This document shows positions 1 to 64,000 of a stretch of 64,000 nucleotides of DNA, one piece after another. Source of the DNA: Marsupella aquatica (Eukaryota; Plantae; Marchantiophyta); NCBI GenBank assembly GCA_973895155.1, contig OZ316894.1:9461440-9525439 (forward strand). The letters run 5' to 3'. How positions within the stretch are numbered: position 1 is the stretch's first letter; each line of letters starts with the position of its first letter. The notes below the pieces were generated by a model. It was not told the origin of the DNA. It saw nothing but the letters and a program-made list of their open reading frames with translations, and ran no database searches. Made by a program: the position numbers and the translations under genes.

Positions 1-1713
1 AAAGTGAAGGAATTAAGGACAATGAACCTGCAGCAGTCAACACCGCAACAACGGTAAAGAATACGACGGTCGATAACACACAGGCAGCGATTGACCCCGA
101 TGTAGATACGCGTGAGAGCTTTGCAGAATCTGCCCACCTACAGCGGTAGTGTCTGAATCGAATGCAGAATTTACACAAGTTGAATGGGCAACAAGTACTC
201 CTTGCTGGAACCGTCCAGCGCCCTACATTCTTCATGGATGCCTCTCACTGGCTGCGAAAGCATTCAGGCTTTCTTGTAGTTTCGACTATGCTAGCTAGGG
301 ATCATAGCTATGCGTGAGTTTATGCTCTCGTTTTCTCAGTACGTTTGCTGTATTTTTACTAGTGCTGTGCAATTGCTCTTTCCTTTCCACCTTTGTCTCC
401 GCTCAATACTCGAATCTCGTTTTGAGATTGATTCACTCTTCGAGTGATCAAGTTATTAAAGCCATTGTTAATGGACAAGGATGGGTCTTCGAGGTTATTC
501 CCCGACGGATGAAAGACTCTGCAATCTCAACTTTGGAAAGGAGGGCGCCAAGGATTTTTGAAAGTTGGCACTGATGCGAGCACTGATGTCATGAGACTTG
601 CTGGGTTTTCCCCTTTGTTTCTCCCAGTTTATTGGGTTTTTGTGCCTTCGGATCGTGTCTCGCGCAATGTACATAATGCATGCTAAGCGCTAATTTGTTC
701 TTTGGCAGTGATCAATACGTACCCAAAGCTTCTAGTCAGATATATAGTAATACTTTTCTCGTTCTACATAATAGCTAAAAGAGCAGTGTTATCTTGATTT
801 CCATACAACAAACTTTCTTTTGTTTGGTATGGGTCCTTTACCCAAAAATAATTTCAAATATTGTTCAAATCAGGCGGAAAGCTGAAGGAGAAGGATACAA
901 GAGGAGGCTCAAAATCAGGCTCACAGTTAGGGCATACGGCTGCCGCCACAGTGCTGCTTGTAGCTCAGAATTGGAACTTCGCTGATCCGGGTATGGAGGC
1001 TTCAACATGATTACAAGGATATCATGGATTTTTTGATTGAGCTGGATGGGAGGTGGAAGCTGTCTGGCGGTGCAATGCAAAGGCATAGAACATGTTGCTA
1101 TACTTGCACTATAATAATGTATAACTGGCAGTATGGGGTTTGTTCTCCATAGTAAATTGATAACATTTGCAAAAATGTGCATGCAGACATTATTTACCTT
1201 AATCACTTCAATCGGTATACTGTGTGCATGCATGTCTTTTATAAGTGATCACACTTATCAATACCACAAAATTGAAAATTATATTGTATCAAATTGATCT
1301 TTTAATAATAGCAAGGGCAGGTAATTTTATGTTCTTGCAAAAAATAGCATTGAAGAGATATTAGAGAGGGGTCGAGCTGCTCACACCTACGTACTATACC
1401 CCTTCATTTTACAAAGGCTGGGGGCCCAGGGTTCACATGTAGGTTCCATTAGTTTGCAAATAACCAGGGCCCAGGGTCCAAGTCACAGGCATTGATGCAT
1501 GCATTGACAACAACAGTCAGCACATGGGTATTGTTGCACTGATGGCAACAACAATGACCACAATGACAATTGTGCAACGCACATGTTTGAGGCTAGTGAC
1601 ATATATCACACTGCCAAAAACAAAATGTACCCGATTACTGGGAGACACGACCCCAAAGGCAGGAGACTCTCAGTCAATTAAACTCACAATTAAAGGGAGA
1701 AAACAACGGAAAA

Positions 1714-2154
1714 ATATCCAAGGAATTCAAAAGAGCCAAAAGGCCCCCACAACAGTCCCCCACAAAGAAAACTCATTGATACCAAAAAACCCTATTGAGA
1801 GGCAAACTCAAAAGCCTAAGTCTACAGCTCTAGGGTACACCACAAAGGAGGGTTGCAAAGATCAATGGGAGCAGGACGACAAATAACACTAGAATCCTTG
1901 GTAGAGCTGATGTGGAGAACAACCCAATCAAGGGAAAAGGGAGGGGGAAAAGCCTACTATTTCTACTCCATATAGCTATTCTCATATTATCTTGTGCCTG
2001 AAAATTCATAGCCAAATAACCTTTAACGAGACAGACCTTACATAGAAGATCCTGTCAGTGTTTTGCAAAGCTTTTATGCTGCTGCTGGTCAGTTTGCTCT
2101 TAAACCACCACTTTATAGCCATAAAGAAAACCTCCTGGAAATGTGAAGCAAAAT
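1714..2154 (+). repeat. Direct-repeat copy of the segment just downstream of the MULE-like transposase (second copy 12123-12649)
   Basis: ATATCCAAGGAATTCAAAAGAGCC...AATGTGAAGCAAAAT aligns with 12123-12649 at high identity, with a few indels. Confidence 0.9.
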
Positions 2155-2959
2155 GGCACCAAAAGAAGAATGAGCAAAATGGAAAAATGGGAAAGTCTTG
2201 AATGTACACTTCCCCATTTGAAAGGCAGTGTAAATTCAAAATCCTGGGTTTACATCCTTGTAAACCAGCAGCCGGTCAATTTGCTCTTACATTCCAAACC
2301 CAGGTTGACAGCCTACCTACCACAGCCTACTAACCCCACCCAGACCTGGGTCATCTTGTAAGCTCCATGACGACCACTACTCAGGTCCCACCCAGAACTC
2401 CACGCTCCACCTAAACAAACCCGAGCTGGTGCCCAGCCCGCCCCCCTCCCACCCCGTGTTGGTTGGTGCCCCGCCCCTTCACTCACTCCAGCCCTCTGAG
2501 AAATGCGGCCCTTAAAATAGCGCCGTGTTGCATTTACTAGAAGGTCCTTAAAACAAAATAGGCACTTAAGTTAACGGACGGGCACTCTATGAGTGGACCA
2601 GAATAAGAACAGGTAAACACCGGGGCTAATCCCTTAATTAATGGGATAAAAAGTCTCCCATATATACGGTCTCCCCCCGCATACACTTGTCGACCATGTC
2701 TACGATCGCCTTTATATCCCATTAATTAAGTGGTAGCCGTGGTCCCAACTGTATACGTTCCCGATCTCACTCTCTGGCGGTGTCGGGACCCCACCACAAG
2801 AACTGAACCCTTCTTTTCCGACCTCGATCAGCACACTATTTGAACTGCTCTATGATACTGCGGTCTGACAGTTCTCATCACTGAAAGTTTCTCCAGCCAG
2901 CTGCTGTATACTTATTAGTGTCAATTTGCATCACAGTGAGGACGACAAGGAAGCTGATC

Positions 2960-5695
2960 ATGGGAACGGAGTCGCCCCTTCCACTTCTACTCACTAATGT
3001 GGTCCTCACCACCGTCGAGCCGCTCGAGAAAACGCCTCATGTGGAGAAAATCGACGCAACGGATGTAGATAATTCTTTGAGAGATGCGTTCATGCCCGGA
3101 CTTTATGCCTACAGACTGGCGGACAACTCCGACGCTTTGTATATGGAGACGGTCAATCGGATTCGACAAGGTCTGCGGAAGGTGCTAGTTCCGTTCTTCC
3201 CATGGGCCGGCCGATGGATTGCAATCCCTCCGGGAATCCCTGGAGGTACAGGCCGCCAGCTGCTGTGCAACGATAAGGGCATTCCGTTTATAGAAGCGTA
3301 TGTGGACAAGGATGTGGACTCAGTTGTGGGCTTCTCTGCGGAATTCCGACCTGTCCCGGAGCTGCAAGGCTACAGCGTTCTTGGCATGCAGGAGGTGAAT
3401 TTCAGACAACAGATGCTGCCAGATGGCCTCCCTTGTGCATTCGTCCAAGTAAGTTCACGGGCAACTTCCTTCATAGCCACCATACCGTCGCTGAATTTGC
3501 ACTTTTAGCCTAAATTTTGGTCTGAAACAGAAGTGGAGAGCGATCTTTTTTAACGCGTCTGGAATCGAAACGCACGTTTACGGAATGCTCCCTGAACATC
3601 GGAATTCTCTCACTGGCTGGAGCTATGAATGTAAAAGCTATGAATGTAAAAGCTATGAATGTTTTTGTTTTTTTAGAGCGCTCTTGAATTACACGACATG
3701 CATTGATATTACAAATTATAGTAAACAAAATCCGTATGTAATTGCTATATTTATCCGACACAGAATATAGCAACAGCAGTAGATTCGGACTTGTTAGTCT
3801 TCCAGCGCATGAGGCACCCCTTCCTTTGATATGCAAGTAATTGTTTGGTCACACATTTTTAAAGCACAAAAGGAACAATGGCAGGGACGAAGGAAACTGG
3901 CACTTTGGGCGAAGGTTCAAATTAGACATTGTCACTTTTACACTTATCACTGTCTGTGGGCAGTAGAAGGAGTGCCAATTCTCGTTTTCTACTCATAATG
4001 CACCCAGATTGAAACCTTCCATGTTATATCTCGTGAGTTCTGTCCTGTTGTTCAGTTGTGTGCCCTTCAGAATGTGGTCCGCGTGTGCGATAGACAGGCT
4101 CTATGGGAATTGGCACACTCCCTACCAACCCATACGTTGTGTGACAAAGCCTCCTTTTATTAAGTTTTGCATTACCCTTTTGACAGTCACTATAGTTTTC
4201 ATCTTAAAGAGAACTCATGATTTGACCTGGGAAGAATGAATAATGTATTGGTCTCCCTCGAGAGTAGATACCTCTTAGATCTAACTTAATGAAGATGGAC
4301 TTGATTTTACTTATTTAAAGGTTTGGCTTTCAAACAGGTCACACGTTTCAAATGTGGGGGCCTGGTCCTTGGAGTTACCTGCAATCACATGATCTCGGAT
4401 GGCCGGAGTTTTATGCATTTCATGACAGCTTGGTCTGACTTCTCTCGAGTTGACAAAACCGACATGATTCTGGACCACAATCGAGCAGCGACACAGATGT
4501 CAAGCCCTGGATCCCGGCCGACTACCACTTCGACTGATGAACAAAAAAAGCATGGAACACAAAATGTTACGAGGTAAAGCCCTTGTAAACAGGCTAGAGT
4601 TGCTGTCTTCATCTATCCAAGTTTTGTGAGCGTTATGGTAGGTATGAAAGATATGCCTTGTTTCGTACTTAGGTGCAATTCATTCTTGTGCCTCACTCAA
4701 CATAATGTTGCAAGCTGTTGTAGTATCCTTTCCTTCTTCATAATTAATTACATACTAGTATAGCACTAACGATTTGTCCTCTACTTTTCTGTCTCTTAAG
4801 TCAACGCAGCAGTCATCAAATCTCTCAAACAGGAAGTTAAAAGGAATGCAGAAGGAGCATACGTGAGCACAATGGATTGCATATCCGCTCACATGTGGAA
4901 AACTCTATCAAGTCTGCCTTTCTCGATCAGTAGTGGAAAAGAAATTGGAATGCTGAGTACTGTTGATGGCGGAACCAAGTTCTTTGATCCTCCACGGCCA
5001 AATTTGTTAGGAAATATGATTGCAGTTATGAGGGCGCCGAAGATTTCAAGTGCCGAACTTTTGAATATGCCCTTATCTATCATTGCGAGCAAAATCCGTG
5101 ACAAGATCAATACAACGAGTCGCGAAGAATGGCTTTCTCCCGAAAGGTATATGTCTGGAGTAATAAATAATTTTTTATTGGCACTGAGTGTGTCTTCTTG
5201 CACTTTTGCATCTGCAGAGAGCCTGGCTGGCGTCCCATGCCTGATTTGGATTTTAGTAATGATGTCATTCCATGTTGTTATCTGATTTTATTAAATGTTC
5301 ACAGCGGATGGATTGTCCATCTACCAAATATTGACATTGATACCAATTATGTCTGTGATGTTGCAGGATAGGAGAAACAACGGAGGCCATCGTGAATGAT
5401 AATACATTGTCATGGTCACAGACTTGCTGCAGTTCCTTCCCATATTATAATCGATTTTGGGTTTGGCAGCCCAGTTTTTACAGGGCTGAACCAGGCATTT
5501 TCTTTGGACGGGTTTGGCCTGTCCTTCGTCGGCCCTCCTACTCCCGGTGTTTCTTTTTCCGCTGCATTTCTGCACATTTCATCTACTCCACAGGTTCTGG
5601 AAGCTCTTGAACATCATCCAGATTTTCTGCCCTTTTTCCTTCCTCGAAAAGTCATAAACATTCATGGAAAGGGTAACCACAGATCTGCCAATTAG
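2960..5695 (+). pseudogene. BAHD acyltransferase, copy A, probably disabled. Exons ~2960-3448, 4338-4573, 4801-5146, 5367-5695
   Basis: Motifs: PFFPWAGR, LLCNDKGIPFIEA, conserved Q-intron before VTRFKCGG, HXXXD (HMISDG), DFGFG (DFGWG-like). Lesions relative to copy B: 5 extra nt at ~4548, exon-3 acceptor TAG changed to TAA at ~4799, and a 1-nt deletion just before DFGFG at ~5449. Confidence 0.85.
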
Positions 5696-5934
5696 TTTAT
5701 ATGAATTCTATTGGCATAACAGAGTTCCAAAACTATATGTCTAGAATGAACCGTATATGTTTCTAAAATACAGTGTACAATTAATAATACATAGAAAAGT
5801 AATGATGTAATGCTAGCTTGTCTCTCCAAGAGAATAGAGGCCCTCACATCATACATTTGACATCATAGTGCATACATTTTACATCATAGTGAAAGGTGTT
5901 AATGTGACACTTTTGCCCCTAATATGTTTGTGCC

Positions 5935-6965
5935 CCCTGGGCCCTCACTCTTACTATATTAAGTGAACCCCCCTGAGAACAAACACCCCCAGTGTACCCT
6001 TTCTTAATATTTCTGTTCACAAAAAAAATCCCATTGTTAATGTAAAAATATTAACTTTTCCTATTAAATTTTATCCTTTTGTAAATTATAATAGAGTTTT
6101 TCAAGGAATTGAAAACACCCTTGAATTTTTAGAATTACAAATATCATATTGAAATAGATAAAACTTTATCTTTCATAGGGGACTTGTATGTTATGCTCGA
6201 TCTTCAAGGTACATATTTTATATATAGATAAACAAAATTAGTACGAGAGAAAATTATAGTTCTTCCTATAGTCTACACATAGCCATGCACTCTTGTCTTA
6301 GTGTTCGCAAAAGTGCCTCTAAACTTATAGTTTCATAAGTACTATATATGTATAATCCAAGAATAATACTCCAAAGTCTGAACCAACTATAACAAACATT
6401 GTTGAGCGCCTGAGACCCCTCCCTCAACACACAAACACATCTGGCCTCATACCTGGTTGTTTGATTCAAGGGAATTCAAAAGTAATCTTGTCCTTCCATG
6501 AGAGATTGATCCATGGATCCCCATCAATCCTAGTTTCCCAACCAAGTTGGGCCCAAAGATTCTGGCCCAACATTTACTCAACTCCCCAGTTAACTCCTAA
6601 ACATGCGGGTAAACATGTCTACCCAAACCCATTTGTTCCACCATAAGGGGACCAACGAAACCAAACTTGCCTTAAGACAATAAATAATTAAATGTTTGAT
6701 TTACTATATGGACACGTGTGCAAATGAAGTGATGACATGTGTGCCAACCATATAGTGACGCGTGTACTTGGCATTTTGGGTACCCTTGCATAAGATTTAT
6801 GTCACATGTATTGATAAGAGTCTTATTACTAATATTGTGGCGAATGTATATAGAGGGATGTTGCCTACTTTAAAAACTATTATAAAAATTAGTTTGCATT
6901 ACATTAAAAATACCCTTGCGTTGTTCGCACGTCCTCCCTGTATTAGTAACACTAAGGGCCCAGGG
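5935..6965. mobile_element. Non-autonomous TIR element with 8-bp TSD (hAT-like)
   Basis: TIRs CCCTGGGCCCTCACTCTTACTA / TAGTAACACTAAGGGCCCAGGG; TSD TTTGTGCC at 5927-5934 and 6966-6973; the element is absent (empty site) in the inverted paralogous arm near 49965. Confidence 0.85.
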
Positions 6966-7747
6966 TTTGTGCCAGTGGTGGGGACAAAGTCCAAAGTACA
7001 CCTTAGTTAGTCAAAGGTGTTTGGACAAAGGTGTATTTTATCCCTATCCTAGTAGTGAACCATGCCAACACCCGTATTATTTCATAGATCATCCTGGTTG
7101 CTCCTGTTTTGGAGACTGGATTATACCTGTGGGGGATTTGCAGAATGTAGATTTTTTTGAAGCTGCTATATGGTGAAAATCTTATACCCTATTTTGTCTT
7201 ATTAAAGCTACTTGTCTTTCACCTAAAATTTAGGGTAGTTTCTTCACTTTAAAGGTGTGCATGTTTATTCCATTTATTTCTTTGAATCACTATTTTAATA
7301 CATTTGAATACAATGCTATAGCTGCCATTTGATAAACTATTTAAATTAATTGGTAGTTTACATAGGGTACAATTGACATTATTGTCAATAAGTTAAAATA
7401 GTTGTGTCGTAGAACAAACAATCATGCTATAATACCAGCGAGGGATGTGCAAAATGGATTGATCAGTGGGGTAGTCACTTTGCCCATATGTCCAAGTTGT
7501 GACAATTCAGAATAAACAAAAGACTGCCTGTTTTTCTCGTGCCCGTGTGAAGCATCCATTGGAATTGCTAAAGTATCTCACCTGGAGTACCATTGAGGAC
7601 ATGTCCTTTGGGAATAACCTCTCATGAATCATGACCAAAGCTACTATATATATCATTGTTGTCAACAGGTTGTCCCAGATTTGTGAGAAACCGTGTTAAA
7701 ACATTCACGGCGATTCCCAATATCGATGCACATTAATGCGCCATTAG

Positions 7748-7951
7748 AGGACCGCCTTACACTTACGCTTGGTTTACAGGCGTTGCATGTGGTTTAGGAT
7801 GTCGGGCAGCGTTCCGTGATAGAACGGGCAGGGACTGTGTCCTTACCCTAAACAGCCCCTCGGTGCCTATCCCTATCACAGCAGGGACACCAGTCCCTCC
7901 CGACCCAATCCCGCCACGCCGGCCCTGGCATCCGTAAGTGTAAATGGGTCA
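7748..7951. mobile_element. Small imperfect foldback/MITE
   Basis: TTACACTTACG (~7757) pairs with CGTAAGTGTAA (~7933), with further internal inverted similarity; no clear TSD. Confidence 0.45.
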
Positions 7952-8249
7952 CAGGTAGTATAACCTGCCATCGCAATTGTAAAGGCCCGAGTGGATGTCG
8001 TGTAAATGTAGGGCTATGTATACTTGTCTATACATTCAATTCATGGGTACTGTTTCAAATCGAGTTGTGTACACTTTTGAGCAGGATGTTAGTGTCACAC
8101 AATTCTGCACAATTTCCCGAATACTTTCCTGCACATTCCAACATTCTCATTCTCTGTCATGACAGTGTGTGAATCGTGCATTTTTTTGCAATGCTTCATG
8201 CAATTCATGCATGGGTTCATACATAGATCGTGTGTGTATTCCTCGAGTC

Positions 8250-8537
8250 CTCGGGGGTTTCACTTTCACAAAAATGGCACATCATGTGCGACAAAGTATA
8301 GGGTTGTTTTATTGGTTTGGAGGGAAGACTTAAGAATTTTTGTAGAAGAACAATAGGGTCATTTAAATCCAATTTTGAGATTTATAAGAACATTAGGGTC
8401 TTTCTAATCAAAATTTTGGAATCAAGAATATTCCAACTTTATAGGAGTTTAAAATGATATTTTTTCTTACATTTTAGGGGGTCCGAGACCTAAAAACGTC
8501 GCAGGAGATGGGGAGGTCTCCATGTAGTGAAACCCCC
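8250..8537. mobile_element. ~290-bp MITE, family also at 35184-35460
   Basis: TIR GGGGGTTTCACT / AGTGAAACCCCC; body is homologous to 35184-35460 (CACAAAAATGGCACATCA.GTGCGACAAAGTAT...). Confidence 0.8.
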
Positions 8538-9100
8538 ATTCAAGCTTGGGTCATGGTGAGTTGGATGTGGACTAAGTGAAAATACAAATATGTACAATGG
8601 GGGATGTTAATGGAAGCGACGGGGTTGAACATGGCGTGTGTATGAGTTCACGTTTCCAGGGTGGTCATTTTGAGGCAGTGGTGCCACTATGTATTGTGCC
8701 TCCAGGCAATGTCAGTTGCGTTCTTGCAACATAGGATTCCTGAGTTCAAGAAACAAAAATACAATTCTGATGTACCCAGGCCAGTGGATCTGAAGATGCA
8801 GATGATATCTAGGTGACGATGGTGGAGGGTGTTGTAGCAGATGCCCTTGATGTGGTGTTGGACCAGCTTCAGGGTATTCGTATTGAGGACACTAACACTA
8901 GCTGTCACTGTTCAGTGTGAGCTAACGAATTGGAAAACTCCATCTATCCACAAGAGCTTTTGTGAAAACTGAAATGTGACCACATTCAGGATCTGCCTGT
9001 CAGGGAATTTGATTCCACTGCTCTTCAATGGTGGGGATTAAAATCTGACTCTGCTTGGATCCCACAATGCAGGCTGAATGATTTCATATGGGGCAAGAAT

Positions 9101-12027
9101 ATGAGAGCGGATAAATTTCATACTCAATTTACTACTCGGCATTGCTGGAGAATAGACCCCTTGGTTAAGACCACTACCCTCAAATATTGTTGTTGCTTTG
9201 GTCCGAAAGATTATAAAGGATGGAAACTGAGTAATGTCATGCCTGAGAAGTTGAAATCAGACCAAGGAGGTGTCTTCTTGAAGAGAAAAACTATAACAGG
9301 AATGTATGTACATCGTGGCTGCCGGTGCTCCTTTACTTCCATGAAATTTGAGGACCGGCCAGAGGCCCTATTGATCAAATGGATCCGAAGACAGCATTTG
9401 GACAGGCAGAATGCATTTTGCCATGGGCTGCAAGACAAGACAGCATTTGCAACCAATGCACACATTGTCTCGCAAATTTCGCTAAAGCTGCGTACAAAGA
9501 TTGAAAGATACTTGACAATTGTCAATGCCCACTTTGACAAAATCGTCAATCGATGGCGGAAAGACCACCCGGACAAGGATGCAGATTATGTTATGTCCAG
9601 AGACGTGCAGCTCACCCCGAGAGATGTTCAAACAGTACGGGATTCCCGGGGGGATTCCATGCGCCCACGTCAACCGAACTATTGTTCGGATGAAACACAT
9701 GCTATTAAATTGTGGGCTCCACAAAATGAGGACCAACTGGTATTATATCAAGAGCAGATTCAATGCTCCAACCAGCCATTCATACTGACATGGTCATCTC
9801 CATGGCATAAAAAAACAATTATGGCAACACTTGGTATGAGGGGCCCGTTGCATTTGATGCAACATTTGGCACCAAGTGTGGTGTAAGCTTTCCTGAATTC
9901 CCCCATTGACTCTCGCCACATTTTTGCATGAATGTCTTATTGAAACTAACTCCAACACTATTCACTTGTCTGCATTGTGGTCGGGATTGTGGTGCAGTTC
10001 TCGTTCTACACTATTGTTGTCTTTGATAAATTCCAGAATGCAATTCCCGTGGCCTTTGCTCTATTGCAAAGGTACACAATTGTACAAGTTTTAACCAGGT
10101 CTTGACCGCCTTGAAGGATTGTGTGAATGCAAAGAGGGTTGAAGTGAATTTGCATGATCTGTGGACGCCCAACTGTGGATCATCGACATAGCTCAGGAGG
10201 AGCAAGCAAGCAATCAGGTATATAAGTCCACTGTGGAATGTGAACTATGATAGTAATCATTTTGAGTCTAACTTCTGTCTACATTGTTCTTCTACTCAAC
10301 GGCAATTGGTACCTCATTATCCACATGTTCTATGCCCAGCCAGGTGTTCCCAAATGTACATACCACTTTTTGTACCTGGCATGTTCGAAGAGCCTGGACA
10401 AAGAACATCATTTCCAAGGTCTTCTGCCCATTTGCTAAGGCACACATAAATGCAGAATTGGGCGCCATTATGTATTCTAATGGTAATGGTGAGTCCTGTT
10501 CATGTAATTTATAAGTGAAGTATGTGTTCCCTGCTGCTGTTACCATGAAATTGAATGCAGGGTCCAATCCAAATCTATAATGATGCTAATAAATACATAA
10601 CTTTTGCATAGTTCTTACGGAAGAGGCTCAATCGTTTATGGACCGATGGATATAGACTCAACCTGCATTTGTTGCATATTACAAATGTGAGTGGCATTGG
10701 AAGGTTTGTAGCTGGGCTGTGAAGTTACGGGCATACTTTCATGCAAATCAAAATAAGAACGGGGGAATCGAACGATGGCATCACACTCTTAAGATGGAGT
10801 TGAAGGCTGGCAGGTACAACATCACTGGAAGGTCAATTCCTTGGTTACTAGGCTGTTTGAAAGTCCTGGAGAACCACTACTAGTTTATTGCAGCCGAGAA
10901 GTTCCAGGGTCCTATTCGGAACAAAACTATTGAACAGCTTGTGTACACGTCTTTGAACATGGCAAAGGCCACTCCAAATGCACCCGTTGTGCCCTTTGAC
11001 TATGGTCAATCAAAATGTGCATCTGTTCACAGCACGTCAATGCACAACAGTGCCATGAAGGAATATATTGTAACAGATTGGGACAAGGACACATGCTCCT
11101 ATATGTGTGGCTTCTCACTCTAGAGAAATGCTTGCAAACACCAGGTACCAATACACTATTCCCATATGTCAGCTATTATATGTTTGTTTATTCGCGCTGG
11201 CCACACGTCATTTGGACCGCGTTTGTGAATGATACTGAATGAATTGCCTGCCATGGCCAGATAAAAGTCTTATCGCTGACACAGAAGATGACTGAGCTAG
11301 AGGTGCTTCATCAGCTAGGAACAAAGCTTGGGTCCTTCTGTGGTGGGGTTGAAAGGCATCTGAGTCAGCTGCATGGAGACGACAATGCTACGCACCTCGC
11401 TGCGCACCCACTACAGGTGGCCAATGTCACTCTGGTGTATGCAGATGAGGATGTGTGGGAGGCACCACATGAAGATACAGTCCCAATAATGCAGGACTCA
11501 CCACCCTTGGAACATTATGAAGCAGTTGTAAAAAAGTGCTACGAGTGTATCTCATACCATCCAACCCTTACAAAGCAAGGTTACTGGAGTTGATGCATTG
11601 GATGGAGTCCTTGCTCACAAGAGAAGCCAAGCAAAACATCTATCGGTTACAAGGAGAACCCAGGCAAGAGGCCCTCACTCCCGCTGAAGGAACTGACAAA
11701 ACCACAGTCAGGAAACGAGGTTGGGTCAATAAATTAATGGGGGCAAAGGACCGACGCAAGCGGCAGGGGCAGAAAGCACACCTCACCAGCACAAAGGAGA
11801 ATCTGCCACCATTTCCGGAAGGGGACCTGCGAAATTCTATATGTGGTGTGAATGCGCCTGAGAAGCTGCAAATCAAAAGAAAAGAGAAACCTGCATCTTT
11901 CCTAGCTAAATTTGAGAAGGAAGCCATTGATGCGCTAGGTGACATGTGTTCAGCTATCTCAGATCAGCAACAATTGGAGCTTATTGGAAAAGAGGGTGTG
12001 AAATGTAAATCGCTGGGGGGAGCCTAG
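9101..12027 (+). mobile_element. Decayed, intron-containing Mutator/MULE transposase with SWIM zinc finger
   Basis: Across frames: GPVAFDATFGT (9841, first catalytic D), FCTWHVRRAW (CxxH, ~10370), NGGIERWHHTLK (catalytic E region, ~10760) and a degenerate SWIM CSYMCGFSL*RNACKH (~11090-11140). Multiple stops and frameshifts. Confidence 0.75.
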
Positions 12028-13347
12028 GAAGGGGAGACGACCCCCAAAAAATAGAGCCACGTCACAGTTTCCAAAGTACTCACACAGGTATCGCAGGATT
12101 TGCTAGTAAAGCATGGTTTTTCATATCCAAGGAATTCAAAAGAGCCAAAAAAAAGGCCCCCACAACAGTCCCCCACAACAGAAAACTCATTAATACCAAA
12201 AAGCCCTATTGAGAGGCAAACTGAAAAGCCTAAGTAAGTCTACAGCTCTAGGGTACACCACAAAGGAGGGTTGCAAAGATCAATGGGAGCAGGAGGACAA
12301 ATAACACAAGAATCCTTGGCAGAGCTGATGTGGGGATACACAAGGGGTCGACTAAGCGAGGTGTGTGAGAAGGGTGCACAGGAGACTGGGTCCCAAAGGC
12401 AGTGAGAACAACCCAATAAAGGGAAAAGGGAGGGGGAAAAGCCTACTATTTTTCTACTCCATAGTTATAGCTATTTTCATATTCATATTAATCTTGTGCC
12501 TGAAAATTCATAGCCAAATAACCTATAACGAGACAGACCTTACATACAAGCAGATCTGGTGTTTTGCAAAGCTTTTCTGCCGCTGGTCAGTTTGCTCTTA
12601 AACCACCACTAGCCATTAAAAAAAACCTCCTGAAAATGTGAAGCAAAATAGTGGTTCCTTTGAGAAGTCTTTGATCGCATAGTGCCCAGCCCTTGTGCAA
12701 TCCACTTCCACAACTTGAATTGAAGCTTCATTAAGTTTCGGATGAATTATCAAACTGAGTAAAATGCGTTACAATGAGAATGTGCTGTAAATAAGGATGC
12801 TTCGTAAACTACAGACACCTGAAGAAAATTGATTGGTTTGTTCGAACGCTTCAATCAAATGAAGATCTCTGTTCAAAGACCTAGACAAATGTAGAATCGT
12901 TTGCTCGAACAATCCGCAACTGAAAAGAAAATCTCTCATAGGCCCACCCAGAATCAACAGCAATCTATCACGGCGATGCCATGGCGAAGATCACATAGGC
13001 GGCGTTCGTTTTTTAAAACGATCATTGCCGTTTCATAAAGAAAGCCATATAAAGAGTGGGGCAACTTGCAACTTTGGGGCTTGTTGTGTTTGTGTGGAGC
13101 AGTCACTTGATAATAGTGAAGCGACCACCCAGGAAGGGCAACTGGCACAAATGGAGGATAGACTTTCCTTCCCAAAGAAAGTGTGCTCCATCAACTACTG
13201 TAGTTATCGCCGTCTGTGATAAAACAAAGCTTGTCCTTCATTTTGACTCGCTCTACATAAACCTCCCTCATGTCAAACTACCGGACAAGCAAATTGAACA
13301 AAATCCTACTGTTTCTTCACAGGAAAAGAGCGATGGTGGCCAAACTT

Positions 13348-16300
13348 TCAGATCAAATCAATTGTCTGCGGCGTAGGCACGTGTTCGACAAATTTGCTTA
13401 CAGGAGGGGCCAATTGAGGAGGAATATCCTCAATTATTCCCTTCCCGTCTGATGTGTCAAAGAAGAAGTAATTTCTCAACGGTTCTCCTTTGCATGACGA
13501 AGCTTTGATGATTTCCTGCATACACCAACATGCAAATAGTTACCAACTATAGCGCGCCTGTAAAATGTCTTGTTCACTCTGAATCGTTTGCACAAACAGC
13601 TTTCTCAGATGCATCAAAAAGCAACGACGATAAAAGAAAAGGGAATTTGTCAGTTCCACGCTATAAGATTGTTAGGACATGAATTATATTCAGAGATTTG
13701 CTACATCATCCTGCATAAAGTACATAATAGCTATGGAACTTTGGACTATTGCAACATTTCTCAAGTGATGTTCAGCAGAGGGATGCGATTTAAAAAACTC
13801 ACATGAAAGTCAGTCAAGAAGAGAGCTACGCTACAAATAAGTAATAGATGGGAGCCAAGTTTGGAGCAGATTTGACCAGTTTGTGCAGACTATAGGGCAA
13901 ACTTTTCCAGCAACGGGAAAAACCCACTAAGGAGACAGAAAGTATTTTGCAGTCTTCGCATCAAGTACCAGCAGCAGGAGGAACGCCTAGAAAGTACAGC
14001 TTATTTTGGTTTCAAGAGCAATTTATGACCTCGATGTATGTATCCACGAAAATCTAAGAGATTGTTAAATACCTGCCCCAAGATACCTCCCATGATGGCA
14101 GAGACTGGAGGAAATTCGGACATGCCAGCATCAGCTATTTTTTGCAACAGTTTCTCAATTGGCTTCGATAATGACGACCCCTGGGATACAAATGGCCAGT
14201 GTTGATTAGCATGTGGCCATACTTCATTACTCCCACCCAAAAAACAATTGTTGGCTCATACGTTTCAGTCAACTACGATTATGTCAATAATGTAACAAAC
14301 GAACTACCTCTATCATGACGAAAAATAGTATCGAAATGAATCAGAAAGCGGGTTGTGACCCAGAAAGGGCAGGTAAGTGCCAATGCCGATAGAACGTACC
14401 TGAGATTGAAGATATTCTCTGGCAAAATCTAACAAAATTGGCAACTCTTCAGATAAAATTGTCCCTGGTTGCCGCCTCTCCGTTAACTCAAACTGGTCAA
14501 TAACTGTTGATCATAGTATAATCGTCAAGTTTTGGGAGGAATCCACACGGTTGACAAGGCAATACGGCTTTCGAGACTTACGCGCATTCCATACTTCAAT
14601 TCCTTGTTGCAGAAGCACAACATTCAATGTGATGCGCATATGCTAGGCCAGATATAGCAACGTTCATCTGAGTTCATAGGCACAATGTGAGCACAGTCCA
14701 TACCAAACAAACATCAATGTCAATTTCGGTCAGGTACTTACTTCTGGTGGCAGAAAGCAGATTTGACGTCCTTCTTGGCAAGGAACCTAATTGGACAGAC
14801 AATGCCTCCTGCGTGTCATGCAAGAAAGAGAACAATGACGTAAGGAGTCTCGAAGACATCACAAAATGGACATTTGAATTTCTTGTATTTGACCGAAAGG
14901 CTCATAGCAGGGACCAAACAAGCAGCAGAAGCGACCCTTGGGGATGTCAGTAGACCAACGGAAAACAAAAGGGAGGTTTCACAAGTTCACCTGCAAGCTC
15001 GGAAACTTCTTTGTATCTTCAGTAGCTTCTGCACCTGCTTTTTTCTGTGGAAGAAAACCCGCGGCAATAAGGACCCTACATTGACGACAGAGAAAGGGCA
15101 TTTTCTTCGACAACTTTGACTAGACACGGTAGAAATTCACTATCAAAGAGATCACCTTCGAGGTGTATGTGATAGTCTGGAGGTCCACAAAAAAGCTCCC
15201 GCAAGAATACCTACAGTCAACTGCGTAAAAAGCCACTTTTTGAGGCCTTGAGCGGCACACTGCATTCACATGCTTCTGCAATGGACATGGACGGTTGTTA
15301 GTAGAAAAACTTCGAAGGACACCTCTACATGTTGAGCTAGTGGCTATGCATTGAAAACCTGACAAACAACAACCTTCTTGTAATGGAAGATTTCTGACTT
15401 TTTCAAGCACGTAACTGATCAAACGTGACATCGACGGGAGCTTTTTGCTTTAACTTAAATTATTACTCAAAGACTATGAACCCTAAACTCTCGATAAATG
15501 GGTTGCAAAGTTAGCATCAGTCAAATGTTCACATGGCAGCATTTAACCGCAACCCTACACTTCACAATAGAAGACACTAATCCGACAAATACCCAAGAAT
15601 TATATCGGATGATTGAATAGGGAAAGATCAAAGACATCACCTTAACGCTTAAAGATGCCTTATTCAAAATGACGACATCAAAATCATCAAAAAACTCCTC
15701 CGGTTTGAGACGTATTTGTCCTGAAAGGACAATATTTTTCAGCATGGAACAATGACAGAAACCTAAAAGCACAACTATGACTTGATTTCCCAAATCGATG
15801 TGAGTATGTTCTCATGAAGCGGCATAGAAATATCCAACGAGTTTAGAGCTCGACATTTGCATTACCGTGATTTGGTCCAGCAACATCCTGAACTGACAGA
15901 TTGCTACAGTTTAAATTATGCTGACATCAAAGAGGTCTCTGATACCTTTCTGGATGCCGACATTGACCATAGGGTTGTATTCTCTTAAAGACGTCGCGCA
16001 GACTGTGGAAATTGAATTCCGATCACTACCAATGTCCTCAGGATAAACCAAAAAGTTCGTAGACGCTGCTTCTGCAGTGACTAATCTATCGTCAAGCAGA
16101 GTCAAGCTCCCAATTCCCGCCAAAACTATGTTTTTGCATGTCTGCGGAAGATAGGAAAGGGTAAGAACGAAATTGAAATAGGCTGCACGGTCAAAAACAT
16201 TTAATAAGCTGTTGTGGTAACTAGAGATACTACGTGTTGGGAAAGAAAGAAAGTAACGAACACGAGGTTTGGCATCGTCAACAAATGCAGTGCAGAACGT

Positions 16301-16899
16301 AGATTTTCGATTACTAAAAGAACAACTGCCTGTACATACCTCAGCAATCACCCCACTCATTCCAACGACCAGAACACGAGCTTTACTCAACCTGCTCAAA
16401 ATCACACAACTCAAAATCAACTAAGTCCAAACAGCGCATAGTTCCATAAGCTCGTCTTCAACCCAGTTGAAAGTTCTTTCTTTCAACTATTTCAAATTGG
16501 GAATTGACTGGAGGAAACCGATGTCACAAAACCCTATGACGTTATCCCCAGAGAACGGGAAGCTCAAATGCGTCTCAGACCAATGGGACAACGAGAACAC
16601 GATCACCGAAATGTGGAAGACAAACCAGACCTTCTCTGGGCCTCAACACCCCACACTCGAATTTGACGGTCATATATTGCAGCCTCCTGCTCTGTGAGAA
16701 CCGCAACCCCTCCAGCCTTCTCCGCCGGCGAATCGGACTCCGACTCCCTCGTCCGTTTCCTGCTCACCCCATCATCCGAGTGGTTTCCTGTTCCGTTCAC
16801 TTCTACAACCTCCTCCGCCTCCCTCTCTCGTTTCCTGCTCCCGTCGCCCCCATCATTGGCAGCTGCAGCCGCTGCTGCAGCGTTCTCTGTATCCGCCAT
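13348..16899 (-). CDS. SAE1: SUMO-activating enzyme subunit 1 (SAE1/Aos1), ~10 exons: ~16899-16631, 16391-16340, 16141-15946, 15720-15641, 15275-15156, 15044-14991, 14807-14741, 14503-14400, 14181-14072, 13516-13348
   Basis: LTEQEAAIYDRQIRVWGVEAQRR, ARVLVVGMSGVIAE, CKNIVLAGIGSLTLLD, LREYNPMV, EFPPVSAIMGGILGQEIIKASSCKGEPLRNYFFFDTSDGKG; GT-AG junctions give a continuous frame. Confidence 0.93.
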
Positions 16900-17460
16900 G
16901 TTCGCTCCCTTCGCCGACCTCTGCTCCTCTACAATACCGTAATCAATTGCCCACGAAACACGAGCGAGGTGGACATTCCAAGCAACCGAAGGAAACACAG
17001 TTTACGACATCAAAAGCAACACCATTTCGTTCGAGGAATGTTTCTTTCTTCCGGAGTATTATTTCGAGGGCGTCATCATTCTTCAGCTGGGACCGTTGAC
17101 GCGACCAACACAGATTGGGGACAGTGTGAGTGTATCGATGCCCGATCGAAATGTCCGATTTCTTGGTGCTTTCCCACAATTTTGTACACTGGACCGATTT
17201 GCAGGAGTTGGACCCTCTCAAGTGCAAGGGCGGTCATTAGTGTGGGTACCCTTTATTTGACCACAATAAATCTTCCATAGTTAGAATTAGCATAAAAAGG
17301 GGGTCTCAAATCTCTTAGTTCTGCTTTGGGTTGCTGTCAAGGGAGTTTTCTCGGAAAAAAAGTGGCCTACACAAGAATGCTTCTCCACACACTCCTGACC
17401 AGACCAAAACTGCTACTTTTGGACAGTTGTTGTTCTGGGAATTTCAAGGTTTGAGACACC

Positions 17461-17637
17461 TGCCTAGAGAGGTATGACTTTGTGGTAGCTCACTTGAATG
17501 AGTAGAGACTGATAAGTCTTGGGTTCAACTATTGTGGGCTGGCTCTTCCTTATTATTGTGGCTTACTCTTCCCTTTCTGTGGGGTTTCACAGATTTCCCT
17601 TAAAATAAAATAAAAAATAAAATAAAATAAAAAATAA
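17461..17637 (+). mobile_element. SINE-like retroposon, probably tRNA-derived
   Basis: 15-bp TSD AAGGTTTGAGACACC at 17446-17460 and 17638-17652; (AAAAT)n tail at ~17602-17637; degenerate B-box-like GGGTTCAACT at 17521. Confidence 0.8.
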
Positions 17638-18699
17638 AAGGTTTGAGACACCCTAATAGATGTGAGGACTTTCAAACTCCTACCCGAGTTCAACTGTTTC
17701 CAGAGACTCCTCATGTGTTGTGTTGTTCACCTTACCCCCAGTTCCTATTTTCCACCTGCACCCCCTGCACCCCCAACTTCAGTTTCGCCCAGAGAGTCAC
17801 GGTTTAGAAGCTTCACTCTAGAGTGTAAGCCCTGAAGAGTAGGTTCACATTGCAACCGGGATTGTGACTATAAAGTTAGACGAGGTCTTTGGGGCTCTAC
17901 AACATACCTTTGACCATTTGTGAGGGCACTAGCTTGCTTGCCCCAGCTTTGCTCAGGTTTGTGTTTGCCTTTGACATGTTGCCTCACCCCAAAACTTGCT
18001 GCCTCCCAAAGTCACATTCTCAAGGCTTCACTCTAGACACAGGATCTTCAGAGGGCTGACGCTGTTGCTTTTAGGGCCTCTTAGCATCTACACCCTCCTA
18101 TGCAATTTCCGCTATGCTTTATGGTGCTGTTCAGGTGGCTGCTCAGTAAGGCTTTAATTCCTTTGCCGTTGTGGGGGACTTTTGAGCATTTTGGCTCTTC
18201 AGTCGTCCTGGGGTTCTCCTCTTGGTTGGGATCCTGTCGTGCACACAAGGACAACCCCTTGTGTAATGTTTTTGTATATTTTAATATCAAGTGCCTTGTG
18301 ACACAATGCACATTGAACCCAAGACAATTTGGACCAAAAACCCATTGCGCGAGAGGCACTGACAGGAATTGAACTTGAGACCAGTTTATCACAAGCAAGT
18401 GAGCTGAGGACAAGGCAAAGGACAGGTGGTTTGAATCTTCTATACCTGTTACTTTGTGCAGCCAACCTTTTGGGAAGGGGAAATGTCTTATTTTACTAAA
18501 TAGCTCATGTCCAGAGACCAGACCAGAAGCTTGGACCACCTCAAAGCTTGAGGTGGTCCAATTTATTCTGCAAAAGCTCTTGCCACCTAAGCAAACAATG
18601 GACCCCACTCTGTGTTTTTTTGTAGCTATCTTTGCAATTAACTTTGGAGACTTGCTTCTTGACCTTATCGGCTGACGTTTTGGCTATGGGTAATGTTGG

Positions 18700-19960
18700 T
18701 GAGTGGTGGTCAAATTATACCCTTTTCAAGTCAAGTTCATTTTGGGCTAGTTGGGTCCTTGTGGATTGACAGGTTATTGTTTGCATTGTAAGGTATCAAA
18801 GCTTCTTGAACTCTTGATGAATTCCATCAATTGCATTCCGATTTATTGTGCCACTTCTTGACTCTAAAGCTTCTCTACCCAAGTTAAATGGTGCTCTCCT
18901 CATATAAATTATATTATTATATATCAAACCTTGCATCTACCTTGCTTATTACCGGTAATCAACACTAGCCTCAATTCCTGAGCTTTGATCATAAGTAGAT
19001 GCTGAGTACTATCTGCCTGTCTCCAGTTCCACCACCAACCATATATAGTTGTGCCCCCAGGGTCACTGAGGGCTTCACCTTAGACTGTAGGCTCTTATTC
19101 TAGCTTTTGATAGCCCTTAATTAAATGGATGTAGTGAGGAAACGTTGGGATCACTAGGAAACACAGGCAAGATCATCAAAATATTGCAGCAAGGGGAATT
19201 TTTCTTCCAGCTTGCACCAGTAGGCCTATGGACTTATTCTTTGTACAGGTCACTTTATGTATATTGCAAGTTTTGCAATCAGGCTCATCATAGGAATCCC
19301 CACTAAAATTTGACTTGGTAGGCTAAGCCATGTACATCTTAGCTAATAATTGCACACCTATTAGAGATCATTGTTGGCATTTGATGGCCAGAAAGCATGG
19401 AAAAAGACTCCCAAGTCAAAAATTAACAGAGTTGGCGGCAATATCCTTCCAATTACTTATTGAAACCCAACACTCATCATAGCTGATGTCAGATGCTTCC
19501 AATTGCTTTCAAGATTGAAATGAACATGGCAGGTTTCTATGGCATAAATCATTTTCAGAAAAAGATCATCTAATCCTAGAGTACACTAGATCAAGTAAAA
19601 TGTCAACTAATTATTGGGAAATTCTATTTTCAAAACGATACAATGATTAGCATAGAGGGTTCTATCAATTATTCATAAGGCAGAGTTGCATTCGTTATTT
19701 ATTACAAGAAATTTGCCATAAGGGAAAAACTTGATGGAAAAAGGGTCTTCCATGCATTTAGTAACAGGGTTCCTACCAAAAGAAAGGAAGCCTTTCTGCA
19801 CCCTTGTGATATACTCCCGTGAAAGCATGAGCAAAGCTGAAGGTGATCTTTTAGACGAATGGGAATTGCCATTGTGGACCATTTCCTAGCACGAATTGTG
19901 TTTTGATGTCCAAATAATAAACATCTGTAGGTCAGGTAATGGGAGGGAGAAAGAAACAAT
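18700..19960 (-). mobile_element. Highly decayed reverse-transcriptase remnant, possibly Penelope-like
   Basis: Minus-strand motifs in RT order but different frames: IFD/GSLFP (~19410), QILVGIPM..LIAKL (~19290) and QYFDDL (~19175). No intact ORF. Confidence 0.4.
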
Positions 19961-20171
19961 CAATAGGTGAATCGTGAAAAGTCACTTCAAATGTACAACG
20001 AATTGTGGAAAATTGAATGAATTCATGTGTACAGTGAATTGTGAAAAAATAATCTTGCTAGTCCTCTAAAGAAACTTTGGTGATATTTGAAAGTGCTACA
20101 ATATTTATGAGAGATCAAAAGAGAGATTCAATTTTGGGAAAGGTTAACTTGTACGTGTTGTTCTTCTCAAA

Positions 20172-21944
20172 TTAATCTCCTTTTTGAATCTCTGTCAATG
20201 CCAGAGCCAATTGCTCAATGGCTCTTGTGTTCTGTTGAGATGCTGCAACCAACGACTCCAAAGATGTTCGAAGGTGCACCAAAGCTGCAGAGGAAGCTTC
20301 CTTTTGCACGACTGGTGCTACAATTTCCCTTTCGATTGCGAGAGAAGAGACCTCGCTTTCCACTTCATGATTTCTTTGCTGTGCCACTGGCGTGCTGCTG
20401 GCCTTTAAAATTCCAACAGGTCGCCCTTGGTCAACACTGGTGGTACGTGGATAGGCTGGCAATGTTAGAGATGCCATCCTGGGCAAATCCATCGTTTCAC
20501 CGAATGTTGTTTGAGGGGGCTTCAGAACATAGCTTTTCTCTGTGGGTAAGAGAAATTGCACCTTGAATTGTCTGAAACCCAGTTCGTCAACAACACTTAG
20601 AATGTTGAACCTCCACTCACGCCCTTGTAAGCCCTGGAAAACTTCTTCCTTCTGAGTGGTGGTCATCGCATCAAACTCCTCGGGTGGGACAGCAAGTAAG
20701 TGCACCGCAGGGGCCCATATGAGGGCCTCAAGCTCACCGCTTTTGTCCACCAATCTTATGGAGAACCTATAGCACATGATTCCGTCTTCAAGAGAAGAAC
20801 ATTTCCCATCATGCCTGTACCCGTGATTCAAGCATTCATCCGGAAAAGTGTCATACATGCTCACCTTCTTCCTGCACAACCAATTCTGGCTCGATGAAGG
20901 TCCATACACAGCCTTCGAACATCCTATGTACGTGTACGACCCTCCTGTGCTGTATATACTTCCCACAGAAGCGCATACCCACTCGTCCAATTGCCCACTA
21001 CACAATTGGGCCACCTTTTTGTGTAAGACGCCAAGGTTGACGCCGCCCATCTGGGCCACTGCAAACAATTTACCCAAGTAATCCACGGGGAAAAAATTAT
21101 GAGATGCTAGAACGTTAAGACCCTTCTTGGAACGTGACTTATAAATTACAAAGTTGCACGGCTGACTGATTGTGCAATCCTATACAATCATTAAAAGTAG
21201 TGCATGGATCATGTTGATGTCTTCACAACACCACAATCAACAGATCTTAGTCTGCAGCCAAGAATTCATGAAGCATTCACAACCGATTTTGCTTTGGATC
21301 AGCGTTTCACAAGACGAAGAAATTCAGGATCCAAGTCAATCAAAATTCTATCAGGGATGTCAATTTTGAGTGACCTACACGGAACTCTAGAATAGAGTAG
21401 AACGAGCAAATCAAATACATAAGCCCTTTAGTTTGCGTACCGTATCTTGACTGTCTGTCAAATGCCTTCAGTGAGAGATTCCAAAACTACAATCCAGAGG
21501 CCATATCACAGTTGGTACCCAACGTCACACGTAGGCTCTGGAATTGTAGATTTGGTCATGCCGCTGAGTTTGCAACACAACTCTGCTCAACAGAGGGAAT
21601 TTGCATCCAAACATACTTCTGTTAGAACTTTCCGTGCGTTGAGACCCTTTTTCTAACCATAGAGTCCTTAAAAATTCAGGCAAAAGTAAATTAGGAACGT
21701 AAACGCCACTGGCTTAACCGGAAATGGTCATCGTGTTGAGAACGGTGGTTGAAGTTGGAAACAAATGAGAGACGAACTCTCCGTGAAGAAAGCCGATGGT
21801 GAATGCTCTTATATGATCGGTGCTCACCAGGATCTGACAATGAAATCCCCCTGAATATGCCCCGGCACGACCACCAACACGTACGTCCGAGATGCACTCC
21901 CATTTTTCGAATCCTGACACTAACGTGCCACCTCGCGATGGCAA
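20172..21944 (-). pseudogene. RPA70-like OB-fold (Rep_fac-A_C-like) gene remnant, possibly Helitron-associated
   Basis: The open last exon (~21180-20172) has YTYIGC..V.....WLC and CYRFSIRLVDKSGELEALIW...LLAVPPEEF, resembling the RPA1 C-terminal OB fold, followed by a coiled-coil tail. A putative upstream exon (~21440-21667) carries in-frame TAA/TGA/TAG. Confidence 0.55.
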
Positions 21945-22308
21945 AGAACAGTCTCCATGGTAGCGACGAAACTCTCAACCACCAGCTAACCAACTTCGAC
22001 AATGGAGTTCTAATTAGCTTTAAGTGAATTGCAGCAAGCGATGTATTCGGAGCTCATTACAACAACAAACATGGCCCTCGTCCAGTTCTGGAATTTGACA
22101 ATTGTAACCATAGTTTAGGAAGTTCATCTCGATAACCCAAGGGCGGTTTCTCAAATATCTCCAGAAGATCAGGGACGTTGGGATCGGGCCTTTGGTTTTA
22201 ACTCTAAAGTTCACGCTAGTATCAGAGCATCAACTTTCGGAGCTAACTAGCCTGAATGCGGTGCAAAGATGAGGGACATTGGGAATCGGGCCTTTGGTTT
22301 TAAGATTA

Positions 22309-22769
22309 CAGCTTTTTATCAACCTGTCCCCCTAACTTGTTGAAATTCCTAAGCTATCCCCCAAATGATTTTATTTACTTAAGTTCACGCTAGGATCAGA
22401 GCATCAACTTTCGGAGCTAACTAGCCAGAATGCGGTGCAACGATGAGGGACATTGGGAATCGGGCCTTTGGTTTTAAGACCGCTCCCCCTAAGCCCTCGT
22501 GAAACCCGGACCTCAGCTCCCCCTAAAACCTCCCTAAGCCCTGACCTCCCATCGCAGCCCGAGTACACAGGAGAACGCAGCATTGAGCCCCGTTTTTACA
22601 AAGGAAAAAAAGTTCAGGCCAATGACACCTTGCCACCTGGCATCCAGAACCCCAAAATGAGAGAATACTATTCCATATACGGAATGGGGGGCAGGGAAGT
22701 AAATAAAATGGTTTGGGGGACAGCTTACAAATTTCAACAAGTTAGGGGGACAGGTTGATAAAAAGCTGC
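22309..22769. mobile_element. MULE-type MITE with ~70-bp TIRs and 9-bp TSD
   Basis: CAGCTTTTTATCAACCTGTCCCCCTAACTTGTTGAAATT pairs with AATTTCAACAAGTTAGGGGGACAGGTTGATAAAAAGCTG; TSD TTAAGATTA at 22300-22308 and 22770-22778. Confidence 0.85.
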
Positions 22770-22800
22770 TTAAGATTATCAGTTCACGCTAGTGTGAGAG

Positions 22801-22979
22801 GACGTATTTGCTTGATCAACCCCCAAAATGAAAGTTGTTACTTGATCGACAACCTGAGGTCTATCAACGGTCCAGATCTGAGATCAAAAGGTCCATCAAT
22901 GGCCCAGATTGGAGAAAAGTATCGTGGGGGTTGATTATGCAAACTTTTTCCAGAATGGGGTCTATTAAACATATCTCTC
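22801..22979. mobile_element. ~180-bp MITE with 9-bp TSD; second copy at ~27063-27240
   Basis: TSD GTGTGAGAG at 22792-22800 and 22980-22988; near-identical body at 27063-27240; internal inverted pair TTTGCTTGATCAACCCCC / GGGGGTTGATTATGCAAA. Confidence 0.75.
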
Positions 22980-23210
22980 GTGTGAGAGCATCAATTTTTG
23001 TACCTCAATCATAGCCTGAATGCAGTGCGGTGCCTATGGAGGCCTGGCCAAGCTAGTATATAGTCAATGACGTTAATACCCAAAATTGGGTTTAAGGGTC
23101 AATGAATTCTAAAACCCCAAATTTAGCCCATCATTTGGATTACTAGGAATTAGCAGGGCATTACAAGAACTACTGTAGGGCCAGGAGTTCTATGTGTGAG
23201 ATGGAATCCT

Positions 23211-23400
23211 AACCATTCAAATGTGGGATAGTCTAGACTTTACCATTGGATATGCTCTCACAGGAATAGTCTAGACCCTACCATTGGAGATGCTCTTGCA
23301 AGAAGAGTCTAAATAACCAAACCCTACCGCTGGAGCTGCTCTCACAAGCTTGCATAATCTAAATATTAAAACCCTACAGCTGGAGGTGCTCTCACAAGCA
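23211..23400. repeat. Degenerate 38-50-bp tandem repeat
   Basis: About 4-5 copies of ACCATTGGA.ATGCTCTCACA.G..TAGTCTA. Confidence 0.7.
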
Positions 23401-25726
23401 GAGTCAAAATCAAAATTTGTCCTTAATTACAAGCTAGGTTTAGCTTCACTTTAAAGAATAAGCCATGGACATAAATTTTGACCTATGGCGTCACACTGTG
23501 GAGTAAGTCATGAGCAATAGACTTTCTCTCTATGATTACGGTATAGATAATTAGATGGGAGCATTCCCACTGCAGTGCTATATTTGACTTGATAAACAGA
23601 TCAATAGCAGTTCAGTGGAGGACATGTACCCTCTTGGCCTTAACAAGAACCCCATCCAATCCGCTACCTAAACCTTAAAACACTGCCATTTTCATATGCA
23701 CCATGGCTGTCCATGGGGGTCCAGATTGATGCATCTAGACCATTCCTACTGTTTGGCAAGGTATGGCACCAGGCACTATCGCACGCTCAAACCACCTTGA
23801 TGCGTCCGATTTGATTTCTGGTGAGCTGAGAGGGTGGTGTAAAGGGCACGGCCCGGTGGGGATACAAAAAAGGGCCACCCGTGGGACTCATTTATTTTTT
23901 TTCATTTTTGAGATGCCCTAGTGTCCTTCCAGCAAAACTCCCTCTGCAGCTGGGCATTTACCACAACTGGTCGGACTCACTGCTCTCAGGCCATCTTGGT
24001 TACAAGGAGGCTGAAGCATCTAGGGTACCAATGGGTGGAGGACTTAAGAAGAACTCATACAAAGATATATGGATTTTCTTATGGCAATTTTTCAACAAAT
24101 TCTTATCCAAAGTCATCTTTTGCTATTTTAAGGAAGGGGAGTTAGGGGACATTGTTCATTTTAATTCACCAAAACATAATGTAACAAACCAAGAGGAAAG
24201 TACAGTGAGAGTACTATCAAAATGTTTGGGTTGTGTCTAATGAGGTTTTGTGAGTCCATGCCATCTGAGCACCTTGTCAAGCCTTTTTGTCTCTCCGTGC
24301 TTTTCTTTCCAACCATTTGTGATCAAAAGGATTTCTTTGTTCATGAAATTTCAAATCTATGACACCAGACACATCCGCTAGTAGATAACAATCAAACTCA
24401 CAAAAACAACAATAAAAACTGGTGACAAGGAGATGGTTTCTCGCTCATTAGTTGAACTAGTAGTACAGGGTACCATTTTTTGGTTCATTGGACTTCTTTA
24501 TTTGCTTAAGTAACTATCTGAAATAAGGATAAACTGAAGCTCCCATAGACCACGACACTTGACAAGATGCTTGGATAGAACATTGCAAACCACTGGGCTG
24601 CTTTATGACATTGTGTTTTACTCATGACTTTTCTATTGTAGCAAAGATACCTTTCTGGGTTGTAAAAAATAATGCTTGGCCTATTGCAGGACTGATGTCA
24701 AACACTGTGGTCCATCCCAGCACCAACTTCAATATACGCTATGGAAATTGTATCTTGAAAGGATGTCTTTTCTTCTGAAGTCAGATATTTGTCCTCATCT
24801 TTACAACTTTACTCTTTGTCTAGACAAGGGGCAATCATGTGACAAACTTGTAAAATGCATGAAACTGAATTTTCAGTTCCCATCAGCACACCTTGTGCAC
24901 CTCAACTCACTGGGACATGTCAGATACGTTTGGAACACGACCTCCTCATTCTATGCAACCACAGCAATTACCAGTTTGTAATAATAAGGCACCGCCCTGA
25001 AAGACAACCTACCATACTAGCTTGGGATTGAAGGTTGGACTTCATTACTTTCCAAGTTAGCTTCTCTACCCGGGGGGGGGGGGGGGAAGGTTTAATGTAT
25101 TTTACCAAAGTGGCACCTTGGTTGGGGGCCCTTAATTGAGAAAAGCTAGTTTTACTTGCTTCCAGACTTTTGCAGGTTACGATTAAAAATTCTCTGGGAT
25201 TTTGTTCATACGCAGCCAAAACACATGGCCACCTTTCTGTTGCTGCCACTTTTGACCAATAATTAAGACCGTTTTGGGGTACTTCGCCTCATATATTGTT
25301 TTCAGGTGTATCTGGGATTTAATTTCTTCAGTATTTCTGGAAACTTCCTGCTTGTTTTTTCAGCCCACTATTTTTGGCACGTCACATTTTCTAGTTTGGC
25401 ACAAAAATTTATTATTCTAATATTCTTTGAGTGAACCTAACCACTATGGTAATTAATTTTACTGAGAAAAAATAGTAGGCAGGCCACTATGTTGATAGGA
25501 CTGTAGAATCCCCCCAATTCTCTCTAATGATTCCCAACATTCCACTGATTAGGGCACAGCTGGTGAGACTGGCCCAGATCTTAGGAGGTATACAGGTATT
25601 TGGGCTAGTGTATCTTCATTGCCAATAATGTTGACGACCCATGAATCATGCCAGGAGGACGAGGAGGAGATTTCACCCTCAAGCACAAAACCCATAATTC
25701 CATGCAAGCCGCCCCAAGCTACCCGG

Positions 25727-26140
25727 TTTGGACTTGCCAGGCAAATGGAGTCTTTGGAGCCCGTCAACCGGCAAGTCGTCACCCTGACCCTCCCAGGCAC
25801 CCAATGTCAACTGCCCGGCCCTTTCCAGTCCGGCCCAGCCATGACCTCCCAGCCCGGCTCCCAGCCCCATCCCCCGGTCTCCCCTTCCCATACCCGGCCC
25901 GCCCCATTCCGGGTCCGGGTCAGGGGCTGGGCGCGGGGCAAGGCTGGATCAGGGAGGGTTAGGGCGGCAGGGTCCGGGACGGGGCCAGTCTTGGCCGGGA
26001 ATGGTTCAGGAAGGGACAGGGCCGGGCCAGGGAATAATTGGGAATATCCGGCAAATGGAGCCATTTTCGTCTGGCACGTGACGACTTTACATGCCCAGCA
26101 ACTCGGCAACTTGCCCATAACTTCAAATCTTGCCAAGCTA
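25727..26140. repeat. GC-rich imperfect foldback element
   Basis: C-rich left half and G-rich right half; GTCGTCAC/GTGACGAC and CCCGGCCCT/AGGGCCGGG inverted pairs. Confidence 0.55.
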
Positions 26141-26283
26141 GGCAGAGTTTAAAGTACCACAGTTACGACTACCTTAGTTGTAACCCACTCTTCTATTAAT
26201 AATTTTTTTGTTTGTAATTTCATGTGAAGAAGGGGGATAAGGCATACTTATCTTGCTCACTTACAGTCTGCTGTGAGTCAGGG

Positions 26284-26495
26284 CTGGAAAATGTAGTTTT
26301 GCTCACATGCAAGTCGAGATGCAAGTTGGCTCTTAGTGGGGTGGAATTTGGCAAATTTAGTCCTGGAAAATGTAGTTTTGCTCACCTGCGAGTTGGCTCT
26401 TAGTGGGGTGGAATTTGGCAAATTTAGTCCTGGAAAATGTAGTTTTGCTCACCTGCGAGTTGGCTCTTAGTGGGGGTGGAATTTGGCAAATTTAG
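26284..26495. repeat. ~67-bp tandem repeat, 3 copies
   Basis: CTGGAAAATGTAGTTTTGCTCAC...TAGTGGGGTGGAATTTGGCAAATTTAG repeated three times. Confidence 0.9.
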
Positions 26496-26566
26496 GCACT
26501 TAAAAAAAATGTGCTGTGGGCAAGCCAAGAATGATGAGAACAAGGGGCGGGAGCAACACAAGTGTA

Positions 26567-27252
26567 CAGTGAACTCTCACTAAGTGCACGCTCTAGGGAA
26601 GACTGATCTGGCATGCACTAAACCAGGTGTTGCATCCCTTGATACGCGCACATCCCGTAACAAGTGCTCTAATAGATAAGTGTGCTTCATTTAGATTCCT
26701 TTGTTAAATGTGTATGCCCTATGGACCCCTCTGTCAGTGAGTAGTCAGCTTCATACCTCATCTCCCTGCCCTAATTCTTTGCCCACACTCCTTAAGTGCA
26801 TTCTATACTCTATTAAGAATGGGCATGCATTTATCCGTAAATGAGATTTCCTGAGTTTACGCATTTACATATAAGCCCATACAAACACTTATCAAGGGTA
26901 AGTGCTTATAAAGTTGTCTAAAGTAGCAAAATGATTTTAGCCCTGTGTGCGCCTAGAAAAAAAACTCTTGAAAAGGGCTTATCCCGTGTAAAAGAAATTG
27001 GGGAAAACAAGATGACATGCACTAATCAAGGGTAAACGCTTATGGATTGTGCAATTAGCGACGAGGTATTTGCTTGATCTACCCCCAAAATGAATTTTGT
27101 TACTTGATCGACCTCTTGAGGTCTATGAACGACCCAGATCTGAGATCAAAAGATCCATCAATGGTCCAGATTGGGGGAAAGTATGAGGGGGTTGATTAAG
27201 CAAACTTTTTCCAGAAGCGGGTCTACTAAGCATATCCCTCGAGAGATCACTC
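26567..27252. mobile_element. Tc1/mariner-pogo-like MITE whose right TIR is interrupted by a nested ~180-bp MITE
   Basis: Left end TA-CAGTGAACTCTCACTAAGTGCAC; right end reconstructs as GTGCAATTAGCGAGAGATCACTC-TA after removing ~27063-27240. Confidence 0.7.
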
Positions 27253-28395
27253 TAATCGTGTTGTAATCGTGTCCCCAGAATCCCAGATAGAGGCAAGCAG
27301 CAATGATGCGTGGCACCGGCCTAATAAATGGGACGCTTTCGGAAGAAGGCTTGTGTTCCCTTCTGATAGGAGAGAATCAGAGAATTGCAGTAGTACTGTG
27401 TCCTTGGATAAAGGCAGGAAGACAGGAACAGACCGACACGTTGCCGCTTGATTTCGCCTGCGTGCATTCAGCATGCATTTCAGCGTCTACAGTCATCACC
27501 CACCGGCCAAGGTAGTGGCCGATTCATCGATTCGATACGCACCATTCGCATCGCCAGGGGACCGGGTTGTCGTTGTTGTTGCAGAGTAGCAGAGAAGCAG
27601 ACGAGAGACGCAATCGTGAGCTCGGGACAACTTCAGAAGTGCACTTTTCTCCAAGTAAGTACTGTAGGCTGATGATTGAGCCGTGTGATTCCGGTGTGCG
27701 TGTGATTCCGGTGTTGCCCAAGTTTCCAGAGATGGGAATGGGTAGGCGAGAGGATGGAATGAAAGAGAGGAATCGTTGTGAGGGCTGTATTGTTTCATCC
27801 CCATTTTGGTGTCCACTGTGAATCGGAGCTCCTCTCGTCAGCTGCTTCCTTTGGTTACAACGTCGGGTTTTTTTTCTTACTTCCGACCGTTGGGAGTAAC
27901 GCATTTCTTTCACTTGTGATCGGTGACGTCCTCACTTTGTTGGTTCCTGCTTCAAACTAGCAAAGTTGGTTATTCATTTCTGATTAGTAGCTTCTGCTTC
28001 GACTAGGGGAGCCCTCTATCTTGAAGTGTCCGCATTGTAGATCTCACCCGTTTCTTTTGAGGAGAATGCGAGGGAGTCTGAGTGTTTCTCCCTGTTGTCG
28101 AAGTAAAGGTGTTAGTCAAGGAAGCAAGGCAGGTCGGTGGCGAGTACTGTAGGCGCGGAGGCTGTATTAATTGGAACCATTAGCTTTCTTTGAACCCATT
28201 TTTGTGACGCTGTTGTTTCCTGGAAGAGTGAGTGCAAGGAAGTGCTTAATTTGCAGTTGCAGTGGTGAATTTGGAGACTGCATTTGTCGATGTAATTTGA
28301 CAGAAACCGAACTTCCACCTGTGCGGTGCAGATCTTTGAGGTTGAGGCTTGTGAATCTGGGGCTAAGGGGAGTTTAAGAAGAAGAAAAGGAAGAC

Positions 28396-30558
28396 ATGGC
28401 GAAGAGAGCGTTGCTGGTAGGGTGTAATTACCCAGGAACCAAAGCCGAGCTGCACGGATGTGTGAATGATGTTTCGCGCATGTACAAATGTCTCGTGGAC
28501 CGATTTGGGTTCGACGAGAGCGCCATCACAGTCATGGTTGATACTGATAAGCGATCAGTGCAACCGACGGGAGTGAACATCAAGAAAGTGCTGGGCCGGC
28601 TCATTGATGAGTCGGTTCCTCGCGACATCCTGGTCGTGCATTACAGCGGGCATGGCACCCAGGTGCCTGACGAAAGTGGTGAACCAGGCGACAGTGGCCT
28701 CGATGAAGCCATTGTCCCCACCGATCTGAACATTCTGACCGGTAAGACGCCTATCCTTCTGTGTGCGTTGGAGTCAAGTTTGGCAGCAGTCTGTCCTTTC
28801 TCTTTTCGAGAGGCTTAGAACTTCTTGGTGGAGGCAGTACTTGAGTTTTCATTTCAAGGACCTGGATACGTCCTTTTTGGCTGAGGAGCTCGATCATGTT
28901 TAAGGTTTTAGAATGGGGACAACGATCGGTACTCCTCTCGCTCTCTTCTCAAGTTCAGAGATATCCTTTTTTGGATCTCTTTAGCCACAGCTTTTGGCCT
29001 TTAGGATGCCGTGTGCCTTCTGTTTCTCGCCACCTTTTGGGGATCTGCGGACTGCCAAGGCACCTCATTCATTCGTGGTTCTTGGTGCTCGTGTTGTGGA
29101 TCTCAGTGCCGATCATTTCATTTGAGCTTCCTGTGATGAACCGTGCTAACAAGATCGATTGAAGGAGTATTCTGTGAGGGGAATGGGATTGACCTGTCCT
29201 GTAGAAAACGTTTTTGATCCATTTGAGCTCACTCTGGGTGTAAAGTTAATGACTGGGGTCGTCAGGCTCTTGTGCCGAGCAGTAATTTTCATTGATATCT
29301 CTCAGACCAGAGTGGTATAGCCTGTCATCACTCTATTTTTGCCAAATGCCGACTGATCCAATTGTCATGACGGTGTTCTGGCTGATCAGACGACGATTTC
29401 CGATCACTGTTCACTAAGATCAAACGTGGCGTAATGTTCACTTTTATATCCGATTCGTGCCACAGTGGTGGTCTCATCGACCACGAGAAGGAGCAGATTG
29501 GAGATGGGGTTGGAGAGACCAGAGGATTTGCAGCTCCAGTACCTGCGCAACCGAGGGCAGCTACCCGTAGCTACGATGCTGGTTACCGACAGCAGCCTGC
29601 ACAATACGGCAGGGAAGAGGAACCAGAGTACGAAAGGGAAGAGAGACATGGCCATCAGGGCAGGAGGGAGGAGTATGAAGTGGAGCCACGACGAGAAAGA
29701 TATGGTCATCAGGAAGGCCATCACGGCAGGAGGGAGGAGTATGAGGAGGAGCCTAGACGAGAGAGATATGGTCAGCAGGAAGGCCATCACGGCAGGAGGG
29801 AAGAGTATGAGGAGGAGCCCAGACGAGAAGGGTACGGTTTTCAGGGATATGGGCAGGAGCCCAGCAGAGAAAGATATGGTCACCAGGAATACGGTCAGAG
29901 GTCCGAGAGAAGGGAGGAGGAAGACAATTACGGACGTCGTGTAAATTTCGTCAACAAGTCTTTATCCATCGAGACTCTCACTCAGATGCTTAGTGAGCAA
30001 GCTGGCCACGAGGTGAAACCTGGTAATATCAGGACCAGTCTGTACGATATGTTTGGTGAGGATGCCAGTCCAACTGTGAAGGTGTTTGTGAATCTCATTG
30101 CTAGTAAGCTGAGTGGTGCCGGCGATGGTGGACAAGGTGGTGGAGGAGTCTGGGGAAGCATTGGAGGTTTAGCTATGGACTTTCTCAAGACCAAGCTCAA
30201 TGACAGCAGTTCAGGCTTCTCTGTGCCAGCTCCAGTCACTTCCAGTGCGGTACCTCAGTCGATCCATGCTGGTCAAAAGCCACCTCCGTCCGAGAGAGTC
30301 GCTGGTGACATTGGCATTCTTGTTAGTGGTTGCCAGTCAAATGAAACTTCAGCTGATGCTAACCCCACTGGTAACCCTGCACAAGCGTATGGAGCTTTGA
30401 GTAATGGCATTCAGACGATTCTCGCTGAGAGGAATAGCCCTATAACTAATGGCGATCTTGTGAGAGAGGTGCGGGCTCTGCTAAAGAAGCAAGGATTCTC
30501 TCAACACCCTTGTCTGTACTCGAGTGACGAGAACGTCAATGCTACATTCATTTGCTAG
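28396..30558 (+). CDS. Type II metacaspase (504 aa); exons 28396-28741 and 29390-30558
   Basis: [23 protein letters not shown], catalytic HYSGHG and DSCHSG, linker NK/SLS autocleavage-type site, p10 [28 protein letters not shown]. One phase-1 GT-AG intron gives 1515 nt in frame. Confidence 0.96.
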
Positions 30559-33500
30559 ACGACAGTGAGCTAGATATTTCCTGGTTGTTTAAGACATCAC
30601 AAGGACATTGATTGGGTCGTTACCGATGTTTTTGTCGGACCCTACACGTCTGCTGGTAGTGCGTTAGAGAGCGCTTTCGAGGATGCCAACGATGAAAAAT
30701 CTGGGTGATGATTTTCTTAGAGACATGATTTAGCTCAGGTCAAACAGGTTCAGTTCGGCTATAGATTTTTTTTGGCTTCTGACGGTCCAAAAATATTGGA
30801 ATTTATTTTGAAAATTGATGCCAATCGTGTTTGATGACTCTCTCCAAATGCCAGTTAATTGCTTTTACTCATCCGGGTTTAGAGGAGAAATGTGGGCCAA
30901 GTTTCTAAAACGAAAGTTGGACTAACTTTTAATTGAGAAGCTGGGTTCTACGTCTGTGTAGAAGATGCGGTGAGATCTGCCGGCAAATCTCTGGTTAGCG
31001 GTTTGTTCCGTTAGTCAGATTCCTACTTTGCAGCTGTAAAGAAATTACTGGCAGATCAAACCTCGTGTGCAGAAAGATAGTCTTCGCCAGTCAATTTGAG
31101 CCAGCTTCATTCCACCGGGGAAATTGGTCACCTCGGAGAGACGCATGAGCACTTAACATGCTGCTGAGTAACTTGTAGGTCCCAGCGTAATTCCTCCACC
31201 TGCGAGTAATGGGATATTTCCAATGCTCCTTTTGATTTTATTCCCTGCTGCCATGTACTATAGTAGCCTGCTCTTTTGCACCTACAAACGATGAGCTTTT
31301 CAATGGTCCTCGGGACTTTATTACCTGCAGCAATGCACAATAGTACCTGTTCATTTGCCCAATCGACACCTGGCTTGGAACCGATCTACACCGCTCTTGG
31401 CAATATGTCCTGAATACTCGGTTACTCAAAGCAATTGCACATGCCAATGTAACTAAAATGGGTTAAGGAAGGACACGCTTCTGTCTGCTGAGTGAAGGTA
31501 TTTTCCTCGTCGTCGTGTACAGATGTATATGTCATGAACATCAACAGTTTGTATCTCGTCCCGTGTGGCCTCAGTGAGTGATACATGCGGTAAGCTTGGA
31601 GAGTGAAACCAGCTAGCCAAGCTCGATTGCGCTTTGAATCATTCCAATACAACCATGAGAAAAATTGGTCAATCTAAAAAGTGTGAACCACAAAGTGCCC
31701 AAACTAGTTGAACAGAAGTATGGTCCCTCTTATGCCAGGGATAAACTTGGTGGCAAGTTCGAATACTTAAGAAGTCCTTACCAGCCAATTCACATCCAGT
31801 GTTGTGACCAGTAACATAACTCTTCCCATGTGGCCATCCAAGAGTGACTAATACATCCGAAAGTTCAACAGAGTGGAACCAGCTAGCCAAAATGGATTGC
31901 ACTTTGGATCATTCCAATACAAACCATGAGAAATTTTTTTCGATCCAACGAGGGTGACTCACAAAGTAGATGCTCAGACTATTATTGGTGCCGCAGGGCT
32001 TGCTGTTCTGGTGCTGGTCACAGGACTACATTTAAATTCGCTGTAAGCAATGCTTGTTCTTCGGCCCTAGGAGTTGCCACTATCCCTGGCACAACAGCAT
32101 CATTCTTCTTTTTTGTCCTCGAAAAAACCAAAATTGAATTTCGTTCAAAAAAGCCAGCATAGAACATGGATGGCCCACAAGAGGGGGTCGGGGCCGGGGT
32201 GTCCCCGAAAAAACCAAATTGAATTTAGTTCAAAAAAGCCAACATACAACATGGATGGCCCACAAGATGGGGTCGGCACCCAAGGGCCAGAGACCCAGAG
32301 GATCATTCTTCTGTTCCAATAATGATATACCACAAACCTGTGGACACATGCCAAGTGGCCATGTGCTGCTGGGTTTGGATGTGCATTAATCAGAAAGGCA
32401 TGTTCTACATGCAGAAAGAACACTAAGACTTAAGAGCACCCCCACCGGTGGACCTCAGTTTCCATTTAGTTGAAACATATTGTGCACATAGATAGATAGA
32501 TACTCTTTGGACTTCCTAGGGTTACCCCCGCCACCCTCCCCACACTTTATTGGGTCTCCTGCCTTTGAGTGTCCATACAGTTGAAACAGACAGCGTACAT
32601 AGATACTCTTTGGGCTTCCCAGGGTTTTTGCTTGAGTTTTGTCTTTATTGCCTATAGGATCTTTTCTCTCAGGTTGGCGCTTTTAATTTTTTGGCACAAT
32701 TACAAAAGGATGGCAGAAAATCTGCTGCTGGTAATATTGTGGCGCCATTTTAGGCATTACGTGTTCACCATTTTAGGAAATAACACGAGGCCATAATATT
32801 ATTCTCCTCTTTTCATATTTTATTTGAAAAACAATGTATGCACTGAAAAGTTAGTGTTTACACCAGGATGCTTATTATATTCTTAGAATTTATATGACAA
32901 AATTAGTTCTAGGTTTCACATGGAGCCAATTTATTTTGGTCGCACTGAGTTAGTATTAAAGAGGCCACACACTTATCAGAAAATGCAATATGATGGGTTC
33001 TGGGCTTATTGATAAGTGAACATGTACAATTATCATGGGTTTTAACTCAAAAGTTGTTATTGAGCATAATTTTTCAGGTCTGTTTGAGCTGCTTACAAAA
33101 GATACAAAAAGTGCAATCTCCATGCAAAACATGGGAAAATGGGATGCCTTGCAGCCAGGTTGTGCACTTGAGGAGACAGAGAGCCGACTGTAAGTCGTAG
33201 ATTGATGCTCAACTGAGTCTCTTGACAAATGTGCATGATCTAACCAATGTTAATCTAGAAAGCCAACAACAGCAAGTTTTGAAGCAATGGTGTAAACACA
33301 TCCAAGCTTCAGAAGGATAAATTTTCAGGACAATTTTGTCTTCCCAAATGTCAAAAGGACTTGCCCACATATCTCATTCAAATTCACCTTGCTAAAAGTG
33401 TAATCCAGGTAAAAGGAGCTGGCATTAAGATTGTTGTTCATCATGAATATATTAGTTTTCAAGTATCAAGTGTCTTGGACGGGGTCTTGGACAAGTTGTT

Positions 33501-35183
33501 TCTGAGTTGAACAGAAAAATTGCAGGTCAGCCAGCTTCGAAGCTTCTAGTCCATCCATGTCTTAAATATGAGTGACTGGTCAACCCTAGTGTCCCTTTAT
33601 TGCTAACGAGCTTAATTGTAGCTGCCTTGTTGGCATTGTGGCTTGTTTCGACTGCATACATATTAACCTCTTTTGCACAACGAGGACCAGCTTAATTGTT
33701 AAATGGTGAGAGTGTTGGTGGTCGTCAGTAGTATGATGATGCCCAAGCTGGGCTATGCATGATGCAGGATTGAGTGCCTCAAGGGTTTAGGATACAGGAG
33801 GTCATTACCCCCTTAAATTTACTGAAACAATTTTGGCATGCTTAAGAAGGACCAAAGTATTGACATTAGTGGTTGTCAAGAAGTTGAAATTAGTCAGCCT
33901 TGAGTCCTCAATTGTAAGCAAGAATGGTGGTTGTGACGTTGAAATTCAGGACTTCTTTAAGTCCAATGGTATTTTCAAAGGAGTCATTTCACAGTGACCG
34001 TGCCTGGTCCAACCAGATGGCCTGCACGGTGGTACTCATTGTCATTGTAATTGGGTCAAGCCACTCATTTTGGCGCAGTCCAAACTATGAGATTTGAGTA
34101 ATCAAATGTGAAATCACTCTATGGAGGGCCATACATAAGGTGCAATGGTGTCAGTTATTTATGAGTCCCTTAATCACTTTAAATAAAGTTGTATGATACC
34201 AATATGATGACACATTTTCATTGATATAATACCTTTTTTTTTCTCAAAATGCTTCAAATGACTCTGTACATTGTTACACATGATGTGACACTACCCTGGA
34301 AGTCACCCATCCAGCTTGTGAAACCTGGACAAATTTCTCATAATTTTTAAAGAACCAGGATGCTTCAATTGTTTTCATTATTTTTTTAAATTAGCAATAA
34401 AATACAGGAGAAGAATATTTAGGTGCTGCACTATTCCCTGTAATATTAATATTCTGTGTTGCAATGCTTGTGAAACCTGGAAAATCTTTGGGAAGACAAT
34501 TCTAAGTATCTTGATGTAAACATGAGCCCCACCAGAATTGGGGCCATCAGAGCCGTATGATCCCCACCACAATTGAGTCAGTAGTAAGCACGTACTGGAG
34601 TGCATAGTATTGGGACCATGTCTGTCTAGTGGGAAAAACAGATACTTTTTACAGAAAAGGGCCAAATAGAGTACAAAAGAATAAACAAGAGAGGTCCCAA
34701 GTGGCCCCAAAAGTCTAGTCCGTTGGCCCCAAAAGCAAATGAAAGAAAGTTTGTTCTATGAAAAAAAGATGACGTTGCTCTTTTAGCAATTAGGTAGGAC
34801 TAGAAAAGTCTTACCATAGATGCTGTAGAAGCTTTGGTTACAATATAGCAAGAAAGATGCACCGACCATCTAAATATGGTGTGCCAGGGTAAGTGTATAA
34901 TCTCCAAACAAAGCAAATACAAGCTGAGGGTGGCTTTTTTACAAGAAGTAGGGGCCCATTGCTTTTTAGATTCACGTTTGAGATTAAATCTCGAGTGGAA
35001 AGGGCTGTAGCTGTAGTAGTTGGCTTTACAAGACCCTGGGGCCCATTCGGGGATGGTGTCTAGTGAGCCTACATTGGAAGCAATGGTTTCCAACTAAATC
35101 CTGATAAGGTGTGTTTACTTGTCTAAAATTGTGGACTACCCTGGAGAGGAGGCCCAAACATTTACAAACTTTGACTCCTTCAT

Positions 35184-35460
35184 CTCAAGGTTTCACTTCC
35201 ACAAAAATGGCACATCACGTGCGACAAAGTATATGGTCATTTTATTGGTTATAAATAAATATTTAAGAATTTTCTCAGAAGAACAATTGAGGTTTTTGAA
35301 TCCAATTTTGAAACTTATAAGTCCATTAGTAAGGGTCTTTTTAATCAAAAAATTCCAACTTTATAGGGGTCAATTGTTTTTAATTTTTTTCAATTTAGGG
35401 GGTCCAAGGCCTAAAAATGTAGAAGGTGATGGGGAGGCCTCTATATAGTGAGACCCCGAG
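35184..35460. mobile_element. Second copy of the 8250-8537 MITE family
   Basis: Termini CTCAAGGTTTCACT ... AGTGAGACCCCGAG; homologous body. Confidence 0.8.
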
Positions 35461-35554
35461 GTGCAACTTAGTTAATGTAACCATGCCTCTGGCTATGGTT
35501 AGCCTAACTACGGTTACATGTCGTAACCCTAGACCTAAGAGTAAATAACTAACA
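35461..35554 (-). mobile_element. Remnant of the U3 end of a copia-family LTR
   Basis: GTGCAACTTAGTT ... CTAGACCTAAGAGTAAATAACTAACA resembles 43412-43581. Confidence 0.65.
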
Positions 35555-35683
35555 ATAGCAAGAGAATTCTGAAGTAAGTTTGAATGGTTGTGAGAAAACT
35601 AAGCCAAGCCAAGTGGTACAAGTATATATGAAGGGTCACTTGCATACAAAACCTGTAGATAAAGTGGGCGCAATTGGCCAATA

Positions 35684-35799
35684 TGTTGAGCATAGACGAC
35701 AATCACAACGGCAAGCCCATGAACCATCAACGCACAAGAGTCGACACAGAGAGATACGTGGTTCACCTCCACATGAGACTATGTCCACGGGAACACACA
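35684..35799 (-). mobile_element. Partial copia LTR (U5 side), diverged from the 43161 LTR
   Basis: TGTTGAGCATAGA...GTCCACGGGAACACAC aligns with 43161-43274 with several substitutions and indels, then homology stops abruptly. Confidence 0.8.
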
Positions 35800-36302
35800 T
35801 AACACAGTGACGGACCAAACGAGAAGTGTGACCACACTTCTCATTTTGCCCGCGGCGAAAAAAGTTTCTAAGGCAAAAAAGTCTTGGATACAAAATTAGT
35901 ATTCCCCCTAAAAACTAGTTTTTCGAATTGAAAAAATGGGAAAAATCGACACGAATACGAAGATGGGATACGGCGTGTCCCATTTCGGATCCAACCGCGG
36001 AATTCCAAACAAAAAAAACAAACGCAGTAAAAGTGCCGATATTGGTTTACCCGACAAGAATATTCCAAAACGATTCTTCTCAACGGTAACATTTAACCGA
36101 TTGCGATGCAACTACAGTCAAATACTAACCATGGTCAGAGAGAAAACTATAAATAGGAGATCACCGCTTGAGAATTTTCCGCTCATTTTTCTCACTCTGT
36201 ATACTCTTACTCTCGACGAATGCACACCGTCTATACAAACTCGTATTCCCCGAAAATCAGATTTGACTAACAGGTGAGAATCTTCCTGAAAATGGCGAGG
36301 AC

Positions 36303-36956
36303 GAATCCCAAATGGGATACGGCGTATCCCATTTGGGATTCAACCTTCAAATGTCCAATTTTTGTTTCACTTTAGCTAAAAAAGGAGGTTGGATGCGATA
36401 TGGGATACCCCGTATCCCATATCGCATCCAACCTCCGAATATGAAGTATCTTAGACTCCAAATGTCAAAACCTCAACTTTGAATGCGAAATGGGATACGG
36501 CGTATCCCATTTGGGATTCACCCTTCAAATGTCCAGTTTTGATTTATCTTTAACTAAAAAGGGAGGTTGGATGTGAAGTGGGATACGGGGTATCCCATGT
36601 CGCATCCAACCTCCGAATATGAAGCATCTTAGACTCCAAATGTCAAAACCTCAACGTTGAACGCAAAATGGGATACGACGTATTTCGTTTGGGATTCACT
36701 CTTCAAATGTCCAGTTTTGATTTGTCTTTAGCTAAAAAAGGAGGTTGGATGCGAAGTGGGATACGAGGTATCCCATGTCGCATCCAACCTCCGAATATGA
36801 AGCATCTTAGACTCCAAATGTCAAAACCTCAACGTTGAATGCAAAATAGGATACGGCGTATCCCGTTTGGGATTCACTCTTCAAATGTCCAGTTTTAATT
36901 TCTCTTTAGCTAAAAACGGAGGTTGGATGCGAAGTGGGATACGGGGTATCCCATGT
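36303..36956. repeat. 178-bp tandem repeat (~3.7 units), each unit with two hairpins
   Basis: ATGGGATAC core recurs at 36312, 36490, 36668 and 36846; perfect 25-bp-arm hairpin at 36384-36436. Confidence 0.92.
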
Positions 36957-37547
36957 GATATTTACCTAGAGTTTTTTTGAATGATGGGAAAAACCTTATG
37001 GATTGTTGATTGTTTCGCAGGTGAAGTTCAACTAAACACGCACTGAAGCTCTTGCTGCCTTTCAGTGACCGACACCGACTCAAGCTTAAGCTTGCCTAGA
37101 AAAACCAAGTTTTCTCTTGTGAGTCTAATGGCGGTCCATAATCAAAATTGTGAGAAACGTGCTCGTCGATTGTATAAGCGATTAGTTGCACTCAAAGTTC
37201 TTCGTCCTGGATTAGGCACGCTATGGACGGGAGGCGTGGATCCACATGATAGTTTGAATCCACTCCGAATAGAGTTTTGTGAAAAAATGAGGATGGAGTT
37301 CCGATTCGGTCGAGGATATGTTTGAGTGGTTATCTGCACTCTGTTAATTCTTCTTGTAATTATTGTCGTGATGCCCAAAACAAATATCATCGATTGACAT
37401 ATTTGTGTTATCGGATTTGGAACGAAGATCCTTGGGTTAACTTATCGCGTTGAATCTTCTTGATTAGTGTGTAAGTGTTTAGGTGAACGTTCTTGGGTCA
37501 AACACTTTGTGAATATATTTTTCTTTTGATCAAAGAAATAAAATCAG

Positions 37548-37574
37548 TTTAGGGTTTAGGGTTTAGGGTTTAGG
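37548..37574 (+). repeat. Interstitial plant telomeric repeat (TTTAGGG)3 TTTAGG
   Basis: Read directly from the sequence. Confidence 0.9.
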
Positions 37575-37705
37575 ACAAAAACCAAACCGGTTTCCCTCTC
37601 TAACTAGAGCAAACCAGAACTAAGCCGTAGCCTAATACATAGGAATGAGGAAGAGCATATATCAGTAATTACAATGAATGTTAAGAAACTCTACTTGTGA
37701 TGCAA

Positions 37706-40700
37706 TTACAAAACCTGCAATACGTCACGATGTCTAGAGAAACTCTCCAAAGGAATCACTTTGGTAAATGCGTCAGCCGGGTTGAGTTTACCATCAATCT
37801 TGACTAGCTCAAACAAATTATCAGACACAGCCTGCCTGATAAAATGGTACCTAACATCAATGTGCTTCACTCTGCTGTCCATCACCTGGTTCACAGCAAG
37901 GTGGAGCGCACTTTGACTATCACAATGGAGCTTCACATTCCCCTGTGGCAATCCCATTTCAGTGATAAGTCTATCCAACCAAATTGCTTCCTTTGTTGCT
38001 TCCGCAGCTGCAACATACTCCGCTTCTGTAGTAGACTGAGCAATACACTTCTGCAAAGTAGACCTCCAACTTATGCATCCACCGCCAAGTGTGAACACGT
38101 ATCCTGTTGTTGATCTCCTTCGGTCCAAATCTTGTCCATAGTCAGAATCAACATAGCCAATCAATGATTTAGCATTCTTTGCATTCGCATCAAATAAAAG
38201 ACCATGATCCATGGTACCCTTCAAGTACCTGATAATCCACTTCACTGCTTCCCAGTGTACCTTCCCTGGATTCGACATGTACCTGCTCACCTTGCCCATA
38301 GCTACCATGGCAAGATCAGGTCTAGTGCAAGTCATCAAATACATGAGACTCCCCACTGCCTTGTCATACGGAACCTTTGACATCAACCCCTTCTCTGTGT
38401 CATCCGTAGGACAGAACGCTGATGATAACTTGAAGTGTGGAGCCAACGGGGTACTTACTGGCTTGCTATTCCCCATGTTGAACCTTGCAATTACCTTCCT
38501 CGCATAACTGCTCTGCGTCAACCATAGCTTGCCAGCCTCCAAGTCCCTAGTGATCTCCATACCCAAAATCCTCTTAGCTGGCCCTAAGTCCTTCATCTTA
38601 AACTCTACACTAAGCAGTGCCTTGAGCTTAACAATCTCAGACCTATCCTTGGCTGCAATTAGCATATCATCCACATAAAGTACTAAAACAATGAACCCAA
38701 AGACAACATTCTTTACCGGTTTCAAATACACACAAGGGTCAAATACACTTTTGTGAAAACCTTGTGACCGAATCCAATCGTCAAACCGCTTGTTCCACTG
38801 TCTTGGTGACTGCTTCAACCCATACAAGGATTTCAGCAATCTGCAAACCAATTCCTCCTGTCCTCTCTTCACAAAACCTAGCGGTTGTCTCATGAAGATC
38901 ACCTCTTCCAATGTGCCATAGAGGAAAGCTGTGACAACATCCATCTGATCTAGCAGCAGACCAAACATTACAACAAGTACACACAATAGTCGTATTGTAG
39001 AGTACTTAGCAACTGGTGAGAAGACCTCATTGTAATCCACACCTTTTTCTTGTGTGAATCCCTTTGCTACCAATCTAGCCTTGTAGACCTTCGATCCACC
39101 TCCTATGGAATTATCCTTCAGCTTGTAAATCCACTTGCTGTCCACCACTTGCTGACCCTTAGGCAGCTTAACAAGCTCCCAAGTTTTGTTGTCCTTTAGT
39201 GACTGCATCTCCGTTTGCATTGCTGCAGTCCACTTTTGCTTCTCCTTTGAAGCACTTGCCTCATGAAATGAAGAAGGTTCCCCTTCTTCCAAAATTAACG
39301 CATCACCCTCATCATCAGCTGTAAAATCATCCTCTTGCAGTTGAGATGAATCAACCCACTGTCCATACCTTGGTGGAGCGCGTACAGTGCGACCATATGT
39401 TCTTCTAGCCGATGACTCCGGTTGATCTGCGTGTGCTGGTACAATTTGAAGCTCAACAACATCCACTTGCTGCTCACCAGCATCAACAAACTCCTCTGGT
39501 TCCTCTGGCACAGGAACCAGCTCCATAATTGGAGCAACTCTTTCTCTCCGGTCATGCACCTCATAACCAATCTCCCCCTCAACAAGATCCGGGATAGGAG
39601 ATTTTCCTTTGTCAGTACGGGAGACCTGAGTATTCTCCCCCTCCTTCAATAATCTGGATTCATTGAAGGAAACATCCCTACTGACAACGAGCTTACAGGC
39701 AATAGGATCCCATAGCCTATAGGCTTTCACACCACTCTGGTACCCAAGAAAAACACATTTTCTGGAGGTAGGATCCAACTTGGTCCTATTCTGCTTCGGT
39801 GTGAGAGCATATGCATCACTTCCAAAAACTACCAAGCCATGATAGTCTGCTTGCCGCTTATAGCGCATCTCAAACGGCGTTTTGAAATTGATAGCACTAG
39901 AAGGAGAAAGATTTACCAAATAAGCTGCGGTATTGACAGCTTCTGCCCAAAATTCTTGTGGTAAATCTGATTGGCTCAACATACTCCGTGACCGCTCCAA
40001 CAGTGTCCGATTGAGCCTCTCAACGACACCATTCTGCTGCGGAGTATAAACTATGGTGAGATGGCGAGTTATCCCCTGTTCTGAACAGTACTCTTCAAAT
40101 TCCATTGAAGTGTACTCCCCGCCGTTGTCTGACCTCAGATTCTTCACCCTTGTATCCAAACACTTGATCGTGTTTCCAATCTGATTCTCCACCTGGGCCT
40201 TCCACTTCTTAAAAATGGACAAGACATCAGACTTATGCGTCATGAAATAAATCCACACAAATCTTGAGTAATCATCAATAAATGATACATAGTACAACTT
40301 TCCAGAGTGTGAGGGAGTCGGGGATGGACCCCACACGTCACTATGTATGTACTCAAGAACCGCTTTGGAACGATGAGTTCCAACACCAAAAGCACGACGA
40401 TGCTGCTTTCCAAGAATGCAATGCTCACAAAACTCTAATTTACAAGATTGCAAATCAGAAATGAGTCCATTCTTACGTAAGATAGCCAAACCCTTCTCAC
40501 TCATGTGGCCTAGCCGTGAATGCCACAGTTGAGTCATCTCCTCGTGAGACTTGGTTACATTGGCCTCTCCACATACAGTATTGCCCTGTAACACATACAA
40601 ATTCTTTTGTCTACTCCCCTTCAAAATCACTGTCTCTCTCGACCTGACTTGAAGTTCACCATCAATAACGCTCCATTGATGACCATTTGAATCCAACACA

Positions 40701-42007
40701 CCGAGTGAAATCAGATTCTTACGCATGCCAGGTACATACCTGACTCCGGACACTGTGCGCACAGCGCCATCAAACATTTGAATCTTCACAGACCCAATTC
40801 CCTCAATTTGACAGGAGTGATCATTTCCCATCAGAACTGAACCGTTTGAAACAGAGTAAGAACTGAAAAACTCATGAATGTAACAAATATGAAAAGAGCA
40901 AGCACAATCAAGAATCCACACATCATCTGCTCTCCTAGATGACGTGCACAGGGCATACCCCCGGCTTCATAAAACATACTCATCATTGAGTAAATCAGCT
41001 TCTCCATCAGCCCTAGCCACATTTGCCGATGAAGTTTCCGCTGCCTTTCCCTTACAGTCTCGCTTGAAGTGTCCAACTTGGTTGCACTTCCAACATGTCA
41101 CCTGCCTCCTCTGAGGGGATTTACCCTTGGACTTAGATCTGGATTTAGATCTAAACTGGGTTTTACGGTCCCTAGTTGGTCGCTGCATACTCCTCCCACG
41201 GTTAACATTGAGGGCAGCACCAGATGATGAAGGCTGTGACGTGATGTGCATCTTCTGCTGAAGATCATCACTAAGCAGAGAACTTACCACGTCATTGTAT
41301 GAAATGGTATCCCTATCACGATGCAACAACACTCGTGATAGGGACTGGTAAGATGGAGGCAATGAACTAAGAAGCTGCAGAGCCTTCGTCTCATCATTTA
41401 AAGTCTCCCCAAGGTTTTCCAAGTCAACGACCATGTCGTTGAAAGCATCCACATGGTCTTGCAGCTTCGTACCAGATTCCTTCATCCTGAAACTCATCAG
41501 TTTGTAGGAAGTGTAGAGCCGGTTCAACAACTCCTTGCGGTGATACTTGCTCTACAATTCCGCAAACAAGGACATGCAATCCTTATGTGCACCCAACTGC
41601 TTGATGATGGGAGGCATGAGATAAAGTGTAACACACCACACTCCCTACTCCTGCATGCGGTCCCATTGTTTCTCATCAACATCGTCTTCACGAGGGCTCA
41701 GCAGTTGGCCCATCCCTGACGCATAAAGCACTCCCTTCACCTGCTTCTCCCATAGCAAGTAGTCAGAGCGTCCATCATACTTTGTCACTTCATACTTGGG
41801 TCCCCCAAGCTTGAAAGTCCCCATCTTCTTCTTTGGCACTACCATGAGCTCCGGTAGTAGTACTGCTTCCTCCACCACACGCCGCACCGGTGATGGTATC
41901 GGTGTCACGTGCTCTTCCTCCTGCTCCTCTCTCTGCCCCTGAAACCTCCGCGGTGATCCTCGTGCTTCAAGTTCCACGTCTTCAAAAAACTCCTCCGAAT
42001 CACTCAT
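37706..42007 (-). mobile_element. Ty1/copia gag-pol (Tnt1/Tork-like); pol open for 1071 aa, gag with in-frame stops
   Basis: Gag knuckle CWKCNQVGHFKRDC; protease WILDCACSFH; LWHSRLGHMS..CEHC; integrase HSDVWG / RSDNGGEY / ERLNR; RT YVDD; RNase H YVDSD..EAEY..CDSQSA..ADAFTK. All segments share one frame, with TAG (41645), TAG (~41552) and TGA (40967). Confidence 0.97.
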
Positions 42008-43146
42008 ATGAGAAAATCACAAAAAATGTTGTTTTTCACAACTTCTCAAAAAACTCGAAACTCAACACCGCCGCATAGCCCACAAAGCTAGGAGTCCAAT
42101 ACTGAAAACCGAAATCAAAATTGAAATTTGACGAAAAAGTTATTCAAATTTTGGTCGAAGTGGGTAAAACCTTGGGAAACTCCCCCGTTTTGACCACCTC
42201 AGGGAATAACCGAAATACCAAGTACAACCCATTGTCGGAATTGCGATGTGATTGGTGCACCGCGTTGCCAACTTCAATGGCTACGACCTCGCCAAAAAAT
42301 AACCAAAAAAGTTACCGTTCGGCGGATGAAATCTTTGTCGGACGGTCAAAAAATAGCTCTCTGGTTTTTTGGAATATTTTATGACCCTTGTACAGGCCCT
42401 GTGGGAATTTTGGAAGAACAATTGAGGGGCTTACACGTGTCCTCGAACCCCCAAAACCCCCTACCACCCTTCGTCGTCGAAATCTGGTCGCGAGCGCAGA
42501 AAATACACACGACAGAATGTACCCCTCGACACCAAATGCAAGATATCTCACTCGGGTTTTGACGAAATCAAGATCCAATTTCAGATTTGGAAACTAGACT
42601 CCGAGGCAGTGAAGATCGATATAAGAAGCACCCAAAACGAGGAAAGAACGAGTGAGAAAAAAATTGGTAAAGATGACAGATTTCTCTCAATTGCCATAGC
42701 CAATTTCGAATCAGTTTTTCAAAGAGAAAAAAATGGTACCTTGTCAACAACGAATGTTGATCAATTGCACTTGGTGCCGTCACCAAGTCCAACAAGGTAA
42801 TTGATTTTGCTTAGCCTTCCTCTTTGCATCAAAGAGCCAATCCCGGACTCAAAACAATCGTCTTGCCTCAATCTCTCCGTTGAGTCAAAACACTTGACGC
42901 TTCTCCCTCCGAGTCGATTGCCAACTTTCTTCACAAAATCCAGAATGACAAAAACTTAGATCTCTCTGCACCACGAGCTCCGTTCAGTGATTTCTTCACA
43001 CCGTTAGAAAGCTCTTGCCCTGATCTATCCGTTGAGCCCATAAACTCCAAGTTCCATGCAACGGAACTCTGGGAAATCCACCGACACTCAACGCTGGAAA
43101 AACCGTCATGAAATCTCGTCACGAACACACGTCACCTCCCAAGCAT

Positions 43147-43158
43147 GCTCTGATACCA
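43147..43158 (-). other. Primer-binding site complementary to initiator tRNA-Met
   Basis: Minus strand TGGTATCAGAGC, 2 nt from the LTR end. Confidence 0.92.
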
Positions 43159-43160
43159 AT

Positions 43161-43581
43161 TGTTGAGCATAGATGACGATCGCAATGGCAAGCCCATGAA
43201 CCATCCAACGCACAATAGTCGACACAAGAGATACGTGGTTCACCTCCTTGAGGCTACGTCCACGGGAACACACAAGAGAGCTTTACTGAACTCTAAGCCC
43301 GTCGGCTATACCGAGTCTCCACAGTGTAAGCTCTCCCTATCTCTCAAGTGGCTCCATAACAATGAGCCTTGGTTCTACCTCTCCAAGCACACATGCCTCT
43401 TATGATATAGTGTGCAACTTAGTTGTACCTAACCACATAGTTGTATCTAATCACGTAGTTGTACCTAACCACATAGTTGTACCTAACCACGTAGTTATAC
43501 CTAACCACGTAGTTGTACCAACCCACGTTGTTGTACCAACCACGTCATACCTAACCTAGACGTAAGAGTAAATACCCAACA
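43161..43581 (-). mobile_element. 5' LTR of the copia element (421 bp)
   Basis: TGTTG...CAACA termini next to the PBS; contains an 18-bp tandem array. Confidence 0.88.
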
Positions 43582-44226
43582 AAATGAAGGTAACGCAGCT
43601 CGAATAGGATCTGGTAATGATGACCGCGCCGCGCGCAAATGAACCTGAAATGGGAGGGAACCCTCCTCTACCTCCATGAGAGACGAAAGTAAAAAAGGTC
43701 GATCCTTAGTAAGAAAACGATCTGCCAACAATGAGAAGGCGGCCGCCCACGCACCCAAAAAGGCCAAAGGTGCAAGGCACTCAGTGGAAGTAAGCCCAAA
43801 ACCACCGTGAGAAATAGGAAGACTGAGCTGTCGCTGAAGCCACGGAGATGAGAGCAAAGTACTTGGCCCTAAAAGAGAAGCCAAAGTCTCACGAATGGAG
43901 ACATCAAACGCTCGGAGATGTAGATACAGATCCTCCGTAGGGGGATGTGTCTGAGCCAAATAGGACGCGCGAGGGTGGATGCATCGCAATAACAACCCAA
44001 ATGCTGCCTGAGAATCTCCTAATTTAGGGAGCATAGGAGTAGGGGCTAAGGCAGCCTGTAGAGCGTCAGCAATGAAAGATGAGCAAAAGGAGGCGGTACT
44101 GACTGGGGAGCCAAGGACCCGAAGACCGTCGTTTGGACGTAAGAACCCAGGGGGAGGCGCAAGATCAAAGAGCCAAGAACAAAGGGAGGAAAGGGAAAAG
44201 GCCCCAAGAAAACCAAAGTGGTCCAA
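43582..44226 (-). mobile_element. Fragment of a CRE-like (RLE-group) non-LTR retrotransposon, RT end/thumb region, cut by the copia LTR
   Basis: GLRVLGSPV, LLLRC..RASYLAQTHPP, QLSLPISHGGFGL..LAPLAFLGAW resemble the post-RT region of CRE-type elements; similarity ends exactly at the LTR edge. Confidence 0.7.
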
Positions 44227-44361
44227 CTAGCGAAAGAGTGCCCCACAACAACAGAGGAACAAAAAAACAAAGAACCCACAAAGCCTATAAGATTAACACT
44301 CTATTATGTTGGGCAATGGACCGAAAAGCTTCATAGAGCTCCAGAGTAAATTACATAGGAT

Positions 44362-44776
44362 TATCACTGAAAAGCCTAGTAGAGCTAGGGAGTAAACTGA
44401 TAGGAGTATCACCGAAAAAAGGAGCAAATAGAACCTAGAACTGAAAAGCATGGTAGAGCCCCATAAGTGAACTGCACTAGAGGGTCACAGGAAAAGGGGG
44501 CAAATGGAGAGGGGCAAATGAATGGTACTCTTGAAAATCTCATTTGCATGCTTTTTACCTAGAGCAAGAATATCACTGAAAAGCCTAGTAGAGCTAGGGA
44601 GTAAACTGGAGAGGAGCATCACCCAAAAAAGGGGCAAATGGAACCCAGAATTGAAAAGCCTGGTAGAGCCCCAAAAGTAAACTCCACTAGAGGGTCAGAG
44701 TAAAAGGGGGCAAATGGAGAGGGGGCAAATGATACTCTTGAAAATCCCATTTGCATGCTTTTTACCTAGAGCAAGA
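44362..44776. repeat. ~209-bp tandem duplication upstream of the LDIP-like gene
   Basis: TATCACTGAAAAGCCTAGTAGAGCTAGGGAGTAAACTG at 44362 and 44571; each unit ends TTTTTACCTAGAGCAAGAA. Confidence 0.88.
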
Positions 44777-45446
44777 AACCAGTAGAGGAGCTGAGAGGGC
44801 ATTCTGGAAAGATGAGATTGCTTCCATTTGTTAATGATTTCTGAGCGTTGGAAAGACAAAAACTCCTCGAGTCCTTTGCTTTGCTCTGAGGCGATTTCGC
44901 TTTCTCTGCTGGGCGCTTTGTGAAGGATTGAATGCATGGCGGAATCACGAGTCGCGTTGTGACGAAGATTGCCGTCCGGTTTGTAAATCGAATTTCTGTA
45001 CCACACACTTGGCCTGCAGACTCGCTGATCCTCTCCTCTCCGAAGCCGACGCCCGGCGCGCAGATAATTATCCGCTGGGTCTGACTGTAAAGGAGGGCGG
45101 CAGGGAGGGAGCTTGTTGAGTCTGCATGGTTGCTGACTCTGAAAAGCTCGACGAACGGATTGAACCTCTGATACTCGCATGACATCGGAGGAGCAATTGC
45201 CAACCCTGCCGGATTCTTTGTTTCTTTGTTTTTTGAAAGAGGATTAGCAGCGCTCAGGCCCGAGAGGCTTGCCGTGTGTGTCTGTTGAACGATTCAGACG
45301 ATCGAGCGATAGCTCAAGGACAATGTAGGTGGGATTTATTTGGATGAAACAATTGGACGTCGTGAGCCTTTTTTAGGATTGTTGCTGTAGATTGGATTTC
45401 TCAATTTCTGAATCGAAGTCGTTTGGCGGACTGAAATTGTAAGATC

Positions 45447-45450
<4 letters not shown>

Positions 45451-45500
<50 letters not shown>
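45451..45500 (+). repeat. (GA)25 microsatellite ending in the start-codon A
   Basis: Read directly from the sequence. Confidence 0.95.
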
Positions 45501-45503
<3 letters not shown>

Positions 45504-48340
45504 GGTCAGATGAATCATCCGCGTTGGAGAGCACGAGCCCGGCGCCAAGCCCCGACAGAGAAAGCGTCCTGGTGATCTTGCGGGACCTCATCGAAGACTT
45601 GCGGTATGGTGGCGAAGCAAGGAAGCACCAGTCGGCGCTGCAAACATACCGCGGTGTTATTGCAAAGGCAGTACCACGGGTTAATCGATCCGTGAGACTC
45701 ATGTCCACTGACCTCGTACGTTGGATGAATCGTGGTGGTCACTGGCGGGCTTTCTTGATCTTATCGGTAAGGCACCCGTCACTCTGTCTTCATTATTTTT
45801 ATCGTTGCTGTAGCTCTCCCTTTCGTTAGACTGCAATCTGTTTCTTTCGGTGTGTCGGTCGTGTGCTACTTTTCAGCTGAAAGTCACTGCATAACTTCTT
45901 CAACTCTGTTCTTCACTGTCTTCTTTCTTCCGCCTTGCAGATGAGACTTCATATGATTTGATTCGCGCAATGTGTCTGTTTACCAGTTGCCTTGCTTCCT
46001 TCTTGCTTCACTGCGAAATTCGGGCATTCTTTCCTATAGCTCTTGGTGGATGAGGCTGCAGTGCAAATGATGCATGCACTCTGTTTCTTTCTCTCTGCTT
46101 CCCGCACTCTGTTTCGTTCTCTGTAGCAGTCGTTTTTTTTCAATCGCATTTTATAGCACTAATCATAGAGAAAAGGTCAACCACTACTACAACAAAGTCA
46201 TGCAGCCCAGTCCCTCTCTGCATGTCATTTGTTTGCTGCTGGTTTGCTTCTGTAAGTTTGTCGTCCGCATGGTAAACTCAAAGGAGCTGAATTATCTGCC
46301 AATCACATTCCAGTTCGTAATTAAGGGTACTTCTTCTCAATCAGTTCTCACAACAATAGTTCTTCCTTGCTCAAACAGATTTCAACCTGTCTCAGAGACT
46401 TTGATCATTGTCCTGTGTTGCATGTGACCAACGACCGAGGGACCTGTGCCATGAATGAATTGTTGACGTTTGTACGAAGATCTGCTTTTCAGAATCGCGC
46501 ATCCAAAGATCGAGAGATCGAGGAAATGCGAGTGCAATTGTTGTCACCTGATCTTCATGATTTCTTTCGTGTGTTTCGGCACAGTTATTGATCAACTCCC
46601 GGTAGCCGAGGGAATAAGACAGTCTTGGGCGTTCAATTACTGTGGCATGCATATAGAGTCGGCAACATGCAAGGAGCTTCTTGAGAGCAGTGCACCTTCC
46701 TAGACATATCAACCCAAGACATGCAGATGTGCGGGGTAGTCCAGCTGTTTGGGATGGAGGTTTTTTGGAGTAATTTTCGATTGCTTTTTGTAACAGGAGC
46801 TGCCCTATCATAACCTACGTTGTTACAGACATACTGTACCGCTCCAGCTGCGAGAAAATACTTTGCCGTTTACAGTAATTGCAGTAGGAGTGGGGAAATT
46901 TTTTCTGCGACCAAAGTGGACCAAGAACTAGCTGGACCAAGAAAATTGGATTGCAATTTGTAAAATATTTTTCATGTGTCTAGGTTCTCCAGCGTTGGAG
47001 GCGGGCCAGACCCCCTAAAAGGACCAGTCCTCTTAGTGAACTCTGTTCTTTTCGGTGCTGCAGTCAATACGACTTGAACAGCCATAATTGTGTTGGGAAA
47101 TATAGCAATTCTGATCGTCTTACCTTTTCTCATGTAGAGAATTTGCCTGCGGATATGTCGAAGTATGAAAAAATCTATTGACGGACTTTAAGAAAATCAG
47201 ACGAATTCGTCTTCTTGTTTGTGGTTGTTTTACTCTGAAGTTTTCATCACTTTCCCTGTAGTGGATTTCTTTTAGCTTTTTCCAACTATATCCCACCAAG
47301 CGTACACCTTTGCACTCCTTAGCGCAACAGGACTCTTACATCCTCGAAAAAGGCAATTAATGGCATCCATCGACAAAAGGAAAGGAGGATATCGTATCCG
47401 GGATTGTCACCTTTTACAGTACTTCTCTGGTCTTTGTTCAATTCTTACAGGCCGTTCCTGGGCTGTCTTAATCTCTTCCAGCATTCCCCTCACGTTTCTC
47501 CGTAGAAGTCTAATTTGCTTTGCTGGGTTCTGACTAGCTATGCAGCTCTACCTTCCTAAATGAGGGACTCTTTTTAATGACCTGACTGGCATTTCGCCAA
47601 CGCGCCTTGTTTCATGCAGAGCGGGATTATAACTTCTATTAGCTTGAGCGGAATTTTCGTATTCCTGCTGTTTTTGATAACAGCAACGGTGAACACTATG
47701 ATTGTAGCACTGCTGGGGTCACTGGCAGCTGTCGGGGCTGTTGCTGCCCTTTTCTTCACTGCTCTCACGGGTATCTACATTGGGGTCCTGGCAATCGCTG
47801 CCTGTGTGATATCGACTGTCGTATTCTTTACCGTTGTTGCGGTGTTGACTGCTGCAGGTTCGTTGTCCTTCCTTCACTTTTCCTTGTTTCCGCTCACAAG
47901 CTAAGTATCACATTGGATTGTCTCTGCGTTATTTGCTATCGTTCGGTCGGGTGATTGCCTTTGAAGGCACTGCAGGGATTCAGTGTCGGGCGATGCAGTA
48001 AATTTTTAGTGGCTGTACCATTTGAGCACCAACATCTCTACTTGTATCATATACAGTCATTTCCTATTTCACGAGACGGCATTAAACTGAATGTTTCAAG
48101 CGAAGTAATCTGAAAGGGTCCGGGCATGTAGAACTGACTTTAATAGCTGGAACGAATCAAATTGTGCGAGGATTTTGAGCCACGTCTGATTGTGTTTTGG
48201 AACGAATGGATTTAATTGCGAATGCAGGCTGGATCGCATTCTTTTGGGTGGTCTGGCTGGGAGTCAGGAAGTTCGTGCAGATTGCTCAGGGATCACTTGC
48301 TTTCACAGCATCAACCTTTCAAAACACTGTCTCACTTTGA
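45500..48340 (+). CDS. LDIP: LDAP-interacting protein (LDIP)-like lipid-droplet membrane protein, 205 aa; exons 45500-45766, 47620-47857, 48228-48340
   Basis: DLVRWMNRGGHWRAFLIL, FLLFLITATVNTMIVALLGSLAAVG..ALFF.ALTGIYIG.L.IAA.VIST and AGWIAFFWVVWLG match my recollection of Arabidopsis LDIP; GT-AG junctions give 618 nt in frame. Confidence 0.82.
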
Positions 48341-49548
48341 AACTTACTCAGGCCAGCGGCATAGGTCGTGGGACACATCGCTTTGTGTAAGATTCAAGTT
48401 TTATGCAGCTGTAGGTAAAGCTTTGGCAGAGTTCATGACTGGGACAGTTTACAAGAGTTCCGTCTGCGCGGGTGTGGAAAAGTCACTCAGGATACCAAAT
48501 ATGCCTTCCTCGATCAATATGCATCTTGCTCGTGCGATCCATTTCCCGCGCGTATGCTATATAGGATAGAAGAAGAGCAAGATCTTCGGGAATGGGCACG
48601 AGTTTTCGAGCCTTTGTCCCACGGTGACGAGATCGTTGTCCATCTGTACATGAATATGAGAGCTTTTCTATTGGTAACCAGGGATCATGGATGTCGTTAT
48701 GACACGATGGACATTGATTTTTCCTTACATAGCTCGAGTCTAAGGCTATGTATCTGTCACAAATTACTTAGTTACAAGCAGTCGGTCTAGGCCGTGCCTT
48801 CACCCCCCATTAATGAGCACGCTCTAGGGGAAGGGAGAAGACCAGGGTTAGCGAGTACCCGCTCTAGGGGAAGGGAGAAGACCAGGGTTAGCGAGTACCC
48901 AACTCCCTGGAAGAAGGGAGAAAACCAGGATCTGCGGTACCCAATCTCATGACATACGTGCAAACTTTCAGAAGTCCTTGGCCCACTTTCAGCTGTTTCT
49001 TTGGGGGACTATTACGAAGCACCATCCTCGTCCATCATCAATGCAATACACCCTCTCAAATATAATTGCTTTTAGTCCTCGATCACTCGGAGAGTTAATC
49101 AACCTCAAAATGAGACTCGAACATTGAACAGACTGACAAAGGTGGGAAAGGAAAGAGCAGCTGCACAGCAACGGTTAAAATGGAGCAAAACGAGAGAGGA
49201 CACAACCTCACGCAAAGCCAGGTACGGTTCAATGAGTGGCATGAAAGAAGAATGAGAAAGGATTCGAGGATATTAAATCTAGCCACATCATTTTGTCGAC
49301 ACGACCAGAAAGTCTGCATGCTTTTCGCAGCCAGTGAGAGGCATCCATGAAGAATATAGGGCGCTGGAGGGTTCCAGCAACGAGTTTCTTGTCGCGTAGG
49401 TATCCTTGCTTAAATTTTCCGTTCAGACACTACCTTAGTAGGTGGGGAGATTCCGCAGAACTTATGTCGACTCGCTCACCGAGAGAAAGATACCCAAATC
49501 TTGAGGTAACTGCTAAGCTATTACTTTCTTCAGACATTGGCAATCTGT

Positions 49549-52500
49549 GTGTTGTAACACGGTTTCTCACAAATACTGGCACAACCTGTTGATAACAATG
49601 ATATAGTAGATTTGGTCCTGATTCATGAGAGGTTATTCCCAGAGGACGTGTACTCAATGGTTCTCCAGGTGAGATACTTCAGCAATCCCAATGGGCGCTT
49701 CACACGGGCACGAGAAAAACAGGCAGTCTTATGTTTATTCTAAATCATCACAACTTGGACATATGGGCAAAGTGACTCACGCACTGATCAATCCGTTCTG
49801 CAAATCCCCCACTGGTACAATCCAGTCTCCAAAACAGGCGCAACCAGGATGATCTATTAAATAATAGGGGTGTTGGCATGGTTCACTACTAGGATAGGGA
49901 CAAAATACACCTTTGTTCAAACACCTTTGACTAAGGTGTACTTTGGACTTTGTCCCCACCACTGACTCGAACACATTAGGGACAAAAGTGTCACACTAAC
50001 ACCTTTCACTATGATGTAAAATACATTAGGGACAAAAGTGTCACACTAACACCTTTCACTATGATGTAAAATGTATGATGTGAGGGCCTCTATTCTCTTG
50101 CGGAGACAATCTTACATCTATTATTAATTGTACACTGTATTTTAGAAACATATACAGTTCATTCTAGACATATAGTTTTGGAACTCTGTTATGCCAATAA
50201 AATTCATATAAACTAATTGGCAGATCATTCTAGACATATAGTTTTGGAACTCTGTTATGCCATTAGAATTCATATAAACTAATTGGCAAATCTTTGGTTA
50301 CCTTTCCATGAATGCAAATGACTTTCCGAGGAGGAAAAAGGGCAGAAAATCTGGATGATGTTCAAGAGCTTCCAGAACCTGTGGAGTAGATGAAATCTGC
50401 AGAAATGCAGCGGAAGAAGAAACACCGGGAGTAGGAGGGCCGACGAAGGACAGGCCAAACCCGTCCAACGAAAATGCCCGGTTCAGCCCTGCAACAAATG
50501 GGCTGCCAAACCCAAAATCGATTTTATAAAATGGGAAGGAACTGCAGCAAGTCTGTGACCATAACAATGTATTATCATTCACGAGGGCATCCGCTGTTTC
50601 TCCTATCCTGCAACATCACAGACATAATTGGTATCAATGTCAATATTTGGTAGATGGACAATCCATCCGCTGTGAACATTTAATAAAATCCGATAACAAC
50701 ATGGAATGACATCATTACTAAAATCCAAATTAGGCATCGGACGCCAGCCAGGCTCTCTGCAGATGCAAAAGTGCAAGAAGACACACTCAGTGCCAATAAA
50801 AAATTATTTATTACTCCAGACATATACCCTTCGGGAGAAAGCCATGCTTCGCGACTCGTTGTATTGATCTTGTCACGGATTTTGCTCGCAATGATAGATA
50901 AGGGCATATTCAAAAGTTCGGCACTTGAAATCTTCGGCGCCCTCGTAACTGCAATCATATTTCCTAACAAATTGGGCCGTGGAGGATCAAAGAACTTGGT
51001 TCTCCCATCAACAGCACTCAGCACTCAGCATTCCAATTTCTTTTCCACTAATGATCGAGAAAGGCAGACTTGATAGAGTTTTCCACATGTGAGCGGATAT
51101 GCAATCCATTGTGCTCACGTATGCTCCTTCTGCATTCCTTTTAACTTCCTGTTTGAGAGATGTGATGACTGCTGCGTTGACCTAAGAGACAGAAAAGTAG
51201 AGGACAAATCATTAGTGCTATGCTAATATGTAATTAATTATGAAGAAGGAAAGGATACTACATCAGCTTGCAACATTATGTTGAGTGAGGCACAAGAATG
51301 AATTGCACCCAAGCACGAAACAAGGCATATCTTTCATACCTACCATAACGCTCACAAAACTTGGATAGATGAAGACAGCAACCCTAGCCTGTTTACAAGG
51401 GCTTTACCTCGTAACATTTTGTGTTCCATTTTTGTTCATCAGTCGAAGTGGTAGTCGGCCGGGATCCAGGGCTTGACAACTGTGTCGCTGCTCGATTGTG
51501 GTCCAAAATCATGTCGGTTTTGTCAACTCGAGAGAAGTCAGACCAAGCTGTCATGAAATGCATAAAACTCCGGCCATCCGAGGTCATGTGATTTCAGGTA
51601 ACACCAAGGACCAGGCCCCCACATTTGAAACGTGTGACCTGTTTGAAAGCCAACACCTTTAAATAAGTAAAAACAATTCCATCTTCATTAAGTTAGATCT
51701 AAGAGGTATCTACTCTCTAGGGAGGACAATACATTATTCATTCTTCCCAGGTCAAATCACGAGTTCTCTATAACTAGGATGAAAAATATAGTGACTGTCA
51801 AAAGGGTAATGCAAAACTTAATAAAAGGAGGCTTTGTCACACGACGTATGGGTTGGTAGGGAGTGTGCCAATTATTCCCATAGAGCCTGTCTATCGCACA
51901 CGCGGACCACATTCTGAAGGGCACACAACTGAACAACAGGACAGAACTCACGAGATATAACATGGAAGGTTTCAATCTGGGTGCATTATGAGTAGAAAAC
52001 GAGAATTGGCACTCCTTCTACTGCCCACAGACAGTGATAAGTGTAAAAGTGACAATGTCTAATTTGAACCTTGCCCAAAGTGCCAGTTTCCTTCGTCCCT
52101 GCCATTGTTGCTTTTGTGCTTTAAAAACGTGTGACCAAACAATTACTTGCATATCAAAGGAGGGGGAGCCTCATGCGCTGGAAGACTAACTAGTCCGAAT
52201 CTACTGCTGTGTTATATTCTGTGTCGGAAAAATATAGCAATTACATGCGGATTTTGTCTACTATAATTTGTAATATCAATGCATGTCGTGTAATTCAAAG
52301 AGCGCTCTAAAAGAAAAACACTCATCCGTTCTAAGCTAGCTTTTACAGTCATAGCTCCAGCCAGTGAGAAAATTTCGATGTTCAGGGAGCATTCCCGTAA
52401 ATGCGCGTTTCGATTGCAGACGCGTTAGATAAGATCGCTCTCCACTTCTATTTCAGACCAAAATTTAGGCTAAAAGTGCAAATTCAGCGACGGTATGGTG

Positions 52501-53957
52501 GCTATGAAGGAAGTTGCCCCTGAACTTACTTGGACGAATGCACAAGGGAGTCCATCTGGCAGCATTGGTTGTGTGAAATTCACCCACTGCATGCCAAGAA
52601 CGCTGTAGCCTTGCAGCTCCGGGACAGGTCGGAATTTCGCAGAGAAGCCCACAACTGAGTCCAGATCCTTGTCCACATACGCTTCTATAAACGGAATGCC
52701 CTTATCGTTGCACAGCAGCTGGCGGTCTATACCTCCAGGGATTCCCGCAGGGATTGCAATCCATCGGCCGGCCCATGGGAAGAACGGAACTAGCACCTTC
52801 CGCAGACCTTGTCGAATCCGATTGACCGTCTCCATATACAATGCGTCGGAGTTGTCCGCCAGTCTGTAGGCATAAAGTCCGGGCATGAACCCGTCTCTCA
52901 CAAAATCGTCTACATCCGTTGCGTCGATTTTCTCCACATGCGGCGTTTTCTCGAGCGGCTCGACGGTGGTGAGGACCACATTAGTGAGCAGAAGTGGAGG
53001 GGGCGACTCCGATCCCATGATCAGCTTCCTTGTCGTCGTCACTGTGATGGAATTGACACTAATAACTATACAGCAGCTGGCTGGAGAAACTTTGAGTGAT
53101 GAGTACTGTCAGACCGCAGTATCAGAGGGCAGTTGAAATACTAGTCTGCTGATCGAGGTCGGAAAAGAAGAGCTCCAGCCAGCTTACGTATTCTTGTCTC
53201 CGTGATTATTGGCAGTTGTTGTGTTGACTGTTGGTTCAGTTGTACGTTGTGATGGGTCCCGACACCCCAGAGAGTGAGATCGGAAAGGAAGACCTCCAGT
53301 CTGATGATTGTCTGATGCTCGATGAGCTTAAATGCTACTTATTCTGGTTCACTCATAGAGTGCCCGTCCGTTAACTTAACTGCAGGGCATATTTTGTTTT
53401 AAGGACCTTCTAGTAAATGCAAGACGGCACTAATTATAAGGGCCGCATTTCTCAGACGCGAGGCCTGGAGGGAGTGACGGGGCTGCGGGGGGAGTGGGGG
53501 GCCTGGCCTACGCACCAACTCGGCCTGCCGTCCCGGCCTCACCGCCGTGACAGTATCGCTGGGTACTGATGTGGCTACCGACCCAACAACCAGTCCTGTA
53601 CCGAGGATACGACCAACGAACACGGGGGGCGGGGAGGGGAGGGGGGACGGGCAGGGGGGCGGGCTGGGCACCAGCTCGGGTTTGTGTAGGTGGAGCGTGG
53701 AGTTCTGGTGGGACCTGAGTAGTGGTCGTCCTGGAACTTATAGCAGGACCTTGACCAAAGTCTGGGTGGGGTTAATAGGCTGTGGTAGGTAGGCTGTCAA
53801 CCTGGGTTTGGAATGTAAGAGCAAATTGACCGGCTGCTGGTTTATAAGGATGTAAACCCAGGGTTTTGAATTTACACTGCCTTTCAAAGGGGGAAGTGTA
53901 GAAGACTTTCCACATTAATTTCTTTCCCATTTTGCTCATTCTTCATTATGGTGCCAC
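49549..53957 (-). repeat. Right arm of the inverted segmental duplication
   Basis: Reverse-complement match to 2154-7703, lacking the segments ~5935-6965 and ~7147-7456. Confidence 0.92.
50298..53018 (-). pseudogene. BAHD acyltransferase, copy B, disabled. Exons ~53018-52530, 51638-51408, 51181-~50828, ~50607-50298
   Basis: Same motifs as copy A (HMTSDG, IDFGFG). Nonsense TGC to TGA immediately before HXXXD (~51595) and a 7-nt GCTGAGT duplication causing a frameshift (~51020). Confidence 0.88.
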
Positions 53958-54628
53958 GCGGTCAAAGCTTCAATTTAGAGGAGCAGCGCCGGCATTTTTC
54001 AGTCAACTAGTGTTCAAACCGTTATTCACCTGCGGATATCAGGGGCGTCACCAATTGAGAAAGAAACAAACTACGTGATGATTATGAATTTGCATGAATG
54101 GTATGCCCTTCATTATGTAGGATAATTTGTGTTCGTTGTCTTCCTGGGTAGGAGAACTTTTCTTCGTTCCGTTCACAGAACGTCGCTGTAATTGTAGAAC
54201 TAGTCAGAGGGAACTACTCGGTTTTGCTCTGAACCAGATATGAGAGGAATCTATGAGAGGGAAAGCAATATTTAAGAGGCCAATGAGACAGATGTGTTCC
54301 GCTACTATGTATAGAGTAGTCATGCATCTAGTGTAACTAATGCTTGAGCAGGGAAGACTGGCAACTAGATTTGAGACTTCAGCTTCACCCCGTCTACAGT
54401 AATTCGCCGCCAATCCCGCTTTCAAAGTTTCGTCAGCCCAGATGCTCCAAAGGATGCAATGACTATTCATTAGCCTCCAATTTCATTTTGGAGCTGCTCA
54501 TGATAAATTCATTTGTCTATCGAGCCGAAGTTTACTCTCTTCTCAGATTTTCCACTCCTGGCGTAGTAGGGGACTCTAAACCGCAAAATAGTTGCTCGTC
54601 ATTTGCTGTGCCAGGGCTGTTCCTCCAG

Positions 54629-54805
54629 TAAAATATCACATCAGATTTCACAGGCCAGGAGCATGTAACCCTTTCCCACTTCCGAATAAAATATCACATC
54701 AGATGCACAGGCCAGGAGCATGCAACCCATTTCCCACTTTAGAATAAACTATCACGTCAGATTCACAGGGCAGGACGATGTAACCCAAATTCCACTTCAG
54801 AGTAA
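54629..54805. repeat. ~58-bp tandem repeat, 3 copies
   Basis: TAAAATATCACATCAGAT..CACAGGCCAGGAGCATG.AACCC.TTCCCACTT repeated. Confidence 0.85.
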
Positions 54806-57299
54806 ACATGTTCTATTAGGACTTTGAAGTGCAAATATAGGAAATGTTTTAGTCTTAATGGTTTGTATAATCTCGTCTATGAATAACGTCTCGAAAAAGA
54901 ACAAAAAATGGTATTGTAGATGTAGGTGCTATAGTAAACTCTTCGTAGTCTATTCTGAAAGTTCGTCTTTGGGGTACTCGTTTGGCTTTCACGCTCTCGC
55001 AGAAATCAATTTCACACTGAAGTCCTATACCTTCTTTTGCAGTGCTTCGTCAACAGCGTAATTTTGTTTCAGTTCAGCCTCCTTGCCATTATCACAGTAT
55101 TTACTTGTGTTTCTTTCACATCAGGGCTTGTGACAAGGTAATTCTGGAGATATGCACCCTGCATTCAAACCAAAGCAAACATTTCAGAACAGAACAACTC
55201 CCCTTGTTGGCAGCACGATCTACCCTTTACAAATGTGTACCCAAAGCAAGCAAGACAATAGAGTACCTAGGTGCTACGTAGGTGATAATAATTGGGAGTG
55301 GACACCTAGCAAGTACAAGTTTAAAATAGCAAAAACATTTTGTCACATATAAATATTCAATAGTATACTCAAACATTACATGCTACCACATTTGTATTAT
55401 TGGAAGGAAGTACATCTATAATTAGTAATACTCTCCAAATATGAGTCTCTTAAAGCCCGGATGGACCTGCATGAAGCCCTCATGGATAAACCAAACCTGC
55501 ATTGACTTGACTAAACATAGAAATATGCTTACATATTGTTTTTTACACTTCTGTCCAAAAAATACACTGTAAGCAACGAAATCATCACTTCTGTCCCAAT
55601 ATTTTCTTCCTTGTGAGTAAACTCTGTCACCCTTTTTGTCTATAAAGATACATTGACAGAGGTCAAAGCACTTTAATTGAAGGTTGCGCTTCGTCCTTCC
55701 AACTCTTTCCCCTCCACACAGTTATTCTAACCAATTTTTTAGAGTTTACTAAAAAAGATAAAATGTGAAGCACATTTAGGTAGTTATATAAATACTTTAT
55801 CTAACCTTCATGGGAGATGACATTTTCAGTAGATTGAGTGCTTCACATTTTACTCACACGGCCTCAAGTAAATTCGCTCAATGATAAAAACCAAATTTAA
55901 TTTACTCAAAAATATATATTTTTATGTAGCCCTGCAAAAAGGGGGACAAAAGTAGCACAATAACTCATGAACTAAGGAAACAATTCCCACCACGGAGGTT
56001 AGGGGGTCAAGTCTAAAGCCCAAATAAGCTCAATTTCTCATAAATAAATTATAATTGTTCTACCTATTTTCTTGAGATTCTAGGGCATTGATACTTTAGG
56101 GAATGACTATATGACTTCCATAAATGTTTTTACATAATGTTGTTTTTTATAGAGCATTGCTCTCGTTACCAGGACTCATTATGGAGCCAAGGAAATTCCA
56201 ATTTGCATAAGCATTGTTGTGGAATACTATTTTCAGAGACCATTGTTCTTGTTATACATAGTGTTTTTATTAATTTATTGCTATAGAGCTACTTGAGAAA
56301 AAAAATTTGGGGGGAGTATTGTGCATGAATTCAAGTTTTCAGAGAGCACTACTGAAATTTTTTAGAGAAAAACTACAAGTGATTTTTTGGAAACAAATCT
56401 ACCAAAAATCATACTTTTCATACAGCGCTGCTCTTGTTACAAAGAGCGCTTTGAGTACTTTGCCACTGCAGAGCTACAGAAAATTTTAAATGTGCATCTT
56501 CACTCGATTTCATTTACATTCTCAATTTGGCATTGAGGTGAGCACATAATGGTCTTAGATTGATATAAATGTAGGTGAACAATTAATGAGAGAATTTTAT
56601 CATCCATTTGGAGTTGAATTATCTCATGATTAGGTGTAAAATGGTATGTCCCCTGTCACAGTCCATGGGGATAACCAGGGCAAACTTGCCAGCCCATCCA
56701 AGCTTTTGTTTCATAATTTCCAACAATATATTTATTAGTGGGAAGGGAATTTGTACAATTTTGTTTTTTATTATTTTTTAAAAAGCTAAAAAAAAAAAAA
56801 ATTGTTTTTAATGTATCTTTGAGGTAATGAAAGGGGAAGGAGCTTCTCCCATATACCCTATCCCACCAAAAATATGGGATAGTTCTTTTCTAACTCATAA
56901 AAATTGGGAATAGATATTGAACCTTTATCAAAACATTGCTTTATACACCATCAGATCTATCCATACACACCATTTAAAATAAATCCCTGCCCAAGCTACA
57001 ATTTAGCCTCTCTGCACCTACCCAACATAAAAACTTAATCTTAAATAATCAGTTGTATTTATATCTAGAAAAATGGGGAAAAACTCTGATTTTTTTTAAT
57101 GGATTGTAAATAAAATATAGAAAATTCTTATTTCTCTAGAAAACTTTTCCTGTCACTTGGTTAGACTCTATGACGCACTGATCGCTATCTCATGTCTCCA
57201 GTTTTTATGTGCAACACAAGTTAAACACAACCACAACAAATGTATGGCTTGGATTATGCACAACATACCTTAACAACTACATGGCACAGCTCTTTTATA

Positions 57300-58010
57300 T
57301 GCCTCACCTTAGCATCTATTCTCACCTTCGCAAATTTTTTTTAATCTTTACATATTTATTGCTCTTCGACATGTTTTCCTTGCCTTGACATATGTTTCTC
57401 ATTTTGTCAGGTTTTTCTCACATTCACATCTTTACCTCACCATGACATTTTTCCTCACTTGATATCTTTTCTCCCCTCGACATCTTTTCTCTCCTGGGGT
57501 TTTTATCTCGCCTTGACATCTTTTCCTCACCTCAACAACTTTTTCTTATATCACCATATTTTTCTCATCTTGACATTTTTTTCTCTAGCTCCTCAACATA
57601 TTGTCTTCATTTTCATATATTTCTCACCTCGACCTCTCTTTCTCACCTCAATGTCTTTTTCTCTCATCAACATCTTTTTTCATGTTGACACCTTTTCCTT
57701 ACCTTGACATCTTTTTCTCACCTTGATATCTTATCTTTTTCATATATTGCCATCCTTTTCTCACCTTGATATCTTATCTTTTTCATATATTGTCATCCTT
57801 TTCTCACCTTGATATCTTATTTTTTTCATTTATTGCCATCCTTTTCTCACCTTGACATCTTTATCTCCCGGCTCACGACATCTTTCCCTCACCCATGCCA
57901 TTTGTTTTTCTCTCGGACTCAACATCTTTACATATTTTCTTCAGTTTGCTATCATTTCTCTCCTCAACATCTTTTTCTCACCTGAATTTCTTTTTATCAC
58001 CTTGACATCT
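57300..58010. repeat. Pyrimidine-rich degenerate minisatellite with a ~43-bp higher-order triplication at ~57712-57860
   Basis: Recurrent TTTCTCACCTTGA(C/T)ATC motif. Confidence 0.75.
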
Positions 58011-58849
58011 TGCCATTCCATTGCACTCTCTAAACAAAGATATTGTACTAAGTGAGGAAAAAGCATTTCAGTCAACAAATATCTTTGTTTCGAGATTTTG
58101 TATGTACTTGAAACTCAACTATGAGCGTCCAGTCGAATCAAATTAGATGCATAATTCCACATCACGCGACTCTTATAGTACGTGGATTTCAATGAAAATG
58201 TCAAGCTCGAATCCTTGCTTGATTCAAAATGTTACATAAAGATCCTTATGCTCTAACCACGTAGGAGAGGAGTTGTAAAGTTAATCCTCACTGTTCTATC
58301 GAAACAAATTAAACATTTACGATCACCACTCACTACAAGTCTTGGTAGGTTCATTCTCAGAGTGACCTTGTCCCTCCAGCCAGTTACTCCATTAGAGTTC
58401 AGTAAAGTTCTAGGTCACCAGTTACTCCATCAGAGTTCAGTAAAGTTCCAGATCACCACTCATTGCATGTTTTGGTAGGTTCATTCTCACAGTACGTGAT
58501 CATGTCTCTGGAGCCAGTCACTCCATTAGGGTCTCAAACCTCAAAGTTTGATGACCATTATGGACAAAAAAGTTATAGAACACCAAATTCATAATCCATA
58601 GCTCTTTGCCCTAAAGATCATGTCGTGACATATAGTATCGTAGCCATAGTGTATCAAAAACATACAAGTCACCGACAATGCATATGTGCAAGCTGCTAGC
58701 AACCAACATGCATAGAAAAAGTCCAATCACATTCACAAGTGCCAAGAAAAAGCAAATGAAGTGGTATGTACGTAGTGGAGGTGTAAACCTCTGTATCCCC
58801 CCCAGACCACAGCCAAAAGGAGGGCTGAAGAAAATTCAGGTAGCACGTG

Positions 58850-58990
58850 GAGCACAAGAAGGGCAAAACCATAACCCTTCTAGCACCTAGGTAAGTTCAG
58901 GCCGAAGGCAGAAAAGATGGTACCCTCCATTGCAATTGTCACACAGCAGCATCTGGTCAGCATCATCAATTCGCAAACACACTTTGCAAG
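58850..58990 (-). other. PHD finger at the integrase C-terminus
   Basis: CKVC..DDADQMLLCDNCNGGYHLFCLRPELT*VLEGLWFCPSC gives C4-H-C3, read through one TAG; the ORF ends APRAT* at 58836. Confidence 0.9.
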
Positions 58991-61900
58991 GGTAGTCCAC
59001 AGGTGGAATCCAGGTAGAAGTCACAATGGTGGGATCCAGGTTAGGCAGACGACAAGGGGCGCAATTCTTGGCATTGTCAGCAATTGTGCGCCCATCTGCC
59101 CCTTGTAACTCTAGCACTCCAGACGGTCGAATAGCTTTAACCCTGAGAATAGTACGACTGGTAGAGGTGTCCAGGGTGTCGTTAGCTTGCCGTTGCAAGT
59201 ACACAAAATCTCCCACTTCAAACTTCCTGACCTTGGGCTGAAAAGTGCCCCCTCGTGTGTGTGCATAACGCAGTGTGTCCCTGTGCTGTGCGATGGCCAA
59301 ATTCCATGGCCATGGGCATAACCCTCCTGAATAGGGCAGCCTTCTCAGAGATCACATCAGACCAAGTCACAGCTCAATCCAAGTCTACCACTTGAAGCAT
59401 GTAAGCAGCAATAGCAGAAGGTGTAATTGGGTGACGACCAAACAACAAGAAGTAGGGAGAAAAGTTAGACAGTGATGCATGTCTGGACATCCTATACCCC
59501 ATGGCAATGTAGGGTAAGGCCAGGTCCCAATCCTCCTTGTTTTTGGTGAGGCAAATCTTCCGGAGACCCTTCTTGCATGTCTGAACCATGCGCTCTGCCA
59601 AGCCATCTGCCTGTGGGTGATCTCGTGATGTTCGGCGATGATCAATGAGGGCCTAATCAAGCAGCTCCTGGAACTCTCCTCTAAACTCTGAGCCCTGGTC
59701 AGTGAGACATTCTGCACAAGCTCCAAAGCGACTGAGAACTTGTTGCAGGAATGCCTGGCTGGTGCTACGGGAGGTCTTTATCTGGCAATGCCACAAGTTC
59801 TATCCACTTGGAGAAATGCTCTATCATGATCATGATGTAGAGATTACCCCAAGACGTGAGGGGTAATTCTCCAGCCAAATCACATGACCAGCGATAAAAC
59901 ATGCCCTGAATAGGGAGTGGATGAAGTTAAGTGTGGGTTGTCGAGATGTGAAAGAAGTCCTCACCCTATCACACTGTTCACACCGGGCAATAACATCTCG
60001 AACCTAGCCATGCATGCCTCTCCAATGATAATGAGGGACCAAGAGGCTGTAAGTCCTCTTAACGCCAAAATGACCACGCTCATAATGTACTTTACGGATA
60101 AGGCCAACCCTCTCATAAATGGGTGGAACCACCACTTCCCTGTCTGGCAAGCAGCGCACGAGATGATCTCCCTTCCACAAGTAACGCTTGGACCTTTGCT
60201 GAATTCGGTCTCTCTGGGCAGCAGTAACATGTATGGGGTACTCCCCATGCTACAGAAATCTTAGAGTGTCGCTGTCCTCCCATAGTCCACCACAGGTTGG
60301 TCAACAACATAGCATGGCAGCAAAGCAAGATAGGTCGATGCATGAAATGTAGGCAGGATGGAAACCTGGTCAAAATCTTGCCGTGCATCTGAGGAATCAT
60401 CAGAGGTAATCAAAGGGCTGTGGGACATAGTGTCAGCATTCTGATGTGTCACACCAGGCCTATGAATTACCTCAAAATCATACTCCTGGAGTATGAGGGC
60501 CCAACGAGCAAGCTTGCCAGTAAGCTTGTCGTTGGTCATCAACCACTTCAAGGGCTGGTGGTCGGTGTAGAGAACAAACCTGGTCCCATAGAGGTAGGGC
60601 CTATAATGTATGACAGCCCACACAACAGCAAGGCATTCACCCTCATAAGAAGAATAATGACTCTCTGCCTGATTGTTGCTCCTGGATGCATAGGCAATGA
60701 CGTACTCTTTACCTTCCTCATCATGCTGGCCCAGAATGGCACCAATCCCAAGGGCACTCCAATCTGTGTGTAGCACAGAGACCTTGCTGAAATCAGGTCT
60801 TCTCAGCATCGGGTATTCTGAGAGCTTCTCCTTCAAAGTGGCAAATGCTGCCTCAGCATCTGTACTCCATGTCCGAGTCACATTCTTTTTCAACAAAGCA
60901 TACAATGGGTGTGCAATGGTATTGAAATCTTTGATGTAGATCCGGTAGTAATTGCACAACCCAATAAAACTCCTCAAAGTGTGAACATCGATAGGAGTGG
61001 GCATTTCCAAGATGGATACCACCTTGGCCCAGTGAGCCATGGTTCCATTTGGAAGAATGCGGTGCCCAAGGTATACTACTGATCTGACAGCAAATTCACA
61101 CTTCTTGGGGTGTATCTTTAGGTTCACCTTCTTAAGCCTCATGAATAGCTCCTCAAGGTCAAGTAGATGTTGGTCAAATCCTTTGTTGTGGACCAACACA
61201 TCATCAATGTAGCATTTCAGAAACTCAGCACCTTGAAGAACCTGGTCCATGACTCTTTGAAAGAATATGGGCGCATTCTTCAAGCCAAATGGCATCACCA
61301 ACCACTCCCATAGTTGGTTACTACCATGGAAAGTTGTTTTCTTGCGGTCCTTTGCAAGCAACAAAATCTGGTTAAAGCCTTGCCTTAGATCCACAAGAGT
61401 GAAGATGTCTGAGTCTCCAATGCTGTCAAATAGCTCCTCTGGCCGTGGCATGGGGTACCTGTCCTGGGGTGTGACCAGGTTCAATGGCCTATAGTCCCCA
61501 CACATGCGCTTCTCTGTCCACAATCCACTAGAATCCTTCTTTGCTGGCATCATTGTAGCTGCTGCAAAATCTGATGTACATGGCTGAATAAGACCAGCTT
61601 CATAGAGCTCTTGGCATCTCTCATCCACCAGCTGCCACTCATGCTTACTCAAACGATGTCTCCGCCTGAAGATAGGTGTTTCATCAACCAACTCAATGGA
61701 GAACTGCATAGTCTTGCACTTACCCAAGTCCTTCATAGAGAAAGCAAACACATTCTCATGCTTGAGGAGCAAATTCAGCAGCTGGTCCTTCTGTCTTTTA
61801 CTCAGGTGGTTGCCCATGATGAATGTGTAGTTGGCAACACTAGGAATAGGACCTGATGTACTCGTGCTTGAAGAGCCAGAAGTGCCAGCCTCTCCACTGT

Positions 61901-62174
61901 CCAAGCTGCTAGCATGCTGCTGATAAGGTGATGAGGCCTCTCCAAGGCCTGCTGTATCTGTTGCTCTGGTCTGATCCACACCATGAAACTCAGAAATAAT
62001 GTCAGCCACATTACAAGGGACCTCCTCCCCCCCAACACTTGGACTGAAGTGGTGAGTGTTGGACAGAGGTAAGTGCACCTGGTCTGGATGCCATGTAGCA
62101 GCACCATGGAGTGGTAGGGCTGGAACTCCTGATGCTAGATGAATGTACATCTGAAAAAGGATGCAAGTGACCAA

Positions 62175-63113
62175 AAGCCAAGTGAGAGCATTAAGATCCA
62201 TTACCCTGCCAAGTAAAGCATTCCTGGCCAGCCTGGTGATTTTGGTGTGACCTGTAGTACTGGGTTGGAAGCCCATAGCCCGTTCTCTCTCCTCATGACT
62301 AGGTTCATCCCATGTACCGGTAGAATGTCGATAAACCAGGCCAGGACCATCAGTGCCCTGAAAATCATGTGCACCTGGAAAGGACACAAATATAGGCCAA
62401 GCAGCACGGGGCTGTCCAATGGTATTGGCTGGATACCAAGGTGCTGGCTCTTGCCGTGTAACTGGTTGGCAAGAACTGTCAGGATCCAAAATCTGGTCCA
62501 CTGTGAGGTTAGTGTCCCTGGATGTGTGGTGAAGAGCTAACTCCAACAAGGAAGGTGGTGCAAGGTTAGTCCAAAAGTTACGAAGACGATGTGCATAAGA
62601 ACCACAGTGCACTGCATCAATGAGAAGGGGTGGTCCCAAGTAGTGTTGGAGCACACTGAAATCCTCTTTGACCTGTGGACGCTGGTCAAACTGAGATGGA
62701 GTATTCTCAATGATATAACCAACAGCAGGATAAAGGGATTGAGCCCAGGTGAGAATCTGAACCAATGCTGTGAAAAGGCCAGAACAAGAATCATGCAGTC
62801 CAGCACCATGACCAGCAGCTGAAAACCCTTGGCATTCCCAACCAGCTATGATCAAATCAAGGGAGCCAAGAAGGGTTAAGTGCCGGTGCTAGACAAGCTG
62901 GATATCTGGAGGAAAGAAAGAAAATGCAGACTTCCATGCACTATGTGGAAACTGCTGAGGAAATCGCTCTGAAAATTCCAGCAGACGGGATTCAGCCACT
63001 TGCCTTGCACCTGGATCAATATCCACATAGATGTAGTGCTTCACCACCATGCCAGACTGTAGGAGAGCTTCCAGGCCTATAGAAATGCCACCAAAAAGCT
63101 CAAGCAATGTAAG
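62175..63113 (-). other. DNMT3-like C5-cytosine DNA methyltransferase domain embedded in gypsy pol
   Basis: Motif I LLELFGGISIG, II YIYVDID, IV DLIIAGWECQGFS, VI YIIENT, VIII LIDAVHCGSYAHRLRNFWTNL, IX EERERAMGF and X RLARNALLGR, all in canonical order. Confidence 0.9.
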
Positions 63114-64000
63114 GCCATCCGGAGCAGGAGTCCATATAACTGGTGCGCTCAAGATTGGGGCTATTGGCTGTCCATTGTGCTGCCCAAGGTCTTCAAACTT
63201 GTGCAATGCAGCCACCAAAGGTCCATGGGCTGCTTGGAGCCGTTGTACCACCTTTGGTTGATGATCCACGTTGCTGGAAAGTGCTGCTATACATGCAGTA
63301 GCATGTGCAGCAGCCACCTCATCGTCATCCTCCTCAATCCAATCTTGCAATGGGTGGTTGACATAGGTAGCTGTGTGCACTGCTTTCAACACACATTGGT
63401 GAGCCATAGGTGTATGGGCACCATGCAAATCAAGTGGAATGTAGCCCAAGTGTGAGCCATCAGTATGCCAATCAACTCTGTAGTATGCATGCTCATGCCA
63501 GTTGTCAATGGTAAAACCTGGTGGGAACAAAGCCTCCTGGCCAATGAGCACATCATACGTAGTGGCATTAGTAACCAAACATCTGACTGGGAAATGCAGT
63601 TCTTGATCTGTACCTCCATTAAAAGTGAGAGTGAGTAAAGTAGACCTCTCACCCAGCACATCCTCCACAGTGCCACTAGCAGTCCGAATGTGCCACTTGG
63701 ATTGCTGTAAATGATCAGTCAACAGTCCCATCTTCTTGGCAAACTGAATGCCCAATATCACTGGTTGAGCACCTATGTCTAGCATGACCACCTGAGGAGT
63801 GTGACCCTCCAACTTGACCACTGAATTCCTGTTGTCAACAATGGCAATGGTGGTGGAAACTGAAGTCCTGTCACTAGGCACCACTCTCGGCAAATGATGA
63901 GGTGCCTTGTGAAGGGAGTTAGTGTCCACGGTCTTTCCACTCAACAACATAGCCAGGAAAGATGGAGCAGCATGACCAGAATCAAGTGTAGCTCTGGTCA

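Follow-up and report, generated by a model that had tools for sequence, protein, structure and literature searches.

A Ty3/gypsy-type retrotransposon family of land plants with a DNMT3-like domain in pol and split terminal repeats

A DNMT3-like domain between protease and reverse transcriptase

The minus strand of the window, a 64,000-nucleotide stretch of DNA from the liverwort Marsupella aquatica (contig OZ316894.1), almost certainly carries one broken member of a multi-copy Ty3/gypsy-type retrotransposon family in which a DNMT3-like domain lies between the protease and the reverse transcriptase (RT). Taking all the evidence together, we lean towards a reading in which working copies methylate their own cDNA and integrate by way of a circle, which is cut open at an internal junction. 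An earlier sequence-only reading had placed a C5-methyltransferase between protease and RT in the same frame. Indeed, a single minus-strand frame of 1245 codons (63998-60264), with one stop only (a TAG, read as X), runs through protease, C5-methyltransferase, RT and RNase H in that order, and is followed by a broken integrase and a PHD finger. Gag and the first repeat of the element fall on the 5' side, beyond the window edge at 64000. The aspartic protease (63504-63827; residues 61-157 of P0001) matched Pfam gag-asp_proteas with an E-value of 1.2e-4, under the curated cut-off; its catalytic Asp codon (63779-63777) and the YIDD motif of the RT (61211-61200) lie exactly where they had first been read. 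In the relatives P0004 and P0462 a single open frame holds gag, protease and methyltransferase, the upstream continuation of the protease frame being gag; the likeness of the N-terminal 400 residues of P0004 to zf-CCHC/Retrotrans_gag clusters is a lead only.

Downstream of the methyltransferase (62124-63122), the translated frame continues through a linker with a Ser/Gly-rich stretch (61824-62123) into the RT (61056-61823; RVT_1, E 5.9e-27) and RNase H (60480-60869; RT_RNaseH, E 5.6e-37, and RT_RNaseH_2). The zinc-binding and core parts of a DDE-type integrase (59304-60290) were recognised by Integrase_H2C2 (E 9.6e-7), rve_3 (E 0.012) and tblastn to an open relative; compared with other copies, the integrase is broken by stops and indels near 60284, 59924, 59777 and 59302. 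Its C-terminus and the PHD finger (58836-59303; Pfam PHD, E 2.6e-8), the latter interrupted by one in-frame TAG, extend to the pol stop codon at 58838-58836, and no chromodomain match at E 0.1 was found after the integrase in 58890-59351. The order protease, RT, RNase H and integrase, with a polypurine tract and a predicted primer-binding site (PBS), is that of Ty3/gypsy elements (Metaviridae), and the earlier assignment to this type is borne out by RVT_1, RT_RNaseH and Integrase_H2C2. The profile search that had been suggested as a check matched DNA_methylase, RVT_1 and PHD, and found the integrase through Integrase_H2C2 and rve_3. A DIRS order (PAT/Ngaro) was rejected, since the element has the latter two domains and not a tyrosine recombinase. 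With a stop in the methyltransferase and a broken integrase, the window copy is dead.

Motifs I (LELFGG, 63104-63087), II (63029-63015), IV (62858-62820), VI (62711-62697), VIII (62621-62562), IX (62291-62268) and X (62234-62196) were all located on the minus strand. The complete set read earlier is present, with two further features: past motif II and ahead of motif IV the domain is broken by an in-frame TAG (62891-62889), and the sequence of motif IV is G-W-E-C-Q, with Glu-Cys in place of Pro-Cys. Among 47 aligned homologs, 28 have Glu-Cys and 18 Pro-Cys; the catalytic Cys (IV) and Glu (VI) are present in all 47 and the Arg (VIII) in 42. The window has all three residues, and the Cys is kept in 68 of 71 related loci. 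The Pfam DNA_methylase match of the window domain is marginal (E 1.2e-4), its 22.0 bits just reaching the curated cut-off, but it is backed by PDB profile and fold comparisons. A family profile matched DNMT3A at 8e-26, DRM at 5e-15 and HhaI at 3e-10, and none of its 56 PDB matches was named DNMT1, MET1 or CMT. The predicted fold was closest to DNMT3B (Z 28.9, rmsd 2.6, 275 aligned), followed by DNMT3A (27.5), M.MpeI (25.1), DNMT1 (19.3), ZMET2 (18.4) and MET1 (17.5), and in both comparisons DNMT2 came much lower than the DNA-acting DNMT3s. By profile and predicted fold, DRM, DNMT1/MET1/CMT, DNMT2 and bacterial enzymes are all more distant from the domain than DNMT3 is, and its motif order is linear, in agreement with the first assignment to DNMT3 rather than to MET1/CMT or the permuted DRM. 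The host DNMT3 family is its likely source; the DNMT3 of non-flowering plants shares the linear motif order and differs in being a host enzyme, which mediates methylation de novo and at CHH sites (Yaari et al. 2019, PMC6453930).

The proposed link to the DNMT-bearing retrotransposons of de Mendoza et al. 2018 was upheld. The closest known element, set beside our family by its description, is KnitGypsy-Dnmt3 of Klebsormidium nitens, with which it shares a DNMT3-like domain that is intronless, unpermuted and in frame with gypsy Pol, purifying selection and, according to the figure legends, DIRS-like A-coding-B-A-B repeats (PMC5890265). That element is algal, whereas the present family is found in land plants: the liverwort of the window and, by named matches, Calypogeia and Sphagnum. 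The EpiLTRs of Cymbomonas and Euglena are likewise LTR elements with a cytosine methyltransferase, but theirs is described as sister to DNMT4 and is accompanied by DAM and a chromodomain; the same preprint holds them distinct from streptophyte Gypsy-DNMT3 (bioRxiv 10.64898/2026.05.21.726589).

Split terminal repeats and a possible circular intermediate

In the window, a G-run polypurine tract (58797-58803, minus strand), also present in relatives, stands immediately 5' of repeat B (58621-58796), which forms the right end of the element, terminates in CACGACA and has its limits, 58621 and 58796, marked by loose ends and a step in depth. B is present once, with no A2-B2 after it; the CA end is the only visible one of the TG..CA termini, and the four bases past 58621 would, by prediction, be one half of a 4-bp target duplication. 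The final 21 nt align to the moss-like B at its end (E 0.39, weak alone). Three independent runs each contain this 3' end attached to unique flank: flank contigs covering 58215-58645 showed no differences in runs X1 and X2, and a contig of run X3 covered 58100-58647.

All other evidence on the termini comes from relatives of the window element. They are arranged A-coding-B-A-B, with TG..CA termini and 4-bp target duplications; the repeats are split, and ordinary paired LTRs around the coding region were not found. All four repeats were visible in 11 of 80 related loci. Among these A-B-A-B loci the duplication was exact in five and had one mismatch in four, and among ten A-B loci the figures were five and three (chance, 0.6% and 6.7%), so that TG..CA ends with a duplication at one mismatch or fewer were seen in 9/11 and 8/10, respectively. 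Troyka, with CG..CG ends, a 3-bp duplication and animal hosts according to PMC12440569, was rejected on these grounds.

The internal junctions differ in their regularity. The B|A spacer was 2 nt in 25 of 26 matches and the A|PBS spacing was constant in 32 of 37, whereas the A|B join had six lengths over 22 matches, the commonest in nine; over 20 independent insertions, scored by eye, it was -1 nt in nine, -3 in five, -2 in three and 0 in three. The G-run directly precedes B (37 matches in related loci), and a predicted self-priming site directly follows A. A self-complementary 15-mer with at most three mismatches was found at TATA+31 to +33 in 30/33, and the predicted self-priming stem of 14 bp had a z of -3.9 (0/200 shuffles). 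A distant relative with 40% protein identity (L161/L187) has the same G-run, B and CACGACA-nn-TGTCAC junction, as well as a self-complementary 13-mer and a B-A-B end. These alignments indicate that the two predicted integration ends abut internally over a fixed 2-nt spacer, an arrangement kept in the distant relative.

We propose the following cycle. The RNA would start about 32 nt past the TATA box of repeat A, and pairing of its 5' end with the site right after A would allow Tf1-style self-priming. Plus-strand synthesis would begin at the purine tract ahead of B, and this start implies a linear B-A-coding-B-A product whose ends lack TG and CA. The linear ends would be fused into a circle, losing 0-3 nt. 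A cut by the integrase at the PBS-side B|A junction (CA-nn-TG), staggered by 2 nt, would then yield ordinary processed ends. The opened circle would insert as A-coding-B-A-B; the A-coding-B form of the window could come from one-repeat circles or from later B-B recombination. The methyltransferase, packaged with Pol, would mark the cDNA ahead of insertion. Judged from sequence, the odds that the cDNA is circularised and opened by integrase at the internal B|A junction are about even. The complete scheme, with integrase attachment sites moved to the middle of a long repeat, self-priming, circular cDNA, DDE opening at CA-nn-TG and DNMT3 marking, falls a little short of that and is offered tentatively.

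Several observations weigh against a circle. A two-repeat circle holds two such junctions, yet the A-B-A-coding-B form was found in none of the 33 loci (not de-duplicated) where a 5' A and flank were both present; since only one opening product is seen, an extra asymmetry is needed. Retroviral integrases act on linear DNA, and PMC11054761 describes the circle-junction model as abandoned for retroviruses. Moreover, B2 was nearest to its own B1 in just 4 of 20 insertions, under the 6 of 9 obtained for A. The missing form would be accounted for if the repeats were copied in the manner of PAT, Ngaro and VIPER, with RNA entering B2, an internal B-A templating both ends and the integrase receiving linear or branched DNA; these elements share split direct repeats with our family, and A1-coding-B1-A2-B2 is the order of Ngaro, PAT-like and VIPER elements in the account of PMC6681497. 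Under such copying there is no reason to expect a purine tract right where B starts, a self-priming site right where A ends, or a length that varies at the A|B join alone while the other junctions are constant, and we regard it as rather unlikely. SymbioDIRS-Dnmt3, which has split direct repeats and a DNMT3 in Pol (PMC5890265), uses like PAT/Ngaro/VIPER a tyrosine recombinase, in contrast to the DDE integrase, PHD finger, TG..CA ends and 4-bp duplications seen here. Predicted self-priming, by an RNA 5' end complementary to the primer-binding site, is shared with Tf1/Sushi and the plant Tcn1 chromoviruses as described in PMC6317226 and PMC4600332; those elements have chromodomains and ordinary paired LTRs, whereas the present family has a PHD finger, the methyltransferase and split repeats. 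The circular route, if true, would be a natural example of a retroviral-type integrase with a circular precursor. The terminal anatomy also provides a concrete model for the DIRS-like repeats left unexplained in 2018; in the text of PMC5890265 available to us, those of KnitGypsy-Dnmt3 are described with neither a target duplication nor a priming site, and no model of their replication is offered.

Activity and target of the methyltransferase

Judged from sequence, the methyltransferase is probably active in working copies, and we think it somewhat probable that cDNA is its main target. CpG evidence for cDNA methylation is mixed. The CpG observed/expected ratio (o/e) of the window element is 0.18, as against 0.47 in a copia element of the same window. 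In moss-like loci it is 0.35 in the methyltransferase, 0.26 in the RT and 0.36 in the flanks, a depletion that is not element-specific, and in L161 (0.73-0.84) there is no depletion. KnitGypsy-Dnmt3 gave no methylation in yeast, a result that its authors called inconclusive (PMC5890265). This result, the retained CpG of L161 and the Glu for Pro in motif IV of most homologs would also suit a domain retained to bind nucleic acid, or one that methylates RNA or host DNA and leaves the cDNA unmarked. Such a role is improbable, given the invariance of the catalytic Cys and Glu, the methylation of CG in yeast by the DIRS-borne DNMT3 domain of SymbioDIRS-Dnmt3 (PMC5890265), and the DNA-acting DNMT3s as best sequence and fold matches, with DNMT2 far below.

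Less probable still is a part for the mark in integration rather than in disguise: methylation of the CpG-rich end of B while reverse transcription proceeds would leave the two junction copies marked on opposite strands, and the integrase would choose by this mark the junction to open. The last 40 nt of B have a CpG o/e of about 2.0, as against 0.39 within the element; an asymmetry between the junctions is required; and enzyme and split repeats occur together in Klebsormidium (PMC5890265), the moss-like loci and L161/L187. CpG kept at the ends is explained equally well by integrase recognition alone, and we doubt strongly that the mark decides which junction is cut.

Distribution and constraint in land plants

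Of the outcomes that the sequence-only reading had named as refuting, none was observed. Other copies carry the methyltransferase: it was present in all 60 related loci having protease and RT. Comparison of the window with related loci gave a pN/pS of 0.32 for the methyltransferase, 0.19 for the RT, 0.27 for the protease, 0.51 for the spacer and 0.46 for the linker, at a dS near saturation; the linker is thus under weaker constraint than the enzymes. The suggested dN/dS estimate for the methyltransferase came to about 0.13, with dS saturated. By these sequence measures, the methyltransferase is a family-wide trait retained under purifying selection. Although none of the listed contig pieces covers the whole element, a one-off retrocopy of host DNMT3 in a gypsy element, an assembly chimera or algal contamination is refuted by the 60/60 loci, the open gag-protease-methyltransferase and methyltransferase-RT frames of other copies, the location of named matches on 13-67 Mb contigs of Calypogeia and Sphagnum, and the element-flank junction recovered in three runs.

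The element is 68% identical to one Calypogeia protein over 536 columns and clusters with sequences from Calypogeia and with Sphagnum-like ones. Among the matches were Closterium proteins that have this protease-methyltransferase order, and no named Klebsormidium sequence. The land-plant host proposed from the neighbouring genes is supported, and by its sequence the host is likely a leafy liverwort: Pfam recognised the BAHD and metacaspase genes, and the best named matches of the metacaspase were Calypogeia fissa (68%) and Marchantia paleacea (50%). Six contigs of run X3 had depths of 1207-1686, compared with 16 for the flank, figures that do not give a true copy number, and they differ from the window at 25 of 1591 bases. 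The family therefore looks young, abundant and multi-copy in at least one sequenced run, which would make the enzyme's use to the element testable in bryophytes. With this family, the range of methyltransferase-carrying retrotransposons reaches beyond one charophyte alga into land plants that have tractable methylomes. Search tools built on paired LTRs will overlook such split-repeat elements. In Calypogeia and Sphagnum, fragments of them have been annotated as proteins, and such fragments make bryophyte annotations overstate the number of DNMT3 genes.

The methyltransferase domain of the window element

On the minus strand of the window, within the element at 58836..64000, the frame 63998-60264 has a TAG at 62891-62889 as its sole stop (translated as X); contigs from the three public sequencing runs that match the window (X1-X3) are without this in-frame stop of the methyltransferase (MT). 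The protease Asp (63779-63777) and the YIDD of the reverse transcriptase (RT; 61211-61200) lie where the sequence-only reading had placed them, and between them, in one frame and in linear order, we located all seven of the C5-methyltransferase motifs that it had named (I, II, IV, VI, VIII, IX and X). The profile-HMM check that it proposed returned a Pfam DNA_methylase match of 22.0 bits, which equals the cut-off; the same frame also matched protease, RT and RNase H, with pieces of integrase and PHD finger downstream. The integrase region contains several stops and frame changes and, judged on its sequence, the window copy is dead; it runs past the window edge at its 5' end.

The suggested resemblance to DNMT3 was borne out, with DNMT3A/B ranking first in sequence, profile and predicted-fold comparisons. 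The best match of the single MT sequence was DNMT3A (E 4.7e-7). With a profile built from 47 homologs, which were short, mostly single-domain proteins hand-picked from the matches, the ranking was DNMT3A (8e-26), DNMT3B/C (1e-22), DRM (5e-15) and HhaI (3e-10), and no entry named DNMT1, MET1 or CMT was present among the 56 profile matches. An AlphaFold2 model of the domain (pLDDT 95.8) retrieved DNMT3A/B in Foldseek (E 3e-18), and VIA-align placed DNMT3B and DNMT3A at the top (Z 28.9 and 27.5), followed by M.MpeI (25.1), DNMT1 (19.3), ZMET2 (18.4) and MET1 (17.5). All 47 aligned homologs have the catalytic Cys and the Glu of motif VI, and 42 have the Arg of motif VIII; immediately before the catalytic Cys, 28 of the 47 carry Glu and 18 carry Pro.

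Searches with the MT domain yielded 103 long proteins, 363 shorter ones (the best 120 of which were listed) and, at an E of at most 1e-30, 245 representatives; the metagenome set comprises 80 loci out of at least 621 confirmed. The sequence-only reading had raised the case of other copies without the MT segment; at least 200 MT codons were found in all 60 metagenome loci that span both protease and RT. Between the window and the metagenome loci, pN/pS was 0.32 in the MT, 0.19 in the RT and 0.46-0.51 in the spacers; the corresponding MT dN/dS of 0.13 is rough, dS being near saturation. A frame of at least 500 codons survives in only 2 of the 80 metagenome loci, and among the proteins P0004 and P0462 have open gag-protease-methyltransferase frames. 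A liverwort-moss pair is ~70% identical in the MT and 86% in the RT.

Queried with one algal-type protein, viral contigs gave no relative among the matches listed, and the MT profile gave only weak ones there (25-44% over part of the domain, best E 2e-9, among the matches listed). Prokaryote genomes gave one strong match, the related locus L161, and 25 weak ones, again among the matches listed. Thus, no close viral or bacterial donor of the MT was seen in the scanned parts of viral contigs and prokaryote genomes. P0080, a family member whose label assigns it to a bacterial MAG (Minisyncoccia), is likely eukaryotic contamination of the bin.

Hosts and relatives of the family

The window had been taken to come from a land plant. 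Among named proteins, its metacaspase (29386-30558) is best matched by those of the liverworts Calypogeia fissa, at 68%, and Marchantia paleacea, at 50%, and a Calypogeia protein encoded on a 66.6 Mb contig is 68% identical to the window element. The type II metacaspase exon, on the plus strand, carries a repeated Glu/Arg/Gly/Tyr-rich insert. Three public runs contain, without a single difference, the junction of the element's last 25 nt with its flank. Six contigs of run X3 had a depth of 1207-1686, compared to 16 for the flank, and over 1591 bases they differed from the window at 25; we read this as a young, many-copy family, the depth not being a true copy number.

Proteins of Sphagnum compactum and S. 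magellanicum also match the element (among the best 120 of the 363 shorter proteins). Since the S. compactum protein shares 189 of its 205 residues with the metagenome type, the metagenome loci probably derive from peat moss. A quick tree placed the window, Calypogeia and moss-like MTs in one clade (support 100) and elements with RT before MT in another (support 96); in a second quick tree, this split between protease-MT and RT-RNase H-MT orders was crossed by one row of the latter type. That second order, RT-RNase H-methyltransferase-integrase-PHD, is seen as RT before MT in 89 of 95 two-domain proteins, and the chlorophytes Haematococcus and Chromochloris supply its named examples. In the parts consulted, PMC12344493 and bioRxiv 10.64898/2026.05.21.726589 give Gypsy-DNMT3 for "streptophytes" only, and their data could include bryophytes.

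KnitGypsy-Dnmt3, DIRS-like repeats included, was described in one alga, Klebsormidium nitens, in the sections consulted of PMC5890265, whose 96-genome table includes Physcomitrella and Selaginella and, as consulted, has no Sphagnum or Marchantia. The portion consulted of PMC6317226 treats self-priming and the gypsy clades of plants, with no MT of this kind. The earlier statement that DNMT3 is retained in non-flowering land plants and lost from angiosperms agrees with the relevant part of PMC6453930. We found no report of the family in land plants, or of the integration route considered below, in a search that had most subscription journals and Repbase Reports outside its reach. On the sequences compared here, the KnitGypsy-Dnmt3-like family is real, with liverworts and peat mosses as its hosts.

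Split repeats and a candidate integration route

By self-comparison and coverage, related loci carry one repeat at the 5' end and, at the 3' end, a block that is longer. Mapping with the repeats A and B of the related locus L031 revealed an A-B-A-B arrangement in 11 loci of 8.6-10.4 kb, whose ends are TGTCATG..CACGACA or decayed forms. A 4-bp duplication was exact in 5 of these 11 loci and had one mismatch in 4, the other 2 having damaged ends; in 10 A-coding-B loci it was exact in 5 and had one mismatch in 3 (chance expectation, 0.6% and 6.7%). Among 42 purine-tract-adjacent B copies with flank (not de-duplicated), 27 were followed by A and 15 were single. Only one B (58796-58621) is present in the window copy. 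In run X2, loose ends at both edges of this B resemble B-to-A and A-to-B joins by eye (agreement 0.46 and 0.59, which is low), hence a hint that other liverwort copies may be complete.

Solo A-B units may be the family's equivalent of solo LTRs. An opposite-strand A-B unit lies within another copy's 3' region (L024:14043-14500, minus strand), and the opposite-strand B-A-B end of a second element is found at L052:9282-9967 (minus strand). Next to the element's 3' end (window 57355-58011 and 58321-58493) lie a degenerate satellite with a 19-bp unit and two pairs of short direct repeats. The animal Troyka elements were rejected as a model for the odd ends: they have CG..CG ends and a 3-bp duplication (PMC12440569, in the part consulted), whereas TG..CA and 4 bp are found here. 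Chlamydomonas Gypsy-7a has a PHD finger and LTR subparts, but the consulted part of its description mentions no methyltransferase.

In related loci, a G-run stands directly before B1, the first B copy. The spacer at the B-to-A junction is 2 nt in 25 of 26 matches, and the spacing of the site after A1 (the putative self-priming site, PBS) is fixed in 32 of 37; in 30 of 33 cases this site is the complement of a 15-mer lying 31-33 nt beyond the TATA box (stem z -3.9). The A-to-B join is variable, with six lengths in 22 matches and, by eye, 0 to -3 nt over 20 independent insertions. Two distant relatives, L161 and L187, whose Pol is 40% identical to that of the window, have a G-run, B, CACGACA-nn-TGTCAC, a self-complementary 13-mer and a B-A-B end; their B2 is without the first 2 nt of B1, and in L187 B1 and B2 are 100% identical over 106 nt. 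L161 assembled as a circle; since a multi-copy element that collapses in assembly would look alike, we do not take this to show that a free circle exists. L161:3-6635 and L187 sit in a cyanobacterial MAG, presumably as a misbinned eukaryotic element, with both frames open. Their gag-protease-methyltransferase frame ends in TAG, is followed by CAA TCA and carries on in frame into RT, which we take to fit the UAG-CAR-YYA read-through signal; if the read-through is real, the MT of these loci would be made at Gag levels. Their tree neighbours, proteins P0009 and P0226, end 165-166 residues past the MT domain.

The end structures point to a self-primed, circle-opening integration route. The ends of a retro-cDNA are set by its priming sites. 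With the sites seen here, the left end would coincide with the start of B and the right end with the end of A, giving a B-A-coding-B-A cDNA whose ends would be without TG and CA, the integration ends lying adjacent inside the repeat. Joining of the cDNA ends would produce a circle with a ragged A-to-B join, and if each CA of CA-nn-TG were cut on its 3' side, the stagger would leave a recessed CA-3'OH and 2-nt overhangs; this is the geometry of processed retroviral ends, described with 2-base extensions in the part consulted of PMC11054761. If the PBS-side junction were the one opened, A-coding-B-A-B would be inserted. Three points count against the circle: its mirror opening product was found in 0 of 33 loci, retroviral integrases act on linear DNA (PMC11054761, same part), and just 4 of 20 insertions have a B2 that is nearest to the B1 of the same insertion.

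As for the MT, its place within Pol and the fact that a DIRS-borne DNMT3 acts on CG in yeast lead us to favour an action on the cDNA. Such an action was proposed by de Mendoza et al., and the sections consulted of that study (PMC5890265) give the DIRS-borne enzyme as active on CG and the Klebsormidium gypsy enzyme as negative in that yeast assay. CpG observed/expected was 0.18 in the window element compared to 0.47 in the window copia, 0.26-0.44 in 12 moss-like loci compared to 0.36 in their flanks, 0.73-0.84 in L161, and ~2 at the B end. As a sign of self-methylation, CpG depletion is thus mixed, and it is not counted as support. For the composite model, a green-lineage gypsy family with integrase sites mid-repeat, whose self-primed circle would be opened at CA-nn-TG and whose DNMT3 would mark the cDNA, we put the chances slightly below even.

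Other features of the window

Frames of 241-335 codons at 8966-9886 (plus strand), 20172-21179 (minus) and 43501-44226 (minus) have no Pfam match at E 0.1. The copia element (37706-41551, minus strand) retains an open pol frame of 1086 codons and a gag frame; an LTR pair was not found for it within 34000-46000. A BAHD acyltransferase gene is present as an inverted duplication (2810-5749 and 50225-53170, 95% over 2962 nt), and further matching blocks surround both copies.
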